A stretch of 58,111 nt of DNA. It comes from a virus (taxonomy: Duplodnaviria > Caudoviricetes). Positions 1 through 58,111 of the stretch are shown one piece after another. Where the stretch lies: IMG/VR virus record IMGVR_UViG_3300025141_000107, positions 1-58,111 of that record; one strand, given 5' to 3'. How positions within the stretch are numbered: the first letter of the stretch is position 1; every line of letters begins with the position of its first letter. The notes below the pieces were generated by a model. It was not told the origin of the DNA. It saw only the letters and a program-made list of their open reading frames with translations, and ran no database searches. The position numbers and the translations under genes are program-made.

Positions 1-120
1 GGTCATACCGGAATCATCTTTGAGATTCGTGAGAAGCGGAACGAAACATTCGTTTTCATTAACAGCAAGCTTGTATCATTCTTGCCGCACCATCTCGAGG
101 TGATCAGTGAAAGTCGGTGA
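1..120 (+). CDS. Partial array protein, 5' end outside the window
   Basis: Open frame GHTGIIFEI...HLEVISESR* ends in the array junction. Confidence 0.7.
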   Translation, partial: GHTGIIFEIREKRNETFVFINSKLVSFLPHHLEVISESR

Positions 121-328
121 CTTGGTAAAAATTATTGTTCCAAAAGGGAAGACACCAGGTTTGAACCCTCTCCTCGATCTAATCGACGAAGATGAAGTCG
201 TCGAGGGAATTGTCGTTGGATTTTGGACTGGACGCTGGTGGGAGATTTTGCGAAATGACCTGGGTGTCATTCAAAGGTTCCATGCAAATTGGTGTGAGGT
301 GTTTGATGAGGCTCTCAGTGAAAATTGA
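107..328 (+). CDS. MKVGDLV-family small protein (KOW/SH3-like)
   Basis: MKVGDLVK start, GIVV strand, GAGGTG RBS. Confidence 0.8.
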   Translation: MKVGDLVKIIVPKGKTPGLNPLLDLIDEDEVVEGIVVGFWTGRWWEILRNDLGVIQRFHANWCEVFDEALSEN

Positions 329-347
329 CGAATATTTGAGAATGTTA

Positions 348-377
348 CGTGCAACTAATGTATATTTAATGTATAAT
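348..377 (+). promoter_or_regulatory. Promoter, CGTGCAA-N17-TATAAT class
   Basis: GTGCAA 349-354, 17-nt spacer, TATAAT 372-377; same class as the 16.5-30.5 kb promoters. Confidence 0.7.
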
Positions 378-396
378 ATAGGTAAACGGGCTATTA

Positions 397-561
397 ATGA
401 AGATCGGTGACATGGTAAGGTTTAAGGACGTGGAAAAAAGAACTGGTGTGCTTCTTGAATACGGCACGTTTTCTGATGATTGGTGGTCTATTCTGGCTTC
501 CGACGGAAAGATGGTTGTCTGGCCAGAAACTCAGCTTGAGGTAATTGATGAATCTTGCTAG
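397..561 (+). CDS. MKVGDLV-family small protein (54 aa, not in ORF track)
   Basis: MKIGDMVRFKDVEKRTGVLL...QLEVIDESC*. Confidence 0.8.
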   Translation: MKIGDMVRFKDVEKRTGVLLEYGTFSDDWWSILASDGKMVVWPETQLEVIDESC

Positions 562-802
562 GATAAAGTGGGAAATCTTGGACTGGCTCGGGTACGTCTT
601 TTGTGAAGCGTCTTTCCGATGGTGGGATATGTTTGACGACGGTTCTGATCTGGAAGATAAGATATATCATCCAACACACTGGGAGAGGCTGACATATTTT
701 ATCGGTGTCCCGTCCTATAGAGTGGGATGTTTCTTCTACAATCTTCAGAATGATGAGGAAGCAGGTGTGATATATGAAGAGGTGATCGATGAAAGTCGGT
801 GA
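548..802 (+). CDS. Hypothetical protein in array
   Basis: Junction at both ends; ends EVIDESR. Confidence 0.75.
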   Translation: MNLARIKWEILDWLGYVFCEASFRWWDMFDDGSDLEDKIYHPTHWERLTYFIGVPSYRVGCFFYNLQNDEEAGVIYEEVIDESR

Positions 803-974
803 CCTTGTGAGATTCTTTAGTGATGAATCAGATTACGCTGATCAGGTCGGTCTCATCACGCGTATAAGACCAGTTTCCGCTGGGCCAGTCCAGGTTTATG
901 TTCAATGGCCGGACGCCGCCAACTTTATAAGATATCCCGAACGACAATTGGAGGTGATCAGTGAAAGTAGGTGA
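789..974 (+). CDS. MKVGDLV-family small protein
   Basis: MKVGDLV...LEVISESR. Confidence 0.85.
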   Translation: MKVGDLVRFFSDESDYADQVGLITRIRPVSAGPVQVYVQWPDAANFIRYPERQLEVISESR

Positions 975-1128
975 CTTGGTAATGCATACCCAGCGAAATC
1001 AAGCTGGAGTGATCGTTGAGAAGCTGGCGCGGCGCGTTGCATGGACGTGCAATGTGTGGTTGGTGCTATTCGCTGACGGGCTAGCCCGGGGGACCGACAA
1101 CAACCTCTACGTGGTCTACTACAAATGA
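961..1128 (+). CDS. MKVGDLV-family small protein (55 aa, not in ORF track)
   Basis: MKVGDLVMHTQRNQAGVIV...YYK*; ATGA overlap with the next gene. Confidence 0.8.
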   Translation: MKVGDLVMHTQRNQAGVIVEKLARRVAWTCNVWLVLFADGLARGTDNNLYVVYYK

Positions 1129-1328
1129 AAGTCGGTGACTTGGTAGCACTTCGATTATGTCAGCAAGCTGGGAAGATTGGAATGATTACAATGCTAACCA
1201 GCCCATCTCATCTTGCTAGGACTAAGCCTGAGCTAAGAATATATTGGGTCTTGACAGATGAAGGAAACCAATGCTTCACAGGCACCCAGCTGATTAGGCA
1301 CAAGTGGATGGAAAGTGAAAGTCGGTGA
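1125..1328 (+). CDS. MKVGDLV-family small protein
   Basis: MKVGDLV...ESESR. Confidence 0.85.
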   Translation: MKVGDLVALRLCQQAGKIGMITMLTSPSHLARTKPELRIYWVLTDEGNQCFTGTQLIRHKWMESESR

Positions 1329-1521
1329 TTTGGTAAAGCAAGTTTGTCGGTACTCTGGCAAGAAGATTCGAGGTTCCACCTCGGTGGTAATTGCGGTTCA
1401 TGATTGGCCTGGTAATGAGAAGCTGGATCTTGTACTGCTCAACAACGACTGCTCAGGTCGTCCACAGCGCATGGCTCATGTCTATCAAAAACACTACGTT
1501 GTCGTGAGGGAGTGCGCATGA
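1315..1521 (+). CDS. MKVGDLV-family small protein
   Basis: MKVGDLVK start. Confidence 0.8.
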   Translation: MKVGDLVKQVCRYSGKKIRGSTSVVIAVHDWPGNEKLDLVLLNNDCSGRPQRMAHVYQKHYVVVRECA

Positions 1522-1694
1522 AAGTCGGTGATCTGGTAAAATATCGGGGTGTATTCCCAGGCTCTCCACAAGCAGTGTTAGTAATTGCGGTGGGTGTCTA
1601 TGTGGGCGGCCGCGATATTAAAGTTCTATGCGCTGATGGAAATGTTAAAATGGCAAAGAGCTCAACGATGGAGTTTGTCAATGAAAGTCGGTGA
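1518..1694 (+). CDS. MKVGDLV-family small protein, paralog of 1681-1857
   Basis: MKVGDLVKYRGVFP...GVYVGGRDIK. Confidence 0.85.
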   Translation: MKVGDLVKYRGVFPGSPQAVLVIAVGVYVGGRDIKVLCADGNVKMAKSSTMEFVNESR

Positions 1695-1857
1695 TCTGGT
1701 AAAATATCGAAATGCATTCCCAGACTACCCTCAAGCAATGCTGGTAATTGAGAAGGGTGTCTATGTGGGACGGTGTGATATTAAAATAATGTGGGGCGAC
1801 AGTCATATTCAAACAACTAAGAGTAGAAAGCTGGAGGTCCTCAATGCAAGTCGGTGA
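1681..1857 (+). CDS. MKVGDLV-family small protein, paralog of 1518-1694
   Basis: MKVGDLVKYRNAFP...GVYVGRCDIK. Confidence 0.85.
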   Translation: MKVGDLVKYRNAFPDYPQAMLVIEKGVYVGRCDIKIMWGDSHIQTTKSRKLEVLNASR

Positions 1858-2035
1858 CCTGGTATCATTGAAGATGAAGAAGACACAACCTCCCCAAGTT
1901 CCGCGACACGGTGTTATTGTGAAGACGTGGAAAAATCACTACCACAAGCTAGTGCAAATAGAAGTACTGTGGGAAAAAGGACACATCTCAGCTCACATCC
2001 CAGCACTGTTTGAGGTGATTAATGAAAGTAACTAA
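1844..2035 (+). CDS. MKVGDLV-family small protein
   Basis: MQVGDLV...FEVINESN. Confidence 0.85.
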   Translation: MQVGDLVSLKMKKTQPPQVPRHGVIVKTWKNHYHKLVQIEVLWEKGHISAHIPALFEVINESN

Positions 2036-2068
2036 AGACAATAGCAATAATGACAAAGAGGAAATAAA

Positions 2069-2311
2069 ATGGCAGAATGTATAACATGTGAAGAAGAGTA
2101 TTCAGATAAACGATTAGAATTAGGATACGAAACTTGTTTAGACTGTGGACAAGCAGAAGCTGTAGGTGTTATAAATGCTCGCAAAAAGAGGGTTCTAGCA
2201 GAAATAGCTCCAACAGCTACAGCTTCAGGAGAATTCGATAAAGACACTGCAAGGAATGATTGGGATGACAGAAAGAATGATCCAGAAGGACAAGAAGATG
2301 AAAGTCGGTGA
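2069..2311 (+). CDS. DksA/TraR-type C4 zinc-finger protein
   Basis: CITCEEEYSDKRLELGYETCLDC resembles the CxxC..RL..CxxC finger of DksA/TraR; GAGG RBS. Confidence 0.6.
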   Translation: MAECITCEEEYSDKRLELGYETCLDCGQAEAVGVINARKKRVLAEIAPTATASGEFDKDTARNDWDDRKNDPEGQEDESR

Positions 2312-2513
2312 TCATGTTCGCTTGAGTGAGAAAGCTGTTAGTGTATACGGATTCAGCTCTAATTCTGGCTTGATTATCGATAAGGTTTCGCAAAACACAT
2401 ATTCGGCTTCAGCTGGATATCCGGATGACTATCACATATTGATTAATGGTAAGGTTGAACTTGTAGGTTTTGCAATAGAAAAAGATTGTGAGGTGATCGA
2501 TGAAAGTCGGTGA
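2298..2513 (+). CDS. MKVGDLV-family small protein
   Basis: MKVGDHV...EVIDESR. Confidence 0.85.
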   Translation: MKVGDHVRLSEKAVSVYGFSSNSGLIIDKVSQNTYSASAGYPDDYHILINGKVELVGFAIEKDCEVIDESR

Positions 2514-2772
2514 CCTGGTGAAAATGAAGCGAGGCCCCTTCATGCGTGCAATGCCTGGGATTGTTGTTCGTATCGACGAGCAGCACTATGGCTCTTCTAC
2601 AGCCTACAAGGTTTCAAAGGTCGAGCGTGGTAAATGTATTCGTTCGAACATGGTTGATTTTATTGGTGTGACGGCTGACGGTATTCGAGATCGAGTACTG
2701 ATACTGTGGTCAGACAAGGGATTTACATACGAAGAATCTAACAGGCTGGAGGTGATCAATGGTAACACCTAG
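2500..2772 (+). CDS. MKVGDLV-family small protein
   Basis: MKVGDLVK...LEVINGNT. Confidence 0.85.
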   Translation: MKVGDLVKMKRGPFMRAMPGIVVRIDEQHYGSSTAYKVSKVERGKCIRSNMVDFIGVTADGIRDRVLILWSDKGFTYEESNRLEVINGNT

Positions 2773-2932
2773 CGGTGCACCAAGTGTGGGAGACCTTGTG
2801 ATAGTTAAGGGATCGATTGGTCCGACGAAACTGGTCACAAAGACACGCGGTATATGGATTCTCGTCATCAGTGAGTGTCACGAGAACTGGTTGCGAAGAA
2901 CAGACGTCAGGATTATCAATGAAAGTCGGTGA
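2759..2932 (+). CDS. MKVGDLV-family small protein (57 aa, not in ORF track)
   Basis: MVTPSGAPSVGDLVIVK...IINESR*. Confidence 0.75.
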   Translation: MVTPSGAPSVGDLVIVKGSIGPTKLVTKTRGIWILVISECHENWLRRTDVRIINESR

Positions 2933-3173
2933 TCTAGTAGAAATATATCGACATATTCCGCGGTATGAATCAGGAGAGATTCAGGTTGGAAAAATGGGAA
3001 TCGGTGTCATCGTAGATATTAGCAGTTTCAATATCATGACTACACAAGATCATCCAAAGCGAGTTTCATATATCACGCCAGATGGCAGTCTTAAGTCAGA
3101 GTGGGTGGGTGATACAGAAGATAATACTTGCGGTGCTATTGTAACTATGAAGGTGATCGATGAAAATAGATAA
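2919..3173 (+). CDS. MKVGDLV-family small protein
   Basis: MKVGDLVE...VIDENR. Confidence 0.85.
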   Translation: MKVGDLVEIYRHIPRYESGEIQVGKMGIGVIVDISSFNIMTTQDHPKRVSYITPDGSLKSEWVGDTEDNTCGAIVTMKVIDENR

Positions 3174-3360
3174 TCTCGTATTTCTTAGAGACATCAGGAA
3201 GCAGAAATTACAAGCTCATACAATAGAGTCTGCAACAATTTTTTCTCTTGAGAGGCCTGATGATGAGTTGACACTGACTCAGCTTGAGTGTGTTGTCGGT
3301 GGCCTAGATACGAAAAGATTTTCTTTGTGGAGAGCAAAGCTGTTAAGTGAAAAGGGGTGA
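3160..3360 (+). CDS. Small protein with a double-glycine-leader-like motif
   Basis: ELTLTQLECVVGG followed by an 18-aa basic tail. Confidence 0.6.
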   Translation: MKIDNLVFLRDIRKQKLQAHTIESATIFSLERPDDELTLTQLECVVGGLDTKRFSLWRAKLLSEKG

Positions 3361-3529
3361 TCTGGTTATAAGAGAAGATGAAAACCTTGTGGGAATAGTT
3401 GTCGAACTAAAAAATGATAATTTAGAAATTCCACCGGCATGCTTAGTCATGTGGGAAGATGGCAGAATTAGTGGAAAGTGGTGGGATGATTTGAAAATCA
3501 TCAATAAAAGTGATATAATAAAAAGGTAA
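3347..3529 (+). CDS. MKVGDLV-family small protein
   Basis: MKRGDLV..GIVV..VMWEDG. Confidence 0.8.
   Translation: MKRGDLVIREDENLVGIVVELKNDNLEIPPACLVMWEDGRISGKWWDDLKIINKSDIIKR
3491..3519 (+). promoter_or_regulatory. Sigma70-like promoter
   Basis: TTGAAA-N17-TATAAT upstream of 3561. Confidence 0.5.
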
Positions 3530-3560
3530 TCTAATTTTTAAAAATGAAACGTGTAAAACA

Positions 3561-3758
3561 ATGAAAGTAGGTGATCTTGTGAAGATGAAGTATATATCCT
3601 TTTGGATGAAAAAGACGGGTGATGATGTAATTAGATACACTGAGGCACCGCTGCTAGTTCTTGAGACGTCCAACAATGCAGTCAAAGTAATTCTACCTGG
3701 TGGAGAAGTGAAATCAGGTTTGATTGAATACTATGAGGTGATAAGTGAAGCTAGTTAG
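3561..3758 (+). CDS. MKVGDLV-family small protein
   Basis: MKVGDLVK...EVISEAS. Confidence 0.85.
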   Translation: MKVGDLVKMKYISFWMKKTGDDVIRYTEAPLLVLETSNNAVKVILPGGEVKSGLIEYYEVISEAS

Positions 3759-4050
3759 AGATGGTATACCAGAAATAATTGAAGCTGATGGTAGCTGGTG
3801 CTTAACTAGATCTGTAAGCAGTGTTGATGAGCACGTCGAGTTGCTGGAGCTTAAGATGATAGAAGAGACACAAGAGTTTATCGAGAATCCTTGCTATGAA
3901 GAAGCCGCTGATATGCTCGAAGTCATTAAGGCATTTTGCCATCTGAATGATTTGGATTTTGAAGTAGCGATTAACGTCGCAAGAAATAAGCAAGAGACTC
4001 ACGGCGGTTTTTATGATGGTATCATATTGCAAAAGGTAGGGAAAGAATGA
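3745..4050 (+). CDS. MazG-like all-alpha NTP pyrophosphohydrolase
   Basis: KLVRDxIPEII, K-x-x-EE-x-x-EF, EEAADMLEV and GGF motifs. Confidence 0.8.
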   Translation: MKLVRDGIPEIIEADGSWCLTRSVSSVDEHVELLELKMIEETQEFIENPCYEEAADMLEVIKAFCHLNDLDFEVAINVARNKQETHGGFYDGIILQKVGKE

Positions 4051-4271
4051 AAATTGGTGATCTTGTAGAAGTAAAAGCATGTCCGCCACAGGCATGGGAG
4101 GATTATCAGTGTGAATGTTTTTTTTGTAGTGGAAACTCTAATCGCGTTGGGGTAGTGCTTGGTCCGGCACCACTAAACAGCTGGCACGTAATGTTCGACT
4201 GTGGATCCTGGCGTCTTGATGACTTCGAGGAAGCTCGTGGAGAAGTGAAGGTGATCAGTGAAGGTAATTGA
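4047..4271 (+). CDS. MKVGDLV-family small protein with Cys-rich insert
   Basis: MKIGDLV; CECFFC. Confidence 0.8.
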   Translation: MKIGDLVEVKACPPQAWEDYQCECFFCSGNSNRVGVVLGPAPLNSWHVMFDCGSWRLDDFEEARGEVKVISEGN

Positions 4272-4467
4272 TCTTCATGGTATAAAACATGAAGACGTTG
4301 ACAATATTATCATTGATGCGTGCTCTAAGTATGAAACACCTTTCATTATCATTACAGGAAATTCGAACAAGATGAAGCTAATAGTGGAAACAATAGTAAA
4401 TAAGTTTGAGCTAAGAATTCGAGATTCACTTAGGAATTCAGGAAGGGTCGTAGTTGATGAAGTATAG
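4258..4467 (+). CDS. Smr-domain-like small protein
   Basis: IDLHG...IITG...NSG motifs. Confidence 0.7.
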   Translation: MKVIDLHGIKHEDVDNIIIDACSKYETPFIIITGNSNKMKLIVETIVNKFELRIRDSLRNSGRVVVDEV

Positions 4468-4912
4468 TCTCGAATACGTGACATTGAAGCCAGCACTTTG
4501 GGAATCTAGTGATCCTGTAAGGCCTGGTCTTAGCGCTGAGTTTAAAACAGCACCAGGAAGAGGGGTTTTTGGGCTGAAGGGCAGAGATGGTGAATGGAAA
4601 GCTTTCATGTGCTATGCGCGAACTATAGATATTCCTAGAAATATTGAAGACCTGACAAGCATGACTTCACAATTTGGGAGAATTATAATCCCATACACAG
4701 TGTGGAGTCACGAAAGAGGTGCTGGCAGAGCTATTATCAAAGAAGTTCTAGTGCTAGCACAAGATTTTGATATGGGTGTAGATCGCGTCGTTACTCTTTC
4801 TCCTCTGACTACGATGGCTAGAAAATTTCATTTACGAAATGACGCTACTGAATTTAGAATGAATGAAACAACAGTTAATTTTGAATATGAGGTGATCAGT
4901 GAAAGTAGGTGA
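4454..4912 (+). CDS. GNAT-like acetyltransferase-fold protein
   Basis: YTVWSHERGAGR (motif A-like), TLSP...ARKFH; ends EVISESR. Confidence 0.55.
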   Translation: MMKYSLEYVTLKPALWESSDPVRPGLSAEFKTAPGRGVFGLKGRDGEWKAFMCYARTIDIPRNIEDLTSMTSQFGRIIIPYTVWSHERGAGRAIIKEVLVLAQDFDMGVDRVVTLSPLTTMARKFHLRNDATEFRMNETTVNFEYEVISESR

Positions 4913-5168
4913 TATCGTACGTCAAAATCATAGTCTTTTAGAGATAAGGAAGGGGACCGCACTTCAACGTCACTCTATGATTACAGGTGTTGTTGTTGAA
5001 ATACGTAATCAGTCTTCTCCAAAAGAGAACGAGACTGAATTTCTACGTGGGTGGATGGATCGTCTTGGACGGCTAGTAGATGTGCTGTGGGCAAACGGTC
5101 GGCTAAGTAAGAATTTTGCAGAGAATAGTCTCGATGTAGTTAGCACGAAAGAGGAATCACCGTCGTGA
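4899..5168 (+). CDS. MKVGDLV-family small protein
   Basis: MKVGDIV..GVVV..VLWANG. Confidence 0.8.
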   Translation: MKVGDIVRQNHSLLEIRKGTALQRHSMITGVVVEIRNQSSPKENETEFLRGWMDRLGRLVDVLWANGRLSKNFAENSLDVVSTKEESPS

Positions 5169-5172
5169 AGAT

Positions 5173-5376
5173 TTGAAAAATATAGGAAAGGTTATCTCAT
5201 GGAGATTGATTTCTATATTGATAACACTTGCAGTAACATTCTTCATGACAGGTGATTTGAAAGGTGCATCAGCTACAACTGCTGTTCTTCATACAGTTCT
5301 TATTTTTTCTCACTTGATGTTTGAAAATATCTGGGAAAATCTTTGTTCATCTAAAACAGGCCGTAAAGACACATAG
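5173..5376 (+). CDS. DUF2061-like small membrane protein
   Basis: KVISWR..TG..E-x-x-W pattern, two hydrophobic segments. Confidence 0.6.
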   Translation: MKNIGKVISWRLISILITLAVTFFMTGDLKGASATTAVLHTVLIFSHLMFENIWENLCSSKTGRKDT

Positions 5377-5647
5377 TTATACTTGTCCGGAAAAAGATGT
5401 GCGCAAAGAAGACATTGTTGAGCTAATTAGGGTTGACCTTCCTGACCATACCAATGGTGCATTTGATGTCAAGATAGAGTCAGATGATGGTGGCGCGCAT
5501 ATTTCAATCTTTCTCGAGGATCACACAAATTCTCAGGTTATAATGGGAAAATTTTCTAGAAGATTTAAAGATAGCAGGATCCTAATTATTAAAGTCCCGA
5601 AGGGATCGCTCGACTATCTTAGAACTTCTAGTCTAAAATCCAAGTAG
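5321..5647 (+). CDS. Hypothetical protein, start uncertain
   Basis: Fills a gap on the coding strand. Confidence 0.55.
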   Translation: MKISGKIFVHLKQAVKTHSYTCPEKDVRKEDIVELIRVDLPDHTNGAFDVKIESDDGGAHISIFLEDHTNSQVIMGKFSRRFKDSRILIIKVPKGSLDYLRTSSLKSK

Positions 5648-5673
5648 CGAAATAAATATCTCTATAGGCGAGG

Positions 5674-5844
5674 ATGAAAATGAGATATTTAATCTTTATA
5701 TTTTTCTTGATGGCATGTCCAAAGAAAAATGATGTCAAAACATACGAAAAAAAAGAGAAAGAGAGGGCACTTCAGGAGCTTTTAGAGGAAGAGGATTTTG
5801 ATGAGATACCAGAAGCTAATGAAGATATCAAAGAAGAGGATTAA
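5674..5844 (+). CDS. Small acidic putative lipoprotein (56 aa)
   Basis: MKMRYLIFIFFLMAC lipobox-like N-terminus. Confidence 0.55.
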   Translation: MKMRYLIFIFFLMACPKKNDVKTYEKKEKERALQELLEEEDFDEIPEANEDIKEED

Positions 5845-5915
5845 ATAGATTGTTAATACTGTTTTAATATTAGATAGAAGCAATATATTTATTATAGCAC
5901 ACACTGGATATTGAT

Positions 5916-6827
5916 ATGAAAATTTCAAAAAAAGCCCTTAGGAAAATTATTAGAGAACAGGCAGCGAGGCTCCTCGAGACACCCAATCCATCAGAGACAC
6001 CTTTGCCTAGTGTTCCACAGGATGTACTTGATGCAGGCATCAGTGTCGCCAGTGCCGTGGTCGCTCTTGATTTTATGTCGAAGATGGCACTAGCATCATC
6101 ACTCGCAGATGATCTTGATAAGATGCTTTCTTGCGCTATGACCGCAGCGAACCCATCTGAGGGAGATATAGCAAAGGGTCTTGAGTGCCTGATGCTTATT
6201 AGCAAGCACAAAGCTAAGCTGCAAGAAACTATCCCAGGTGAGAGTGAGAATATAGATAAGATTGAGACATGGATAATGACAATTCCTTCTCAGCTTCCTG
6301 CAATACCGATTCCTAACCCACTAGAGGAAAAAATGAAAATAACGCGCAACCAGCTCAGAAATTTACTCACTACAACTTTGAATGAGTCAACTAATAGATC
6401 ATATAAGATGACATATGAAAAGCCACCCATGCCTATGCAGAGTAGAGCTGATCCAGAATTTGCACAGCTAATTAAAAAGAGTAGAATAAAAGCTGAAGAC
6501 TCGATGAAGATCACTCGCAGTCAGTTGATGCAGATTATGCAAGAAGAACTTGGTAAGTCTGCACCATTCGGCAGTGGAATGAAGCAGGCCAAGCTTGACA
6601 AGGATCAGAAGAAGATCGTCGGCCACACATGACTGACTCATGTTAGGCGGAAGGGTTCCGCTTTAAAAGAGCTAGGTGTGGTCAAGAGACATTCATTAAA
6701 TGAATCAGGGGACGTAAAAAACTATGATGTATACTGGACTGAAAGTGGTGTGCTTGAGAAGGGAATACCGGTTCACATGCTCGAATCAGTTAAGCAACAG
6801 CATCATGCTCACGAAGCTACAGAATAG
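5916..6827 (+). CDS. Leader-bearing protein read through TGA 6630-6632; candidate selenoprotein
   Basis: Three MKI[ST]-type leaders (5916, 6333, 6504); after TGA the frame stays open 64 codons to TAG 6825-6827, ending 12 nt before the next gene; SECIS-like hairpin. Confidence 0.7.
6633..6675 (+). promoter_or_regulatory. Bacterial SECIS-like stem-loop
   Basis: TTAGGCGGAA-GGG-TTCCGCTTTAA upper stem with G-rich loop starting 20 nt after UGA; lower stem CTGACTC/GAGCTAG. Confidence 0.65.
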
Positions 6828-6839
6828 CTAGGAAAGTAG

Positions 6840-7304
6840 ATGAAAATCACCCGTAGACATCTTAGACGACTCATCAATGAAGAGATTACAATTTTATCTG
6901 AGCATGATGGTCACCACGGTGATCATGCATCTGTTGATCAGCGATTTCGCTGGTATCTTGATGTAACTAGCAGGATTGCTTCTAAAAGAGGATCAGCTAT
7001 AGAGGGTGAAATACAGGGCTTGAGAAGAGATGTAGCAGAGTTACTCGGTGATCTAGAGAGACATCTACCTGGCCACAGTCCTGCCTATGATCATCTTATG
7101 AACTTGGTTTTGCGCAATGATGACTTTCCTATACTCTCGTCCCTATTTGCAGATGAAATCAGCGTTCAGAATGATAACACTGATGTTGCAAATACAAGCT
7201 ACTCCGTTGATGATGTCGTATTTCACGATGTGGACTTGAGTGATATCGATGTCGAAGAGCTTGAAGGTAAAACAGGTGCTGCTCAAACTAGGGAAATCCC
7301 ATGA
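6840..7304 (+). CDS. MKITRRQLR-leader protein
   Basis: MKITRRHLRRLINEE..ILSE. Confidence 0.8.
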   Translation: MKITRRHLRRLINEEITILSEHDGHHGDHASVDQRFRWYLDVTSRIASKRGSAIEGEIQGLRRDVAELLGDLERHLPGHSPAYDHLMNLVLRNDDFPILSSLFADEISVQNDNTDVANTSYSVDDVVFHDVDLSDIDVEELEGKTGAAQTREIP

Positions 7305-7314
7305 GAGAAAACAA

Positions 7315-8082
7315 ATGAAAATAACGCGAAGACAAATTAATCTTCTTGTAAAAGAAGCAGTTGAAATTTTGAATGAAGAAGGGTATGACTGTATCAAAGA
7401 TTATATGCTAATGGGTTACTCTAGAGGCGAAGCACAGAAAATGTGTGGAGGATCATCCAGCAGAAGCAATTACAGCGGTGGACAAAGAAGGCGACGCTCG
7501 AGAGCGATGTCATACACAGGTCTCAATGATTCTACAATTTCTGACATTGAAACTATTATTAGAGATTCACGTGAGCAGCTTACAGACTGGGAAGATAATT
7601 TTCTTGCATCTGTTCTAAATCAACTTAAATATAAGAGGATAGGCTTGTCTCCCAAGCAAGATCCAATTATAAAGAGAATCTTATCTAAGTATAAGCAGGA
7701 TGATGATCCGGATACTAATGACGACGGTGTTCTTGATGCTGAAGAGATCAGCGCAATGGTTGATAAAATTGAGGACGATATAATCAATGAATCTGCTCAT
7801 GCTAAACCTGAGACTGCTGATCTGGCAAATGCAGCACTCGGTTTCATTCAAGAGTGGCAACAGGACGGAAAAGATGCCAGTGAAAAATCAAAGCGTGCTC
7901 TTGACACAGTAAAGGCTAGCTCTGAGTTTGAAAAGATGAGAACAGATGGAACTTCTGTCAAAGCCGATCGCTCCAGTCTATTTTTGAAAAAAGTACAAGA
8001 TCTCCAGAAAAGTGACAAAGAACTGTTTGATTATCTCAAGGATATCGGCAAGAAGATTACAATTCAAAGTGTCGGACTGTAG
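7315..8082 (+). CDS. MKITRRQLR-leader protein with DxNDDG motif
   Basis: MKITRRQINLLVKE..ILNE; DTNDDGVLD. Confidence 0.8.
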   Translation: MKITRRQINLLVKEAVEILNEEGYDCIKDYMLMGYSRGEAQKMCGGSSSRSNYSGGQRRRRSRAMSYTGLNDSTISDIETIIRDSREQLTDWEDNFLASVLNQLKYKRIGLSPKQDPIIKRILSKYKQDDDPDTNDDGVLDAEEISAMVDKIEDDIINESAHAKPETADLANAALGFIQEWQQDGKDASEKSKRALDTVKASSEFEKMRTDGTSVKADRSSLFLKKVQDLQKSDKELFDYLKDIGKKITIQSVGL

Positions 8083-8084
8083 AT

Positions 8085-8822
8085 GTGAAAATCTCAGATG
8101 CAAATATTAGAAGAATCATAAGAGAAGAGATTAGATATTCGCTGAATGAGATATCTGATGAAGAGGCAGAGAAAGTTCTTGGAAGAGAGCTTGAGACAAG
8201 CTTTTGCAGAGTTGGGGCATCAGACTTAAAGAGGTTGACTCTCGCTGATATTAAAAAATATGGTGGAAGAGTTCCGTCTTACTACTCAAGTAAAATAAAC
8301 ATTGCCACGACACCACCTATAAAAGCTGAAGATCTCGTGAGTATCACAAGTAATTTTGCAGGCCCTGGGAGACCTGGGCATAAAGGTATCGACTACGCTG
8401 CAAATGCGGGCACGCCTATCTACGCAGTTGCAGATGGTGTAGTTAGGAAAATATACACTAATCCTGACGCGGTGAACGGTTATGGAGTTGACATTGATCA
8501 CGGCCACGGCGCGGATTGTGTCAACCACAGCTCACAGTACATTCACATGTTCGAGTTGCCGTGGTCAGGTGAGAGAGACGAAAAGGGTAAAAGAATACCT
8601 GGGAAAAATTTAAGAGTAGGTCAAGAAATAAAAAAAGGAGACCACATAGGGAGGGTGGGAAATACAGGTGCAAGTAGGGGGGCACACCTTCACTTTCAGA
8701 TAATGCAAAATGGTGTTGCAGTCAACCCAATTCTATTCAGGGAGGATGATCCCTACGCCGCTGCCCGGGAAAGAGGGTGGAAGGGTGAAATGATAGAAGA
8801 CGAAGAGGAGCATGAAGAGTGA
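8085..8822 (+). CDS. M23-family metallopeptidase with leader
   Basis: HKGID, Y-x-H, VGNTG-x-S-x-G-x-HLHF, VNP. Confidence 0.9.
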   Translation: MKISDANIRRIIREEIRYSLNEISDEEAEKVLGRELETSFCRVGASDLKRLTLADIKKYGGRVPSYYSSKINIATTPPIKAEDLVSITSNFAGPGRPGHKGIDYAANAGTPIYAVADGVVRKIYTNPDAVNGYGVDIDHGHGADCVNHSSQYIHMFELPWSGERDEKGKRIPGKNLRVGQEIKKGDHIGRVGNTGASRGAHLHFQIMQNGVAVNPILFREDDPYAAARERGWKGEMIEDEEEHEE

Positions 8823-8917
8823 AGATCACACGTAAGCAATTAAGACAACTTATCAAAGAAGAGCAAGATAGATTACTATCAAGACATCGGTCTAAAGATC
8901 TCGAAGATTACTTATAA
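8819..8917 (+). CDS. Leader-only mini-ORF (32 aa)
   Basis: GTG KITRKQLRQLIKEEQDRLL...YL*; GAGGAG RBS. Confidence 0.55.
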   Translation: MKITRKQLRQLIKEEQDRLLSRHRSKDLEDYL

Positions 8918-8926
8918 ACCTACACT

Positions 8927-9295
8927 ATGGCACCTAAGAAACGAAGGCGCAGGAAGAAGAGAAAGCTGTGGAGCAAAAAGTCAGACTACACATGTCTCGA
9001 TGGCTCAATAGTTTCAATGGATAGCACTTGGGAAGTCGAATGTGCTAAGCGGCTGGATGAACTAGGAATTCGCTGGATAAGAAACCCAAGCCTCAAACTC
9101 AAGTACACCACGCGGGGCCGTAGAGCTCGGAACTATATCCCAGACTTCTACCTGCCTGATCATGATGTCTACATCGAGGTGAAGGGATACTGGACGGACG
9201 CAGCGAGACATAAGATGAAGGACGTCCAGGAGCGCAATCCAGTGAAAATAATCATCCTCGAAAGTCTCGAGGAGATTTGCAACTTTGTACTATAA
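8927..9295 (+). CDS. PD-(D/E)xK endonuclease (T7 endonuclease I/TnsA-N-like)
   Basis: DSTWE...YIPDFYL...IEVKG. Confidence 0.8.
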   Translation: MAPKKRRRRKKRKLWSKKSDYTCLDGSIVSMDSTWEVECAKRLDELGIRWIRNPSLKLKYTTRGRRARNYIPDFYLPDHDVYIEVKGYWTDAARHKMKDVQERNPVKIIILESLEEICNFVL

Positions 9296-9325
9296 AAACC
9301 GGAGACTAGAGAATATTTAGATAGT

Positions 9326-10528
9326 ATGCTTATATCTAAAAAGCGATTACTACAGATTATCAGAGAAGAGCTTATTCGTGAGGCAGATGAATTCACCCTA
9401 GGGTATGAGTCAAATGAGCCGACAGAGTCTGAGCATACTTCAAATGTTAGAAACATCGAGAGATGGTTTGAAGAGGTTCGCGAAGAGTTTATAGGATGTA
9501 CCAAGGAAGAGATAGGCAGGACCAGGGAGGAAGGCCTTTACGGCGAGCTATATGCAGACGGCGTAACCTTCAACGATTGGGTTCTTGGCGGTGAAGACTC
9601 GCTTGTTGCTCAGATGAATAGAAGGTGTCCGTCGCTAATGTTTGGAAACCTTGTTGTCAATGAAGATGGGAACGAACTCCTTGGTTTTTTGATGAAGGTG
9701 TTCCTGGCAAGAACAAATCTCATACTGATCACAGGTCCAAATGATCCAAATTGGGGCGAGGAGCAAGGTAGACAAATTGAGAATGATGCCTTCTTTAGAT
9801 CTCGCTTTGGTGTTAGGATGAAAGGCAGTGGTGATACCGAAAGACAGATAGAGAGACATCTCGAGGGAGATCACAATACCATATACATATACATGTACGG
9901 TGTCGATACAGAGAGAGCAAATAGCATAAGTGAATCATTTATCAAGGACACAATTCTGGCACATGAGTTTGGTCACGCTAGACAGAAGCTTACACAGGGA
10001 TTCGGGCAGGCACTTATCACATCACTCGGGTTGCATTCGGAGCTTGAAGACATTGATGCAGGCATTGTTGATGAGCTTATAGAACCCTGGCTGAAAGCAT
10101 CAATTGGAAAAGAGTTTGACTCAGACACTGAAGACATGCTTATGGATAAGTGGGAGAAGCTTGGAGGAAATCTAGGGGATGAGTCACAAACCGGCGCTGG
10201 TCAATACGCCCAGGCAGCGGGGTGGCTAGAGACACGAATGTACAGCGACAATGAGGTTCACAACATTCTAACAACAGACCTGAGAAGAGAGCTGATCAAG
10301 ACGTACGGTCCCCTCTACGGAAATGAACCCGACGAAGTGGCCGAATTTTATGAAGATGCGCTGCGAGACTTCTTGGGCTTAAGCATGCCTGAGATAGTCC
10401 AGGGCGGATTTGATAATCGAAACAGGATGCTAGGGTTTAGACTCCTGCTAAAAGACGATCAGAACATTGACACAATCTACGGCGAGCTGGCCAGCGCTAA
10501 GTCTGATCACGACCACGACCACACTTAA
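9326..10528 (+). CDS. Leader-bearing protein with HExxH zincin motif
   Basis: MLISKKRLLQIIREE; LAHEFGH. Confidence 0.75.
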   Translation: MLISKKRLLQIIREELIREADEFTLGYESNEPTESEHTSNVRNIERWFEEVREEFIGCTKEEIGRTREEGLYGELYADGVTFNDWVLGGEDSLVAQMNRRCPSLMFGNLVVNEDGNELLGFLMKVFLARTNLILITGPNDPNWGEEQGRQIENDAFFRSRFGVRMKGSGDTERQIERHLEGDHNTIYIYMYGVDTERANSISESFIKDTILAHEFGHARQKLTQGFGQALITSLGLHSELEDIDAGIVDELIEPWLKASIGKEFDSDTEDMLMDKWEKLGGNLGDESQTGAGQYAQAAGWLETRMYSDNEVHNILTTDLRRELIKTYGPLYGNEPDEVAEFYEDALRDFLGLSMPEIVQGGFDNRNRMLGFRLLLKDDQNIDTIYGELASAKSDHDHDHT

Positions 10529-10530
10529 GC

Positions 10531-10571
10531 GCGGTTAAACAATAAAAGATCTTAGCTGAAGAATAGTTATA
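10531..10571 (+). repeat. 41-bp intergenic repeat, copy 1
   Basis: GCGGTTAAACAATAAAAGATCTTAGCTGAAGAATAGTTATA. Confidence 0.85.
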
Positions 10572-10590
10572 AGTGACCAGAGAGGAACAC

Positions 10591-10950
10591 GTGAAAATAA
10601 CACGTAGACAGCTAAGAAGAATCATTAGTGAGGAAGCTACACATATGAAGGTGATGCATCAGTTAATGAAGATGATTCCCGGATTCAAGAACGTTCCGCG
10701 TGGTAGACCTTGGGCAGATCCTACTAACAGCCGATACATTCCCAATACCTTGGGATGGATCACACAGAAAGATGTTGATGATCTGGGTGGCGGGCAACCT
10801 AAGTCTATTCTGGAGATCACTTCAGATGCTGCAGGCCGCGAGATCACATACACTGTAGTTCGGTGGGGAGGCACGAGCGGTGACACGAAGGCTACATCCA
10901 AGACACACGTCGATTACGTAATTCACTTTGGTAATTCTGGTGCCAGTTAA
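10591..10950 (+). CDS. MKITRRQLR-leader protein
   Basis: GTG KITRRQLRRIISEE; GAGG RBS. Confidence 0.8.
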   Translation: MKITRRQLRRIISEEATHMKVMHQLMKMIPGFKNVPRGRPWADPTNSRYIPNTLGWITQKDVDDLGGGQPKSILEITSDAAGREITYTVVRWGGTSGDTKATSKTHVDYVIHFGNSGAS

Positions 10951-10983
10951 ACAATAAAAGATCAAAGTAAAAGAATAGTTATA
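10943..10983 (+). repeat. 41-bp intergenic repeat, copy 2
   Basis: CCAGTTAAACAATAAAAGATCAAAGTAAAAGAATAGTTATA; supplies the upstream stop. Confidence 0.85.
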
Positions 10984-11001
10984 TGGGTACGGAGATAAAC
11001 A

Positions 11002-11481
11002 ATGCGCATAAAGAGAAGATTGCTTGTAGAATTAATCAACGAAGAAATGATGAATGTAAGTGAGGCAAATTCAGGTGTTGATCCGAAGACAGGAAGATCG
11101 TGGTCTATAAGTCCGATGACAGGTGAGAAACACTGGGGAGGGATCGCAGACGAGGATGTTGAGGAACAAGAGAATGCTACTGCAGCAATCGACAATGCTA
11201 GAAACCAGAGAGATGACGGTTTATCATTTGAAGATTTTGCAAGGCTAGTCATTGATCAACTTAATCTATACGATGAGTGGCTGGGCAATACATCTGTTGA
11301 AGACGTAGTTGCTAATCTAGTGGGTGGCGGCACCGACTCTGACGATTGGGAACCAGACACCGGTTATGCCGTCTTGGATGCCGCTCGTGGGTATGAGCTC
11401 GATGAATCAGAAACCGATGAGGGAACACCCTTGACTGAGATGCCAGCATCGTGGCAACAGATATTAAGAAATGTGCTATAA
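11002..11481 (+). CDS. Acidic leader-bearing protein
   Basis: MRIKRRLLVELINEE. Confidence 0.8.
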   Translation: MRIKRRLLVELINEEMMNVSEANSGVDPKTGRSWSISPMTGEKHWGGIADEDVEEQENATAAIDNARNQRDDGLSFEDFARLVIDQLNLYDEWLGNTSVEDVVANLVGGGTDSDDWEPDTGYAVLDAARGYELDESETDEGTPLTEMPASWQQILRNVL

Positions 11482-11497
11482 AGATGTGGAATGAAAC

Positions 11498-12691
11498 ATG
11501 AGGATAACACACTCACAGCTTAGAGAGATCATAGGCAAAATCATTCTCGCAGAGTCACGATATTTTGGAATGTCAATTCAGGATGTCCTATCTTATCTTA
11601 AGGAATTTTCTGAACATACATGGGTATTTCTAGATCTTGAGACGACTGGGCTTAATAATCCCGCTGAGCTCAAAGAAGGACAGATAACTGAGATAGCTGC
11701 AATAGCTGTCAATCCTAATGACTGGTCAGGAGATTCTCAGATCGTCGGTGTGTTTAATAGAAAGATAGAACTAAATAAGAATACGAAATGGCGACATGAT
11801 AGAGCCGAAGAGAAAGCGAGACTTGTAGCAGATCAGATAAAAAACCTCGAGGATGAGATAGATGAGCTCGAGGAGCTTTGCTCCTCAGATTCTGCTGAAC
11901 TTGAGGAAGATGATGAGAGGTGCGCTGGTCTCGATGACCTGAAGCAACAGCTTCATGACATACTCGAGAAGAAGAAGAAGAACGCTAGGAACTGGTCAGT
12001 CCCGGATGCACTTGAGTATACAAACTACTACGGCATTCCAGATGAGTGGGATTCAGCTGCTGATGGTGTCCTCGAAATTGACGAACAGTGGGATGGAAAT
12101 TATATCGATGAGCAGGTAGCGATCAATGAATTTTTCACATTCGTCGCACAGTATGACAAGCCTGTTCTTGTAATACAAAATGCAGCATTTGATTCTGAGT
12201 GGCTGGGTGTTAGATTCAAGCAGAAGGCTGAGAGATATCCCACGATTGACACATTGAAGATCAGCCAGCTATTTCTCACACCCATGTTAAAGACACTTGC
12301 ATCAAGCGGAGATCAGGATGCGATCGACTTTCTCAGCTCTTCCGGCTCTGATGGCAGGAGTGGTCTAGCAAATATTTCAAAGGGTTTTGGGCTATCAGTG
12401 GACGGGCATCACACTGCTATAGTTGATGTCAAGATGACACTAACCATGCTCTCTCATGTCATCAGCAAGCTTAGAGAGAATCCGGACCTTAACATTGAAG
12501 TCGAGCACGGTGAAGCAGTATTTGGCAGACCTATTTATGATGATGAAGGAAATATTATTGGACGAAAAGGTGGTGCTATTGCATCTGCTGAGCGTGAAAA
12601 GAAGAAAAGAAAATGGTGGACGAAAAAACATCACACTAGAGCACAGCGTAAGAGACGACAAAAGAGAAGAGAATTAGGAGAAACAACGTGA
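11498..12691 (+). CDS. DEDDh 3'-5' exonuclease (DnaQ-like) with leader
   Basis: DLETTG (Exo I), QNAAFD (Exo II), HTAIVD (Exo III); coiled-coil insert; basic tail. Confidence 0.85.
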   Translation: MRITHSQLREIIGKIILAESRYFGMSIQDVLSYLKEFSEHTWVFLDLETTGLNNPAELKEGQITEIAAIAVNPNDWSGDSQIVGVFNRKIELNKNTKWRHDRAEEKARLVADQIKNLEDEIDELEELCSSDSAELEEDDERCAGLDDLKQQLHDILEKKKKNARNWSVPDALEYTNYYGIPDEWDSAADGVLEIDEQWDGNYIDEQVAINEFFTFVAQYDKPVLVIQNAAFDSEWLGVRFKQKAERYPTIDTLKISQLFLTPMLKTLASSGDQDAIDFLSSSGSDGRSGLANISKGFGLSVDGHHTAIVDVKMTLTMLSHVISKLRENPDLNIEVEHGEAVFGRPIYDDEGNIIGRKGGAIASAEREKKKRKWWTKKHHTRAQRKRRQKRRELGETT

Positions 12692-14031
12692 AAATCACAC
12701 GCAAACAACTAGGAAGAATTATCAAGGAAGAGCTCACAAGACTTTCAGAGAGTGATCCTTGGGGTGGACCATCTTATGATGAGCAATGGCAAGATGAAGC
12801 AGCTGGGCTTCATGGAGCCGAGCCAAGTGCGAACATCTTACCTGGGTCGAGTATCGAGAGTGGAGAAGGGTGTGTTGATGGAGACCAAGATGGGATCTGC
12901 GACTTTGCTGATAGCGACCTTGACGATGACGGTATTGTTGATTCAGCTCAGGTACCTTTAGATATTGTCGACGGTGACACAGGTGAGATCTATGCACAGT
13001 GGGATGATCCAGACAACTGGAATGACGAGCCCTTTAGCGGAATGGAAGCAGATTTTGAAATCTGGCTAGGTAAGAATCCACGCTATACAAGACATCCAGA
13101 CACACAAAAACTCTCTCAGGAGAATGCCATCAATGCATGGTGGGTTACAGACGCCGCAGAACAGGCCGCCTGGGACAAGCGTGCAAATCAAACTCTCGTC
13201 GGGAAATACAATCTACCCTCAGGCGGGTGGGGAATACCTGAGCCTGACCGCGGAACGACTAGTGAAGGTACATCTATGAATGAAGGGGTGATGGTATCAC
13301 TCCAGCCTATAACACAGATCAACAGAGCAGAGGAGTCTCATGAATCAAGGTGGATGAGACTTGCAGGCATCACCGAAGAGATGGGAAGACTTGTAGAGGA
13401 TGACGGAGACTCAAATCCTGCAGAGGAGAGGTATGTCACTGTAAGTGCTCAAACTCCTGAAGGTCCAATAGAAATAGAGCTGTGGGATAAAATATCAGGT
13501 GTTGAGACAGGCTTTGCGATAGTTGTAAATCCTTATTACATTGATTTGGGAGAAGTGGGTCATGATCCCGACTGGAAGCGAAAAGATGGGAGAACTGTGG
13601 TGGGAGTTCCACAAGATCACCCTAATGCAGTACCGGTAGGAGATGCATATTTTGAGCTCTACCAGGAGTGGAATGAGGATGGTTACACGACTCCCATTGA
13701 TGATGTCATGGGGTGGACACCTCGCGACAGAGAGTGGTGGAGCGAGACATCAGGCGACGGTGGAGACTATGCACGGCAAGCTTCAGAGTTCGACCCAGAA
13801 GAATATGTGAGATCTGCATCCGGAATGTGGATTTTAAAACCACAGGGAGACGACGATTTAGGTGAGGATCTCCCACCGCACACGGGAATGGGACGAAGAC
13901 CCTCTGGTAGGCATGGAAGAGGTCAGCTTAGTGAAAGCGCAGACACGTGGATGAGAATTGCAGGTATTTCCCAAGAGACGGGAATGCTTACCGAAAAGGA
14001 AGTCCTCAATGAAAAAAGTGAGAATAGATAA
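12688..14031 (+). CDS. Acidic leader-bearing protein
   Basis: MKITRKQLGRIIKEE; DxDxDG motifs; two WMRxAGI motifs. Confidence 0.8.
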   Translation: MKITRKQLGRIIKEELTRLSESDPWGGPSYDEQWQDEAAGLHGAEPSANILPGSSIESGEGCVDGDQDGICDFADSDLDDDGIVDSAQVPLDIVDGDTGEIYAQWDDPDNWNDEPFSGMEADFEIWLGKNPRYTRHPDTQKLSQENAINAWWVTDAAEQAAWDKRANQTLVGKYNLPSGGWGIPEPDRGTTSEGTSMNEGVMVSLQPITQINRAEESHESRWMRLAGITEEMGRLVEDDGDSNPAEERYVTVSAQTPEGPIEIELWDKISGVETGFAIVVNPYYIDLGEVGHDPDWKRKDGRTVVGVPQDHPNAVPVGDAYFELYQEWNEDGYTTPIDDVMGWTPRDREWWSETSGDGGDYARQASEFDPEEYVRSASGMWILKPQGDDDLGEDLPPHTGMGRRPSGRHGRGQLSESADTWMRIAGISQETGMLTEKEVLNEKSENR

Positions 14032-14065
14032 GCTTTGGAGTCAAAGCTCCTATATGAACATGAGT

Positions 14066-14106
14066 GCGGTTAACCAATAAAAGATCAGAGTGGCTGAATA
14101 GTTATA
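14066..14106 (+). repeat. 41-bp intergenic repeat, copy 3
   Basis: GCGGTTAACCAATAAAAGATCAGAGTGGCTGAATAGTTATA. Confidence 0.9.
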
Positions 14107-14136
14107 TAAGAATCGCAGAGGGAGAGAGATAGAATC

Positions 14137-14421
14137 ATGCGCGTTACCCGTAATCAACTAAGAAGAATCATTCAGGAAACTATCGACGCAGATGTGGATG
14201 GCAACGGAATACCCGACGATCAGGAAGACACCATGGATCCAGACGACAAGGTCTCTATGATTCTTAATAAAGTTAGAGATCTTCTAGGCGAAGCATACGA
14301 GATTGCCAATAGTGCACCAGATCACCAGGACAAGGGTGAGGGCTACGCAATGGACCAGGTCCAGTCAGTGGTTAACAATCTCCACCAAGATTACGGCACA
14401 GAGTATTGGAATCGCGGTTAA
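14137..14421 (+). CDS. Leader-bearing small protein
   Basis: MRVTRNQLRRIIQE; DVDGNGIPD. Confidence 0.8.
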   Translation: MRVTRNQLRRIIQETIDADVDGNGIPDDQEDTMDPDDKVSMILNKVRDLLGEAYEIANSAPDHQDKGEGYAMDQVQSVVNNLHQDYGTEYWNRG

Positions 14422-14454
14422 CCAATATAAGATCAGAGTAGATGAATACTTATA
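14414..14454 (+). repeat. 41-bp intergenic repeat, copy 4
   Basis: GCGGTTAACCAATATAAGATCAGAGTAGATGAATACTTATA; supplies the upstream stop. Confidence 0.9.
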
Positions 14455-14460
14455 TAGGTC

Positions 14461-15093
14461 ATGCGGATAACTAGAAAACGACTAAGACAGATTATCAAGG
14501 AGGAGCTTCTTCTCGAAGGAGGAATGATTTGGCTTCCTGTTCATCCTGCTGCACTTGTTTATCACTATTACACACCGCAAATGCTTCAAAAAATTATAGG
14601 AGCGTATATTTCTCTTGCAAAAGATGCAGCAATGCATATCGAAAAAAACCCGCTTGGTAAAGCACTGCTAAAAAGAGCTGGAATAAAACAAGGCTCACTG
14701 TTTAGTTCACTTAAATCAGGGCAAAAAAACGCATATGGAATTTATTTAATTGCGTATGCATCGGGGGTGATTGGGTGGAATATAGGTGAAGTCCTTTTGG
14801 ATGCATACCCTCATGATTTGGGAGCTTCGGCAAGCGGAAAGCAAATTCAAGTTGATGTTGATAATATCGATTTTGATGACTTAAAAGAAAATCTTATTCC
14901 ATACGCAATAGAAATTGCATCAACTTTAATTCCCAAAATGGCTGCGGCTCCAGGTGAAATGCTCACGCATGGAGGCGACGCATTTAGAAGAGCAACAACG
15001 TCTACTGCTTCGGGAAAATTAATTGATCCTGACCCGAGAGGCATTGACTGGCCTTATGCATGGGAACAACTCAAGAGTGCGGTTAACCAATAA
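14461..15093 (+). CDS. Leader-bearing protein
   Basis: MRITRKRLRQIIKEELLLE. Confidence 0.8.
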   Translation: MRITRKRLRQIIKEELLLEGGMIWLPVHPAALVYHYYTPQMLQKIIGAYISLAKDAAMHIEKNPLGKALLKRAGIKQGSLFSSLKSGQKNAYGIYLIAYASGVIGWNIGEVLLDAYPHDLGASASGKQIQVDVDNIDFDDLKENLIPYAIEIASTLIPKMAAAPGEMLTHGGDAFRRATTSTASGKLIDPDPRGIDWPYAWEQLKSAVNQ

Positions 15094-15119
15094 AAGAACA
15101 GAGTAGATGAATAGTTATA
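15079..15119 (+). repeat. 41-bp intergenic repeat, copy 5
   Basis: GCGGTTAACCAATAAAAGAACAGAGTAGATGAATAGTTATA; supplies the upstream stop. Confidence 0.9.
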
Positions 15120-15140
15120 AGGGCACGGAGAGATAGAATC

Positions 15141-15545
15141 ATGCGCATAACTCGTAATCAACTTAGACAGATAATTCAGGAAGAACTGAGCAGAGGACGT
15201 CAGCTCACTAGAGAATCCTTTTTCTATAGCGGAAGCAATACAGGCCAGCTAGCAGACTATCACGTTCAATCAGGTGATAGACTAAATGACATCGTTACAA
15301 ACTTTGTAAGAAAACAGTTTACTATAGACGATGTTCTGGAAGACAACCCAGATATAACAGATCCTAATGTAATATTTGCAGGTGACGTTATTAAGATTCC
15401 TATTGACAGTGCTCCCTACCAGACAGTCGGAGATCAGCTAATGACAGTCGATCATCCAGCAGTGACACGATTCCGTCGTTACCCATCTCCAGGATCAGAG
15501 GGCGACGGGATAATCTTTCAATTCTACGGGGATGGAGAACAGTAA
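15141..15545 (+). CDS. LysM-domain protein with leader
   Basis: YHVQSGDRLNDI...NPDITDPNVIFAGDVIKIP. Confidence 0.85.
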   Translation: MRITRNQLRQIIQEELSRGRQLTRESFFYSGSNTGQLADYHVQSGDRLNDIVTNFVRKQFTIDDVLEDNPDITDPNVIFAGDVIKIPIDSAPYQTVGDQLMTVDHPAVTRFRRYPSPGSEGDGIIFQFYGDGEQ

Positions 15546-15587
15546 ATCAATCACACGGGCGAGCACACCGCGACTAGGGTCTCAAGC

Positions 15588-15628
15588 GCGGTTAAACAAT
15601 AAAAGATCAGAGTGGCTGAATAGTTATA
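15588..15628 (+). repeat. 41-bp intergenic repeat, copy 6
   Basis: GCGGTTAAACAATAAAAGATCAGAGTGGCTGAATAGTTATA. Confidence 0.9.
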
Positions 15629-15658
15629 TAAGAACATGCATAGAGGAGAACAGGAATC

Positions 15659-16075
15659 ATGCGCGTAACCCGTAGACAACTAAGACAGCTTATTCAGGAA
15701 GCAGTTCTTAAAGAACAGGATACTTCTCAAGCTTTCGAAATCATCACTCAGCTGGCTAGTGGATTGGTAGATGAGCTTAAGGGTTGGACGACAGACGAAG
15801 AAAGAGTTTTAGAATATCTCAAGGAGATATGGGAGCTGCATCATCTCGTGAAACAGCACGGTCCTGGGTCTTATCACGCAATGGCGAAAATGCAAGGCCC
15901 CTGGGATCGAGTGAAGGAAGTTGCAGATAAACTTTTGGGTGAGGAGGGTGGCTTAGTGAAGCTGATCAAGTCTGAGACCATTGATGATCTTGAAGCCAAA
16001 GTAGTGAAGCACGCCGTCTCCGATGAGATCTCCTTGCTGTTGAATCAACTTGAGAGTGCTGGACGACCCTGGTAA
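15659..16075 (+). CDS. Leader-bearing protein
   Basis: MRVTRRQLRQLIQEAVLKE. Confidence 0.8.
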   Translation: MRVTRRQLRQLIQEAVLKEQDTSQAFEIITQLASGLVDELKGWTTDEERVLEYLKEIWELHHLVKQHGPGSYHAMAKMQGPWDRVKEVADKLLGEEGGLVKLIKSETIDDLEAKVVKHAVSDEISLLLNQLESAGRPW

Positions 16076-16140
16076 ATCGAGCGCCCGGGCGAGCACCCGC
16101 GTACGTATGCATCGGGCTCTGGGCACTATCTTTTTTTACT

Positions 16141-16185
16141 GAGCACAGCACTCTCTACCTCTGAGGCTGTGCTCCTTCTCTTTTT
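16141..16185 (+). terminator. Putative terminator closing block B
   Basis: GAGCACAGC...GCTGTGCTC stem followed by a pyrimidine/T tract. Confidence 0.45.
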
Positions 16186-16335
16186 CCGGGACACGTGGCA
16201 CAAGGACTACTAAAGGCTGCTCGCATGTTGCGGTGGCATCGAGCACTCACATATACGGAAATTCCGTGCTATGATCGAGCAGTAGGATCGAGCGCCCGCG
16301 CACGTACGTCGAGGACTTAGGGGGAGCTCACACAA

Positions 16336-16429
16336 TGACAAATTGTCACAACATTACACACTTTTTGACACGTTGTCACTCATTTTGACACAACGTCACG
16401 AGCTTTAGCTCTCCGTCGACACTTTGTCA
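16336..16429. repeat. Four palindromic TGACA-N3-TGTCA boxes
   Basis: Copies at 16336, 16366, 16386 and 16417 (last two with one mismatch); spacing 30/20/31 bp. Confidence 0.8.
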
Positions 16430-16543
16430 CCACCTTTATTATTCTACACCCCCATCGAGGAGTGTACAAGCGAAAAAAAGTTTTAAAAACGTGTACACTA
16501 CACTCCCATGTGGTAAGATAAATTATCTACAAGCGGAGACGGG

Positions 16544-16840
16544 TTGTCAAGGTCAAAAATTAATCGAGGACGAGCGAGAAGAGAAGAGTTGCGAGAGAGT
16601 GCGGAGTCGAGGGCAAAGCTCCGGCTCGAGCGGACAAATTCTCAACAGATCGAGCACCTCGACAAGATGCTTGGAAAAGATATTGGTGCGAAGAAAGAAC
16701 GGGAGAGACTGGAGAGATTGATTGAGGTCGAGCTGAGCAAGAAAAATGTGAAGCGAAAAACCTCTGGGTCGGCACGAGACAGGGACAAGAGAAAGAACAT
16801 GAAGAAGAGCAAGAGCAGCTCCGGTGAGGTCGATGCTTAA
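16544..16840 (+). CDS. Basic hypothetical protein
   Basis: First gene after promoter 16490; GGAG RBS; R/K-rich. Confidence 0.65.
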   Translation: MSRSKINRGRARREELRESAESRAKLRLERTNSQQIEHLDKMLGKDIGAKKERERLERLIEVELSKKNVKRKTSGSARDRDKRKNMKKSKSSSGEVDA

Positions 16841-16948
16841 AATCGTCCCGGAGATACTTAAGGGGATCTGGCTCGTGTCGACCCTCATTCTTACAACGAC
16901 CGCGATGTGGTTGACGTTTGCCACCTTCGCAACGTAGAGGGTACATAG

Positions 16949-17485
16949 GTGTGCAGTGAGATCGATGAAATTGAATCTTACATGCGTGAGAAAATAAATG
17001 AGCTTGGCAACGCTGGGTACGGTCCTCGATCGGAGTTCAAGTGCTGGAGGAGAAACCAGTCGATCGGGTTCCTAATCTATGCCAGGAGAGAGTTCAAGAC
17101 TGGGCCGTTCGGCGTCATCAATGTCGAGGACTATCGAGTCCACGTCGCTTGTCACTCAGGGGAGGACGGTCCTCATCGAGCTGTGGACGACATTGTTAAC
17201 TTTCTTTTCAACAGCGTCGAGATGCCCAAGGCACCTAAGGATGATCGAGCTCTGTTCAAGGAGTGGCTACTCGCTGATATCATCGAGAAGGGCATCGAAC
17301 TCAATCGGGAGCGACGCTCCTGGAAGAATGATCGAAGGCACATCCTCATGACGATGTACTTCGACAATATGAATGTCGCGAGGTGGTGTGAACCCATGCT
17401 CAAGGATTGGAATTTTGTGTGGTCTAATGATGGCAAGTCACTGTCGAGAGACTGGCGATGGCGTGGGCCGGACGCTGGCGTGTAA
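16949..17485 (+). CDS. Hypothetical protein
   Basis: GAGGGG RBS; stop lies in the next promoter's GTGTAA. Confidence 0.75.
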   Translation: MCSEIDEIESYMREKINELGNAGYGPRSEFKCWRRNQSIGFLIYARREFKTGPFGVINVEDYRVHVACHSGEDGPHRAVDDIVNFLFNSVEMPKAPKDDRALFKEWLLADIIEKGIELNRERRSWKNDRRHILMTMYFDNMNVARWCEPMLKDWNFVWSNDGKSLSRDWRWRGPDAGV

Positions 17486-17549
17486 ATTGATTTTAGTTAA
17501 TGTATTATTTATATAGGCCGCTTTGGCCAGCAACATGAGGTAGTAAGCA

Positions 17550-17744
17550 ATGGAATTCATTCCACTAATTCAAACATGCACCTGTGCAATGTGTGGCGAG
17601 GAGGGGTCCTGTACAAAGCATCCCGACAGCAAGATGCCGGTCTGTCGAGCGTGTGATCCAGTCAGCTGGGAGCAAGCGGCAGCAGATGAGAAGAACATGT
17701 ACATGTCTGGTATCAATCTTGAGAAGCTCGACGCAGCTAAGTGA
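17550..17744 (+). CDS. Small Cys-rich zinc-finger-like protein
   Basis: CAMC...CRAC; GAGGT RBS. Confidence 0.7.
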   Translation: MEFIPLIQTCTCAMCGEEGSCTKHPDSKMPVCRACDPVSWEQAAADEKNMYMSGINLEKLDAAK

Positions 17745-17747
17745 CTA

Positions 17748-18032
17748 ATGCACAATGTCACCTTCCGATATCTGATCGGCAAGAGTTCGATGTTTGATTC
17801 GGTGGAGGATCTGATCAAGCACTATCAGTCGAAGGGTGAGGAGTATGATGAGTCGATCTTTGAAAGTTTCTCCATTGAGGTGCCTGTTGATCGAGCTCAC
17901 GGCGAGATAATGTTGGTCGGGCACGGGTGTGCTTTCATCAAAGGGTGGTCGGTTCGTGATTCAATTAGCACAATATTCATAGACCGCAGTGAGAAACCAA
18001 TTTGGGATTATTCTCATCATTCACAACGCTAG
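17748..18032 (+). CDS. Hypothetical protein
   Basis: Operonic position; weak resemblance to 25525-25833. Confidence 0.65.
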   Translation: MHNVTFRYLIGKSSMFDSVEDLIKHYQSKGEEYDESIFESFSIEVPVDRAHGEIMLVGHGCAFIKGWSVRDSISTIFIDRSEKPIWDYSHHSQR

Positions 18033-18089
18033 GCGTGTACCTTGCGTAATACTAGGTTATAATATACTTACAGACACATGGAGAAACCA

Positions 18090-18437
18090 ATGATTCACTT
18101 TAGCGGAAATCTTAAACACGACGGCGGTCGCATCGATCTCGAGGTCTATCTCGACGGAGATCAGACTGTTCTTCGATTCGGTAATAGCTTCACGCTACGC
18201 CTGGAGGAGGATCAGCTCACAAGGCTGTGTGACGTGATCATGGATGCGCTAAACGCGCAAAGATCCCAGCGACGTAACGCCGCTAAGGTTGTGCTCGATG
18301 AGGCAGGCGAGATCTCGATGAGTGATCTTCAGGCTGCTGAGGATGTCTTTGTGCAGCTAGGAATCGACGCCCGAGAGAAGCTCAAGGCCAAGCGGAAGTC
18401 AGAACTGTGGGACCCAGATGATCCGGCGAATTGGTGA
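18090..18437 (+). CDS. Hypothetical protein
   Basis: Promoter 18034 plus GGAG RBS. Confidence 0.75.
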   Translation: MIHFSGNLKHDGGRIDLEVYLDGDQTVLRFGNSFTLRLEEDQLTRLCDVIMDALNAQRSQRRNAAKVVLDEAGEISMSDLQAAEDVFVQLGIDAREKLKAKRKSELWDPDDPANW

Positions 18438-18441
18438 TAAG

Positions 18442-18690
18442 ATGGGTGAGCTAGTTGACTTCGCGGCATGGAAGAAGCGCAGGGAGGATGAGGAGCATGA
18501 GAAGGAGATGGAGGAGATCCGTGCTCTGCAGGCAGAGGTCTCATCATACTTGGATGATATGGATGACCTGAGCACAGGTCCGTTTGTCCTGGACGAGGAC
18601 AGGGAGGAGTTCGCTCACAGAGCTTTGCAGATTATGCTATCGGCTCTCGACGGATATTCCCATTGGCCCAATGACTCGACGGATCTTTAA
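18442..18690 (+). CDS. Hypothetical protein
   Basis: MGELVDFAAWKKRR N-terminus. Confidence 0.7.
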   Translation: MGELVDFAAWKKRREDEEHEKEMEEIRALQAEVSSYLDDMDDLSTGPFVLDEDREEFAHRALQIMLSALDGYSHWPNDSTDL

Positions 18691-18691
18691 T

Positions 18692-18768
18692 GCCGCCTTA
18701 GCTCAGTTGGCCAGAGCAGCTGTCTTGTAAACAGCAGGTCGTCGGTTCAAATCCGACAGGTGGCTCCA
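18692..18768 (+). tRNA. tRNA-Thr(UGU)
   Basis: GCCGCCT/AGGTGGC acceptor, GCTGT-CTTGTAA-ACAGC anticodon arm, TTCAAAT T-loop, encoded CCA. Confidence 0.95.
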
Positions 18769-18782
18769 CACAGGAGAAAGAA

Positions 18783-18983
18783 ATGAGAGATAATATAACG
18801 CTGGAACACCAGATCGATGGTCTGACAGGTCAGTGTAGAAAATTGGTTGAAAGGAATGAGGAGCTGGAGCAGCGACTGGGATATGTTGAGACAGTTCTCG
18901 TTAAGCTGATCGTCGCTCTTAGGGAGGGTGGCATCATTGTTCCATCAGAGACTGTGCCTGGCGCACCTGAATACGAGTTCTAA
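18783..18983 (+). CDS. Small coiled-coil protein
   Basis: AGGAG RBS. Confidence 0.7.
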   Translation: MRDNITLEHQIDGLTGQCRKLVERNEELEQRLGYVETVLVKLIVALREGGIIVPSETVPGAPEYEF

Positions 18984-19043
18984 GCACTATTCGACGCGTG
19001 CAACTTTGTGCAGTTTAAGTTAAAATAATAGCAGGAGGAAACA

Positions 19044-19322
19044 ATGCCAGTTTCACAACACCCCGGACTATCTGTTAACACACTATCTCTCGATGAGCTA
19101 CGTACACTCAACTCAGCTGTTGTTCAGCGAATCAAGTGGCTCCGCTCAGAGGAAGATAAGCGGATGAAGCGAACGCTATTCATCGGCAGCCAGGTCTCGT
19201 TCAGAGACAATGACGGCCGGATGGCTGAAGGTAAGGTCACAAAGATCATGCGGAAGTTCGCAAAGGTCGACGTCGGAGATTGCATCTGGCGTGTACCTCT
19301 TAATCACCTGACAAAGGTGTAA
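19044..19322 (+). CDS. Small protein with SH3/KOW-like C-terminus
   Basis: Promoter plus AGGAGG; IGSQVSF...GKVTKI...WRVP. Confidence 0.75.
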   Translation: MPVSQHPGLSVNTLSLDELRTLNSAVVQRIKWLRSEEDKRMKRTLFIGSQVSFRDNDGRMAEGKVTKIMRKFAKVDVGDCIWRVPLNHLTKV

Positions 19323-19332
19323 GCACGCTAAC

Positions 19333-19408
19333 GGGTCAATAGCTCAATTGGTAGAGCACCGGCCTTTTAAGCCGTAGGTTCTGGGATCGTGCCCCAGTTG
19401 ACCCACCA
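19333..19408 (+). tRNA. tRNA-Lys(UUU) with atypical T-loop
   Basis: GGGTCAA/TTGACCC acceptor, CTTTTAA loop, T-loop ATCGTGC, CCA. Confidence 0.9.
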
Positions 19409-19467
19409 TTTACGTGTAGCTTTATTGCTAGAGTGGTATAATAATAATGTACCAACCAAGGAAAATC

Positions 19468-19734
19468 ATGCCAACTGCTCCATCTATTGTTCCCGACACT
19501 CAACGGCCCGAAACTGGGTTGGGTGAGTTTATCTACGGACCCTTCGCTGTCCTTGACGACAGCTCCACCTATTCAGGTGCTGAGGGTGCTGCAATCTACT
19601 TTCTGACCCCCAAGGGGATGGAACAACTCGAGAACAGCAATGACATGAAGAGTGTTGACGGAGACGAGGTTGGGCATCTCACGATCAGTGACCTGCTCGA
19701 CGCTTATAACAAGGTTCACGGAACGGACCTCTAG
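19468..19734 (+). CDS. Hypothetical early protein
   Basis: Promoter 19413 plus AAGGA RBS. Confidence 0.7.
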   Translation: MPTAPSIVPDTQRPETGLGEFIYGPFAVLDDSSTYSGAEGAAIYFLTPKGMEQLENSNDMKSVDGDEVGHLTISDLLDAYNKVHGTDL

Positions 19735-19742
19735 GAGATAAT

Positions 19743-19979
19743 ATGCCCCTTCAAGATAACATCGAGATTGAGAACATCCTCGACGAGGCTACAGACTGCT
19801 TTGAGGATAAGCTGAAGCAATTGTTCGACGAGCTCGATGACACCAGCAAGATCAATGTGAGCACCAATCAGATGAACTGGTGTACACAGGTATCCGCAGC
19901 GGGTGATGAGCTCAGAAAGGAATTGAACCACACCATCGAGTGGTTCGAGGTTAAATTCTTGCGCGGTGAGTTTAAATAG
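19743..19979 (+). CDS. Hypothetical early protein
   Basis: AGGAG RBS. Confidence 0.7.
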   Translation: MPLQDNIEIENILDEATDCFEDKLKQLFDELDDTSKINVSTNQMNWCTQVSAAGDELRKELNHTIEWFEVKFLRGEFK

Positions 19980-19980
19980 G

Positions 19981-20178
19981 ATGGATGACACGGTGCTTAA
20001 CATGACCAAGGAAGAGATGTGGACTGTGATCAGTGCGCTGACTGTGTACTCGAATGAGCACAGGCGTGAGGTCGAGGAATCACTCTTTCCGGAGACGCAA
20101 CGTCATTCACGTCAGGAGTGGCTTAAAGCTGTTGATCTCCTGAATCGTCTTGATCCTGTTAATTTCCCGCGCGTGTAA
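19981..20178 (+). CDS. Hypothetical early protein, start uncertain
   Basis: Stop lies in promoter GTGTAA. Confidence 0.6.
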   Translation: MDDTVLNMTKEEMWTVISALTVYSNEHRREVEESLFPETQRHSRQEWLKAVDLLNRLDPVNFPRV

Positions 20179-20222
20179 GCAGCGCGCTAGCATGGTATAA
20201 TATAAGCACCTTAGGAGGTAAC

Positions 20223-20522
20223 ATGGCTACAATCGCTGAAGTCGCAAATAAGTTTGGGGTCTCGGAAGGCCAGATCAAGAAGCTCAAGAATGGAATGGCA
20301 ACTGTCTGGGACATGATCGGTTACGACTGTTATGAGTTCTTGGATTCATATGACTCTGAGACAGAGATGATTGCTGAGATGACGCTCGACGCTGGACGTC
20401 TCGAGGAGTACACTCGTATTCAAGGCGGGGACAACGATTGGGCGTGGCTCGATACAGTCGGAAAGAATGGCCACTCGATCATGGAGCTTGGTCAAGAAAC
20501 TTGGGATGCACGATACGTGTAA
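20223..20522 (+). CDS. Hypothetical early protein
   Basis: Promoter plus AGGAGGT RBS. Confidence 0.8.
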   Translation: MATIAEVANKFGVSEGQIKKLKNGMATVWDMIGYDCYEFLDSYDSETEMIAEMTLDAGRLEEYTRIQGGDNDWAWLDTVGKNGHSIMELGQETWDARYV

Positions 20523-20567
20523 TCCGCACCCAGCTGTGGTATAATATAAGTACCCAAGGAGGTACAC

Positions 20568-20804
20568 ATGGAATTCATCTTCAATCCCGCTGAGGACATC
20601 GTGCGGCACCCAGCAGATTATATGGGTGCCTTCGGCTATGAGAAGGATGAGTACGAGATGTTTCACAAAGAGGTCATCGCCATGCAAGGTGAGGAGATCG
20701 TGAGCCTGAAGAAGGTTCTCACTGGATACTACGATATCACCTTCGCTGGTGGTCACGTGCTCCATGCTATCTCAGGCTGCTGCATCACAATGCAACCCGT
20801 GTAA
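20568..20804 (+). CDS. Hypothetical early protein
   Basis: Promoter plus AAGGAGGT RBS. Confidence 0.8.
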   Translation: MEFIFNPAEDIVRHPADYMGAFGYEKDEYEMFHKEVIAMQGEEIVSLKKVLTGYYDITFAGGHVLHAISGCCITMQPV

Positions 20805-20851
20805 CATACCAGCAACTGTGGTATAATAAAGGCACCCAAGGAGGTTACCTT

Positions 20852-21034
20852 ATGGTTAAGTATCAGGTACATTTTGAATACCAGGTTTTCAAACGGAATA
20901 TCGGCTGGGTCGGCAAGCACGGAATCAGGAACATCAAGGCACGCAGCGAAAGTGAAGCGATCCTTCGAATCCGCTCTCGGATTCCAGACAGCTTTGGCCA
21001 CTGGGTCAACCGTCTGGCAAATGTGGTAGCATGA
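20852..21034 (+). CDS. Small early protein, paralog of 26137-26307
   Basis: KYQVHFE...GIRxIKAR.E.EAI...SFGHWVNRLAN. Confidence 0.85.
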   Translation: MVKYQVHFEYQVFKRNIGWVGKHGIRNIKARSESEAILRIRSRIPDSFGHWVNRLANVVA

Positions 21035-21300
21035 GCTGGATTCACGAAGACGGTCTACATCGTAGCAAACACGGAATCATCCTGCGAAGAGAACAGCATC
21101 AAGCGCCAGAGCTCAATGTTGGAGACAGGTTCTTCGATGTTGGTAACGGTCGTTGGGCAACGTTGCTTAGGATTCGACCGGAGCCTGAGGCATTGGGCGC
21201 ACCTTTTGAAGCACTCTATGACGGATGTGATACATACAGTCCATTCATCGGATGTGCTATGCACTGTGACATTGGGGAGATACTCTGTGAAAGTCGGTGA
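21031..21300 (+). CDS. Hypothetical protein ending in the array junction
   Basis: ATGA overlap; ends EILCESR. Confidence 0.7.
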   Translation: MSWIHEDGLHRSKHGIILRREQHQAPELNVGDRFFDVGNGRWATLLRIRPEPEALGAPFEALYDGCDTYSPFIGCAMHCDIGEILCESR

Positions 21301-21472
21301 CCTGGTAAAAGTAAAGACAAGGTTCTACGGCACAAAGACAGGATTCCTGATTGAAAAGGTGAATGATGTATGGGGTGACGGATGGATGATCTCGCCAACA
21401 GATCACCCTCGTCAGATAATCGCAGACCCGCGGGATATAGAGATTGTATCCTCGCGTGTAACTTTAAAGTGA
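21287..21472 (+). CDS. MKVGDLV-family small protein
   Basis: GTG KVGDLVKVK; 14-nt overlap. Confidence 0.8.
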   Translation: MKVGDLVKVKTRFYGTKTGFLIEKVNDVWGDGWMISPTDHPRQIIADPRDIEIVSSRVTLK

Positions 21473-21501
21473 TAATGGTATAATGTTACCAGAGGAAACA
21501 A

Positions 21502-21729
21502 ATGACACACGCTGAAGAGCTCTGGCTTAGAGAAATGTATGATCAGGACCCAGGCTTCGCTTATGAGTGCTCAGCTGATGACCTAGACAAGCTCCTTGCC
21601 CTGTTCGGAGAGATGGAGCCTATCGTCGATGCAATAAATGTTAATGCAGGCGTCGGGATCGAGCAGAGAGCGCGGGACATTGGTTGCTTGCCCACAGACT
21701 TTGAAGGATGGGAAGCAGAATGCAAGTAG
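21502..21729 (+). CDS. Hypothetical early protein
   Basis: Promoter plus GAGG RBS. Confidence 0.75.
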   Translation: MTHAEELWLREMYDQDPGFAYECSADDLDKLLALFGEMEPIVDAINVNAGVGIEQRARDIGCLPTDFEGWEAECK

Positions 21730-21998
21730 GCGATACAGTTCGTAATATCTTTGAGGTAAGAACAAACCCGGTTGTCAATGAGAGTCGAGGGTGGTCACCT
21801 ATTCCAGTAGGGCACTTTGGGATCGTGACAAAGGTCAGGCAGACAAATCTCAATTCTCAGCACAGTGATGATGGCAAGGGAGATGTATATGTCGATGTTC
21901 TCCTGGCAGTTGACGGTGAAGCGGTAAGGTGCGGTAACTACCACTCAGGAACCTTCGAGGTTGTGGATGACAGGCGGCACAGGAACTACGTTCTATGA
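21720..21998 (+). CDS. MKVGDLV-family protein
   Basis: MQVGDTV..GIVT..FEVV. Confidence 0.75.
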   Translation: MQVGDTVRNIFEVRTNPVVNESRGWSPIPVGHFGIVTKVRQTNLNSQHSDDGKGDVYVDVLLAVDGEAVRCGNYHSGTFEVVDDRRHRNYVL

Positions 21999-22017
21999 TG
22001 ATACAAAGGAGATTGAG

Positions 22018-22242
22018 ATGAGAGATATTTGTGAAGAAGCTGGCCTGAGTGAGGCTGAGATTAGCATCGTTGATTGTTACCTCACGAACCCACACTATGA
22101 GAATGCTGGGTTCATCGAGACGACAGCTTTTGAGAAGCTGCTAAACTATTTTGCTGATGAGATGCCCTATCTCATTCAGAAGTGTCGAACAGGTGAGCCG
22201 GATGCCTGGATTCTCGATCGACTTGAAGAGGGGAATGGCTAG
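22018..22242 (+). CDS. Hypothetical early protein
   Basis: AAGGAG RBS. Confidence 0.75.
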   Translation: MRDICEEAGLSEAEISIVDCYLTNPHYENAGFIETTAFEKLLNYFADEMPYLIQKCRTGEPDAWILDRLEEGNG

Positions 22243-22437
22243 ATGTCTAAGAACCTCGAGCCAGGTATGCTCGTGAAAATCCGAAGAAAGGACTGGCATC
22301 AGGACAGCGGTGAGATCGCAACACTTGTTGCCAGGGAGTACCTGGCATATGAAACAAAGTTCTGCAGGTGGTCGTGCCTCTGCGGTTCAGAGGTGCGGAT
22401 TGTTTATGAGAATAATCTTTACCCAGTCAGGCAATAG
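22243..22437 (+). CDS. Small SH3-like protein
   Basis: LEPGMLVKI; GAGGGG RBS. Confidence 0.7.
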   Translation: MSKNLEPGMLVKIRRKDWHQDSGEIATLVAREYLAYETKFCRWSCLCGSEVRIVYENNLYPVRQ

Positions 22438-22463
22438 TTTAACTTAATGAAAAGAGAGAAAGT

Positions 22464-22706
22464 ATGGAGAAGATATATCTTGATAGACAACAATGTGAAC
22501 GGTTCGAAGTTCCGTATACTTCAAGTGATGGGGAGCTTATTGTTCATGCTAGCACGCTTCTTGAATCGAAGTGGAGCGGCTATGACAGCGAGCATACTGA
22601 ATATCTACAAGGGTTCGGTGATGTGTATGTCCACCTTGTTCGGAATGACATCGAGGATTCCCCCGGATGGTTCAGGGTCGTTGACACGTGTAACTCTTTT
22701 GGGTGA
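22464..22706 (+). CDS. Hypothetical early protein
   Basis: Runs into promoter 22687. Confidence 0.65.
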   Translation: MEKIYLDRQQCERFEVPYTSSDGELIVHASTLLESKWSGYDSEHTEYLQGFGDVYVHLVRNDIEDSPGWFRVVDTCNSFG

Positions 22707-22737
22707 ATGGTATAATAGCCATACCAAGGAGAACAAT

Positions 22738-22950
22738 ATGGATTGTCAAGAGTGTGAAGATCAGTACCCAATCAAGCTGTCATTCACTTGCCCTCACACA
22801 GGTGAGGCATTTGAACGTGAGATGAATGATGAGGGTCAGGCTGATGATGTATTCCACTGGTTCTTTTCAAAGTGGGGGTATGAGGTACCGTACAGTGTGG
22901 ATGAAGTCCGCGTGCCTGCTGCGACTGTGATCGGAGTGAGTAGTGGGTGA
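22738..22950 (+). CDS. Small Cys-containing protein
   Basis: Promoter plus AAGGAG; MDCQEC..CPH. Confidence 0.75.
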   Translation: MDCQECEDQYPIKLSFTCPHTGEAFEREMNDEGQADDVFHWFFSKWGYEVPYSVDEVRVPAATVIGVSSG

Positions 22951-23314
22951 GGTGTATGAACACGGCCCGCTGCTAAAGAAATGGTTCGTTAGTGATGCCA
23001 CTGTCCTGGACTGGGAGTCGCAGGATCTTGCAGCATCAGAGATTCTATGGAAGATTGATGATGAAAGAGTGTGGCCAGTGCCGCCTCATTATCGAATCAT
23101 CAGTGTGCCGTACAAAGAATTCAGAGAACTCGTTTTCTTGCTACCTGATTTTGCTGAGCTCCCGATCTTATGGACATGTTGGTGCTCGCTCGATAGACCG
23201 ATCGAATTCATCGTGAGGTGCATAGATGACAACGACACAATTCTTATCGACACATCAGGATTCCACTACGCTCGATACAGAGCGGCGTGTAGGTTTAAGG
23301 AGTCAGTGGTATAA
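22943..23314 (+). CDS. Hypothetical early protein
   Basis: GGAG RBS; DTSGFHYARY motif. Confidence 0.7.
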   Translation: MGEVYEHGPLLKKWFVSDATVLDWESQDLAASEILWKIDDERVWPVPPHYRIISVPYKEFRELVFLLPDFAELPILWTCWCSLDRPIEFIVRCIDDNDTILIDTSGFHYARYRAACRFKESVV

Positions 23315-23335
23315 TATGTGGGTAAGGAGGCAGAC

Positions 23336-23512
23336 ATGGCCAAAAGAAAGAAGAAGAAGAGCTGGGACCCGCGGAAGGCGGCAAAGTCTGCAGCTCGTAA
23401 GGCCCACTTCGAGGCCGGAGGTACGCTCGCTATGTGGCGAGGTGCAGCTCACACTTTCACTGATCGCAAGAAGGCAGCAAACAAGAACGCATGCCGCGGG
23501 AAGGTGATGTGA
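23336..23512 (+). CDS. Small basic protein
   Basis: AAGGAGG RBS; DRKKAANKNACRG. Confidence 0.75.
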   Translation: MAKRKKKKSWDPRKAAKSAARKAHFEAGGTLAMWRGAAHTFTDRKKAANKNACRGKVM

Positions 23513-23859
23513 TGAGAGCACTGTACGATCAATTGAAAGGGCATGACTGGTATTACGGTTACAGCGACGACCATCGAGTATGGAAGAAAGGCCAGCGACG
23601 TCATGACCACCTGCGACGCTTGCTAGGAAGCTTGAACTGTCCTTATCCGATGCAGCACCTGAGAATGGCCGTCGAAGAGATGGTGGTCGACATGTTCGTT
23701 GAGGAAACGCCAGGGCACTGGTATCGGAATCCTCACACATACAAGAATGTGGCACCGGTGAAGCGCTCCGAGCTCCTGCTCCGTGCTGATCAGGTTCAGA
23801 TCCTCGCTTGGATCGAAGCGCAAGGTGAACAGATCACAGCTGATACACCACACGTGTAA
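23512..23859 (+). CDS. Hypothetical early protein
   Basis: HDWYYGYSDDHRVW motif; stop lies in promoter. Confidence 0.75.
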   Translation: MRALYDQLKGHDWYYGYSDDHRVWKKGQRRHDHLRRLLGSLNCPYPMQHLRMAVEEMVVDMFVEETPGHWYRNPHTYKNVAPVKRSELLLRADQVQILAWIEAQGEQITADTPHV

Positions 23860-23888
23860 CATTCATATACACGTGGTATAATATAAAC

Positions 23889-24190
23889 ACAAGGGGCAAG
23901 GAACACTGCTCGCGCTGGTTACACCGGCCGTCTGGAGCCGGAAGGCTAGGTTCCTCCACCACCTGCGCGGTTGGCGCTACAAGGGAATAGTCAAGGTGTC
24001 CCTCCAATCACCGGTCCTCGTCCGGTCCACTTGTCAGCGGGGAACTTATTCATTTTTGGGAGGAGCTAGGGTCCCTTCCAGAGTTAACACAAGGCGCGAC
24101 GGTGCCGGAGGTAACAGCAAAAAGCCGCCCGAGTGGCGAACACCGATGTCGGCGGGAAACAATGATTCCGACAGTCACCAACCCTACATT
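23889..24190 (+). ncRNA. Candidate structured non-coding RNA (~300 nt)
   Basis: Own promoter at 23853, no RBS+ATG, several hairpins, ends before promoter 24198. Confidence 0.55.
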
Positions 24191-24235
24191 TTCAAAACGT
24201 GCAACTTAGATGATTAAGTGGTATAATAGAAACAC

Positions 24236-24254
24236 GGAAGGAAAGGATCCTTCC
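24236..24254 (+). promoter_or_regulatory. 5'-UTR hairpin GGAAGGA-AAGGA-TCCTTCC
   Basis: Near-identical hairpin at 29362-29381 before the paralog. Confidence 0.7.
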
Positions 24255-24279
24255 TAAAACCAAAACAAGGAGGCCAACA

Positions 24280-24684
24280 ATGGCCAAGTTCGATGTCCGT
24301 ATTCTTTCTCTCATCACCACTTCAGAAGATCCGGAGGCACCTGCCTTCGAGGCAGTCGGCTTGATCGATGGTGCTTCCTTCAAGGCTCGTACGATTCTCT
24401 GGGGTCCCAAGGGCAACAAACAGCCTCTCTTCAAGGTAGTTGAAGGTGAATCGGTCGGCGGGTCGCTTGCTGATTCTGAATTCACCCGTGGTCAGCGCAT
24501 TGCAATTGCTCGGGCTTGCAAGCTGGTTCGGACCGGTGCCGCAAGCCTTGAGGAAGATGATGGTCTTCAGAATCTCACACTCAAGGAGCTCCGTGCCAAG
24601 GCCAAGGTCTTGGGTGTCTCGGGAACTCACCGAAAGGGTATCACCAAGGCTGAGGTGGTGGAGCTCGTACGCTCCGCGGCCTAA
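24280..24684 (+). CDS. Early protein with C-terminal Rho_N/HeH-like motif, paralog of 29408
   Basis: FTRGQRIAIA; LTLKELRAKAKVLGVSG...TKAEVV. Confidence 0.8.
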   Translation: MAKFDVRILSLITTSEDPEAPAFEAVGLIDGASFKARTILWGPKGNKQPLFKVVEGESVGGSLADSEFTRGQRIAIARACKLVRTGAASLEEDDGLQNLTLKELRAKAKVLGVSGTHRKGITKAEVVELVRSAA

Positions 24685-24694
24685 GGCCAGCATG

Positions 24695-24716
24695 GCACGG
24701 GGGAAATCCCCCGTGC
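24695..24716 (+). terminator. Strong hairpin after 24684
   Basis: GCACGGGGG-AAAT-CCCCCGTGC; no U-tail. Confidence 0.5.
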
Positions 24717-24768
24717 ACGTGTATATCTCAATTCCCAGTGGTATAATATATTGGTCCAGGAGGATCAC

Positions 24769-25008
24769 ATGGAACTTACACCCCTCGAAGAAGCAGTCAT
24801 CAGCGCACACGAAGTCGCATGCGGCCTAGCTGGTCTTGCTCTTATCAAGGATCTGCTTGACAAAGGTGACGCGGCGAATATCATTACAAGAGATCGACAA
24901 AGGTCGCTGGAAGATAGGAAGCAGGCACTTGTAGAGAGCAGACACGTGAACAAGGTGCTGAATCTCATTGCAGCACAGCGGTCGCTTGCATTCGGAATCG
25001 ATGCTTAG
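24769..25008 (+). CDS. Hypothetical early protein
   Basis: Promoter plus AGGAGG RBS. Confidence 0.75.
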   Translation: MELTPLEEAVISAHEVACGLAGLALIKDLLDKGDAANIITRDRQRSLEDRKQALVESRHVNKVLNLIAAQRSLAFGIDA

Positions 25009-25016
25009 GAGTACTC

Positions 25017-25166
25017 ATGCGGTTATATAGAGCAACCATTCGAATTCCAGGTCAGCACGACTTTGTAGCAGAGGTACGAGCTGACGATCAGATTCAGGCA
25101 CTGGGCATGCTCAGGTCGATGTATGGTTACGGGTCCATCGTTGGGAACTGTGTATATAGCGTGTAG
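25017..25166 (+). CDS. Small protein (49 aa, not in ORF track)
   Basis: AGGAG RBS; MRLYRATIRIPG...YSV*. Confidence 0.7.
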   Translation: MRLYRATIRIPGQHDFVAEVRADDQIQALGMLRSMYGYGSIVGNCVYSV

Positions 25167-25216
25167 CATTTAGCTGCTAATGGTATAATAGTAACACCTA
25201 CTAAGGAGGAATCATA

Positions 25217-25528
25217 ATGATTTCAGCAACAACAATGACATTCGGTAGCGACCTCGGTACTGACAATCTGGCAAAGCACGTTAACGTCGTATTTGACAAC
25301 GGGCCAAAGATGGTGAGCCTGAGCCTGGACAATAGTGCTGGACGGATGGCACACATCGCGCGTGCAGATATACGGCTGCTCTACACTGACCCACTCGATG
25401 GTGGGGTCGTGGACGTGACATCAGATGTCTTTGGCGGCAGGGGCGATGATATCGTTCGAGGAACTCTTAGGAACATGGACCGGGCAATGAAGTGGCTTCA
25501 GATGGCCAGCTGGGGATTCGTACGATGA
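25217..25528 (+). CDS. Hypothetical early protein
   Basis: Promoter plus AAGGAGG RBS. Confidence 0.8.
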   Translation: MISATTMTFGSDLGTDNLAKHVNVVFDNGPKMVSLSLDNSAGRMAHIARADIRLLYTDPLDGGVVDVTSDVFGGRGDDIVRGTLRNMDRAMKWLQMASWGFVR

Positions 25529-25833
25529 AGACATTTACTTTCGTTATCGGCAGCGCAGATGACTTCGAGGGAATGGAAGACCTGCAGGATTACGTGGAAC
25601 AGGAGGGCAGCAGTGGTAACCTCAACTACTCAGTCCACGAGTTCGAGTCACATGATGACTGCGACGAAGAAACAGTAACCATGATCGGACGAGGTATCGC
25701 CTTCAGTAATGACTGGTGTATGGACCACACGTTTAGCTTCTTGGTGCGAGGAACAGTAAGTGATTCAGATGGCAAGAGCGGGTCACAAATGCAGATGCAT
25801 GACCTTTGGGAGATTCCTGATGGGGCCGTCTAG
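25525..25833 (+). CDS. Hypothetical early protein
   Basis: ATGA overlap. Confidence 0.7.
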   Translation: MKTFTFVIGSADDFEGMEDLQDYVEQEGSSGNLNYSVHEFESHDDCDEETVTMIGRGIAFSNDWCMDHTFSFLVRGTVSDSDGKSGSQMQMHDLWEIPDGAV

Positions 25834-25918
25834 CGTGGTTCTTATGGGCCTCGTGTGGTTTGTCATCTGGGTGGTGGGAATCCTGGTATGGACCCACATA
25901 AAGAAGAGAAAGCTGTAA
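25820..25918 (+). CDS. Tiny single-pass membrane protein
   Basis: MGPSSVVLMGLVWFVIWVVGILVWTHIKKRKL; GGAG RBS. Confidence 0.55.
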   Translation: MGPSSVVLMGLVWFVIWVVGILVWTHIKKRKL

Positions 25919-26088
25919 TGAGTTTGAAAGTGAATGACAGTGTCCGTCATGTTGAATATCCAGATCAGTGCGGAATAGTTGTCGCAGTGACTAAGAGGTG
26001 GCCGTCAGGACCTCCAGTGATCCTAGTTAAGTGGGGGAAGTCCAATGACTGCTCTCGGCACATTCCTAGTGCATTGAGGCTCGTGTAG
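25918..26088 (+). CDS. MKVGDLV-like small protein
   Basis: LKVNDSV..GIVV..VKW..SRHIP. Confidence 0.7.
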   Translation: MSLKVNDSVRHVEYPDQCGIVVAVTKRWPSGPPVILVKWGKSNDCSRHIPSALRLV

Positions 26089-26136
26089 CTATTAGCAGTC
26101 AATGGTATAATAGAAGTACCAATCAAGGAAGATTCA

Positions 26137-26307
26137 ATGATTAAGTACCAAGTACACTTTGAGAAGCCAACCTGCAAAGGTATCAAGCGTGGCATCCGCA
26201 CAATCAAGGCACGTAACGAAGCAGAGGCAATCATCAAGTGCAAGTCAGTGGTTGCCAATAGCTTCGGACACTGGGTTAACCGTCTTGCAAATGAGGTGGC
26301 AGTATGA
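26137..26307 (+). CDS. Small early protein, paralog of 20852-21034 (not in ORF track)
   Basis: MIKYQVHFE...SFGHWVNRLANEVAV*. Confidence 0.85.
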   Translation: MIKYQVHFEKPTCKGIKRGIRTIKARNEAEAIIKCKSVVANSFGHWVNRLANEVAV

Positions 26308-26546
26308 AGATAGGAGACAAGGTAGTTCACGTGGACAGGCTCGACCTCATCGGTCGGGTGGTCGCAAAGCAGAGCAAGGCACTCGGCGAAGGCATCACGG
26401 TACTGTGGGAGAAGAGCCTTAGGAATCCTGACGCAATCCCGCTGGTGAACGGTCGACGCACGTCCCATCACCACTGGAGCACTCTCACAAAGGTGGTGAC
26501 CAGGTCGCAAGACACATGTAAGTTTGGCCAACCTGTGGTACAATAG
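26304..26546 (+). CDS. MKVGDLV-family protein
   Basis: MKIGDKV; GAGGTG RBS. Confidence 0.8.
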   Translation: MKIGDKVVHVDRLDLIGRVVAKQSKALGEGITVLWEKSLRNPDAIPLVNGRRTSHHHWSTLTKVVTRSQDTCKFGQPVVQ

Positions 26547-26564
26547 TACCACCAAGGAGATACA

Positions 26565-26744
26565 ATGAAGTATACCATCAAGAAGTTCAACGGCGACGAT
26601 CAATACAGCTGGGCTGTATTCCGCAAAGCTGACGTGAAAGGGATGCGGAGCCCGATCTTTTACGGTCAGGCGACGCCGATCATCAACGGTCTCGATCAAT
26701 ATGAGGCGCGGTACCACAGAGATCGCTTGGAGAAGATAGCATGA
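26565..26744 (+). CDS. Small early protein (59 aa, not in ORF track)
   Basis: AAGGAG RBS; MKYTIKKFNGDDQYSWAVF. Confidence 0.75.
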   Translation: MKYTIKKFNGDDQYSWAVFRKADVKGMRSPIFYGQATPIINGLDQYEARYHRDRLEKIA

Positions 26745-26959
26745 AAGCTGGAGACCTGATTCACATGCCTGGCCAGACCCTGGCAAAGGGAGAGATCCCG
26801 AGCTTGGGCATTGTCATTGATGACGTCCCTCAGTTCAGGCACAAGCACAGCACTCGAGGACGCATCGGCATAATGTGGGTGGAAAACTGGGGCAAAGTAG
26901 ATTATGAGCCAAAAGATTGGCTGGAGGTGGTAAGTGAAGCTATTCCTGTGGAAGCTTAG
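26741..26959 (+). CDS. MKVGDLV-family protein
   Basis: MKAGDLI...LEVVSE. Confidence 0.8.
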   Translation: MKAGDLIHMPGQTLAKGEIPSLGIVIDDVPQFRHKHSTRGRIGIMWVENWGKVDYEPKDWLEVVSEAIPVEA

Positions 26960-27239
26960 TCAAGACGTCAACAACGATTACGACACGTACAGCGATGCAG
27001 TCGTGGTGTCAAGTAACCCGGTTGCTGCCAAGCGGATCCATCCGAGCGTTGATAGCCAGACAGGTGAGATGATGTTCCGGTATGTCGAGGACAAAGGGTG
27101 GCATTGGGTCCATGACGGAGCTCACTATGGCAATAGCGGCTGGGCTGAGCCAAAGGACATCCAGGTTACGTGTGTCGGTGAGGCAGCTGCCTGGCTGGGC
27201 GAAGGCGGCGTGGTATGTTCGTCCTTTCATGCTGGGTAG
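26934..27239 (+). CDS. Hypothetical phage protein
   Basis: YDTYSDAVV...VVCSSFHAG; GAGGTG RBS. Confidence 0.8.
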   Translation: MKLFLWKLSQDVNNDYDTYSDAVVVSSNPVAAKRIHPSVDSQTGEMMFRYVEDKGWHWVHDGAHYGNSGWAEPKDIQVTCVGEAAAWLGEGGVVCSSFHAG

Positions 27240-27243
27240 AGAA

Positions 27244-27420
27244 ATGCACACGATAAGAGTGCTGATCACACCGCAAGAACATCCTGATGGAGAACAGTGG
27301 GTGACACACACATTCAGTGAACATGAGCTAGACGACATGCTCGCGAATATCAGGTACTGGGAGTCGATGAACATTCCCTTCGAACACACGTACGAACGTG
27401 TAACACCGAGGCCAATGTAG
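27244..27420 (+). CDS. Small early protein
   Basis: Runs into promoter 27397. Confidence 0.6.
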   Translation: MHTIRVLITPQEHPDGEQWVTHTFSEHELDDMLANIRYWESMNIPFEHTYERVTPRPM

Positions 27421-27451
27421 TATAATAGTATCACCAACCAAGGAGGCCCAC

Positions 27452-27715
27452 GTGGCTATCAAAACTTACCGCTGCCGCTTTTTCCCAAATCACGCACCCA
27501 CCCCTGGGCGAGGAGAGCTTGCTGAGTATCTCGTCCCCGTTGAGTGGTGGGCATACGCCGACGACCGGCTGGACGCACGCGGTCCGGCTGAACTGACCAA
27601 GGCACAGGTTGAGGTCAAGGCCTACAGTCCAGAGGAAGCCAGAAAGCTGGTGGTCCGGGAGTGGGGTGACTACGGCCGAGTCGGTACCGCCGTCGCGCAG
27701 GAGGTGGCAGCATGA
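27452..27715 (+). CDS. Hypothetical early protein
   Basis: Promoter plus AAGGAGG RBS. Confidence 0.8.
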   Translation: MAIKTYRCRFFPNHAPTPGRGELAEYLVPVEWWAYADDRLDARGPAELTKAQVEVKAYSPEEARKLVVREWGDYGRVGTAVAQEVAA

Positions 27716-27816
27716 AGTACTACTGTAGATTCTGCGGAGTCGAGTCACATAAGCCAGACTGGGTGCAGGGCATCTGTCCAAGATGCGGCACAAGAATCCC
27801 ACCGAAGGAGTGGTAG
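27712..27816 (+). CDS. Tiny zinc-ribbon protein (34 aa)
   Basis: CRFC...CPRC; GGAGGTG RBS. Confidence 0.7.
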   Translation: MKYYCRFCGVESHKPDWVQGICPRCGTRIPPKEW

Positions 27817-27817
27817 A

Positions 27818-28048
27818 ATGAATCCATGGATTGACGTTTTCGGGTGGTGCCTCGTCATTGCTTGCATCATCTTCCTCAGGTATGAGATACCTAGGGCAGC
27901 TCGTGAGATCAGAAAGATACTCAGCGAATCTCAGGCAGTGCAACAGCACATTAGTCGAGGGCAGATGGCGTGTCCCACATGTGGTGTGGCCAGGGAGCCC
28001 GGCGACCCGTTGCATGGTGGATTCCGATGCGCCTGCTGGCAACTGTAA
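27818..28048 (+). CDS. Small membrane protein with C-terminal Cys cluster
   Basis: N-terminal TM; CPTC..CAC. Confidence 0.7.
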   Translation: MNPWIDVFGWCLVIACIIFLRYEIPRAAREIRKILSESQAVQQHISRGQMACPTCGVAREPGDPLHGGFRCACWQL

Positions 28049-28106
28049 GCCCGTGCAACTATCATATACAGATGGTATAATAGATAGGTAATCAAGGAGA
28101 TTATTC

Positions 28107-28556
28107 ATGACTCTCACTCCCTGCGAACTTGGCCTCCTCTCCAACACCGACGTCCTGGGTTACATCCGGGCGCAGAACGCCGCGCGCAACGCGCAGGCAA
28201 TTGCAGAAGGCTGGCAGTTCTGGACGCTCATGGCAGAGGAGCTTGCTGAGGAGCACACCAATGTCTATGAGCTGGAGCTCCGATTCGCTCGCGGCACGTA
28301 CAGTGACGTGTACAAGGAGTGGTGCGGGTGCCGTCCCTCCATCAACCGGGAACTCACCCTGGCGCAGCTGGAGGTGGAGATTGGCCGCATGTCTGACATG
28401 GCAGCGGCGGCGTACAAGGAAGAGCTGGAGTGGCAGGCAGAGCAGGACCGCAAGGACCGCGAGGACATCGCCCTGGGCGTGACACCTCCCACGCCAGGCA
28501 CGGAGCTGGAGCAGTGGGAAATCTACGAGGCCAAGGCCGAAGAGGCTGGGTACTAA
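28107..28556 (+). CDS. Hypothetical early protein
   Basis: Promoter plus AAGGAG; YSDVYKEWCGCRP motif. Confidence 0.8.
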   Translation: MTLTPCELGLLSNTDVLGYIRAQNAARNAQAIAEGWQFWTLMAEELAEEHTNVYELELRFARGTYSDVYKEWCGCRPSINRELTLAQLEVEIGRMSDMAAAAYKEELEWQAEQDRKDREDIALGVTPPTPGTELEQWEIYEAKAEEAGY

Positions 28557-28623
28557 GTTGGAAGTCGTGCAGGTCTCGCAGCCTAATGGTATAATATAGA
28601 TGTCAGCTAAGGAGTGTGACACA

Positions 28624-28737
28624 ATGTTTGATTTCGATCCAGCGGAAGCTTGGATATTTGGATTCCTGGGAACTATGGGATCACTCGCCCTGGCGATGGG
28701 TTTCGCGGCACTATCTAGCGGAGGATGTCTGTCATGA
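28624..28737 (+). CDS. Tiny membrane protein
   Basis: AAGGAG RBS; hydrophobic core. Confidence 0.55.
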   Translation: MFDFDPAEAWIFGFLGTMGSLALAMGFAALSSGGCLS

Positions 28738-28862
28738 CGTTTTCATTCGCATTCTTTCTTGCTTCAGTATCACTCTGGGGCATCGCAATTGGTTACGGAG
28801 TCCCGTCTTTCATTGACTGGACCCAACGCAAAGTCGCTGAGATGGAGGCAGACAATGCTTAA
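28734..28862 (+). CDS. Tiny membrane protein
   Basis: GGAGG RBS; ATGA overlap. Confidence 0.55.
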   Translation: MTFSFAFFLASVSLWGIAIGYGVPSFIDWTQRKVAEMEADNA

Positions 28863-29088
28863 AGCAGGAGATTTGGTCACTTACGTTCGACCCCACCCAG
28901 ACGAGGTCGGCCTCGTTCACCGAGTGACAGCAGTCATGGAGGACGACGACGGTATATGGGTGCACCTGGATGAGGAGCCACCCGACTCAACTGGTGGGCC
29001 GGTTGAGATTGAGCCAGGCATCTACGGAGGCTGCGGCGGATGGGAACAGTTGCACCAGTTCAAGCTCGTGGAGGAAGACAATGCTTAG
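28855..29088 (+). CDS. MKVGDLV-like protein
   Basis: MLKAGDLV; GGAGG RBS. Confidence 0.75.
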   Translation: MLKAGDLVTYVRPHPDEVGLVHRVTAVMEDDDGIWVHLDEEPPDSTGGPVEIEPGIYGGCGGWEQLHQFKLVEEDNA

Positions 29089-29323
29089 TGTGGGAGACAC
29101 AGTCGAATACAAAGGCTACAGAGGTCGCGTCAGTGAGCTCATCGGTCACGGTGTGGTCAAGGTCCGCTGGGAGGACGGAGCTGAAGGTGAAGCCGCGGAG
29201 CAGCAGATGACGAAGGTCTACCAGACGAATCGTTTCAACTTCATCCTCTTCAAGAACTACGATGGCTCGGTGACGTCGAAGACGATTCCTCGCGTCACAT
29301 ACAACAAGTTGTTCGCCCAGTAA
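29081..29323 (+). CDS. MKVGDLV-like protein
   Basis: MLSVGDTV..VKVRWEDG. Confidence 0.75.
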   Translation: MLSVGDTVEYKGYRGRVSELIGHGVVKVRWEDGAEGEAAEQQMTKVYQTNRFNFILFKNYDGSVTSKTIPRVTYNKLFAQ

Positions 29324-29361
29324 CGTGTAGCTATCAGCTACTAATGGTATAATATATACAC

Positions 29362-29381
29362 GGAAGGAAAGGATTCCTTCC
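29362..29381 (+). promoter_or_regulatory. 5'-UTR hairpin GGAAGGAA-AGGA-TTCCTTCC
   Basis: Twin of 24236-24254. Confidence 0.7.
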
Positions 29382-29407
29382 AAACCCCCGATTCAAGGAG
29401 AATCACC

Positions 29408-29803
29408 ATGGCTACAGCCAACGCAAAGTACGAATTCGATATCACTGACTCCGAGGTCCTCGCACCTCATCCGAAGTCCGGCCTCGCAACCCTGGTTGTG
29501 CAGGGTGTTTGCACCAACGCTGATGGCGTCAGCTTTGACTTCATCGCTGTCAACAACCTTGACCAGCGCTACCCGGAACGGTTCAAGGTGAACTGGAACG
29601 GTTCCAAGGCTCGTATGCCCGAGGTGGTCGGTCACGGCCTGGCGGATGATGTCCGCGCCGGTCGCTCGGTCTCGGCTGACCTTTACTTCACACGGGGCGC
29701 GCGCATTGCGATCGCTAAGAAGTGCATCACGCTCTTCCCGCTGTGGAAGCAGCAGGCCGGCGCTATCGGTGAGGAAGCTGCTGAGGAAACTGACGCAAGC
29801 TAG
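29408..29803 (+). CDS. Early protein, paralog of 24280
   Basis: FTRGARIAIA; AAGGAG RBS. Confidence 0.8.
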   Translation: MATANAKYEFDITDSEVLAPHPKSGLATLVVQGVCTNADGVSFDFIAVNNLDQRYPERFKVNWNGSKARMPEVVGHGLADDVRAGRSVSADLYFTRGARIAIAKKCITLFPLWKQQAGAIGEEAAEETDAS

Positions 29804-29903
29804 AACGTAGGCTGGGCCGCTTCCGGTAACCAATCCGGACCCCCAGCCTCACTTGGCCGTCCCGGTGTACAACCGGGGCGGTCGTCTTTATAATGTTCAA
29901 CAT

Positions 29904-29979
29904 GCGCCCTTAGCTCAGCGGATAGAGCATTGGCCTTCTAAGCCAAGGGTCGGAGGTTCGAATCCTCCAGGGCGTGCCA
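29904..29979 (+). tRNA. tRNA-Arg(UCU)
   Basis: GCGCCCT/AGGGCGT acceptor, TTGGC-CTTCTAA-GCCAA, TTCGAAT, CCA. Confidence 0.95.
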
Positions 29980-30038
29980 TCTTCTCAACGTGCAGCTATC
30001 AGTCAAGAGTGGTATAATAGTATCACCAAGGAGGTATC

Positions 30039-30203
30039 ATGAAAGGTATCATCGCAGCAATCGCTTCCCTCGTAATCCCCGGCCTCGGCCAGCTCATTCT
30101 AGGTGAGTGGACCCTCGCCGCCATCTGGTTCTTCCTGGGATTCTGTTTTCCCGGTATTGCGAACATCCTGTCCGCAGTCCACGCTCTAATGCTTACCGAC
30201 TAA
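30039..30203 (+). CDS. Small membrane protein (TM2-like)
   Basis: AAIASLVIPGLGQ; promoter plus AAGGAGGT. Confidence 0.75.
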   Translation: MKGIIAAIASLVIPGLGQLILGEWTLAAIWFFLGFCFPGIANILSAVHALMLTD

Positions 30204-30213
30204 GGAGTCAGTT

Positions 30214-30363
30214 ATGCGTTTCGATATCTATGTGGGTCGTACCCTCTATGTAAGCACCCTGAATATTGACGAGGCCTTTCGCGTCTTTCGTCTCCACATC
30301 GGCCAGGGCAATAACGTCAAGCTTAAGTTCATCCCGCTAGCTGGCAATCAGCAGGCGGCATAA
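30214..30363 (+). CDS. Small protein (49 aa)
   Basis: AAGGAG RBS. Confidence 0.6.
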   Translation: MRFDIYVGRTLYVSTLNIDEAFRVFRLHIGQGNNVKLKFIPLAGNQQAA

Positions 30364-30578
30364 ACCTAAACATTCAGAGTAGGGTGTATAGTATACCCTC
30401 TTAACACAAGCGCGAAGGAGCGTATCATGGTAGTAGCAACAGTATTCGTAATAGTCACAGGATCCCTTTGGACAATGATGTTCGGAGTCATGGGGATCGC
30501 ACTCATTCAGTCGTAGGAAGACGTGCAGGGTGCACGCTCCAGGGATATAATAAGAGAGTCATCAACAAGGAGCATGAC

Positions 30579-30800
30579 ATGAACGACAGCACCCCCACAA
30601 CCCAGACCCTCCGCCGGCTCAAGACCCAGATGAAGGCAATCCGCCTGGCTTCCCGCCTCCTCGAGGAACGGGGTGCCGGTGGCAACAGCACCTGGCAGGA
30701 GCTCTCCAACGAGCTGCAGCGGCTCAAGGCGGAGTACCGGTACCTCACCTACGAGGAGAACCACGGTAGCCTGGCAGCAGAGATGGTTGTCGGCTGCTAA
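30579..30800 (+). CDS. Hypothetical early protein
   Basis: Promoter 30522 plus AAGGAG. Confidence 0.75.
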   Translation: MNDSTPTTQTLRRLKTQMKAIRLASRLLEERGAGGNSTWQELSNELQRLKAEYRYLTYEENHGSLAAEMVVGC

Positions 30801-31200
30801 CCCCAGGACCTCTCTAGGGGCCCCCTCCAGCCTAAAACAAGGGCTAGGGCGGGCCCCTTCTTTTTGTCTTCTAAGGGCTGGGGAGGGGGCTACCTAAAAT
30901 CAGCTGAAAACAGCCTAGGGGGCCCGGAGCGCCCCCTCCAGGCCAGGGGGCCCCTGCAGGCTCAGCCCAGGGCTAGGGCCCATCCAGGGCTGCCTAAGTG
31001 CTCTCGCAGTTTTCTGAAATTTTCAAAAGTTTTTGCTACGTCTCTTCAGTCATAGTGCTGAACTCTGATCTTTATCATGCCCTAGACTACTTCTTGAGCA
31101 ACATACATGACGAGACACGTGGTAGTTGAAAAACTGGGCGCAGATGAAAAAAAGAAATGTAATCATTCTTGAAAAAAATTCCGGAGAAATTTTCAAAACT
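30801..31200. other. GC-rich palindromic segment followed by A/T tracts; candidate terminus, packaging or origin site
   Basis: Repeated CTAGGG, GGGCCC and CCCCCTCCAG, then TTTTCTGAAATTTTCAAAAG-type tracts. Confidence 0.45.
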
Positions 31201-31402
31201 ATTCTGGGTTAACTTTTTGACCTGTGTCCGTAAGATATTCTTGCATGAAGGACTCATCATATCCTGAGACTGTGGAGAGCACATCACTTGCTCTGTTGTC
31301 AGGTTTAAGTGCACCAATTTTAACAAGGAAGAATATGGAGACAATCATACCAGTAAGCATCCAAACCAGAGCTGTTTCTAGCATTGTTTCTACCTGGTGC
31401 AA
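31199..31402 (-). CDS. Small membrane protein
   Basis: One TM segment; GGGG RBS-like. Confidence 0.5.
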   Translation of the reverse strand: MHQVETMLETALVWMLTGMIVSIFFLVKIGALKPDNRASDVLSTVSGYDESFMQEYLTDTGQKVNPE

Positions 31403-31568
31403 TGTATTCCCCTATATTTTAGGTATATCACTAGGAAAAATTATATAAAGTGTAACCAGACATAACGTAGACAATCTGTACTAGCAAAACTTTCACAAAA
31501 TTCCAAAAGAAATTTTCCGAATCTTTTGTATAGTTATAGAGGTAACTCATCGCAAAGGGTAATATAAG

Positions 31569-32186
31569 ATGCGCATCAATAGAGACCAGCTTCTGTCAAT
31601 TATCCTTGATGAGGCTAAAAAGATTAAAAAAAGTGAAACTGACGCGAAGAGCAGTGCGATCACGGGAATAGTCAACAAGTATGATAAGAACAGCAATAAA
31701 ACAGTTGACTGGGACGAGATGGCAGACCTCATGGGTGATGTGATGACAGGAAAGATGACATCAGCTCGCGCGAGGACCACACAGGGAAAATCCAAAAAGG
31801 AGACAAAGGTAGAAATGAAAATCTCACAAAAAGAACTTAGGGGCATACTCGACGAGGCCATGATGTCCTTGATTCAGGAAAAAAGGGCCATGAGAGAGGA
31901 GTACGGAAAGGACTTTCTGTCCAGTACACACCCAGACGGACACGGCGAGGAGAGAGACCCTGAGCTGGACTTTGCCGGCGAGACGCTGGACCTCGACGAG
32001 GATAGCGGTTCTGAGGAAGGCTCCCACTATCGCAAGAATAGGAGAGCTGACCGCCAACACCTCAGGGATCTCGAGAAAGATATGCGTTACGACCGCGAGC
32101 ACATCAAATCCGAGTCCGGAAGATATGCGTTAAGGCGCGCTATAATAAGCATCCTATCTGAAGACTTAAAGGGGAAGACACTATGA
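31569..32186 (+). CDS. Leader-bearing protein with two leaders and an EF-hand-like loop
   Basis: MRINRDQLLSIILDE; internal MKISQKELRGILDE; DKNSNKTVDWDE. Confidence 0.8.
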   Translation: MRINRDQLLSIILDEAKKIKKSETDAKSSAITGIVNKYDKNSNKTVDWDEMADLMGDVMTGKMTSARARTTQGKSKKETKVEMKISQKELRGILDEAMMSLIQEKRAMREEYGKDFLSSTHPDGHGEERDPELDFAGETLDLDEDSGSEEGSHYRKNRRADRQHLRDLEKDMRYDREHIKSESGRYALRRAIISILSEDLKGKTL

Positions 32187-32872
32187 GTAATTCTAAAGAT
32201 ACTTTTGACCGCGCAGCAATACGCAGTTTTTTCCGAGGTGACTGGAATGATGAGCCCGCGCGATCACGCACTGATCGAAGAATGCTCGCAGAGGCCGCTG
32301 AGGATCATAAGTTGCCTGCACTAGAGAGTTACCAGGTCAGTCGCCTGGCTGATGCTATAGTTACTGGCCTTATAGATCAATTCGACATCAATATGCCTAA
32401 AGGCAAAGACGGTAAGAAGTCAGATGAGGAGAAAGAGCTATTAGCACAGATCACGTATCACGTGGAAAAGTATACGGAATTGCCCGCGATAATCTACGAG
32501 CTAGCCATGGATACACAGGTCGAGCTAGGAGGAGACTGGGAGTATGACCAGGCTGGGAATCGCGTTAACGTTGATGACGCTGACGATGATGATCCCTGGG
32601 AGGACTATGATTTCGGACCTGATGCGCCAGAGCGTGCAGAGATGGTTGATATTGTAGCGGGTGCTGTGTGGGATGCTATTACTGATGGCGGCTGGACAGG
32701 TGAGTTCAATAGGGCTGAGCTGGACGACCTTGTTGATAATATGATAGCAGCTGCTGATCTAGACAAGGAAGCCTGGCACCAGGCAAATATTGATTTTGAA
32801 GAGATTAATGATAGAGTTAATGAGTTCAAGGATGATTACCAGGACGAGCTTTCTGGCGGTGGGTTAAAATAA
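32183..32872 (+). CDS. Acidic hypothetical protein
   Basis: ATGA overlap; 229 aa. Confidence 0.8.
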   Translation: MSNSKDTFDRAAIRSFFRGDWNDEPARSRTDRRMLAEAAEDHKLPALESYQVSRLADAIVTGLIDQFDINMPKGKDGKKSDEEKELLAQITYHVEKYTELPAIIYELAMDTQVELGGDWEYDQAGNRVNVDDADDDDPWEDYDFGPDAPERAEMVDIVAGAVWDAITDGGWTGEFNRAELDDLVDNMIAAADLDKEAWHQANIDFEEINDRVNEFKDDYQDELSGGGLK

Positions 32873-32890
32873 TAGAGGAATGATAAAATT

Positions 32891-33298
32891 ATGGAAATAG
32901 TTGTTTTAGTTAAAAATTTATTTGTTGATTTGCTTATTGTGCTGTGGGGAGTTGTCTCCGCCGTGCTAGAATTCGCTCTGAGCACTGCTCACTGGCTTCA
33001 CTTCGATGCACCGCGTGTCGAGGGGTTGCTGGTGGGTGTGTTCTTGGCCTGGGTGATGTCACGTAAGGACAGGCATCCGGTGCTCAAGGTGCTCTCTGCA
33101 CCGCTCCGCCTTGTTCTAGGTATCCTAGACCTCGTCTGGGACCACATAGTTGAATTCCTGTCCGATACCAAGGCTACAGTGCTGGGATTCCTCCAGCAGG
33201 GCTGGGGAGCTCTCACTGGACGGGTTAAAAGCGCCTGGGCCGGCATGCTCGGTTGTCTAGCGAGCATCCGTGACAGGCTGCGCGGAAAGAATAAGTGA
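32891..33298 (+). CDS. Membrane protein
   Basis: Hydrophobic and amphipathic helices. Confidence 0.75.
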   Translation: MEIVVLVKNLFVDLLIVLWGVVSAVLEFALSTAHWLHFDAPRVEGLLVGVFLAWVMSRKDRHPVLKVLSAPLRLVLGILDLVWDHIVEFLSDTKATVLGFLQQGWGALTGRVKSAWAGMLGCLASIRDRLRGKNK

Positions 33299-33927
33299 TA
33301 CTTAGCCACACTAAGCTTCGCTCACTTATTAGAGAGCAATTTTTTCTCCAGGTAACAGGTGAAGAGGAAGATTATGTCATTGATCCGCCTGACTCTACTG
33401 ATGCCTGGCACCCAAGTGATGTCGTACCCCTAGATGATGCATGGGCAGGGGGTGACAATATTGATACACCAGTCGATCACTCATATGTTGAAACTGGTGA
33501 GAGCAACGCTGGGAATCATTCTCCAATTGGTTTCTCAGGCGAGCCCGAACCGTTGGGCGATGATGAGCTAGAATTTTCTCCTTGTGATGGCACAAGTTTG
33601 GTGGACCTAGTTTTTCTCCGTGAAACGGATGGGGATCTTGTTACGCCTGAAGAAGCTCTTGTATCTGATGAGCTCATTGAGCCAGAAAGAGAGGCGATAG
33701 TCATTCAGATAAAAAATAGGATGGACGATGTGGGCATCAGTGGCGAAACTAAAGGTAGTATGCTCTCTCAAGTGGACAACGCTGATGAGTTTGAAGATCT
33801 AATTAGATTTATATTTGATGAAGCCGGACTTAACAATAGGCAGCTAGCCGGTGTCGCACTAAGCATAGCAAAAGATTTTCAGGAAAATCCCGATACTGCA
33901 GCAAGTCTCAGCACTTTTAATACATAA
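33295..33927 (+). CDS. Leader-bearing acidic protein
   Basis: MILSHTKLRSLIREQ. Confidence 0.8.
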   Translation: MILSHTKLRSLIREQFFLQVTGEEEDYVIDPPDSTDAWHPSDVVPLDDAWAGGDNIDTPVDHSYVETGESNAGNHSPIGFSGEPEPLGDDELEFSPCDGTSLVDLVFLRETDGDLVTPEEALVSDELIEPEREAIVIQIKNRMDDVGISGETKGSMLSQVDNADEFEDLIRFIFDEAGLNNRQLAGVALSIAKDFQENPDTAASLSTFNT

Positions 33928-33973
33928 AAATTTTTCTAAGCTAAGCTGCAGGTAATATTATGAAAATTAAACA

Positions 33974-34192
33974 GTGGATGGATCAGAGAGGGTTATCCTA
34001 TTCAGATCTTTTAAAGATAGGATTCTCAATGGGATTTCTCCTGGCGTTTGTCATAGTTATGCTTATAGGTGCAATTGGAGCATTGATATCATGACTATGA
34101 CACTTGATGAAGCGTTAAAAACATTGACACCGGAAGAACTAGTTGAGTATGAGGAGCTCATTGAGCTCTGGATAACATACGGTGGTGATTAA
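33974..34192 (+). CDS. Hypothetical protein
   Basis: Abuts the next gene. Confidence 0.6.
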   Translation: MDGSERVILFRSFKDRILNGISPGVCHSYAYRCNWSIDIMTMTLDEALKTLTPEELVEYEELIELWITYGGD

Positions 34193-34552
34193 ATGAAAAT
34201 AACACGCAGGCAATTAAGACAGTTAATAAATGAAGAGAGAACGCTTTTTGAGAATGAAGAGCGCGAGTCAGAACTTCGAGAATTCGCAAGGGGCCGCGGC
34301 GGGAATAACGTTCGCAAGTCAGGTGCAAAAATCGAGTCAGCTGCAAATCTTATTGAAGCCGAGGCAGAAATACAGACCGGAAAGATGAGAGAGACACTCT
34401 ATAATATTTCAGAGTTTGTTGCAAAGGTAGGATCAGCTCTCTCAGGATTAGGATCTCTCAATGAGGGTGACAATGAATCCATGGCTGAGAGTTTACCATC
34501 TATCCAAGAGCTTCGAAAGCTTAAGAAGAATATTGAAAAACTTGAGAGATAA
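34193..34552 (+). CDS. Leader-bearing protein
   Basis: MKITRRQLRQLINEERTLFE. Confidence 0.85.
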   Translation: MKITRRQLRQLINEERTLFENEERESELREFARGRGGNNVRKSGAKIESAANLIEAEAEIQTGKMRETLYNISEFVAKVGSALSGLGSLNEGDNESMAESLPSIQELRKLKKNIEKLER

Positions 34553-34553
34553 A

Positions 34554-35624
34554 ATGAAAATCACGCGCAGACAACTAAGACAGATCATCAAGGAATCATT
34601 CTCAGGCTACGCATCTGAGCGTCCGAATAACCCAATGGAACGTGCCTATGCCAGGCGTGCCGAAGAAGAGGCTGCAGCCAAGGCTGAAGAAGATATAGAT
34701 CACAGTGAGCTTGAAGAGACTTTAGATGACATTCTGTTGAGTCTATTACGTGTTCCAGGAGTTCATGACGATGCATTGATAGGTGACCCTCCACATTTGT
34801 CAGATGAGCAGCAAGCTCTTCAAGAGCTTCAAGCCCATGGGTTGACAGCTGATCGTGCGAAAGAGTACATCACAAACTTTTTGAAGTGGGCCGAGGAAGA
34901 GGGAGATGAAATTGACCTGGCAAAGCTTAGTAGGTCCGGCATGTACCTCGACTACTCCGGCTCTCCGGGGGTCTATAACGAATCAACCATACAAATAGAT
35001 CGTAATCATCTAAGAAGAATAATCAAGGAAGAGCTCCGTGGGCTCAACGAGAGCATAAGCGTTGATACTTATGAATCTCTTGAAAGGGCACTTAGAGGGC
35101 GTGACAGAGAAGAGCTTTCACGTATACTAAGTGTCGCATATGAGGAAGGTATAGCATCTTACTCTCCGGACCAAATAGTTGCAGGAATCCCAGGTAAGAC
35201 AAGAGATCGACCAGTTGATCCTGATCCCCACAAAGAAGTTGTCAACGACATCACGTCTCTCGTGAGAAGCATTCTAGCTGACATAGAAAATGATGGCTCT
35301 GGTGTCACAAGAAATCTAGAAGATATTACTCCTCAAGATATGGCAGATGCAAAGAGATATGCCGGCTCAGAACCTGTTGATCAAGCTAGATATCTCGGGA
35401 TTGATGTTGATGATTGGTATCGCATTAGAGAAGACATGGATGACTGGTATGAAGAGAGACACTGGATGGACCAGGCTGACGCAGACGATGACTGGTATGA
35501 CTTACCTGAGCTATCTCCGGCTATTCCAGATGATCATCCTAGCTTAGCACGGGGTCCTTCTAAGAAGCCGCATCCGCTTGACACTGATGGTGACGGTGAT
35601 GTTGACTACGATGAGATATCATAA
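34554..35624 (+). CDS. Leader-bearing protein with internal second leader and C-terminal EF-hand-like loop
   Basis: MKITRRQLRQIIKES; IDRNHLRRIIKEELRGLNE; DTDGDGDVDYDE. Confidence 0.85.
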   Translation: MKITRRQLRQIIKESFSGYASERPNNPMERAYARRAEEEAAAKAEEDIDHSELEETLDDILLSLLRVPGVHDDALIGDPPHLSDEQQALQELQAHGLTADRAKEYITNFLKWAEEEGDEIDLAKLSRSGMYLDYSGSPGVYNESTIQIDRNHLRRIIKEELRGLNESISVDTYESLERALRGRDREELSRILSVAYEEGIASYSPDQIVAGIPGKTRDRPVDPDPHKEVVNDITSLVRSILADIENDGSGVTRNLEDITPQDMADAKRYAGSEPVDQARYLGIDVDDWYRIREDMDDWYEERHWMDQADADDDWYDLPELSPAIPDDHPSLARGPSKKPHPLDTDGDGDVDYDEIS

Positions 35625-35666
35625 TAATATACTCACTGAAGAAGCTTGATTTAATTAAATTAAATG

Positions 35667-35695
35667 TTGTAAACACTTCTATAACATGTTAGAAT
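35667..35695 (+). promoter_or_regulatory. Promoter
   Basis: TTGTAA-N17-TAGAAT with TG extension. Confidence 0.55.
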
Positions 35696-35746
35696 TTCTT
35701 AATTGACAAAAATGTCAATACTATGCTAACAACAGGAGAATATAGC

Positions 35747-35974
35747 ATGCCATATAATAAGTCAAAGTCCACCAAGCGCTTCAGCTTCGGTATCAACCGT
35801 AACACCACCGCCAAGAAGGCAGGTTCTAACATCGTAACTATCGCGACCCTTCCCTACGAGGATAGCCAGTACAGTGTTGGCCAGACAAGCCTTACCATGA
35901 CGGTCCGTGAAGCTCAAGCTCTTCGTACTTTCTTGAACGAGAACCTTGACTATAGCTCAGATGTGACACTCTAG
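35747..35974 (+). CDS. Small monocistronic protein
   Basis: AGGAG RBS, own promoter and terminator. Confidence 0.75.
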   Translation: MPYNKSKSTKRFSFGINRNTTAKKAGSNIVTIATLPYEDSQYSVGQTSLTMTVREAQALRTFLNENLDYSSDVTL

Positions 35975-36002
35975 TCATTAATCTAAGATAATAGAAAAAT
36001 AC

Positions 36003-36034
36003 AACAGCTACGACTTAGTCGTAGCTGTTTTTTT
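36003..36034 (+). terminator. Intrinsic terminator
   Basis: AACAGCTACGAC-TTA-GTCGTAGCTGTT with T7 tail. Confidence 0.85.
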
Positions 36035-36114
36035 GTGTATTTGCAAATCAATCTCAAAAACATCTTATGGAATATAATAGTGATAGATAAATAATAACAG
36101 GAGCAGTGATTTAA

Positions 36115-36726
36115 TTGACTAGCAGGATAATGATAATTGCATCAATATTGCTTTTGATTAACTGTAACAATCAAAATGTTAAAGAAGATTGTGAACATGA
36201 GTCGCCAGCGGAAGTTAGAAAACCACAAATAGTTCTTGATGTTATTAAAATTTTTCCTGATCCTAAAATTTCTCATTTCTGGATAATAACACCAAAGATT
36301 ACGTTCTGCAAGTCGAGTGGAATATCAGAGACAAGGGCACGTCAGGCCGTGAGCTATTGGAAAAAATTAGGATATCCAATACTAGAAGTTAAGTTTATTA
36401 GAAATGACGCAGAGTGCATACGGGATGCAGAGTACGGTGAAATTATGGTTAAAATTATAAATAGCGACACTCCGATTGGAAATAATCTCGCAGTGACAAG
36501 TGTGGCATATAGATCTGACACCAGGGTGATACTCACTGCTTCGATTTATATGATACCAGGATACGCGAATAAACCAAGAGTTATCGAGCACGAGATCGGT
36601 CACGCTCTTGGGTGGGGCCACTATGGAAGATCTTACCACATTATGAATCCTAATTATAAGGATACAGGATCTAATGCATATGGTCTTAGATACTCTTCAT
36701 ACAGATCTCTTTCAGAAAAATTTTAA
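36115..36726 (+). CDS. Matrixin/M10-like metzincin metalloprotease
   Basis: HEIGHALGWGH plus IMNP Met-turn; N-terminal signal/lipobox-like segment. Confidence 0.85.
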   Translation: MTSRIMIIASILLLINCNNQNVKEDCEHESPAEVRKPQIVLDVIKIFPDPKISHFWIITPKITFCKSSGISETRARQAVSYWKKLGYPILEVKFIRNDAECIRDAEYGEIMVKIINSDTPIGNNLAVTSVAYRSDTRVILTASIYMIPGYANKPRVIEHEIGHALGWGHYGRSYHIMNPNYKDTGSNAYGLRYSSYRSLSEKF

Positions 36727-36823
36727 AAATAATTTGAATGTATTGCTGCTCTCAAGCTTATAATACATGTAGCGTGAGCTACAGTATAATATATGTAGTA
36801 ATGCTACAGGGGATAATTTAAAA

Positions 36824-37144
36824 ATGAGAATAGCAGTTATATTTGCAATTTTAACAGCAGTGGGTTTAGAATCTACTGCATATGCGCATGGCAATTCAAA
36901 AAATATACATTCGCAACATAAGACACACACAACGTGGATATGGATAGAAGGTCACTGGAATCAAAATAAGTGGACTATAGGTCATTGGATACACCCGAGA
37001 TACGGAAAATCATACAGAAGATTTCATCATGGTCCTCCGCTTGCTCACCAGAGCCATTATCACAATACTATACATGTCAATGGTCACTGGTCTGGAAAGG
37101 GCAAGAATAAAAAATGGATTCGACCTCACCGCCACAAAAGATAA
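36824..37144 (+). CDS. Secreted YXWGXW/WXXGXW-repeat protein
   Basis: Signal peptide; WIEGHW, WTIGHW, VNGHW. Confidence 0.75.
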   Translation: MRIAVIFAILTAVGLESTAYAHGNSKNIHSQHKTHTTWIWIEGHWNQNKWTIGHWIHPRYGKSYRRFHHGPPLAHQSHYHNTIHVNGHWSGKGKNKKWIRPHRHKR

Positions 37145-37213
37145 AAAACTTAAACATTTCAAATTTTTGATATATTTTTAATGATCATCAACATTAAAAG
37201 GAGACTTAATATT

Positions 37214-37465
37214 ATGATTGATAAACTAAAGAAACTTCTTACAAATTGGAAGGTAAGTGTTGTCCTTGTGGGCGGCGCTGTGGTTGTTGCAACAGTTTTT
37301 GGTACATGTACATTTGAACCTGGAGCTGATGCAGAGAGTGAAACAAGTGAAGAGAGTGAAGCACCAGGTGCGGATGTATCTACTACTACAGATGGCGAGG
37401 AAGCTTCAAGCACAGACGTTGACGTTGACATAGAGACAGAAGATAGTGAGACTACAGCTAACTAG
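37214..37465 (+). CDS. Small membrane-anchored acidic protein
   Basis: AGGAG RBS; TM plus E/T/S-rich tail. Confidence 0.75.
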   Translation: MIDKLKKLLTNWKVSVVLVGGAVVVATVFGTCTFEPGADAESETSEESEAPGADVSTTTDGEEASSTDVDVDIETEDSETTAN

Positions 37466-37483
37466 TTTTTCAATTTAGAGATT

Positions 37484-37521
37484 AAAACAGATGACATGAA
37501 AAATGTCATCTGTTTTTTTTT
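37484..37521 (+). terminator. Intrinsic terminator
   Basis: AAAACAGATGACAT-GAAAA-ATGTCATCTGTTTT with T tail. Confidence 0.85.
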
Positions 37522-37542
37522 ATATTGCTTGATAATTAGCAA

Positions 37543-37785
37543 TTGAGGTCTCGAGCTGTAGTGAATTTAGATTTAAACGAGTTTAGATTATCTATTTTAA
37601 ATACTGGTGATATGGGATGCTTTAGAAGACCTACATCAAAAAAAGAAGATGAGTATATAGGTTTAATAATAAACGTAGATAAAACATGCTCTGATGGTGA
37701 AGTAACCTACCATGTCCTATGTCATGACAGCAGCATGAGATTTTTCACGGAGCAAGAAATTATTGAACATTTATTTAAAATTTGA
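37543..37785 (+). CDS. Small SH3-like hypothetical protein
   Basis: NTGDM..IGLII..YHVL. Confidence 0.55.
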   Translation: MRSRAVVNLDLNEFRLSILNTGDMGCFRRPTSKKEDEYIGLIINVDKTCSDGEVTYHVLCHDSSMRFFTEQEIIEHLFKI

Positions 37786-37862
37786 GATAAGAACATTTTT
37801 TAAAAATAATTTTAATAAAATGATAACAAATTGTTATAATTTACTTGCTCAAAGAGATATGA

Positions 37863-38216
37863 ATGCCTAACTATAAAGTTGGAGACATTGTTTTGGTAAA
37901 GTCTATTGCTGGTGACTTTGTTCCGCGTGTTCACGTTAGACTACTAGAGCGTGTAATAGTGAAACCAACAAAAGGAAAAAGGGTCGGAATTAGAATGTCT
38001 ATGGACTGGCCTGGCTACAGTGGCTGGGAAGCTGAAATGGTATATCAGGAAGAAATTGATGATTTAAGAAAAAATTGTTCTATTCCGTTTAACGCACCAG
38101 GTGATCGAACTTTTGTTTATGATAGCTGCATCATTAAGAAACCTAGAAAAAGTAAAAAACTAGACAATGTTAAAATAAATTCTTCTGGAAAGAGAACAAT
38201 TGTTAGAAAAAAATAA
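37863..38216 (+). CDS. MKVGDLV-like protein
   Basis: YKVGDIVLVK. Confidence 0.75.
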   Translation: MPNYKVGDIVLVKSIAGDFVPRVHVRLLERVIVKPTKGKRVGIRMSMDWPGYSGWEAEMVYQEEIDDLRKNCSIPFNAPGDRTFVYDSCIIKKPRKSKKLDNVKINSSGKRTIVRKK

Positions 38217-38271
38217 AAAATAGCCGTGAAGTTGCTATATATAAAGAAAAAAATAAAAGGATTTAAAATAT

Positions 38272-38634
38272 ATGATTAAATTAATATCCGCCATTATTGT
38301 GAGCTCGTTAATTTCCAATACTGCTGCGGCAAATTCGAGTTCAAAAACTTTTTACGTGGGTGAGAAAGTTAAGATATGCTATTCTCCAGATGAGATTGTT
38401 CACAAGCCCGACGTAAACGGTTCGCCATATTTCTTAAATTATAATAGTGAAAGTAAGGATAGCACTTATTTAACAATTGTAATATGGAGCCATGATATTC
38501 CCAAGCTTGAGATAAACCCGTATAGCTATTTTTCATCAGATAATCTTTGTCTAGAGGGTAATATTACTACGTACCGTGAAAGAAAACAGCTCGTTATAAG
38601 AGAAATAGATCAATTAGTTATAAATACTAAATAA
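38272..38634 (+). CDS. Secreted OB-fold-like protein
   Basis: Signal peptide; VGEKVK..FLN..TIVIW..EGNITTY..QL pattern. Confidence 0.6.
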   Translation: MIKLISAIIVSSLISNTAAANSSSKTFYVGEKVKICYSPDEIVHKPDVNGSPYFLNYNSESKDSTYLTIVIWSHDIPKLEINPYSYFSSDNLCLEGNITTYRERKQLVIREIDQLVINTK

Positions 38635-38683
38635 AATTATCTTAATTTAGGATATTTATTTTCGTTGACACACGGAGAAGAAA

Positions 38684-38938
38684 GTGAAAATAAAGAGGTC
38701 TGAGATTATTAAAATAATCAATAAAATAATAGAAGAACAGTTTACTATTCCTGTACATTCTAAACATAGTGACTTTCCCATGTTTTCTGAATCAGATGTA
38801 GAAGATGAAGATGGTGAAGATATTGATGAGCAAGGTTTTGTCTCTCCGGCTGCATCTCTGCAGGCGGACGGTGATGATGCACGTGCAATGCAGGGAGGAT
38901 TTCCTGTATACCAATATGATGAGGCTGAAGAGCGTTGA
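38684..38938 (+). CDS. Small acidic leader-bearing protein
   Basis: MKIKRSEIIKIINKIIEE. Confidence 0.7.
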   Translation: MKIKRSEIIKIINKIIEEQFTIPVHSKHSDFPMFSESDVEDEDGEDIDEQGFVSPAASLQADGDDARAMQGGFPVYQYDEAEER

Positions 38939-39360
38939 AAAAAAATGGTGCAGGGTTTTTAATCGGAAAGATTTTTCCCGATGGCAATATTAGATTCCTT
39001 GGCCTTGTTGCACCAATTGAGACAAGAGTAAAAAAGAAAGGAATTTTTGATATTCCAAAGGGAAAGATAAAGCCTGGAGAGAGTTCACTAGACTGCGCAA
39101 TAAGGGAGTGCTTTGAAGAATCAGGAATTTTAATATCTAGAAAAGATATTATTGGAAAGCCATACAGTGATAAAAATTTAATAATCTACCCAGCAATTTC
39201 AAATAGCGATGTTGAAATTTTACCAAACCCAGAGACTGGTATCGTAGAGCATGAAGGGGCGATGTGGCTATCAAGAGATGAGATTGAAAATCTTTGTCTT
39301 GATTATCTATCTAGAATTATTAAAAAACTGACGGTATCTTTCACTACTCGCGTGAGATAA
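38935..39360 (+). CDS. NUDIX hydrolase
   Basis: PKGKIKPGESSLDCAIRECFEESG Nudix box. Confidence 0.9.
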   Translation: MKKNGAGFLIGKIFPDGNIRFLGLVAPIETRVKKKGIFDIPKGKIKPGESSLDCAIRECFEESGILISRKDIIGKPYSDKNLIIYPAISNSDVEILPNPETGIVEHEGAMWLSRDEIENLCLDYLSRIIKKLTVSFTTRVR

Positions 39361-39417
39361 AAATAATTTTGTCAAATACATATACACATAAACATTATTA
39401 TGTTTCAAGGGTGTAAA

Positions 39418-39765
39418 ATGATACTAAAGAGAAGTGATCTTGCTAGGTTAATACTAGAAGAGAGTACAAGACTTGATGAAGATTGCGGCTGCGGAGGTTC
39501 CATGTCTGATGATGAATATATGGATTCGACTCTGCCCTTTGAAGAAGCTGATTATGAACTAGAATCTCATGACTTGCCAGATGAGATGAGTAACTTTATT
39601 GACAATGATGATTACTATTATGATAATTTGGGAAATGAAGTATTTACATCTAATACGTTTCTATCCAGGGATGAAGCACTCAAGGCAGTCGTAGCTCTCG
39701 CACAGTCAACATCATGCTCGGTAACAAAGGAAGCATTGCTGGGTGTCGTTAGAAACCTTATGTAA
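39418..39765 (+). CDS. Leader-bearing acidic protein
   Basis: MILKRSDLARLILEESTRLDE; DCGCG. Confidence 0.75.
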   Translation: MILKRSDLARLILEESTRLDEDCGCGGSMSDDEYMDSTLPFEEADYELESHDLPDEMSNFIDNDDYYYDNLGNEVFTSNTFLSRDEALKAVVALAQSTSCSVTKEALLGVVRNLM

Positions 39766-39776
39766 GTTTTAAAACA

Positions 39777-40244
39777 ATGTCTACAAAAAAAAATAAAAAA
39801 TCAAAGAAGAAACATTCTAAATCCAAGACTTCCCTTGGGTGGCCAGAAGGGACCGATAGCAATTTATTTCTTGATAAACCTTTTGTAGCACTGTCAAATC
39901 TAAGTATCAAAAAGAATGGAAAGGAAGTTCCGGTTAACGTACAGATATCTGACTATTTAAAAAGTATGAAGCTATTGGAAAAATCAATAAAAAATCTAGA
40001 AAATACAATTGAAAAATCTGATAATTTGACCAGGAATTATAAAATAATGAGCGAGGGTAGGAAACTTAAGAGACGATACAAGGGAAAGGTATACACAACT
40101 ACAAGAGCTATGATTGAAGCTGTTTCACTATACGATATGGGAAGAATATCTAAAAAAGATCTAATAGAATCAGCGTCGTGGGCTTCCAATCCAGAATCAG
40201 CAATTAGAGTAGCCATGATGATAGCGGGAATTTATCCGTACTAG
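39777..40244 (+). CDS. Basic hypothetical protein
   Basis: 155-aa ORF in operon. Confidence 0.7.
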   Translation: MSTKKNKKSKKKHSKSKTSLGWPEGTDSNLFLDKPFVALSNLSIKKNGKEVPVNVQISDYLKSMKLLEKSIKNLENTIEKSDNLTRNYKIMSEGRKLKRRYKGKVYTTTRAMIEAVSLYDMGRISKKDLIESASWASNPESAIRVAMMIAGIYPY

Positions 40245-40250
40245 GAAAAT

Positions 40251-40757
40251 ATGAAACTTAGAACTAACATTGAAAGAATTAAAATGCTAACAGAGACACT
40301 GGTAGATAGAGACTCTGTCAGGTTGAAAATAATAAGTTTGTTTGATAAGTTTTGCAATGATTTTCCCATACCGATGGATGCATGGATTGTTGATGAAAAT
40401 TTAAAATTTATATCTAAAAACGGGCAGGAGATAAAAAAAGAAATATCAGTTTATGATATTTTTTCCGATGCGAGCAAAGATAAAAATATAGAAATGCACA
40501 AAAGAGCGCTTTCAGGCGAGTGCGTAACATACACTATTTTAGATAATGATACTACTTTTTTAACAAAGCTGATACCCGCAGAAGGTATATCAAATATGGT
40601 TTTTGGAATTTCAATGAATGTTACATCTTTTGTTAATCTAGCAGCAGCACTTGAGCATCATTGCAAAGATATTGAAAGTAGTGAGTGTGATCTGATTAAA
40701 AGGGTAAAGAATGATTCTTTGTACAGTGCTATTATAAAAGGAGATCTTGATGAATGA
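40251..40757 (+). CDS. PAS-domain-like protein
   Basis: WIVDENLKF...HKRALSGE...GISMNVT. Confidence 0.6.
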   Translation: MKLRTNIERIKMLTETLVDRDSVRLKIISLFDKFCNDFPIPMDAWIVDENLKFISKNGQEIKKEISVYDIFSDASKDKNIEMHKRALSGECVTYTILDNDTTFLTKLIPAEGISNMVFGISMNVTSFVNLAAALEHHCKDIESSECDLIKRVKNDSLYSAIIKGDLDE

Positions 40758-41073
40758 TAATCAAAATGGATGGAATGAGTATTCAAAGTTAGTTCTTAAA
40801 GAGCTTACAACTCTTGCTGCAAGTATTCAGTCTCTGAATTCAGAGATTCAGGAGCTCAAGCAAGAAATTGCTCGTATGCGCGAAAGAGAGGACAGGGTGG
40901 ATGACATTAAAGTCTGGAAAGAGAAGATAGACGAGGTCGTATCTCCCACTCAACTTCAAGGATATGTTAAAGATATCGAAGATCTTAGGGCATTTAAAAC
41001 CAAGGCAATCACAGTATTTGCAATCGTTCAGTTTTTAATGGCAGCTGCTGTAAGTGCTTCTAAGATCTTTTAA
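40750..41073 (+). CDS. Coiled-coil protein with C-terminal TM
   Basis: GGAG RBS; heptad pattern plus hydrophobic C-terminus. Confidence 0.75.
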   Translation: MNDNQNGWNEYSKLVLKELTTLAASIQSLNSEIQELKQEIARMREREDRVDDIKVWKEKIDEVVSPTQLQGYVKDIEDLRAFKTKAITVFAIVQFLMAAAVSASKIF

Positions 41074-41089
41074 CTAGTGGAATTTTAAA

Positions 41090-41935
41090 ATGAAAATAAG
41101 AAAATTAATACTTGAAAAAATTATTAAAGAAGAGCTCATGCTAGATGAAAAAAGAGATCTAGCGACACTTCTAGAAGATGATGATGAGTACGTTCCAAAG
41201 GTTGATAGGCTTAGACAAGGTAAAGCATATAAAAAATACATGGATGCATTTGATGCGAATGTAATTGATAAATTACATACAATTGCTGCAGATGAGGAGG
41301 TTCGTCCGTACTTTGGCTACGCAGGAATGGCTATAAAGATAGGTTCTACAAAGCACTTTCTAAAATCTGTAGGCGTTGAAAGTGAACATCTACGAAATGT
41401 TCTTGCAGGCGGTTTTGAAAATATACCTTCCAAATACTGGGTAGGTGTAATAGAGCACTGGTCGACGACTGTTCCTGAATATGGCCACAAGGGTTGCGAT
41501 GCAGTTGCAGATGCTTTTGTAAGAGGTGTTATATATGATATAATCACAGGGCCATCTGGTGCTGTAGCAAGGGCAAGAAAGGTAAGGAGCATATCCGCCA
41601 TCGTACAAAAACATCGACTCATAGGGTTGGTCATAAATGATGAGATGCTTGAGGCTATACTTTCAGCTCAGACAATTGAGGAGATAATGAAGACAAGCCA
41701 AGCAAAAGAAGCTGTTAAGAAGGTATCAGCTAAAATTTGCACATCTTCGTGGGATGAATTTTTACTTAATGCAGAGTCTGAAATTGTAAAATACGCTGCA
41801 GAATTAACAGCTATTGTTCTTGGAGTTCCCACACCAGGCGGGGGAGGCGGAGGTGGTACACCTCCAGCTCCAGGAAAAACTTGCTCAGGCGGAGGGGCAC
41901 CTGATGGGAACGATATGTGTCCAGAAGACTACTGA
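41090..41935 (+). CDS. Leader-bearing protein
   Basis: MKIRKLILEKIIKEELMLDE; Gly/Pro tail. Confidence 0.8.
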   Translation: MKIRKLILEKIIKEELMLDEKRDLATLLEDDDEYVPKVDRLRQGKAYKKYMDAFDANVIDKLHTIAADEEVRPYFGYAGMAIKIGSTKHFLKSVGVESEHLRNVLAGGFENIPSKYWVGVIEHWSTTVPEYGHKGCDAVADAFVRGVIYDIITGPSGAVARARKVRSISAIVQKHRLIGLVINDEMLEAILSAQTIEEIMKTSQAKEAVKKVSAKICTSSWDEFLLNAESEIVKYAAELTAIVLGVPTPGGGGGGGTPPAPGKTCSGGGAPDGNDMCPEDY

Positions 41936-41938
41936 TTA

Positions 41939-42178
41939 ATGGGAAAAGAATCTAAAAAAGATATAGCAAATATCATATTTGATCTAATAGAGTCTAATGT
42001 CAATGTAAGAGCATTTAAAGGTTTCGGATCTACACAGGTATTCTTCGATAGATCACCGACAAATCTAGGAAAATCATCGGTTAGTGTAGCCATAGAGAAA
42101 GACAAGCCTTCTGAAAAAGAATCTCACGACAGGAAAAAGCTAGTTAAGGTTAGTAGGGCATTTATAAAGACCCTATAG
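41939..42178 (+). CDS. Hypothetical protein
   Basis: Operonic position. Confidence 0.6.
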   Translation: MGKESKKDIANIIFDLIESNVNVRAFKGFGSTQVFFDRSPTNLGKSSVSVAIEKDKPSEKESHDRKKLVKVSRAFIKTL

Positions 42179-42700
42179 AGAGCTTACAAATCTCTTTCCA
42201 AATGTATGTGCAGGTGACTCACTCTTATACAGGCACATAGCATCCTGCTTGTAGTGATAGAATTCATGTGCAACTGTCTCATAAATACCTTCACTTGGTT
42301 GATCAATTCCAATATAAAGCTCAGCAGTATCACCACTGTGAAAAGAGTCATATGACCCCCAAATATCCTTATCGTTCCACCTCTGCCAGTCTAAAAAATG
42401 CATTACATCCCTGTCTAAAAGCACTTTATCATCAAGAAGATATAGTTCAACCTTTAGATCTTTACACGGCTTCATATTGTGAAAGTTAATACTTTCTAGT
42501 ACAGCTGGCAATATTCCAATAACTATCTCAGCTTTTTGTGGAGACTCAGCATATATTTTAATATCACCATACGAATATTGAGTAAATTCAACATTGTCAA
42601 ATAGTTTATCATGATAATTTTCTATTTTTTCTCGTGCAAAAGCACTACTTGACAATGTTGAAAAAGTAAAGAAAACGAGAAATAGTATTTGTTTAAACAT
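42173..42700 (-). CDS. Secreted HExxH protein
   Basis: Signal peptide MFKQILFL..AFA; TVAHEFYH. Confidence 0.7.
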   Translation of the reverse strand: MFKQILFLVFFTFSTLSSSAFAREKIENYHDKLFDNVEFTQYSYGDIKIYAESPQKAEIVIGILPAVLESINFHNMKPCKDLKVELYLLDDKVLLDRDVMHFLDWQRWNDKDIWGSYDSFHSGDTAELYIGIDQPSEGIYETVAHEFYHYKQDAMCLYKSESPAHTFGKRFVSSL

Positions 42701-42743
42701 AATTAATTGTATATAGATTTTTTCAAATTTACAAGGCATAGTA

Positions 42744-43916
42744 ATGAAATTCTCAGAGAGCTATTTAAAAAGAATTATCAAGGAAGAAGTTTCAAAAAGC
42801 TTTCAAATTCTCAACGAGGATGAGTGGCAGTGGGATAATGACGCCTGGGAGTGGATAACAGGGGATCCTAATATAAATACGACAGCTAGTCGGGTAGGTG
42901 CTAATCTGGGCCAAGCTGCCAATGCACCAGGCGAGGCAGTTCAGGCAGGCGCGAAGAAAATTGATAAATATATACTAGACCCGTTACTAGATGAGTGGGA
43001 GGGCCGTCACATTCCGATGCCGGGATGGCTATACGATGCTCTTGAAGCATCGCCTGAACTTGCGAAGAAACTAGCAGTTGCTGCGGGCGAAGAGATAGAA
43101 GATGAGTGGAAAGGCGGGCACTTTCCTCTTCCTACATGGGCATATGAGCTAGGTGACTGGGTAGCAGATACCCCAGAGAGAGCAGCCACTACTCATGATC
43201 TTAAGCTTGTCCAAGCGCCGCCTGCAAGATCAGACTTTAGTGGAAATTTATCTGGAAAGAAGTTTGTGCAATCATCTGATCTAGAGACATCTAGCTATTA
43301 TGAGGCTATTCATAAATTTTTTGATAAACAAAAACGAATCGAGTTATCAAACATTACTATGATTAAGGATCCATGGCAACATAAAATTCACGAAGATTTC
43401 GCAATGTTTCCCGGATTAATGTGGGGACCAGAGCCTTCAAAGGCCTGGGGAAGCTATCAACCTCAGGTTACGTGGTTGGCAAATAGACTTTTAAAACACG
43501 GTCTGTCGGGAGAGGAAAATATAAAATATGTTCTTCAGGCGTACAAGCCACCCGATGAATGGGAATTGGGTGATGGTGAGCCCCCTAGTGCTATGCCAGA
43601 ATTTGTAAGTCCATACTGGTATACAGAAAGATATGCAATTGATTGGGCTAAGAAAATTCATGATGAGCAGACTAGGATTGGCACTGCTGATTCTGACAAT
43701 GCAATGTTTGGAATTTATGAGTGTAGGTATAAAATGGCATTTCCTCGAGAACAGCTTGACTATATTGGAACTGCTCTAGGCAGTGTTGGAGATATGCTGG
43801 CACGAGACTTTCTTGACCCAGTACAAGAGGACTATCAGAATTGCAATGTTGTAGGAAAAACTGATGATCCAAGATTTGTAGATTCTAATAGCAGAATGAT
43901 TTTTATAAGCTATTAG
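42744..43916 (+). CDS. Leader-bearing protein with internal repeat
   Basis: MKFSESYLKRIIKEE..ILNE; DEWEGRHIPMPGWLY / DEWKGGHFPLPTWAY. Confidence 0.8.
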   Translation: MKFSESYLKRIIKEEVSKSFQILNEDEWQWDNDAWEWITGDPNINTTASRVGANLGQAANAPGEAVQAGAKKIDKYILDPLLDEWEGRHIPMPGWLYDALEASPELAKKLAVAAGEEIEDEWKGGHFPLPTWAYELGDWVADTPERAATTHDLKLVQAPPARSDFSGNLSGKKFVQSSDLETSSYYEAIHKFFDKQKRIELSNITMIKDPWQHKIHEDFAMFPGLMWGPEPSKAWGSYQPQVTWLANRLLKHGLSGEENIKYVLQAYKPPDEWELGDGEPPSAMPEFVSPYWYTERYAIDWAKKIHDEQTRIGTADSDNAMFGIYECRYKMAFPREQLDYIGTALGSVGDMLARDFLDPVQEDYQNCNVVGKTDDPRFVDSNSRMIFISY

Positions 43917-45943
43917 TCATTCTCTATAGATAAGACTTCACTCAGCGCGTGAACAAGCATGGTTTCTTTAATTAGCAAGTCTGATGTCTCATACTCCCAG
44001 TCATCATTACACTTTTGGGCAAGAATATTTAATTGTTGTTCAAAATCGAAGTCTCCAGATCTCTGTGCGCCGCCATAGGCCATCCTACCCTCCCATGATT
44101 CAGGATCAACTCGAATATGAGGGGATATTATTTCCCAGTCATCGTCACTAGAGAGAGGATTGATCTTTAGTGTATCTGGCTGGTGAAATTCCTTGCCAGT
44201 GGGCTTGTATTTACATTTCACCTGCAAGGCTCTACCAGCACTTGTTGGTATAAATGCAGATCTGGTTCCGTTAAATTGATTTGCTGCGACGCCCACACCA
44301 GTCATGAATTTTCTTACAGACTTTCCATCAACAGGGAAGGGATATATCTGAGGCCTGCATGTGTAGAAAATAGAGGGACATGGTTTTAACTCACCGTATA
44401 ACTTGCCTCGAATTTCCTCCGCATCACCAATAAATGGTACTGCTGTTGTTGAAACAACTTCGGGTTTTTCCTCCTCCGCACGTCGGATTCTCTCAGCTTT
44501 TTTCTCCTCCACACTCATTTCCGCTTCCTTGCCCAGTTCCATACCAAGCGTATGTTGAATTTTTTCTACTGAGGACTTTGAAGGATCGAATCTTCTACCG
44601 CATCTGTCATCTGAATCTGTCCAGAATTTGAAGATGGTCCCGTCCAGGTGGTTGGACCAGTCAAGATCATCATAGGGTGGGAGATCTGCAATAGGCTCCC
44701 ATTTTGATTTAACGAGATCGACTATGCCAGTTTTTGAAGTATTTACACCAATATTTGAAATCTCTCTAGCAGCAGAGATTCTTTTTCCAGTCTTGATCTG
44801 AATATAATTTATTATAGACAGGTCTTCCCCGCTGGCAACTCTTTCAGCTGCTGCAGCAATGGAGTTCTCAATAAGAACATTTGCCATGAGTATTACAGTA
44901 GCAAGCCTGTTCTTACAGCCGCCATCTCTGCCGCCGCGAATATATTTTTCAATATTAGCAGAAGGTCTTGTTAAAAATCGTGCGAATTTTCTTCTAGATG
45001 CAAGCTTGTTTACATCTGACCAGTTTTCAAATTGACTTCTCGATCCATCCCATCCAATATAGTTTAGTGCCCTGAGACCCATACCATCTACAGTTCCCAG
45101 GGCTACCCCGGATAGAATGCGAGCCTTTTTTACAAGAGCAGCACTTTTAAGTTCATCAAATGTTTTTCCACAACTAATTCTTCCCTCATCCTCTGCCTGC
45201 TGAGGAGTTCCCCAGTCACGAATCTGCCCAGTGTCTTCAATATTATCATCTACGGGCAGAGCTGGATCTGGTATTGTAGCACCTATTGATAATTTTTTTG
45301 TAGAAGGCGCTGATACAACACGCCAGGTTCCGTCATAATTGTCTTCGTACGTAAATGGATCACCTTGCCTTTGAATTTTTCCAAGCTCAGTTCTTCCAGA
45401 TTCTATCCAGTAAACATCATTAGAATATGTTTTGTCAGTGCCATACAGATGATTATCAAACTTTACATTCATTGTCAAAGATCTTTCAGGCATATCAGAC
45501 ATTGATTCTCCGCCACCGTAGATCTGGGCAGATTCTCTAAGGAATACTCTTGATATCTTTATACTCTCGCCTAGTATCTCTGCGGGGTCGCCTCCCCTAC
45601 CGCTGCTATCTGTGTCAATTGGCGCGGGTGATTCTCCAGGTTTTGGCGGCACGGAACAGTCCCAACCAAACCCAAGGTTGGTAAATAGCTGCCAGGGTGA
45701 TGCTCGTATAGTGTTTTCTAGCTCAACCCAAAACAACCGTTGTACATTTTGAATATCCCAGCTGTATTTATTAAAAAAATCTATAAGGGCCGCTTCTTCT
45801 GACTCATCGAGATTTCCATGAAACTTAACGGCACCATGCAAAGCTTGTTCTATTGCTAGGAGTTTTGCTGCTGAGAGTGCACCCCTCCCTAGCCATGCTA
45901 GCCACGCTAGTTCATTTAATAATTTTTTACCTTTTTTCTGCAT
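43913..45943 (-). CDS. Large hypothetical, possibly virion-associated protein
   Basis: 676-aa ORF; LLNE near N-terminus. Confidence 0.8.
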   Translation of the reverse strand: MQKKGKKLLNELAWLAWLGRGALSAAKLLAIEQALHGAVKFHGNLDESEEAALIDFFNKYSWDIQNVQRLFWVELENTIRASPWQLFTNLGFGWDCSVPPKPGESPAPIDTDSSGRGGDPAEILGESIKISRVFLRESAQIYGGGESMSDMPERSLTMNVKFDNHLYGTDKTYSNDVYWIESGRTELGKIQRQGDPFTYEDNYDGTWRVVSAPSTKKLSIGATIPDPALPVDDNIEDTGQIRDWGTPQQAEDEGRISCGKTFDELKSAALVKKARILSGVALGTVDGMGLRALNYIGWDGSRSQFENWSDVNKLASRRKFARFLTRPSANIEKYIRGGRDGGCKNRLATVILMANVLIENSIAAAAERVASGEDLSIINYIQIKTGKRISAAREISNIGVNTSKTGIVDLVKSKWEPIADLPPYDDLDWSNHLDGTIFKFWTDSDDRCGRRFDPSKSSVEKIQHTLGMELGKEAEMSVEEKKAERIRRAEEEKPEVVSTTAVPFIGDAEEIRGKLYGELKPCPSIFYTCRPQIYPFPVDGKSVRKFMTGVGVAANQFNGTRSAFIPTSAGRALQVKCKYKPTGKEFHQPDTLKINPLSSDDDWEIISPHIRVDPESWEGRMAYGGAQRSGDFDFEQQLNILAQKCNDDWEYETSDLLIKETMLVHALSEVLSIEND

Positions 45944-46030
45944 GTAGGTAGTTTTACCTTGTTATTGGATTAAACCTTTGCTTGATAATAATTATTTTAG
46001 AAAACTGTAATTTATATGGAGAATTTTATT

Positions 46031-48319
46031 ATGTATAAAATTTCTGAAGAAGTGCTGCGACAGTTCATTAGAGAGAGAATTTTATCTGCGTACGGAGCTT
46101 ATGATACATCCCACCCTGGTAAAAATGTTTTAAATGAGGGAGCAAGATGGAATATTGTCTGGACTCCTATGAAAAAACATCTTCTATCAGTAATAAACAA
46201 GGCTGCATGGGTTTCGTTCCCAATATCCAAGGCTTGGTTTCATAATGTTCGTAAACAGATGGTCAGCCCAAAGACCGTTCAGGGACTACTTGACAATGCT
46301 GCAAGCACAAGAATCCGCCAGGTATACGGAAGCCCACATACCAAGATGTTTAACCAGTTTGTAGATGATGGAATCATCGTGAAGCGGACCGTGCCTACCG
46401 GTCATCCTTTGCACGGTCTTGCTGACAACCCAGCTCCAAACAAGGTTTGGGCAATAAAAGGTCCAGGCGGTGAAGCGGCTCACTATAGTCCTGATACCTT
46501 TCTTGATCATGCTGTATCTGTAAGGCATCAAATGACAGATGTCACAGACCCAGTGACTGGGATCGTCAAGCCTGTATATACACCCAAAAAATCTGGATTT
46601 GATTATGCCCAGAACCTGAAGTATTCCAAAGACTACACGCTCGACGGCTTCGCAAAACTTAAATGGGATCCAAAACAGTGGGCATCATTGCTGATGTTGG
46701 TCGGCACAGTTTCGCTTGATGACTACATTTGGGAAACGGTGTTTGGTTGGAGCCCTGGAGACTCCCTTCTAGATAATACTTTATTCAGAGCATCATCGGC
46801 TTTAGGCCTTGGAGACAAAGGTTCTACGAAATTTTTAAGAGAATGTCTAAGTGTGAAAACTTACAATGATGCGTATGATATATCTACAGATCAATCATTT
46901 GTTCAGTCAGTTAGTGTACAGTGCACGGGTATGGAAAAGCCAGTTCCCATGCTAGCGATCGGCGGTGCGTTCATCCTATTCGACCCAGGGACTGGGAGGG
47001 TTCAGCAAGATCGGGTGGGTATGCCGGCGCTCACGGCAGCACTTGACAGTGTTGTAAAAAGTATTGGAAGAACTAGTTTGATCCATGTTCTCCTTGGATC
47101 ACCCGCTGAGAAAAACACAGCCGGGAATATCATCAGCACGGACGCGTATCTGGGTGCCGATGGCCGCCATGCTCTCCAATCAGCGGCGAGCCAAATTAGT
47201 ACGGTAGCTGAACGGATCGCTGCGATGCCTCAGCCGCACGGTGCAAAAAAGACCCCGATAACAATACTAGATGTATCAGCAGCATTTAAGAATACCGACG
47301 CTTCAGAAGAAGACGCAGAATCTTTCATTGAAGCATTTGAATCCTTTTGGGATATTGTTCCAGCAGCCGTCGGGGTGGCTGTCGATGGGCTGAAGCTGCT
47401 GGGTGTGTCAGCATCGGATGCTGCCAATATAAGGGGTCAAGTGGAATCAGAGTTAAAAATAAGAGAAGCATTTTTAAAAATCTTTCAAGACATAGAAGAA
47501 AGATTTTATGTTCTGAACATCAGAGATTACGTCGCACATAAAGGGCCGCCGACCAGATCTGATAGTTTTGAAGAGGCAGAAGATGAGCTCATAGCTGCAG
47601 AGAGTGGTGTATCGGGTCTGGTAGAAAAGACAGTAGCTGCGATGGCGAATCTTTCAGATTCTCTTGCTGCAGGAGATAACTGTACAAGTCTGCTATCAAA
47701 AATAGATTCAAATGTCGAAGAGATTGGTCTGGGCTATTCTGCGATGTTCTACGCTGCAGAGGGCTTCAATCCATACGCTAATGCAGAAGATTCTTCAGCC
47801 GTTGGTGCCGCAATTACACGTGATCCCGAGCCTGGTACTGACCTGGTCGGCGCAAACCCGCATGCCGCACTTGTTGCTACGCTTGTAGATGATGGTGTGG
47901 CGGTAATTGATCTTCAGGCTGGGACTTGGGATAATGCGGCGGTGGCTGGATGGGTTAATACCTGGTTTACAAGAAATAGTAATGCACTTACAGAGTCTAA
48001 AAATGGAAAAGCAGCGGTTGCATTTTATAAAAGGGCTACATGTACTGAAGGTGATGATAACTGCCCAGGCATAGTCAAAGATGGTTCAGGTTACGTTGAC
48101 TTTTTTAAGAGGCTCGTGGTGGACAATCTTGGAGAAGCACAGTTCGACGCTAACGACGAGCAGCTGCCTGGGGCTGCATTTACGGGCGAAAACCTGGGCC
48201 CCAGACGGGCTATGATGCTCTATTGGCTTGGGAATGGTCAGAAGACCAAGACAAAGAATATTCCGCAGACGCCTGAGAAGATGATGCCTCTTATCACTAA
48301 AATAATTTTATCGAATTGA
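46031..48319 (+). CDS. Large leader-bearing protein
   Basis: MYKISEEVLRQFIRE..VLNE; start may be 46016. Confidence 0.8.
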   Translation: MYKISEEVLRQFIRERILSAYGAYDTSHPGKNVLNEGARWNIVWTPMKKHLLSVINKAAWVSFPISKAWFHNVRKQMVSPKTVQGLLDNAASTRIRQVYGSPHTKMFNQFVDDGIIVKRTVPTGHPLHGLADNPAPNKVWAIKGPGGEAAHYSPDTFLDHAVSVRHQMTDVTDPVTGIVKPVYTPKKSGFDYAQNLKYSKDYTLDGFAKLKWDPKQWASLLMLVGTVSLDDYIWETVFGWSPGDSLLDNTLFRASSALGLGDKGSTKFLRECLSVKTYNDAYDISTDQSFVQSVSVQCTGMEKPVPMLAIGGAFILFDPGTGRVQQDRVGMPALTAALDSVVKSIGRTSLIHVLLGSPAEKNTAGNIISTDAYLGADGRHALQSAASQISTVAERIAAMPQPHGAKKTPITILDVSAAFKNTDASEEDAESFIEAFESFWDIVPAAVGVAVDGLKLLGVSASDAANIRGQVESELKIREAFLKIFQDIEERFYVLNIRDYVAHKGPPTRSDSFEEAEDELIAAESGVSGLVEKTVAAMANLSDSLAAGDNCTSLLSKIDSNVEEIGLGYSAMFYAAEGFNPYANAEDSSAVGAAITRDPEPGTDLVGANPHAALVATLVDDGVAVIDLQAGTWDNAAVAGWVNTWFTRNSNALTESKNGKAAVAFYKRATCTEGDDNCPGIVKDGSGYVDFFKRLVVDNLGEAQFDANDEQLPGAAFTGENLGPRRAMMLYWLGNGQKTKTKNIPQTPEKMMPLITKIILSN

Positions 48320-48343
48320 AAACTCAAGTGAGAATTTAAAAAC

Positions 48344-51025
48344 ATGAATATAACAGAATCACAGTTTAGAGAACTAGTCAGATCAGAAATAATAAGAAGA
48401 AACAAAGGGTCTCTGAATGAGGGTCTCCATAGTCTTATAACCCAAGAGTATGGGTTGCAGTGGGGTGGCTCTTTGCAGAACTCTGATACAAGAAAAACTT
48501 GGGCGAAAAATCTAGGCTACCCAGAAGAACGGCTCGCGTCGATAGGTACCACGAAGGGCAACATCGCTTTTGAGAAATGGCTACGGGATACATACCCGCC
48601 TGGAAAAGGCGATAATAATAAAACAGTCAAAGCCGCTGTAAGTGAGCCGGTGGAACAACAGACTAAGAGTGACACGGCTACAGCAGGTGGCACTGTAGCT
48701 GATCTAGTCAAGATGATCACGACGCCAGGTGGCACTCTGACTGACGGCGGAAAGTTATTCACTGTATTATTAGACAGAGTAGGTCAGACAGGTAAACTTT
48801 ATATAAAAGCAGGCGGGACAGAAATCAGTTTACGCAACGTCGTTGTCCCTGCTGGGGGTGGTTCATTTATTAACCATGTCAAAAAGCTTAAAGCTTCTGA
48901 TAAAATATCTTCACTAGTTTCAGACCCGCAAACTGCATGGGTTGCAGTGTTGTACGCTTGTTTGGAGGCATCTAAAGCCTTGCCTCAGTTGTCTCCCCAG
49001 CTGGCGGCCATGCTCGATGCAGGGCAGTGGGAAAGCATCCAGACGTATCTTGATGCTGTGAACAAGCTTCAATCTTTGAAAGATATCGGGATAAGCTTCA
49101 TTATAAAGGCTGCAGAAGCAAAGAAGTGGGGCAAGGATCTTGAATGGAAACGAGCCGCGAAAGACGGACCTGATGTCTTTGTGGCAACAGCTGATGTTGA
49201 TATACAGGCTTTATCAGGAAATAAGCTAAAGGGAGCCAAGCCCTGGACTATTAAATATTATATTGGGCAGGGCGAGAAGCCATCTATCAATATCAAATCC
49301 TCTGATGGTGACGGAAAAGAGCTGTATATGCAAGGTGATAGCAAGTCACAATTCGACTATATTGTGGATAATATAGGCACCTACGCCGAAGTCAAGGCAA
49401 AAGTCGTGGAGGCTGAAGGTGGTGGTGACGATGACGGCGGTGCTCAAGTAAGGGACCCAGAGGTTGTCGGTGGCAAAATTGACAAAGATAAGAAGCTAGT
49501 AACGAAATTGTGGCCAGTAAGATATGACGGTGATGGTGAGGTAGCATTCAACATTCGACTTCCGGCAGCATATGTTAATGCTGGACGCAAGTTCCAGTCT
49601 GTAGATAGGAAACTTGGACTATTTGACAAAGAGGTTCTCTCGAAGGTAAATGCTGCAAATTTAGCTGTGCCCGATAGTGAAAAAGGTTTCACAATCAGGT
49701 GGGGTAAGTACAATGGTATGCCTACTGATTATACCTCTATATTCAAAGAAACGGAGGTCACCTCCATTGAGAACATAGAAGAGATTAGGCTAGATGTTCA
49801 AAAGCTTAAGAAGATAAGCGAGGCTGAGTCACAGGTGAAACAGGTTTATAATATACTTGTGGCCTACAAGAAGCAACTCAGAGCTCAGATAAAAAATTAC
49901 CAGAGTCACGGTAGTGAAGACTGGCATAGCACGGAATTCGCGAAGAGCATGTCTGATAGTTTGAAAGTTGTTAATAACATTATCAAAAAAATGGAGGAAT
50001 CGCTGTGGGATGAATTAAAAGTTGTTCTTAGAAATGGTACAACACGGAAGCTCTATAGGCCACACAAGAATGCACTTGGTTCCAGCATAATGAAGCAAAT
50101 TGACAATGTGATGCAGAATTTAAATCACGAAAAATATGAAACTGCAAAATACAAAAAAGGAAAGCAGACACCTAAGCGAATGTTACAGTGGGTAGATCCA
50201 GGAAACGACTCTAACACAAGATATGTTCCGCCTAAGCCCGCGAATGAAAATATAACAAGAAATCTATTGGACACCATAGAGTCACTAATCTTAGAAGAAT
50301 TATCAAAAAAAAAAGTAGTTAGTGAAAAAGTATACAATAGAAATCTAACAACATCGATTTATAGGGTGCCAGAGCCGGGACGCGGCGTAAAGCTGTCATC
50401 AATGAAAGGATCAATTAAAAAGTATGGTGTTTTAGCTGTTGGTGCTGCTGCTGGCTATAAGCTTGGTGATAATAAGGATTCTAGACTCAATCCACCTATT
50501 GTGACTAATCATATTGAAGTATCATCTGATGCTGGCGGAAGACATGATCCAACTGACATGACCAGGTACAAGATGCACCATGGCGTGGATATTCCGGTCT
50601 CTTCTGGAACACCTGTCTACGCAGTAGGACCTGGCACAGTGGCGGAGGTAGCCGGGGTTTCTAGTCCGCATACAGGTTGGGGTTGCTTTGTTAAGATTAC
50701 ACACACTGGGCTGGATTTCACAACGACACGATATGCTCATCTTTCTAGTGTGAGTGTAAAGGTGGGTGATACTATAGGAAAAGAACGCCTTATTGGTCTG
50801 TCTGGTGGGACAAAAGACGAACCTTGCGCTGGAAAATCAACTGGGCCTCATCTTCACTTTTCAATTGATGAAAGTGCTGATAGAGCTGTATATGACAACT
50901 TTTTTGGCCAGGCTGGAAGATGGCAAAGCGAACCCGGAGCGACAGGCTGGGGTGCTGAGGAATTTGAAAAAGAGTACAGAAGTTCGGAAGATTGGGGTGA
51001 TTCTGAATTTGAAAAAGATCCTTGA
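48344..51025 (+). CDS. Large leader-bearing protein with C-terminal M23 peptidase
   Basis: MNITESQFRELVRSE..SLNE; HHGVD, YAHL, STGPHLHF. Confidence 0.88.
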   Translation: MNITESQFRELVRSEIIRRNKGSLNEGLHSLITQEYGLQWGGSLQNSDTRKTWAKNLGYPEERLASIGTTKGNIAFEKWLRDTYPPGKGDNNKTVKAAVSEPVEQQTKSDTATAGGTVADLVKMITTPGGTLTDGGKLFTVLLDRVGQTGKLYIKAGGTEISLRNVVVPAGGGSFINHVKKLKASDKISSLVSDPQTAWVAVLYACLEASKALPQLSPQLAAMLDAGQWESIQTYLDAVNKLQSLKDIGISFIIKAAEAKKWGKDLEWKRAAKDGPDVFVATADVDIQALSGNKLKGAKPWTIKYYIGQGEKPSINIKSSDGDGKELYMQGDSKSQFDYIVDNIGTYAEVKAKVVEAEGGGDDDGGAQVRDPEVVGGKIDKDKKLVTKLWPVRYDGDGEVAFNIRLPAAYVNAGRKFQSVDRKLGLFDKEVLSKVNAANLAVPDSEKGFTIRWGKYNGMPTDYTSIFKETEVTSIENIEEIRLDVQKLKKISEAESQVKQVYNILVAYKKQLRAQIKNYQSHGSEDWHSTEFAKSMSDSLKVVNNIIKKMEESLWDELKVVLRNGTTRKLYRPHKNALGSSIMKQIDNVMQNLNHEKYETAKYKKGKQTPKRMLQWVDPGNDSNTRYVPPKPANENITRNLLDTIESLILEELSKKKVVSEKVYNRNLTTSIYRVPEPGRGVKLSSMKGSIKKYGVLAVGAAAGYKLGDNKDSRLNPPIVTNHIEVSSDAGGRHDPTDMTRYKMHHGVDIPVSSGTPVYAVGPGTVAEVAGVSSPHTGWGCFVKITHTGLDFTTTRYAHLSSVSVKVGDTIGKERLIGLSGGTKDEPCAGKSTGPHLHFSIDESADRAVYDNFFGQAGRWQSEPGATGWGAEEFEKEYRSSEDWGDSEFEKDP

Positions 51026-51038
51026 TCTCTATTGATTT

Positions 51039-51536
51039 TTACAGGATACCGTTTCTAAATATTCTTGATTCATATATTGAATTTCTGTAATCTTCGCTCT
51101 GAGCGTAGGCCTTTATGATCTCTCCAGCCTTTGCATTAGCCTCATCTTCAATTTCACCACCGATATCCTGCACAGGAAACTCTATTCTGTCTTCAAGCAT
51201 CTGTGACATGTGTGTCATCTCATGTGCTATGGACCTGCAGATATCAACTACTGCCCTTGCTTTTCCGTATATTGATATTTTATGATTCTGCGGGTCGTAC
51301 GATGCAGTTGTTCTTATACCTGAGTCATCTCTATTATCTGATATCAGTATCTTGATCGGATGATCTATTTTTAAAAACTGGGCACAAAAGTTACAAAAAT
51401 CTTCAATAATGTGTAGATTATCATTACATCTTTCAAGTGACGGTGAGACTGATACGTCGACCAGACAATTAGGTGAAATTTGATTTTCCACCTCTTCTCT
51501 TATGATTCGTATTAACTTTTCAGATGTGATTTTCAT
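51039..51536 (-). CDS. Leader-bearing HExxH protein
   Basis: MKITSEKLIRIIREE; IAHEMTH..EDEAN. Confidence 0.8.
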   Translation of the reverse strand: MKITSEKLIRIIREEVENQISPNCLVDVSVSPSLERCNDNLHIIEDFCNFCAQFLKIDHPIKILISDNRDDSGIRTTASYDPQNHKISIYGKARAVVDICRSIAHEMTHMSQMLEDRIEFPVQDIGGEIEDEANAKAGEIIKAYAQSEDYRNSIYESRIFRNGIL

Positions 51537-51594
51537 TCGTGTAAACCCGCCAGGCGTTTTATATAATTATATAAAATATTCTAAAGGAATTTCG

Positions 51595-51873
51595 TTGAAT
51601 AGAAAAACCCTTATAGCAAAAATTAAAATGATAGAGATGGGAATAGTGCCAGCTCTAAACGGTTTTGAGCTACACACACAGCTAGAGTCACTAAGCGAGC
51701 CCGATAGAAGAATCGTGAAGAGAAAGTTTAGAAAGGTGTGGAGAAAAATTAGAAAAAGTGATCCGTCTTTTTCATACCTGATGGGTGATAAAAAAGGTGT
51801 AACTCCGACTAGAAGCCAAAAAAGAAATAGAACTGCGGTTGTAGTTGCAAAGATTGTCAAGGATATAGGCTAA
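51595..51873 (+). CDS. Basic hypothetical protein
   Basis: AAGGA RBS before TTG; start uncertain. Confidence 0.6.
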   Translation: MNRKTLIAKIKMIEMGIVPALNGFELHTQLESLSEPDRRIVKRKFRKVWRKIRKSDPSFSYLMGDKKGVTPTRSQKRNRTAVVVAKIVKDIG

Positions 51874-52703
51874 GGGGTGATATCTATGTCAGACTCTGCC
51901 TCGTACTCTCTAATGAACTCTGTTATATCGTAGATGCCTACCCCTATGGTAACCTCGGGAAAGCCGACAAGTGATCTCTGGGTTATCCCTATGACCTCTT
52001 TTTCATAATTTAGAACAAGGCTCCCAGAGCTTCCTGATATGGCAGGTATTGTAAAAAAGCATGCGGTGCTGTTACATCCGGAAAATGTACCAGAGAAATG
52101 AAGGCTAACACCGTCTTCTGATACACCTAGCGGTGATGATACAGTTGTAGTGAGCTCGCCAAGTTCTGGCATTGACTTAGCTAGCTTTAGCTTTTCATCG
52201 ACAATATAGTCTTCTGAGGATATTAGACATAGATCTGTATCTGGATTTTGCTTCAATATTGAAAACTCGTACTCATTTCCATCTTTGTATATTTTTCTCT
52301 TTATGCTAATTGAATCTGTCATCTCTGGCGGAATATTTCTAGTCATGTCGTCTGTATCACAAAAGTGATCAGCAGTTAGAAGATAGGTGACACCGCCGAC
52401 CCTAGATAGAGCTCCAGCAGACGCCCTTGAGGTGTAGATCTCATATATTTCATTTTCGCACTCTATATGTGAAAGAACTCCCGAATCTAAGAATTCATCC
52501 TCGCAAATTATCTCTAGGGTGCCTGATGTCTCTAGAGTGACGAAGTTGTCAACTGGGAGATTATATTTAAATAAAAACTTAGAAGATCCTACAGCTACTA
52601 GAGCTGAGAGGAATGTTAGTATGATACAGTTTAGTAGAAAGTTCTTTCTTATTATAATTTTTCTATCTAGAGGTAGAGATATAATTTCTTTAAGATTCTT
52701 CAT
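51870..52703 (-). CDS. Trypsin-like (S1) serine protease, membrane-anchored
   Basis: LTADHFC, DLC, GSSGS triad motifs; N-terminal TM. Confidence 0.85.
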   Translation of the reverse strand: MKNLKEIISLPLDRKIIIRKNFLLNCIILTFLSALVAVGSSKFLFKYNLPVDNFVTLETSGTLEIICEDEFLDSGVLSHIECENEIYEIYTSRASAGALSRVGGVTYLLTADHFCDTDDMTRNIPPEMTDSISIKRKIYKDGNEYEFSILKQNPDTDLCLISSEDYIVDEKLKLAKSMPELGELTTTVSSPLGVSEDGVSLHFSGTFSGCNSTACFFTIPAISGSSGSLVLNYEKEVIGITQRSLVGFPEVTIGVGIYDITEFIREYEAESDIDITP

Positions 52704-52833
52704 AGTATTGATTAGAATATATTATAATTTATTTAATACTGCATATTTTTGAAATGTTTAACCGACTGTGAACAATTGTACAATTTATCTGAATTCATCT
52801 ATACTTAGATTTAGGTAATAGAGATTTTTTCAC

Positions 52834-54027
52834 ATGTCAATATTCAAACACCACAAGACCTCAGCTGATAGATCTGCAACTGACAGATCTAGGCATAAGG
52901 ATAAGATTAGAAAGGCAATTAGAGAGGGTGTCCACCACATAGTCTCAGATGAATCTATAATTGGCCAGAACGGAAAAAAGAAGATAAAAATACCCGTCAG
53001 AGGCATCAAGGAGTATAGGTTTGTATACGGTGACAATGACAAGAATAAGAAGGTTGGATCAGCAAATGACAAGGAGGTCAGGAGGGGCCAGAAGGTAGGT
53101 CCAGCAAGAAAAAAGGGTAGAAAACCAGGCTCTGGTGAAGATAAACCAGGAAATAAGCCTGGAGAGGAAATGTACGAAGTAGAGATAACCCTTGAAGAGC
53201 TTTCCAGCTACCTATTTGATGATCTCAAGCTTCCAGATCTCGAAAAGAAGAAGATGCTAAATATAGTTTCAGATAAGTTTAAGAGAAAGGGACATCGAGC
53301 ACAAGGTATCCGCCCCAGGTTATCAAAGAAAGAAACTTTAAAAAATAAAATTAGAAGAAAGAAATCCTCAGAGAGATTTAAAAAATCAACCGGTGAAGAA
53401 AATGAGGACGAATCATTTTCTTTTCACGAGTCAGATTTAAAATACAAGCACATAAAGAAGCAAAAAGAGAAAACAAGCAATGCTGTCATATTCTTTATGA
53501 TGGATACATCTGGTTCAATGACTAAGCATAAAAAATTCCTAGCACGATCATTCTTTTTTCTACTTTACCACTTTATTAGAAAAAAATATAAAAATACCGA
53601 GATCGTATTTATATCTCACTCCTCAGAAGCAAAAGAGGTTGGCGAGGATGATTTCTTTCAGAGAGTGAGTTCAGGCGGAACTATCATTTCGTCAGCTTTG
53701 GAAAAATGCATAGATATCTGCTCTCAGAGATACCACGCAGACACGTGGAATATATACGCTTTTCATTGTTCGGATGGCGATAACTGGCCTTCTGATAATA
53801 AAAAATCAGCAAATCTTTCTTTAAAGCTGGCAGATATGTGTCAGCTCTACGCCTACATTCAAACTACACACGGTGTCGGTGATTACTGGAGCAACAATAA
53901 TACAATTGTTGCCGACTATGGTTCAATAAATCACCAAAAGTTTAAAATTGCACACCTGGAGAAAAAGGTAGATGTGTGGCACGAATTTAAAAGAATACTA
54001 GGGGGTTCCAGTGGATTGGAAAATTAA
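52834..54027 (+). CDS. yeaH: YeaH/YhbH (DUF444) vWA-domain protein
   Basis: DRSRH N-terminus, MMDTSGSM, SGGT, SDGDNW. Confidence 0.9.
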   Translation: MSIFKHHKTSADRSATDRSRHKDKIRKAIREGVHHIVSDESIIGQNGKKKIKIPVRGIKEYRFVYGDNDKNKKVGSANDKEVRRGQKVGPARKKGRKPGSGEDKPGNKPGEEMYEVEITLEELSSYLFDDLKLPDLEKKKMLNIVSDKFKRKGHRAQGIRPRLSKKETLKNKIRRKKSSERFKKSTGEENEDESFSFHESDLKYKHIKKQKEKTSNAVIFFMMDTSGSMTKHKKFLARSFFFLLYHFIRKKYKNTEIVFISHSSEAKEVGEDDFFQRVSSGGTIISSALEKCIDICSQRYHADTWNIYAFHCSDGDNWPSDNKKSANLSLKLADMCQLYAYIQTTHGVGDYWSNNNTIVADYGSINHQKFKIAHLEKKVDVWHEFKRILGGSSGLEN

Positions 54028-55339
54028 AGATTTGCAGGAATGGGATGATAATATTTGCAAGCTTGCAAAAGAGTTATCTCTCGACTGGTATCCTATAAAC
54101 TACGAGATATGTGATTATTATGAGATGATAGGTCACATGTCATATCATGGAATGCCCAGCCACTATCAGCACTGGTCATATGGAAAGTCATTTGAGAGAA
54201 CACACCAAATGTATAATCTAGGTGCAGAGGGGCTACCGTACGAGCTGATAATAAATTCTAATCCATCAATAGCATACCTTATGAGACAAAATCCTCTATA
54301 TTTGCAGATATTGATCATGGCACACTGCGTTGGCCATTCTGATTTTTTTAAAAATAACAGGATGTTTTCGGACACCAGACCGGAATCTGTTACATCTAGA
54401 TTTAGAAATGCTAGAAAGAGAATACAAAAATATAGCGAAGACCCTAGCATTGGATTAAAAAAAGTTGAAAGATTTCTTGATGCAATTCACGCAATTAAAT
54501 TTCAAATAAATAGAAACAATAGAAAAAGATTGACACGAGATGAGGTAAAGAGCAGAGTTATTTCAAAATACAATCAAAATAAGAAAAATAAGAAAAATAA
54601 TAAAAATAATAAAAATATTTTAAAACCAGACTTAAAGAGAAGGCTTCTGCAGCCAGATGATGATTTTTTATCATTTTTGATAGAGTACGGAAATCACTTT
54701 GAAGATTGGGAAATTGATATACTAAGCATTATTAGAGATGAATCTGAGTATTTTATACCTCAAATTAAAACAAAAATTTTAAATGAAGGGTGGGCATCTT
54801 TTTGGCATTATAAGCTTTTGCATAATCTAGATTTGCCACAAAAATTTCATCTTCCATTTCTAAAATCACACAATCAGGTAATTAGACCACACATAGGGTC
54901 AGTTAATCCGTATCACCTTGGCTTTCATATTTTTAATAAAATTGAAAAAGAGAGAGGGATAGAGGAGTGTTTCTTTATCAGAGAAGTCCACGAGGATGTC
55001 TCGGCAGTTAGAATGTACCTTGAGTATGAAGATTTTAAAAATTTAAACTTATTTTCATACTCAAGAAAGAAGGATGGAAGAACAATTGATGAAATATCTG
55101 ACGGAATTGGTTGGGAAAAAGTTAGAGATGATTTAATTAAAAATATAGGTGACAATTCGATCCCAAGGGTTATAGTATCCAATATATCAACTAATGGTGA
55201 TCTAATACTAGAGCATATACACGATGGTAGAGATCTAGATCTAGACTATGCAGATAATGTTGTAAACTCTATTAGAGTATTGTGGAATAAAGATGTAAAA
55301 TTTTTCACAATTATTGAAGATGAACCCTGGGAAATTTGA
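54011..55339 (+). CDS. spoVR: SpoVR/YcgB-family protein
   Basis: GMP..HWSYGK, YELIINSNP, AHxxGHSDFFKNN, TKILNEGWASFWH, NPY. Confidence 0.92.
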   Translation: MDWKIKDLQEWDDNICKLAKELSLDWYPINYEICDYYEMIGHMSYHGMPSHYQHWSYGKSFERTHQMYNLGAEGLPYELIINSNPSIAYLMRQNPLYLQILIMAHCVGHSDFFKNNRMFSDTRPESVTSRFRNARKRIQKYSEDPSIGLKKVERFLDAIHAIKFQINRNNRKRLTRDEVKSRVISKYNQNKKNKKNNKNNKNILKPDLKRRLLQPDDDFLSFLIEYGNHFEDWEIDILSIIRDESEYFIPQIKTKILNEGWASFWHYKLLHNLDLPQKFHLPFLKSHNQVIRPHIGSVNPYHLGFHIFNKIEKERGIEECFFIREVHEDVSAVRMYLEYEDFKNLNLFSYSRKKDGRTIDEISDGIGWEKVRDDLIKNIGDNSIPRVIVSNISTNGDLILEHIHDGRDLDLDYADNVVNSIRVLWNKDVKFFTIIEDEPWEI

Positions 55340-55360
55340 TATAATTAACATGGAGATACA

Positions 55361-57289
55361 ATGTCTAAATCTGATTTTTTAAAAATAATTCGAGATCAAA
55401 GATCTAAAAAGAAAGAAGTTCGCTTTAGTGGGACATTTATTGAATATTTGGACCATATTAGAGAAAATCCAGAAATTATAAAAACTTCTCACAAAAGATT
55501 GTATGGCTGCATAATAGAACAGGGTATGGAAGTTATGCCTGATAGTGATCCAAGAAAATCAAATATATTTGGCGGAGACAACGTAAGGGTATACAATTAT
55601 TTTAAAGATCAGTTTTTCGGAATGGAAAATGTAATATCAAAACTAATGAGATTTCTTGCTTCTGCATCTAAGCGAGGTGAGGAATCTAGGCAGGTATTGC
55701 TCCTAATGGGACCGGTAGGTGCAGGAAAATCAGATCTGACAGAGCATATTAAGAGTTCTCTTGAGGGTTCAACATTTTTTCACCTTGTTGGAGATCCCCA
55801 GAGGGGCGAACCTTTACAGCTTATACCTAGAAATCTTAGGGAAAAATTTGAAGAGGCACTTTGCGTAAAAATTGAAGGTGACATCAGCCCAGTAGCTCGC
55901 TATATTTTAATGGAAGAGCTAGAGGGGAAATATGAAAATTTTAATGTCAAAGAGACTAGTTTTTCCCAAAGAGCACGACGCGGCATAGCTTCAGTCCCAC
56001 CGATGGATGCAAATTCACAGGATGTAGGTGTTCTTATAGGGACCGAGGATATTTCAAAACTAGATAAATATCCCGAAGATGACCCGCGTGTTTTGTCTCT
56101 AAATGGTGCATTCAATGTTGGCAACAGAGGTATAGTTGAACTTATAGAGATTTTTAAGAATGAAATAGAGTTTCTTCATACAGTCATAACTGCTACACAG
56201 GAAAAGAGAATTCCGTCACCTGGAAAAAATGATATGATTTATTTCGATGGCGTAATTCTTGCTCACTGTAATGAGTCTGAATGGAATAGATTCCAGAGTG
56301 AACATACGAATGAAGCAATTCTTGATAGAATTGTCAAGATAGATGTTCCATATGTTCTCGAACTAGATCAGGAAATAAGGATATATGAAAAAATCATTGG
56401 TAAGTCTGATTTTGATGCCCATATAGCACCCCATACTTTAAAAGTTGCATCAATGTTCTCAGTAATGTCAAGACTCCAGCAATCTCAAAAATGTGATCTT
56501 TTGACAAAAATGAAAATCTACAACGGCGAAGATGTCATTGAAAAAGGCAGGGTTAAGAATGTAGATATAAAAGATCTGAGAGATGAGTCAAATAGAGAAG
56601 GAATGAAAGGAATTTCTACAAGATTTATCATGAAATCAATAGATGCAGCCCTTTCAGATTCAGAAAAAAATATGATAACACCGATATCGATTATGGATTC
56701 ACTTATAAAGCAGGTAAAAGACCAGGTTATAAATGAAGATGACAAAGAGAGATATCTTGAAATAATTCAAAAAATAATTAGAGAAGAGTATCTCAAAATA
56801 CTAGAAAATGAAATTGCTAAAGCATTCATCTCTGCATACGAAGAACAAGCCCAGTCTCTTTTTGATTCATACCTTGATAATGCAGAATCTTACACAAATA
56901 GAACAATAATGAAAGATAGAATAACAAAAGAAGAGAGAGAGCCAGATGAAAAATTTATGGGTGCTATTGAAGAACAGATAGGAATAGTTGGTAGCGCATG
57001 TGAAGGATTTAGAGGCGATGTTACTGCTTACATGTTTGCCAAAATGAGAAGAGGGGAGAAAATAGACTACAGATCATACGGACCGCTAAAGGAAGCAATT
57101 GAGTCATATCTCATAACATCTGTCAAAGATATCGCTAGAATTGTCACTAGAAGCAAATCTAGAGATGAAGACCAGAAAAAGAAATACAGCGAAATGATGA
57201 AAACACTAATGGATGAATATGAATATAGTGAGGAAAGTGCAGAGGAGATTCTAGTATTTGCAGCAAATAATCTCTGGCGGGATTCGTAG
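55361..57289 (+). CDS. prkA: PrkA/YeaG-family AAA+ serine kinase/ATPase
   Basis: FFGME, LLMGPVGAGKS Walker A, GNRGIVELIE, NEAILDR. Confidence 0.92.
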   Translation: MSKSDFLKIIRDQRSKKKEVRFSGTFIEYLDHIRENPEIIKTSHKRLYGCIIEQGMEVMPDSDPRKSNIFGGDNVRVYNYFKDQFFGMENVISKLMRFLASASKRGEESRQVLLLMGPVGAGKSDLTEHIKSSLEGSTFFHLVGDPQRGEPLQLIPRNLREKFEEALCVKIEGDISPVARYILMEELEGKYENFNVKETSFSQRARRGIASVPPMDANSQDVGVLIGTEDISKLDKYPEDDPRVLSLNGAFNVGNRGIVELIEIFKNEIEFLHTVITATQEKRIPSPGKNDMIYFDGVILAHCNESEWNRFQSEHTNEAILDRIVKIDVPYVLELDQEIRIYEKIIGKSDFDAHIAPHTLKVASMFSVMSRLQQSQKCDLLTKMKIYNGEDVIEKGRVKNVDIKDLRDESNREGMKGISTRFIMKSIDAALSDSEKNMITPISIMDSLIKQVKDQVINEDDKERYLEIIQKIIREEYLKILENEIAKAFISAYEEQAQSLFDSYLDNAESYTNRTIMKDRITKEEREPDEKFMGAIEEQIGIVGSACEGFRGDVTAYMFAKMRRGEKIDYRSYGPLKEAIESYLITSVKDIARIVTRSKSRDEDQKKKYSEMMKTLMDEYEYSEESAEEILVFAANNLWRDS

Positions 57290-57292
57290 TAT

Positions 57293-58111
57293 ATGGCTTA
57301 TAACATACATGATAGGTCTAAAATAGCAAGTTCAGTAGGAAAAATTAAAAATAAAATAGATGATCTAACATATCAGAATTGCATAAACAATCTAACTAAT
57401 TCAATATCTGAAGACCTTGTTCAAAATCTAGTATACATGACAAAAATAAGAGGTGGAAACTTAGATAATCTTATTCTAAAACTTATTGTAAATGAAACAA
57501 TAATATCAGAATCAACAGTTGCTGGAACAGGAAATCTTTCACTTAGATTTTTATCTCACTATCTAGATACTTTTAAAGGTCTAAAGACTAAAAAAGATAG
57601 ACTGGAGAGTATAGAGTGTGTCAGAAGTGATATAGTGAAAACTGCAATATTTTTGAATGAATTTCTTAGAAAGATGAACATAAATGATTTAAAAAAAATG
57701 ATCGATAGCGCAGGATTTAGTAAAGATATTTCAAAAATAATAAAAGAAATAATCACTACGATGGAAATTGGGGAATCAATTAATATTGAAAAATCCAACA
57801 CTTCAGAAACATATTTCGAAAAAGCAAGCGGGAATTCAATAAAGATAGAAGTTCCACAACTATTATTAACTAAAAATAACTCGTGGAATAGACAGGCAGT
57901 TAATGTTATTTTGATAGACGGAACAATAGAGTCTGTATCACAGATACATCATCTCCTGGAAAGAGTATCATCTTCAAAAGAACCCTTTTTAATAATTTGT
58001 AGAAAAGCACTTGAAGAAGTCAGAAAAACTATTGACACTAATTTCATAAGAGGAACATTAGATTTATTTTTAGTTGAAACAGGCTTTGATATCTGCCACC
58101 ACCATATCTTT
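57293..58111 (+). CDS. Divergent GroEL/Cpn60-like protein, 3' end outside the window
   Basis: Open to window end (273 codons); VILIDGTIESVSQIHHLLE..KEPFLIIC..NFIRG resembles the GroEL apical domain. Confidence 0.65.
   Translation, partial: MAYNIHDRSKIASSVGKIKNKIDDLTYQNCINNLTNSISEDLVQNLVYMTKIRGGNLDNLILKLIVNETIISESTVAGTGNLSLRFLSHYLDTFKGLKTKKDRLESIECVRSDIVKTAIFLNEFLRKMNINDLKKMIDSAGFSKDISKIIKEIITTMEIGESINIEKSNTSETYFEKASGNSIKIEVPQLLLTKNNSWNRQAVNVILIDGTIESVSQIHHLLERVSSSKEPFLIICRKALEEVRKTIDTNFIRGTLDLFLVETGFDICHHHIF

Follow-up and report, generated by a model that had tools for sequence, protein, structure and literature searches.

A marine phage protein with a conserved in-frame UGA is most likely a phage-encoded selenoprotein

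The window analysed here is a stretch of 58,111 nucleotides from a virus of the Caudoviricetes (IMG/VR record IMGVR_UViG_3300025141_000107). It contains an ATG-initiated ORF of 238 aa (5916-6632) whose terminator is TGA (6630-6632). Past this codon the same frame stays open for 64 further codons, up to a TAG (6825-6827). A first-pass annotation of the sequence had claimed as much, and its translation is identical to ours. The features of the locus are as follows.

5916..6827, plus strand: read-through frame of 303 codons and TAG, made of three modules, the putative selenocysteine (Sec) domain last
5916..5960, plus strand: leader motif, copy 1, MKISKKALRKIIREQ
6333..6377, plus strand: leader motif, copy 2 (internal), MKITRNQLRNLL..., with GAGGAAAAA just before it
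6504..6827, plus strand: Sec-domain module, with an internal ATG and leader (MKITRSQL...), then the domain H-x-U-x-x-H ... H ... Y-D-V ... H-x-H
6624..6641, plus strand: H-T-U-L-T-H motif, with invariant His codons at 6624-6626 and 6639-6641, within predicted beta-strand 1 (residues 39-50)
6630..6632, plus strand: proposed Sec codon, an in-frame UGA opposite Cys in homologs; the next base is C (UGA-C)
6645..6663, plus strand: SECIS-like hairpin, with a core 7-bp stem (6646-6652/6656-6662), an extra A-U pair here (6645/6663) and the loop GGG (6653-6655)
6690..6692, plus strand: invariant His, residue 64 of the 108-aa module, in predicted strand 2
6804..6812, plus strand: C-terminal H-x-H, the second His invariant in a 21-sequence alignment

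The leader motif, MKI[ST], opens each of the three modules of the frame. It is shared by at least eight frames in the window and by 16 in G001, a complete 284-kb relative. In T4-type phages, a short N-terminus ending in (L/I)-x-E is common to several proteins; it targets them to the capsid and is lost at maturation through the action of the prohead protease. The shared leader may serve here, too, for delivery to the capsid. The Sec-domain module also exists as a stand-alone gene in several relatives (e.g., L003/L044).

Relatives were sought with a DNA pattern that leaves the third base of the key codon free and stops short of the 3′ arm of the hairpin. All 38 sequences (37 viral contigs and the window) carry TGA at the column, as do all 109 family members among the metagenome matches listed (at least 119 loci) and the five contigs of a divergent second subfamily (AHN-TGA-ATHM); these are not counts of independent events, because the sets of viral and metagenome contigs have partly the same origin and include close relatives. 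TGG, TGT and TGC are absent from the column in all three groups, the metagenome group being the matches listed. Ten further metagenome rows among the matches listed do not belong to the family and have TGC (four), TGG (three) or TGA (three). The base that follows the UGA is C in 37 of the 38 sequences. The presence of TGA in contigs of many assemblies contradicts the possibility, raised at the outset as a refutation, that no other genome has TGA here.

The family appears confined to phages: the same DNA pattern found just five chance sites in 185,579 prokaryote genomes, none with TGA and none a homolog, and hence we regard the family as phage-specific. It has no cultured relative, since blastn of 5500-7400 against 50,697 phage records and tblastn of the neighbouring 767-aa protein matched nothing. 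With PrkA, tblastn reached about 30% identity at most, in Thermus, Ralstonia and Enterobacter phages and in uncultured phage records of 595-642 kb, which points to no particular host. Five candidate relatives (L004, L068-L070 and L076) were dropped as chance or leader-only matches.

The 64 codons downstream of the TGA are under purifying selection (dN/dS ~0.19, 240 usable pairs), which bears out the expectation that the extension is coding. Over the hairpin, dS is reduced (0.68 vs. 1.45), and the third codon positions at +17, +20, +23 and +26 are invariant.

The hairpin that had been noticed directly 3′ of the UGA is real: 6645-6652 pairs with 6656-6663 around a GGG loop, and the apical loop begins 23 nt after the U of the UGA. 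The 'lower stem' that had been described with it did not hold up, as it is not kept in relatives and is missing from the RNAalifold prediction for the 38 aligned sequences. Taken alone, the hairpin of the window is no better than chance. In a single-sequence fold of 61 nt its z-score is -0.76, and 48 of 200 shuffles fold equally well or better. Comparable hairpins follow 70 of the 2663 TGA triplets of the window (2.6%), and two of the 41 TGAs in the window with at least 45 open codons on either side.

The case for the hairpin comes from comparison. A stem-loop is present at the identical offset in 35 of 35 distinct TGA sequences, with energies of -6.0 to -9.9 kcal/mol, vs. none of 11 Cys homologs, a small sample. 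The best hairpins of the Cys-type sequences lie elsewhere and average -3.3 kcal/mol, vs. -7.7 for the TGA forms. All 38 sequences pair in the core helix, three pairs of which covary: 17-33 (AU/GC/GU), 19-31 (CG/AU) and 20-30 (AU/GU/GC). Paired cells amount to 94.8% vs. 85.9% in shuffles (0 of 500 as high), and to 42-62% when the 3′ arm is slid. In 71 distinct metagenome versions among the matches listed, all seven pairs form in 68 and six of seven in the remaining three. This pairing is not imposed by the search, because the pattern ends upstream of the 3′ arm. The prediction that the hairpin would be conserved only in TGA-bearing homologs, with compensatory changes, is thus borne out.

The loops are GGG, GGA or GUC, and their first base is G throughout. 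The SECIS of E. coli fdhF has a bulged U, and a rule of 11-nt spacing and a 17-nt minimal SECIS is also in use. The phage hairpin lacks the bulged U; it is short, and its loop measures 3 nt. An Rfam search of 5800-7000 gave no SECIS family at E ≤ 10; its three hits were to unrelated families and due to chance. The missing match does not weigh against SECIS function. According to PMC10778597, bacterial SECIS elements have their apical loop 16-37 nt from the UGA; both the loop distance and the leading G of the phage hairpin agree with the bacterial rule.

At the TGA column, the homologs from cyanophages and other marine phages carry Cys, within an H-x-C-x-x-H motif. Cys is found in nine of the 28 database hits that span the column and in P-SSM7; 240 phage records, almost all of them cyanophages, contain a Cys form. 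The 73 phmmer matches at E ≤ 1e-3 also include Cys forms. The tblastn match to P-SSM7 runs across the TGA at 31% identity (E 9e-3), and PHROG 22379 matches residues 196-299 of the window protein at E 4e-4 and P-SSM7 at E 6e-25. A myovirus domain of the form H-x-C-x-x-H-V ... YDV ... H-x-H, which the first-pass annotation had likened to the extension, does exist in PSSM7_192 of P-SSM7 and in other cyanomyovirus proteins, with Cys at the TGA column. The alternation of Cys and TGA at one column that it had anticipated is also seen, between the Cys homologs and the TGA forms.

The cyanomyovirus domain (PSSM7_192, syn9 gp185, S-RIM2, P-HM1; PHROG 22379) is homologous to the Sec domain, and the two have H, G, H, L, G, Y and H columns in common. 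The cyanophage forms differ in having Cys, often a second Cys, and in often lying inside much larger proteins. Unlike the TGA forms, none of nine cyanophage or marine-virus sequences has a hairpin at that place. The domain is annotated as 'possible cytitidyltransferase' or hypothetical; the former label comes from neighbouring domains and is without Pfam support for the Sec/Cys domain. According to one review, the cyanobacterial hosts are without Sec decoding.

The best reading of the product, from a structure model, is a small His-rich domain of about 65 residues, predicted to fold as an SH3-like beta-barrel. The model has a pLDDT of 78-93 over residues 41-100 and shows a single compact domain, in which the UGA falls within a beta-strand that includes the residues on either side of it. 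Fold searches return only generic SH3, KOW and Tudor barrels, and no function is deduced from them: the best VIA match, 3fc3_A, has Z 6.0 with 48 residues superposed at an rmsd of 1.7, numerous KOW, SH3 and Tudor rows have Z 4.5-5.8, and Foldseek E-values are no better than 0.13. The family profile has no match to PDB sequences at E ≤ 1, and Pfam has nothing for the Sec domain. Redox selenoproteins of the CxxU or UxxC kind have a partner Cys; none is conserved here. To judge from the His residues that are invariant or nearly so (H64, the C-terminal H-x-H), the most likely function is a metal-binding or selenol-redox site.

We consider it likely that UGA 6630-6632 is read as Sec through the host SelB pathway, in the His-rich SH3-like domain just described. 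This was the central claim of the first-pass annotation, that a phage gene uses UGA for Sec with a bacterial-type SECIS; the conserved UGA, the Cys homologs, the covarying hairpin and the selection downstream all support it. From these sequence comparisons we infer SelB decoding and the actual incorporation of selenium. During infection, host SelB, loaded with Sec-tRNA(Sec), would recognise the hairpin of 7-8 bp (6645-6663) and hand over Sec while the ribosome pauses at UGA-C; the full protein would then be made instead of a truncated one. A switch between short and long isoforms that depends on selenium, as put forward in the first-pass annotation, may also operate. Sec would then stand in strand 1, within H-x-U-x-x-H. 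The phage would contribute the mRNA signal only, and tRNA(Sec), SelA, SelB and SelD would be those of the host. A tRNA with anticodon UCA or a tRNA-Sec was found neither in the window nor in G001, no tRNA-Sec scored above the cut-off in six phage records, and selB and selD were absent from five phage records, one of them 100% complete (G001 lacks both).

The UGA could alternatively be subject to programmed read-through by a near-cognate Trp, Cys or Arg tRNA, stimulated by the hairpin so as to give a fixed ratio of short to full-length product. This we consider unlikely. It should be noted that UGA-C is the leakiest termination context in E. coli, that hairpins 3′ of stop codons are able to promote read-through, and that the phage hairpin is without a match to a curated SECIS model. 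However, the identity of the residue matters, because in homologs this position is filled by the Cys of an invariant H-x-C-x-x-H. The short product would be a leader with some 30-40 residues, stopping in the middle of a predicted beta-strand; a sense codon replaces TGA in none of 147 rows of the GHT-x-LTHV clade (the metagenome part being the matches listed); and the offset and G-first loop of the hairpin are those of the SECIS rule. Very unlikely, in our view, is an arrangement of two genes, the first stopping at the TGA and a small second one beginning downstream, with the junction serving in termination-reinitiation coupling. The region past the TGA had been called empty, and in this respect the description needs correction: a 49-aa ORF starting with GTG runs from 6678 to 6827. 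Among database proteins produced by gene callers, 14 start just past the TGA and 30 end at it. The GTG is nevertheless unconserved among relatives, and in the 38-sequence alignment no start codon is conserved at any one place. The starts of the database ORFs are scattered over query positions 45 to 64. Protein-level conservation covers the 15 codons from the TGA to those starts (L-T-H-V-K/R-R/K-K...), which can be aligned with the Cys-type domain, itself contiguous. The single strand predicted across the TGA also speaks against two genes.

Reassignment of TGA, to Trp (code 4) or Gly (code 25), or a phage suppressor tRNA, is close to refuted. Stop-codon recoding is known in some phages, and W stands at the column in 19 of the 28 spanning database hits. 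Trp in homologs had been named in advance as a refutation of the Sec reading, but this W is apparent only, a code-4 translation of TGA. One such protein (P0017) equals the contig L046 at 100% under code 4, and the true terminal TGA of L046 is also read as W there. The database W is an artefact of code-4 gene calling, the DNA beneath it being TGA wherever close DNA is available. The phage uses the standard code, and elsewhere in the window TGA is an ordinary stop: 19 of the 48 ORFs of at least 120 aa end in TGA, most of them with a second stop a few codons on. Trp is encoded by TGG, which accounts for 203 codons in the window and for the conserved Trp codons of the Sec-domain gene, and never occupies the column in family members (for the metagenomes, the matches listed). 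None of the eight tRNAs of G001 has the anticodon UCA. A sequencing or assembly error, or a decaying pseudogene, might be suggested by a lone stop codon in an otherwise intact frame; both are refuted by conservation. Contigs from many assemblies have the same TGA, and so does a contig of an independent run, which spans 6300-6859 with no listed difference at 6630-6632; the low dN/dS downstream does not fit decay. No RNA runs holding the stretch are listed among the public runs.

Stop-recoded phages reassign TGA or TAG genome-wide. The Sec reading shares with them that in-frame stops break standard gene calling and that callers switch to code 4; it differs in that one codon in one gene is concerned, TGA acting elsewhere as a stop in the usual way and suppressor tRNAs having been sought and not found. 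The closer likeness of the proposed selenoprotein gene is to those of bacteria (E. coli fdhF type). Both have an in-frame UGA followed immediately by a stem-loop in the coding region, a G-first apical loop within the range quoted above from PMC10778597, Cys homologs and the UGA-C context. The present gene is unlike them in being carried by a phage and in having a minimal hairpin (7-8 bp, 3-nt loop, no bulge), and its Sec would be flanked by His, without a partner Cys. The family is absent from the selenoprotein families of the GOS ocean survey (PMC2398784), in whose two supplementary sequence files four family motifs do not occur. GOS_A and GOS_B were considered as earlier descriptions of the phage family and are different proteins.

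Full-text literature searches found no report of a bacteriophage selenoprotein. In the prokaryotic selenoproteome reviews and the prediction-method paper examined, the words 'phage', 'virus' and 'viral' are absent, and the Sec passages of a 2021 review of viral recoding (PMC8310308) name only two poxviruses. Sec decoding is known from cells and from these two viruses, molluscum contagiosum virus and fowlpox virus, which have captured host glutathione peroxidase (GPx) genes; the fowlpox SECIS lies in the coding region (PMC8310308). Like them, the phage would encode a selenoprotein that depends on the Sec machinery of its host, as judged from sequence. The poxviruses are, however, eukaryotic viruses with captured cellular genes and a eukaryotic SECIS, whereas the phage family is phage-specific and its signal of bacterial type.

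If the Sec reading is correct, a very small RNA signal suffices for phages to exploit the SelB pathway of the host, and H-x-U-x-x-H marks a new selenoprotein family, likely with metal or redox chemistry. Phage infection would be linked to the selenium supply of the ocean, and from whether the gene has Sec or Cys one could predict Sec decoding in the host. More tentative, and rather doubtful as a whole, is a fuller picture: a first family of bacteriophage selenoproteins, widespread in uncultured large marine phages, with a minimal SECIS and a Sec/Cys state that tracks decoding by the host and would serve as a host-range marker from sequence alone, the protein being loaded into the capsid by its MKIT leader and injected, its metal or redox selenol/His centre acting at the start of infection, and phage fitness depending on selenium in the sea. 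There is also a practical consequence. Gene callers truncate the gene, split it or translate it with code 4, which places false Trp residues in protein databases and can mislead homology checks.

Elsewhere in the window, a long open extension follows a TGA a second time, at 41933; this codon has the look of an ordinary stop with an ATG after it. A scan for other candidate pairs of UGA and hairpin gave one site in the window, at 19575 on the minus strand close to tRNA genes, and three sites in G001.

The window (58,111 bases, an IMG/VR virus record) is put at 18% completeness by CheckV and so covers just a part of a large phage genome. No cultured relative of the phage was found by blastn or tblastn against phage records. 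The first-pass annotation proposed that an ORF ending in TGA stays open beyond that codon and encodes a selenoprotein, with a SECIS-like hairpin behind the UGA. The open frame is confirmed, and the features are as follows.

5916 to 6630-6632, plus strand: ORF of 238 codons, from ATG to the stop TGA at 6630-6632
After the TGA, plus strand: continuation in the same frame as the ORF from 5916, 64 further codons to TAG at 6825-6827
6645-6652 paired with 6656-6663, plus strand: hairpin stem, directly 3′ of the TGA
6653-6655, plus strand: GGG, the apical loop of this hairpin

The gene lies within a run of genes whose products share a leader of about 15 residues, M-K-I-T-K/R-x-Q-L-R-x-I-I-x-E-E, and three leader-headed modules are joined here in a single frame. 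The last of them (6504-6827, 108 residues) contains the TGA. In relatives this selenocysteine (Sec) module is either free-standing or located behind other modules. The first scan of viral contigs found the free-standing form as a small gene of 62% identity in a 108-kb contig (L003), where the same codon is TGA and the frame is open after it. Comparison with relatives supports the central interpretation strongly, and we consider it likely that the gene encodes a phage selenoprotein read through a bacterial-type SECIS.

The conservation of the TGA was followed with a DNA pattern that is degenerate for G-H-T-(TGN)-x-T-H-V and two basic codons; the third base of the TGN codon was left free. The pattern matched 37 viral contigs, and with the window counted the codon is TGA in 38 of 38 sequences; in metagenome contigs it matched at least 119 loci, at least 109 of them family members, with TGA in 109 of the 109 listed; these counts do not equal independent events because the two collections have sources in common and include close relatives. 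In the 38 sequences, 64-200 codons follow the TGA before the frame closes. The sequences are diverse all the same: over the first 36 nt, 71 different versions occur among the metagenome matches listed. Ten rows among these matches fall outside the family: seven are unrelated chance matches (four TGC, three TGG), another unrelated row has TGA, and the last two are copies of one deletion variant. The variant (L155 and L165) keeps G-H-T-TGA-Q-T-H-V-K-R-K, followed at once by the basic tail of the C-terminus; it lacks the beta-barrel core. A divergent subfamily, A-H-N-TGA-A-T-H-M, has TGA in 5/5 contigs. Among 185,579 prokaryotic species, one genome each, the pattern found no homolog and five chance sites (three TGG, two TGC). 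An independent public run yielded a 1823-nt contig across 6300-6859 with eight differences from the window, none listed at 6630-6632; the TGA is therefore no assembly error. The DNA of the gene is most conserved over 6621-6667, which holds the UGA and the hairpin; in public runs X3 and X4, two of four compared, several contigs from other phages match the window nowhere else.

The alternation of Cys and TGA at one column, which a selenoprotein family would be expected to show, is borne out. With the 108-residue module as query and Sec written as C, phmmer gave 73 matches at E ≤ 1e-3 among 1.84 billion representative proteins. Thirty of these stop exactly one residue short of the TGA column, where the database protein itself ends, 14 start just past it (query positions 45 to 64), one covers the leader part only, and 28 span the column. 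The spanning matches have Cys in nine cases, reading H-S-C, H-A-C, H-N-C or H-M-C followed by A-x-H-V, and Trp in 19. The Trp is, judging from the underlying DNA, an artefact of gene calling with code 4. One such protein (P0017) equals the translation of locus L046 under table 4, with 100% identity over its full 163 residues and the real terminal TGA also given as W; three more (P0071, P0009, P0012) match, at 91-94% identity, loci whose codon for the W is TGA. TGA lies under the W in the best-matching DNA for all 19, and for 15 of these, whose closest DNA is 41-88% identical, we infer it. Code-4 translations of the family thus stand in public protein sets (P0003-P0018, P0028, P0050, P0058, P0070, P0071); together with the 30 truncated and 14 late-starting entries they would mislead homology-based checks of the Sec hypothesis.

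The Cys form occurs in cultured cyanomyoviruses (P-SSM7 PSSM7_192, syn9 gp185, S-RIM2, P-HM1, S-CAM9). With a Cys-type protein as query, tblastn retrieved 240 phage records: 195 Synechococcus, 33 "Cyanophage", 10 Prochlorococcus and two marine viruses. According to a review, Cyanobacteria are among the few bacterial lineages apparently unable to use Sec (PMC9312934), which agrees with Cys for cyanophages and Sec for phages that infect other hosts.

The hairpin of the window alone is not significant: its 61-nt fold has z = -0.76, 48/200 shuffles fold equally well or better, a comparable hairpin follows 70 of the 2663 TGA triplets of the window, and the region matches no Rfam family. A single-sequence hairpin is no proof, and the case therefore rests on comparison with relatives. 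With the U of UGA as column 1, a 7-bp helix of columns 17-23 with 27-33 is paired in 38/38 sequences of a gap-free alignment. Three of its pairs vary on both sides or through wobble intermediates: 17-33 (AU, GC or GU), 19-31 (CG or AU) and 20-30 (AU, GU or GC). In one case an Arg codon varies synonymously between CGG and AGG together with Ala/Ser (GCU/UCU) four codons on. Extended to 8 bp, the helix has 94.8% of cells paired vs. 85.9% in shuffles and 22 double-change cells vs. 8.7, neither value being reached in 500 shuffles; sliding the 3′ arm leaves just 42-62% paired. Pairing of this arm is not imposed by the search pattern, because the pattern ends at column 23. The 71 distinct versions among the metagenome matches listed form 7/7 pairs in 68 cases and 6/7 in three, and add one A-U variant at pair 18-32. 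In the second subfamily the amino acids encoded here differ (M-E-W-K-S-S-T), yet a 7-bp stem is again present at this offset, with GUC as its loop. Third codon positions are invariant within the 5′ arm and loop, and dS over the hairpin is halved (0.68 vs. 1.45 further downstream).

A uniform scan compared 35 distinct TGA sequences with 11 of the Cys type (nine from cyanophages or marine viruses, two viral contigs). All 35 form a hairpin of -6.0 to -9.9 kcal/mol with a stem of 6-8 bp and a loop of 3-4 nt, whose first base is 23 or 24 nt away from the U of UGA (in 34 of them the loop is 3 nt and the distance 23). Not one of the 11 has a hairpin at this position, and their best hairpins, at other offsets, average -3.3 kcal/mol. 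In this small sample the hairpin is kept in TGA-bearing homologs only. Its offset is close to that of the minimal SECIS of E. coli fdhF, whereas the bulged U of the fdhF element is lacking. The first loop base is G in every hairpin. The loop falls inside the 16-37 nt range stated for bacterial SECIS apical loops in a passage of PMC10778597. Only one other TGA of the window, at about 19575 (minus strand) near the tRNA-Lys gene, combines a qualifying hairpin (-10.6 kcal/mol) with at least 45 open codons to either side.

Other readings of the TGA fare less well. Genome-wide reassignment is excluded by TGA stops and by TGG as Trp: 19/48 non-overlapping ORFs of at least 120 aa end in TGA, including the Pfam-supported SpoVR, 10 of the 18 others that do so have a further stop within 10 codons, Trp is TGG at 203 codons of the window, and both conserved Trp columns of the Sec gene are TGG in all sequences. 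Two separate genes meeting at the TGA would need a start, and no start codon is conserved; the intervening codons are kept as protein, homologous to the contiguous Cys domain, and this reading fails. The main rival, read-through of the UGA with a standard amino acid, is improbable: it leaves the Cys column unexplained, and does not account for why no lineage ever fixed a sense codon. A second TGA (41933-41935, plus strand), in the leader-bearing ORF 41090-41935, is followed by an open frame of 80 codons to TAG 42176-42178. No SECIS-like hairpin was found there, an in-frame ATG comes two codons after it, and it is probably an ordinary stop with the next gene behind it.

Neither a suppressor tRNA nor a Sec tRNA was found in the window; G001, the complete relative of 284 kb, has eight tRNAs and a tmRNA, none with anticodon UCA; and four further large relatives have no tRNA-Sec match above the Rfam cut-off. 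The genes selB and selD are absent from five records of these phages, so the decoding machinery would have to be supplied by the host.

Beyond the TGA, dN/dS is 0.19 over codons +12 to +29 (240 of 496 pairs, the others being identical or saturated). By this measure of purifying selection the downstream frame is real protein. An AlphaFold2 model from a 26-row alignment (mean pLDDT 71.9; 78-93 over residues 41-100) gives one five-stranded domain with H-T-U-L-T-H inside strand 1 (residues 39-50), and a protein ending or restarting at the TGA would, on this model, cut that strand. Fold searches returned only generic small barrels (KOW, SH3, Tudor, CPH; best VIA Z 6.0, Foldseek E ≥ 0.13), and no match was found in Pfam or a PDB sequence search. 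Invariant or nearly so are H42, U/C44, H47, G59, H64, L66, G70, Y75, L94 and a C-terminal H-x-H. From this His/Sec pattern we hypothesize a site for metal binding or selenol redox chemistry; because there is no conserved partner Cys, the protein is unlikely to be a CxxU thiol oxidoreductase of the classic kind. In two loci (L085 88-1038, L086 49-1350) the Cys-type domain is fused behind an N-terminal part with an H-E-x-x-H motif, and no Pfam family exceeds its threshold there.

No phage selenoprotein was found in full-text searches of the literature; subscription-only papers were outside reach, and an earlier description is thus not fully excluded. A passage of a 2021 viral recoding review names just the molluscum contagiosum and fowlpox GPx genes (PMC8310308), and a 2021 marine trace-element survey speaks at one point of few or no viral sequences in selenoprotein families (PMC9402790). 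The words "phage", "virus" and "viral" do not occur in the 2026 and 2022 prokaryotic selenoproteome reviews or the deep-Sep paper. Four motifs of the Sec family are all absent from the sequence supplements of the 2008 GOS selenoproteome paper, whose unnamed families GOS_A and GOS_B are other proteins.

The shared leader heads many otherwise unrelated ORFs and is also found inside fused frames.

5916, 6333, 6504, 6840, 7315, 8085 (M23 peptidase), 34193 and 41090, plus strand: leader sites

A strict regular expression finds two copies in the window, 16 in G001 (L087-L101) and none in shuffled sequence. The leader appears to resemble the capsid-targeting sequences of T4, which end in I-x-E, and could be a capsid-targeting or protease-processing signal. 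Packaging of the Sec protein in the virion, as suggested earlier, is plausible. Two Peptidase_M23 proteins are encoded on the plus strand, one with the leader (8085-8822) and one of 893 aa (48344-51025) with likeness to tape-measure or lysis-type proteins in PHROGs. At 52834-57289 (plus strand) lies a phage-borne trio of DUF444 (YeaH-like), SpoVR and PrkA (YeaG-like), with Pfam E-values of 3e-110, 6e-119 and 5e-135; the nearest phage PrkA copies, about 30% identical, are in Thermus phage phiYS40, Ralstonia RsoM2USA and uncultured phage records of 595-642 kb. The tmRNA of G001 (231895-232258, minus strand; L047 630-993) is one-piece (RF00023, 103.9 bits), adjoins a tRNA cluster and encodes the tag ANDNVEYDYALAA.

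Follow-up and report, generated by a model that had tools for sequence, protein, structure and literature searches.

A 41-bp repeat in a viral array of leader-tagged genes: probable promoter block of a conserved cassette head

The DNA analyzed here, referred to as the window, is a viral record of 58,111 bp (IMGVR_UViG_3300025141_000107). It encodes 20 copies of a short N-terminal leader with the consensus MKITRRQLRRIIxEE. The leader is conserved on otherwise unrelated proteins, the cargo, which lack mutual similarity, and on some ORFs several leaders follow each other in tandem. The features that are relevant for the analysis are the following, in order of position:

5916..10528, + strand: upstream part of the leader array, with leaders at 5916, 6333, 6504, 6840, 7315, 8085, 8819 and 9326
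8927..9295, + strand: small leaderless PD-(D/E)xK nuclease of 122 aa within the array, resembling T7 endonuclease I and Bax1
9279..9321 (approximate), + strand: probable degenerate seventh repeat copy with ATAAAA box, CGGAG and GAATATTTAGA, before leader gene 9326
10531..10571, + strand: repeat copy 1, five differences from the consensus, 3 nt after the stop of 9326-10528
10591..10950, + strand: leader-tagged cargo, 119 aa, GTG start, no family match
10943..10983, + strand: repeat copy 2, five differences from the consensus, upstream stop at repeat position 6
11002..11481, + strand: leader-tagged cargo, 159 aa, no family above the cut-off
11498..14031, + strand: two repeat-less leader genes, a DEDD-type exonuclease (11498-12691) and a 447-aa protein (12688-14031)
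14066..14106, + strand: repeat copy 3, followed by a 30-nt spacer
14137..14421, + strand: leader-tagged cargo, 94 aa
14414..14454, + strand: repeat copy 4, core variant ATACTTATA, 6 nt to the ATG, upstream stop at position 6
14461..15093, + strand: leader-tagged cargo, 210 aa
15079..15119, + strand: repeat copy 5, upstream stop at position 13
15141..15545, + strand: leader-tagged cargo with LysM domain, 134 aa
15588..15628, + strand: repeat copy 6, ahead of the last cassette of the array
15659..16075, + strand: last cassette gene, 138 aa, whose stop is the point where homology resumes
16076..16200, + strand: conserved right flank, starting at the last-cassette stop, with ATCGAGC motif
31530..31538, + strand: lone core motif ATAGTTATA, 30 nt before the leader-like gene 31569-32186

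A preliminary description had listed six 41-bp repeats, at 10531, 10943, 14066, 14414, 15079 and 15588. All six were recovered on the forward strand and aligned gap-free over 41 columns, within 5.1 kb. A scan with the consensus given in that description, allowing up to three mismatches, yielded four copies versus 0.00 expected from 100 shuffles; the copies at 10531 and 10943 differ from it at five positions each. Both were recovered with a looser 23-nt pattern, which gave six forward, no reverse and no control matches in the whole 58,111-bp record. As had been noted, a leader-bearing gene follows every copy, and the start codon of the leader-type N-terminus lies 6-30 nt downstream (19, 18, 30, 6, 21 and 30 nt for the copies in order). 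Also correct were the observations that the stop codon of the upstream gene lies inside three copies, namely at repeat position 6 (10943 and 14414) or 13 (15079), and that the copy at 10531 begins 3 nt past the stop of gene 9326-10528. The probable degenerate seventh copy overlaps the stop of the nuclease gene. The leader genes of the upstream part of the array do not carry the 41-mer and are mostly tightly packed; their cargo includes an M23 peptidase (8085) and a HExxH-containing protein (9326). Similarly, the two repeat-less genes at 11498-12691 and 12688-14031 each begin near or overlapping the end of the preceding gene. Because the repeat is present at only 6, perhaps 7, of the 20 window leaders, it is not a required component of leader genes.

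Relatives of the locus were sought by several routes. Exact and degenerate searches of IMG/VR with the repeat retrieved nothing, or only 12 chance matches that lacked the 3' half, blastn of the region against named phages gave no match, and locus searches with single proteins (9326-10528 and 46016-48319) identified no relatives. A word-index protein search with the leader region yielded only three. In the literature, no paper was found that contains any of four leader strings. A metagenome scan detected the 41-mer in eight other contigs, making a total of 23 copies, in which every part of the element is conserved. All 41 positions are kept across contigs whose flanks share only 70-90% identity. 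The conserved block exceeds 41 bp: at the 5' side it has a weak ATCTCGAGC-like extension, and at the 3' side it includes the spacer and the leader codons, 45 nt of which share DNA-level identity along with the putative promoter element. The 41-mer is the middle of a cassette head of about 115-130 bp, composed of a weak junction motif, the 41-mer, a spacer with the ribosome binding site, and about 45 nt of leader codons.

The 3' end of the 41-mer, ATAGTTATA, forms a core motif that, in many related phage contigs, precedes leader genes by 3-47 nt. The leader motif itself gave 314 matches in 52 IMG/VR loci, with at most 16 per 8.9-kb locus. When 7-mers were ranked by enrichment ratio in the 273 unique regions upstream of these leader genes, AGTTATA was first, ATAGTTA third and AATAGTT fifth, with 6-7-fold enrichment. 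Of 73 unique sites with the pattern ATA[GTC][TG]TATA, 33 preceded a leader-type start by 3-47 nt, mostly by 18-32 nt. The nearest IMG/VR relative, G006, has five exact ATAGTTATA sites, all on the coding strand and ahead of leader-type genes, and two of the five are immediately preceded by terminator-like hairpins. The claim that a shorter motif is found before other genes of the window was confirmed, with ATAGTTATA 30 nt ahead of 31569 and near variants ahead of 36115 and 37863. Outside the window, 7 of 64 unique sites, from five contigs, have a second box, ATAAAA, whose start lies 20-22 nt ahead of the core, while about 0.15 would be expected (0.05 per position times three positions). In contig L062 this box and the following bases (CTATAAAAGAACAGAG) are found alone, 8-10 nt before four leader genes, which is easier to explain by two separate sites than by a single bipartite one.

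The preliminary description had argued that the 5' 30 bp of the repeat need an explanation of their own. The ATAAAA box at a fixed distance in five other contigs and stop codons in all three frames within the 41-mer account for this stretch in part. Upstream ORFs terminate inside the 41-mer in 9 of the 23 copies (at positions 6, 13, 26 and 40, in all three frames), and in five further copies the upstream ORF ends 4 nt before it. Nevertheless, conservation of all 41 positions is more than a two-box promoter needs, and thus part of the 41-mer may serve a further function.

Next, the possible promoter class was considered. A total of 28 sigma-70-type matches were found between 5000 and 20000, none of them on any of the six repeats, and a sigma-70 promoter at the 41-mer was therefore rejected. 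Other genes of the window have TGGTATAAT-like extended -10 motifs, and hence the host-type promoter class looks different from the 41-mer. Comparison with T4 late promoters was uninformative, as words of the type NATAAA[AT][AG] are too common in AT-rich DNA, and late genes for calibration of the motif were found neither in G006 nor in the window. Position, orientation and conservation suggest that the 41-mer has promoter activity; the 18 public runs listed included no RNA data set carrying the sequence. The core ATAGTTATA and, 21 nt upstream of it, the ATAAAA box are the parts common to more distant relatives. Together they would most likely constitute a promoter that is specific to the phage, not of the sigma-70 type and probably middle or late in class, in the form of either one bipartite site or two adjacent sites. 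The three-frame stops of the AT-rich element would terminate any upstream gene before the next leader.

Alternatively, the element could act on the RNA level, as an operator for translation or as a site where a long polycistronic transcript is processed or terminated. The other leader genes of the array are packed tightly as in an operon, and transcription from further upstream would place the repeat within the 5' untranslated region. However, the six window copies with their flanks formed no stable structure (folding z -0.06 to -1.10), no shared hairpin was present when folding covered the 50 upstream nt together with 14 nt of the element in 22 copies (z -1.8 to +1.6), and no Rfam family matched the element. 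Based on these z-scores and the negative Rfam result, RNA structure and a known RNA family were rejected. Moreover, the spacing between the element and the start codon is variable (6-30 nt). An RNA-level function in place of a promoter is thus extremely improbable in our view.

Comparison of the contigs revealed what lies between the repeats. The comparative breakpoint mapping that had been suggested showed that homology breaks coincide with heads, and that the cargo differs between conserved flanks, of which the left one lies at about 2049-4898 and the right one extends from 16076 onward. Homology to the window array in blastn was confined to blocks of about 40-160 nt that span repeat, spacer and leader; the nuclease gene, one cargo and the flanks were the exceptions. 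At the right side, the last-cassette stop codon is the exact point where homology restarts, as seen in five contigs and, for the window, with four others. L099 and L101 contain a single cassette at the position where the window has many, and L096 contains nine cassettes with other cargo between flanks that are syntenic with the window, so that the cassette numbers between shared flanks are 1 versus 9 versus at least 10. In blastp, only nine of the cargo pairs compared matched at 1e-5. For five of the six window heads, all three closest heads (0.71-0.89 identity, mostly from other contigs) bear unrelated cargo. Head types can be defined by spacer length (6, 18, 27-28 and 30 nt), and they are joined to unrelated cargo in different contigs; for example, the head type of the copy at 14066 is found with other cargo in L090 and L096. 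It was also considered that the cargo had diverged past recognition and had not been replaced, but this was rejected, because the flanks are 70-90% identical and cargo proteins of 72-271 aa are without similarity. The same heads with different cargo between conserved flanks represent cassette polymorphism at the repeats, the absence of which had been named as grounds for giving up the cassette idea; the arrays differ in both the number and the identity of the cassettes.

It could be argued that the 41-mer is a promoter and nothing else, kept for the transcription machinery of the phage, and that illegitimate recombination or homing generated the cargo differences while the heads were uninvolved. 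Core and box do hold their position in distant relatives, strong functional constraint would be expected to keep the whole 41-mer across contigs, and recombination at heads is inferred from comparison. In contrast, it would be hard to reconcile with a plain promoter that homology breakpoints fall at heads (left) and at the last-cassette stop codon (right) in several independent contigs, that identical spacer-defined head types precede unrelated cargo in different contigs, and that 45 nt of leader codons share DNA-level identity together with the promoter. Taken together, we regard this explanation as unlikely.

Instead, the 41-bp repeat is probably the promoter block of a conserved cassette head that doubles as a homology patch for the recombination of cargo. 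The heads are nearly identical, have one orientation and recur in related phages that share samples, and they are thus patches of homology. Recombination inside heads would delete, insert or swap the cargo between two heads, and the contig comparison suggests that such events took place. Ordinary homologous recombination between heads of 115-130 bp would be sufficient; the same mechanism has been proposed for the PeSLs of T4 (PMC2839356). The original proposal of an expression cassette combining a promoter with a recombination module was thus supported in one respect, as a shared head stands on unrelated cargo here and in eight contigs, and not in another, as no recombinase was found among 82 ORFs.

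A dedicated recombination site would be a different solution. In this case the 5' part (ATCTCGAGC-GCGGTTAAMC) would be cut by a specific nuclease or recombinase, for example the T7-endonuclease-I-like nuclease of the array, and cutting would drive the exchange, comparable to integrons or homing. The leaderless PD-(D/E)xK nuclease is indeed present in the arrays of the window, L096, L099, G006 and L033, mostly directly before a head, and the window protein and its L096 counterpart share 97% amino acid and 91% nucleotide identity, which is above the conservation of the flanks. It is, however, also present in leader arrays without the 41-mer (L021, L022, L038 and L065). The sequence GGTTAACC is palindromic, but the palindrome is not conserved, as 14 of the 23 copies read GGTTAAAC, and it was thus rejected as a symmetric binding site. 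The motif ATCGAGC recurs in the flank past the last cassette and is found 18 times in the window versus 7.9 expected, with four occurrences within 16076-16293; the flank at 16076..16200 also contains a terminator-like arrangement of the inverted repeat GAGCACAGC/GCTGTGCTC and a subsequent T run. The preliminary description had proposed a search for a recombinase partner, and no integrase or recombinase family matched any of the 82 window ORFs scanned; a hairpin of the attC type was also lacking. We consider a dedicated site very improbable. A bolder and speculative scenario, to which we assign only a slender chance, is that the heads, the junction motif ATC(TC)GAGCGC at the 3' end of every cassette and the conserved nuclease together form an active system that captures and exchanges genes for effectors delivered with the virion. 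Upon co-infection, cuts made by the nuclease at the junctions or close to them would be repaired from a co-infecting relative, whole cassettes would thereby be swapped, and a population of giant marine phages would share a pool of injectable proteins.

The role of the leader was considered as well. The motif of the T4 prohead protease is L/I-x-E, and position 14 of the leader is E in 16 of the 20 window copies, mostly as I-x-E. A T4-type prohead protease together with gp23 (PF03420 and PF07068) was found in five of five large leader-bearing records. ORFs at what is presumably the position of T4 gene 22, assigned from the T4 gene order, have a leader-like N-terminus. Neither gp23 nor gp21 was found in the window, which is a fragment estimated to represent 18% of the genome, or in the five nearest fragments (0/5), and two large window proteins had no match in the five T4-type records. 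By analogy with T4, the tagged proteins may be packaged into the virion and cleaved: internal proteins of T4 have only the CTS in common, and gp21 cleaves after Glu (PMC3012670, PMC5694885).

The overall system resembles a combination of the PeSL cassettes of T4 with the internal-protein (IP) loci of T-even phages. PeSLs are promoter-early stem-loop cassettes of T4-type phages, with a PmSL variant (Arbiol et al. 2010, PMC2839356; Comeau et al. 2014, PMC4122927). Their promoter is an early, sigma-70-like one with a -35 box, about 17 nt and a -10 box (PMC4122927), the adjacent stem-loop acts as a terminator, and neighboring elements recombine into mini-circles (PMC2839356, PMC4122927). Like the PeSLs, the 41-mers are many near-identical regulatory blocks of one orientation that separate small, non-essential genes in a variable region. 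They also flank genes that differ between related phages and, as is thought for PeSLs, may represent a portable promoter plus a homology patch for deletion, insertion or replacement. Unlike PeSLs, the 41-mer has neither a sigma-70-like -35/N17/-10 arrangement nor an adjacent stem-loop, and it runs into a conserved coding leader, so that the homology patch is partly inside the gene. In addition, the window comes from an uncultured lineage, inferred to be of the T4 type. The shuffling at repeated promoter cassettes that is known from T4 resembles the head-bounded cargo swaps proposed here.

The T-even IP loci with their capsid targeting sequence (PMC3012670, citing Repoila et al. 1994) are similar in that a short N-terminal leader, which ends ahead of a Glu cleavage site (predicted in our case), is all that the small, otherwise unrelated proteins have in common. 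The protein set likewise differs between related phages, and the cargo includes enzymes that could plausibly be injected, in the window an M23 peptidase, an exonuclease, a LysM protein and a HExxH protein. In contrast to the handful of CTS leader copies in T4, the 58-kb fragment has 20 leader copies, and a single 8.9-kb locus of a relative can contain as many as 16. Furthermore, the leader sequence of the window is unrelated to that of T4, and some ORFs have serial leaders. Integrons are comparable in that they contain arrays of single-gene cassettes in one orientation with a repeated boundary element and a content that varies between relatives. However, neither an integrase (82 window ORFs) nor a hairpin-forming attC was found. 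Whereas integron cassettes share one common promoter, a promoter-like element is present per cassette here, and the repeat is at the 5' end and fused to the coding sequence.

Phages deliver proteins into the cell along with their DNA, and some T4 proteins of this kind disarm host defenses. The uncultured marine lineage described here has dozens of unrelated genes behind one standard head with a presumed promoter, a ribosome site and an address tag. If this interpretation is true, the head would keep a fast-changing arsenal expressible and packageable, whatever the gene or the upstream reading frame. The 41-mer plus the leader also provides a search handle, as one DNA pattern drew arrays from eight other contigs, and the full cargo repertoire of the lineage could be catalogued with this pattern. 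Given a cultured relative, the head could become a ready-made loading tag.

Logan contigs from four marine runs were also mapped onto positions 5000-18500, and the contigs break at the repeats. The joints listed lie within the leader codons and had short sides of 22-46 letters, in one case 80, with 88% likeness; joints of this kind often come from other organisms, and they were uninformative. In one Logan contig (X2, X3), the 15588 copy bears letters that are typical of other copies and may be a strain variant.

All six 41-bp copies (at 10531, 10943, 14066, 14414, 15079 and 15588) were present and could be aligned without gaps, with a sharp 5' edge at GCGG and a 3' edge at TTATA. Four of the six lay within three mismatches of the consensus in the preliminary description (expected: 0.00), and the copies at 10531 and 10943 each differed from it at five positions. 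A looser pattern recovered all six copies, while the opposite strand and the control yielded none. As had been claimed, every copy is followed by a leader gene, the start codon being located 6-30 nt downstream and the protein opening with M(K/R)(I/V)TRxQLRxIIxEE; the upstream stop codon was indeed found inside three copies and 3 nt before a fourth. A degenerate seventh copy probably precedes the leader gene at 9326. The feature is real: it is a conserved head of putative promoter plus leader, consisting of a weak junction motif, the 41-mer, a spacer with the ribosome site and about 45 nt of leader codons, and it marks swappable genes of a giant marine phage lineage.

The window contains 20 leader copies, 17 of which open their own ORF; 6-7 of the 20 carry the repeat, and the remainder are arranged in tight, operon-like runs. 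Genes behind the 41-mer (10591 onward) mostly start with ATGCGC (MR...), whereas leader genes without it (5916-9326) mostly start with ATGAAA (MK...), so the DNA-level lineage of the head extends into the first codons.

The 3' end of the 41-mer, the core (ATAGTTATA), is widespread in front of leader genes. Among the 7-mers of 273 unique leader-gene upstream regions, AGTTATA, ATAGTTA and AATAGTT ranked first, third and fifth by enrichment ratio (6-7-fold), and for ATA[GTC][TG]TATA, 33 of the 73 unique sites lay 3-47 nt, mostly 18-32 nt, ahead of a leader-type start. The nearest IMG/VR relative (G006, 83 kb, with patches of 67-94% identity) contains five exact ATAGTTATA sites, all on the coding strand ahead of leader-type genes; two of these sites immediately follow terminator-like hairpins with T runs. 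We infer that the 41-mer is a promoter, as regards both its activity and its class. No match of the sigma-70 type was found on any of the repeats. Extended -10 motifs resembling TGGTATAAT occur 10-25 nt before the starts at 18078, 19447, 21502, 25217, 28616 and 36824; these sites on other window genes are probably host-type early promoters, a class that looks clearly distinct from the 41-mer. Neither the element nor its upstream region contained a stable or shared hairpin, and the element matched no Rfam family. The palindrome GGTTAACC was also discarded, being retained by only a minority of the copies.

The 5' 30 bp had been said to need another explanation. An ATAAAA box starts 21 nt before the core in the window; elsewhere it starts 20-22 nt before the core at 7 of 64 unique sites (five contigs; about 0.15 expected), and because of this fixed distance part of the stretch can be read as a second promoter-like box. 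All 41 positions were conserved across contigs whose flanks had diverged to 70-90% identity, which is more than box and core would account for. In one contig (L062), the box and the following bases stand alone, 8-10 nt before four leader genes, which favours two adjacent sites rather than one bipartite site.

A scan of metagenome contigs with one pattern spanning both repeat halves matched the repeat in the window's own contig and in eight others, giving 23 copies including those of the window. A weaker ATCTCGAGC-like extension was observed on their 5' side. The 41-mer consensus contains stop codons in all three frames; the upstream ORF ends inside the element in 9 of the 23 copies (positions 6, 13, 26 and 40) and 4 nt ahead of it in 5 further copies.

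In other phages with the leader, leader genes are preceded by long repeats (at least 70 nt) peculiar to those phages, and only an ATA(T/C)TTATA core is shared with the window:

Long repeats before leader genes (contig, positions)
L056: 6676
L059: 6581, 7847
L048: 457, 1032
L067: 5536

The use of long repeated heads thus seems general in the leader-bearing group.

The array also contains a gene without a leader:

8927-9295: PD-(D/E)xK nuclease of 122 aa with a basic N-terminus

Apart from the nuclease gene, one cargo gene and the flanks, blastn comparison with the window array detected homology only in blocks of about 40-160 nt, which comprise the repeat, the spacer and the first 8-17 codons. 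The contig L096, whose sample has the same numeric prefix as that of the window's own contig, is syntenic in its flanks with two window regions, 2049-4898 (at 70-89% identity) and 16072-16588 (at 74%). The interval between the flanks contains nine leader genes, all of them preceded by a copy of the element, and the sole likeness to the window cargo was that of L096_11154 to the LysM gene (37% over 65 residues). L099 has a single cassette between the nuclease gene and the right flank, and in L101, too, one cassette precedes the right flank. In five contigs, the right-hand homology sets in precisely with the stop codon of the final cassette gene. Heads fall into types with spacers of 6, 18-19, 21, 27-28 and 30 nt. 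For five of the six window heads, all three closest heads (head identity 0.71-0.89, mostly in other contigs) carried cargo of noise-level similarity; for the sixth (15588), one of the three, in L090, carried homologous cargo. Breakpoint mapping thus revealed the cassette polymorphism that the preliminary description had named as decisive, with differing cargo bounded by heads. Short-read contigs of four marine runs break at the repeats, and among 18 public runs listed for the region none was of RNA.

Homologous recombination between heads would swap the cargo and, on these sequence comparisons, would be sufficient to account for the data. A dedicated enzyme would not be required; a possible candidate for such a role is the array nuclease, which resembles T7 endonuclease I (PDB 3cae, 1m0d) and the Bax1 nuclease domain. 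It recurs, with 65-97% protein identity, within the leader arrays of no fewer than eight further contigs; it usually sits directly upstream of a head and shows higher conservation than the flanks. The closest described system is the PeSL (promoter-early stem-loop) cassette of T4-type phages. The PeSL reports describe conserved promoter-plus-stem-loop blocks in hyperplastic regions, and recombination between PeSLs that deletes, inserts or replaces the intervening ORFs and can release mini-circles (PMC2839356, PMC4122927). The 41-mer is alike in layout and comparative footprint, but it has neither the sigma-70-like promoter nor the stem-loop, both of them defining features, and, as in the T-even internal-protein loci, it runs on into a coding leader. 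It was therefore classed as a variant rather than a PeSL member, and the promoter-plus-leader head represents a new form of two themes already known from T4.

A degenerate leader search of IMG/VR yielded 52 loci, which together contain 314 leader starts; one 8.9-kb locus can contain as many as 16. All five large leader-bearing records (237-293 kb, one of them complete with terminal repeats) encode PF03420 (T4-type prohead protease) and PF07068 (gp23). In these (L071-L075, records G001-G005), ORFs two or three genes after the protease, which we take from T4 gene order to be the place of scaffold gene 22, have a leader-like N-terminus; they start with MAK(I/V)S(R/K)xxLKxL(V/I)KECL, or with MNNKTRKAMKSIVKECL in L071, and resemble the cargo leader. 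Glutamate occupies leader position 14 in 16 of the 20 window copies, mostly as I-x-E. In T4, internal proteins have only the capsid targeting sequence in common, which directs them into the scaffolding core and is removed by gp21, cleaving after glutamate (PMC3012670, PMC5694885). Because of these parallels, the leader is most likely a capsid-targeting-type tag that would mediate packaging and be cleaved off, and the swappable cargo is probably loaded into the virion. The cargo families comprise an M23 peptidase, a LysM protein, a DEDD exonuclease and an HExxH-motif protein; the remaining leader cargo had no match. Neither gp23 nor gp21 was found in the window and its five nearest fragments, and two large window proteins had no match in the five T4-type records. 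The gp23 N-termini (MSKKFTLNQLTEGIRQR) in L071-L075 show a fainter likeness to the leader.

The other three leader copies (6333, 6504, 7315) are inside longer open frames, and ORF 5916-6632 contains two of them behind its own opening leader. Two to four leader motifs in series occur in this ORF and in the proteins P0002, P0003 and P0004; such ORFs are possibly polyproteins that the prohead protease cuts into small peptides.

The window takes in an entire IMG/VR virus record of 58,111 bp, which by the CheckV estimate covers 18% of the genome; it thus represents a piece of a very large phage. Its genes are nearly all on the plus strand, the majority without a family match. It also contains:

18692-18768: tRNA-Thr(tgt)
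19333-19408: tRNA-Lys(ttt)
29904-29979: tRNA-Arg(tct)
52834-57289: DUF444 (YeaH-like), SpoVR and PrkA in a row

The last set is syntenic with G006 (67-74% nucleotide identity). Homologues of PrkA are present in Thermus phages, in a Ralstonia jumbo phage and in uncultured phages of 480-640 kb.

A second tandem paralogue family comprises fifteen small ORFs (54-90 aa) at 107-5168 and 21287-21472, with the N-terminus MK(V/I)GD(L/M/I)V and often the end ...EVIxExR; the five members scanned had no PHROG match. Adjacent members share a 14-nt overlap, and in several of them the C-terminal codons GAGGTGATC also act as the ribosome site for the gene that follows. The non-coding region 16076-16540 (about 470 nt), conserved in five contigs, contains four ATCGAGC motifs (18 in the window versus 7.9 expected) together with two terminator-like hairpins, a run of TGACA/TGTCAC half-palindromes and an extended -10-like site, TGGTAAGAT, and may be a regulated early control region.
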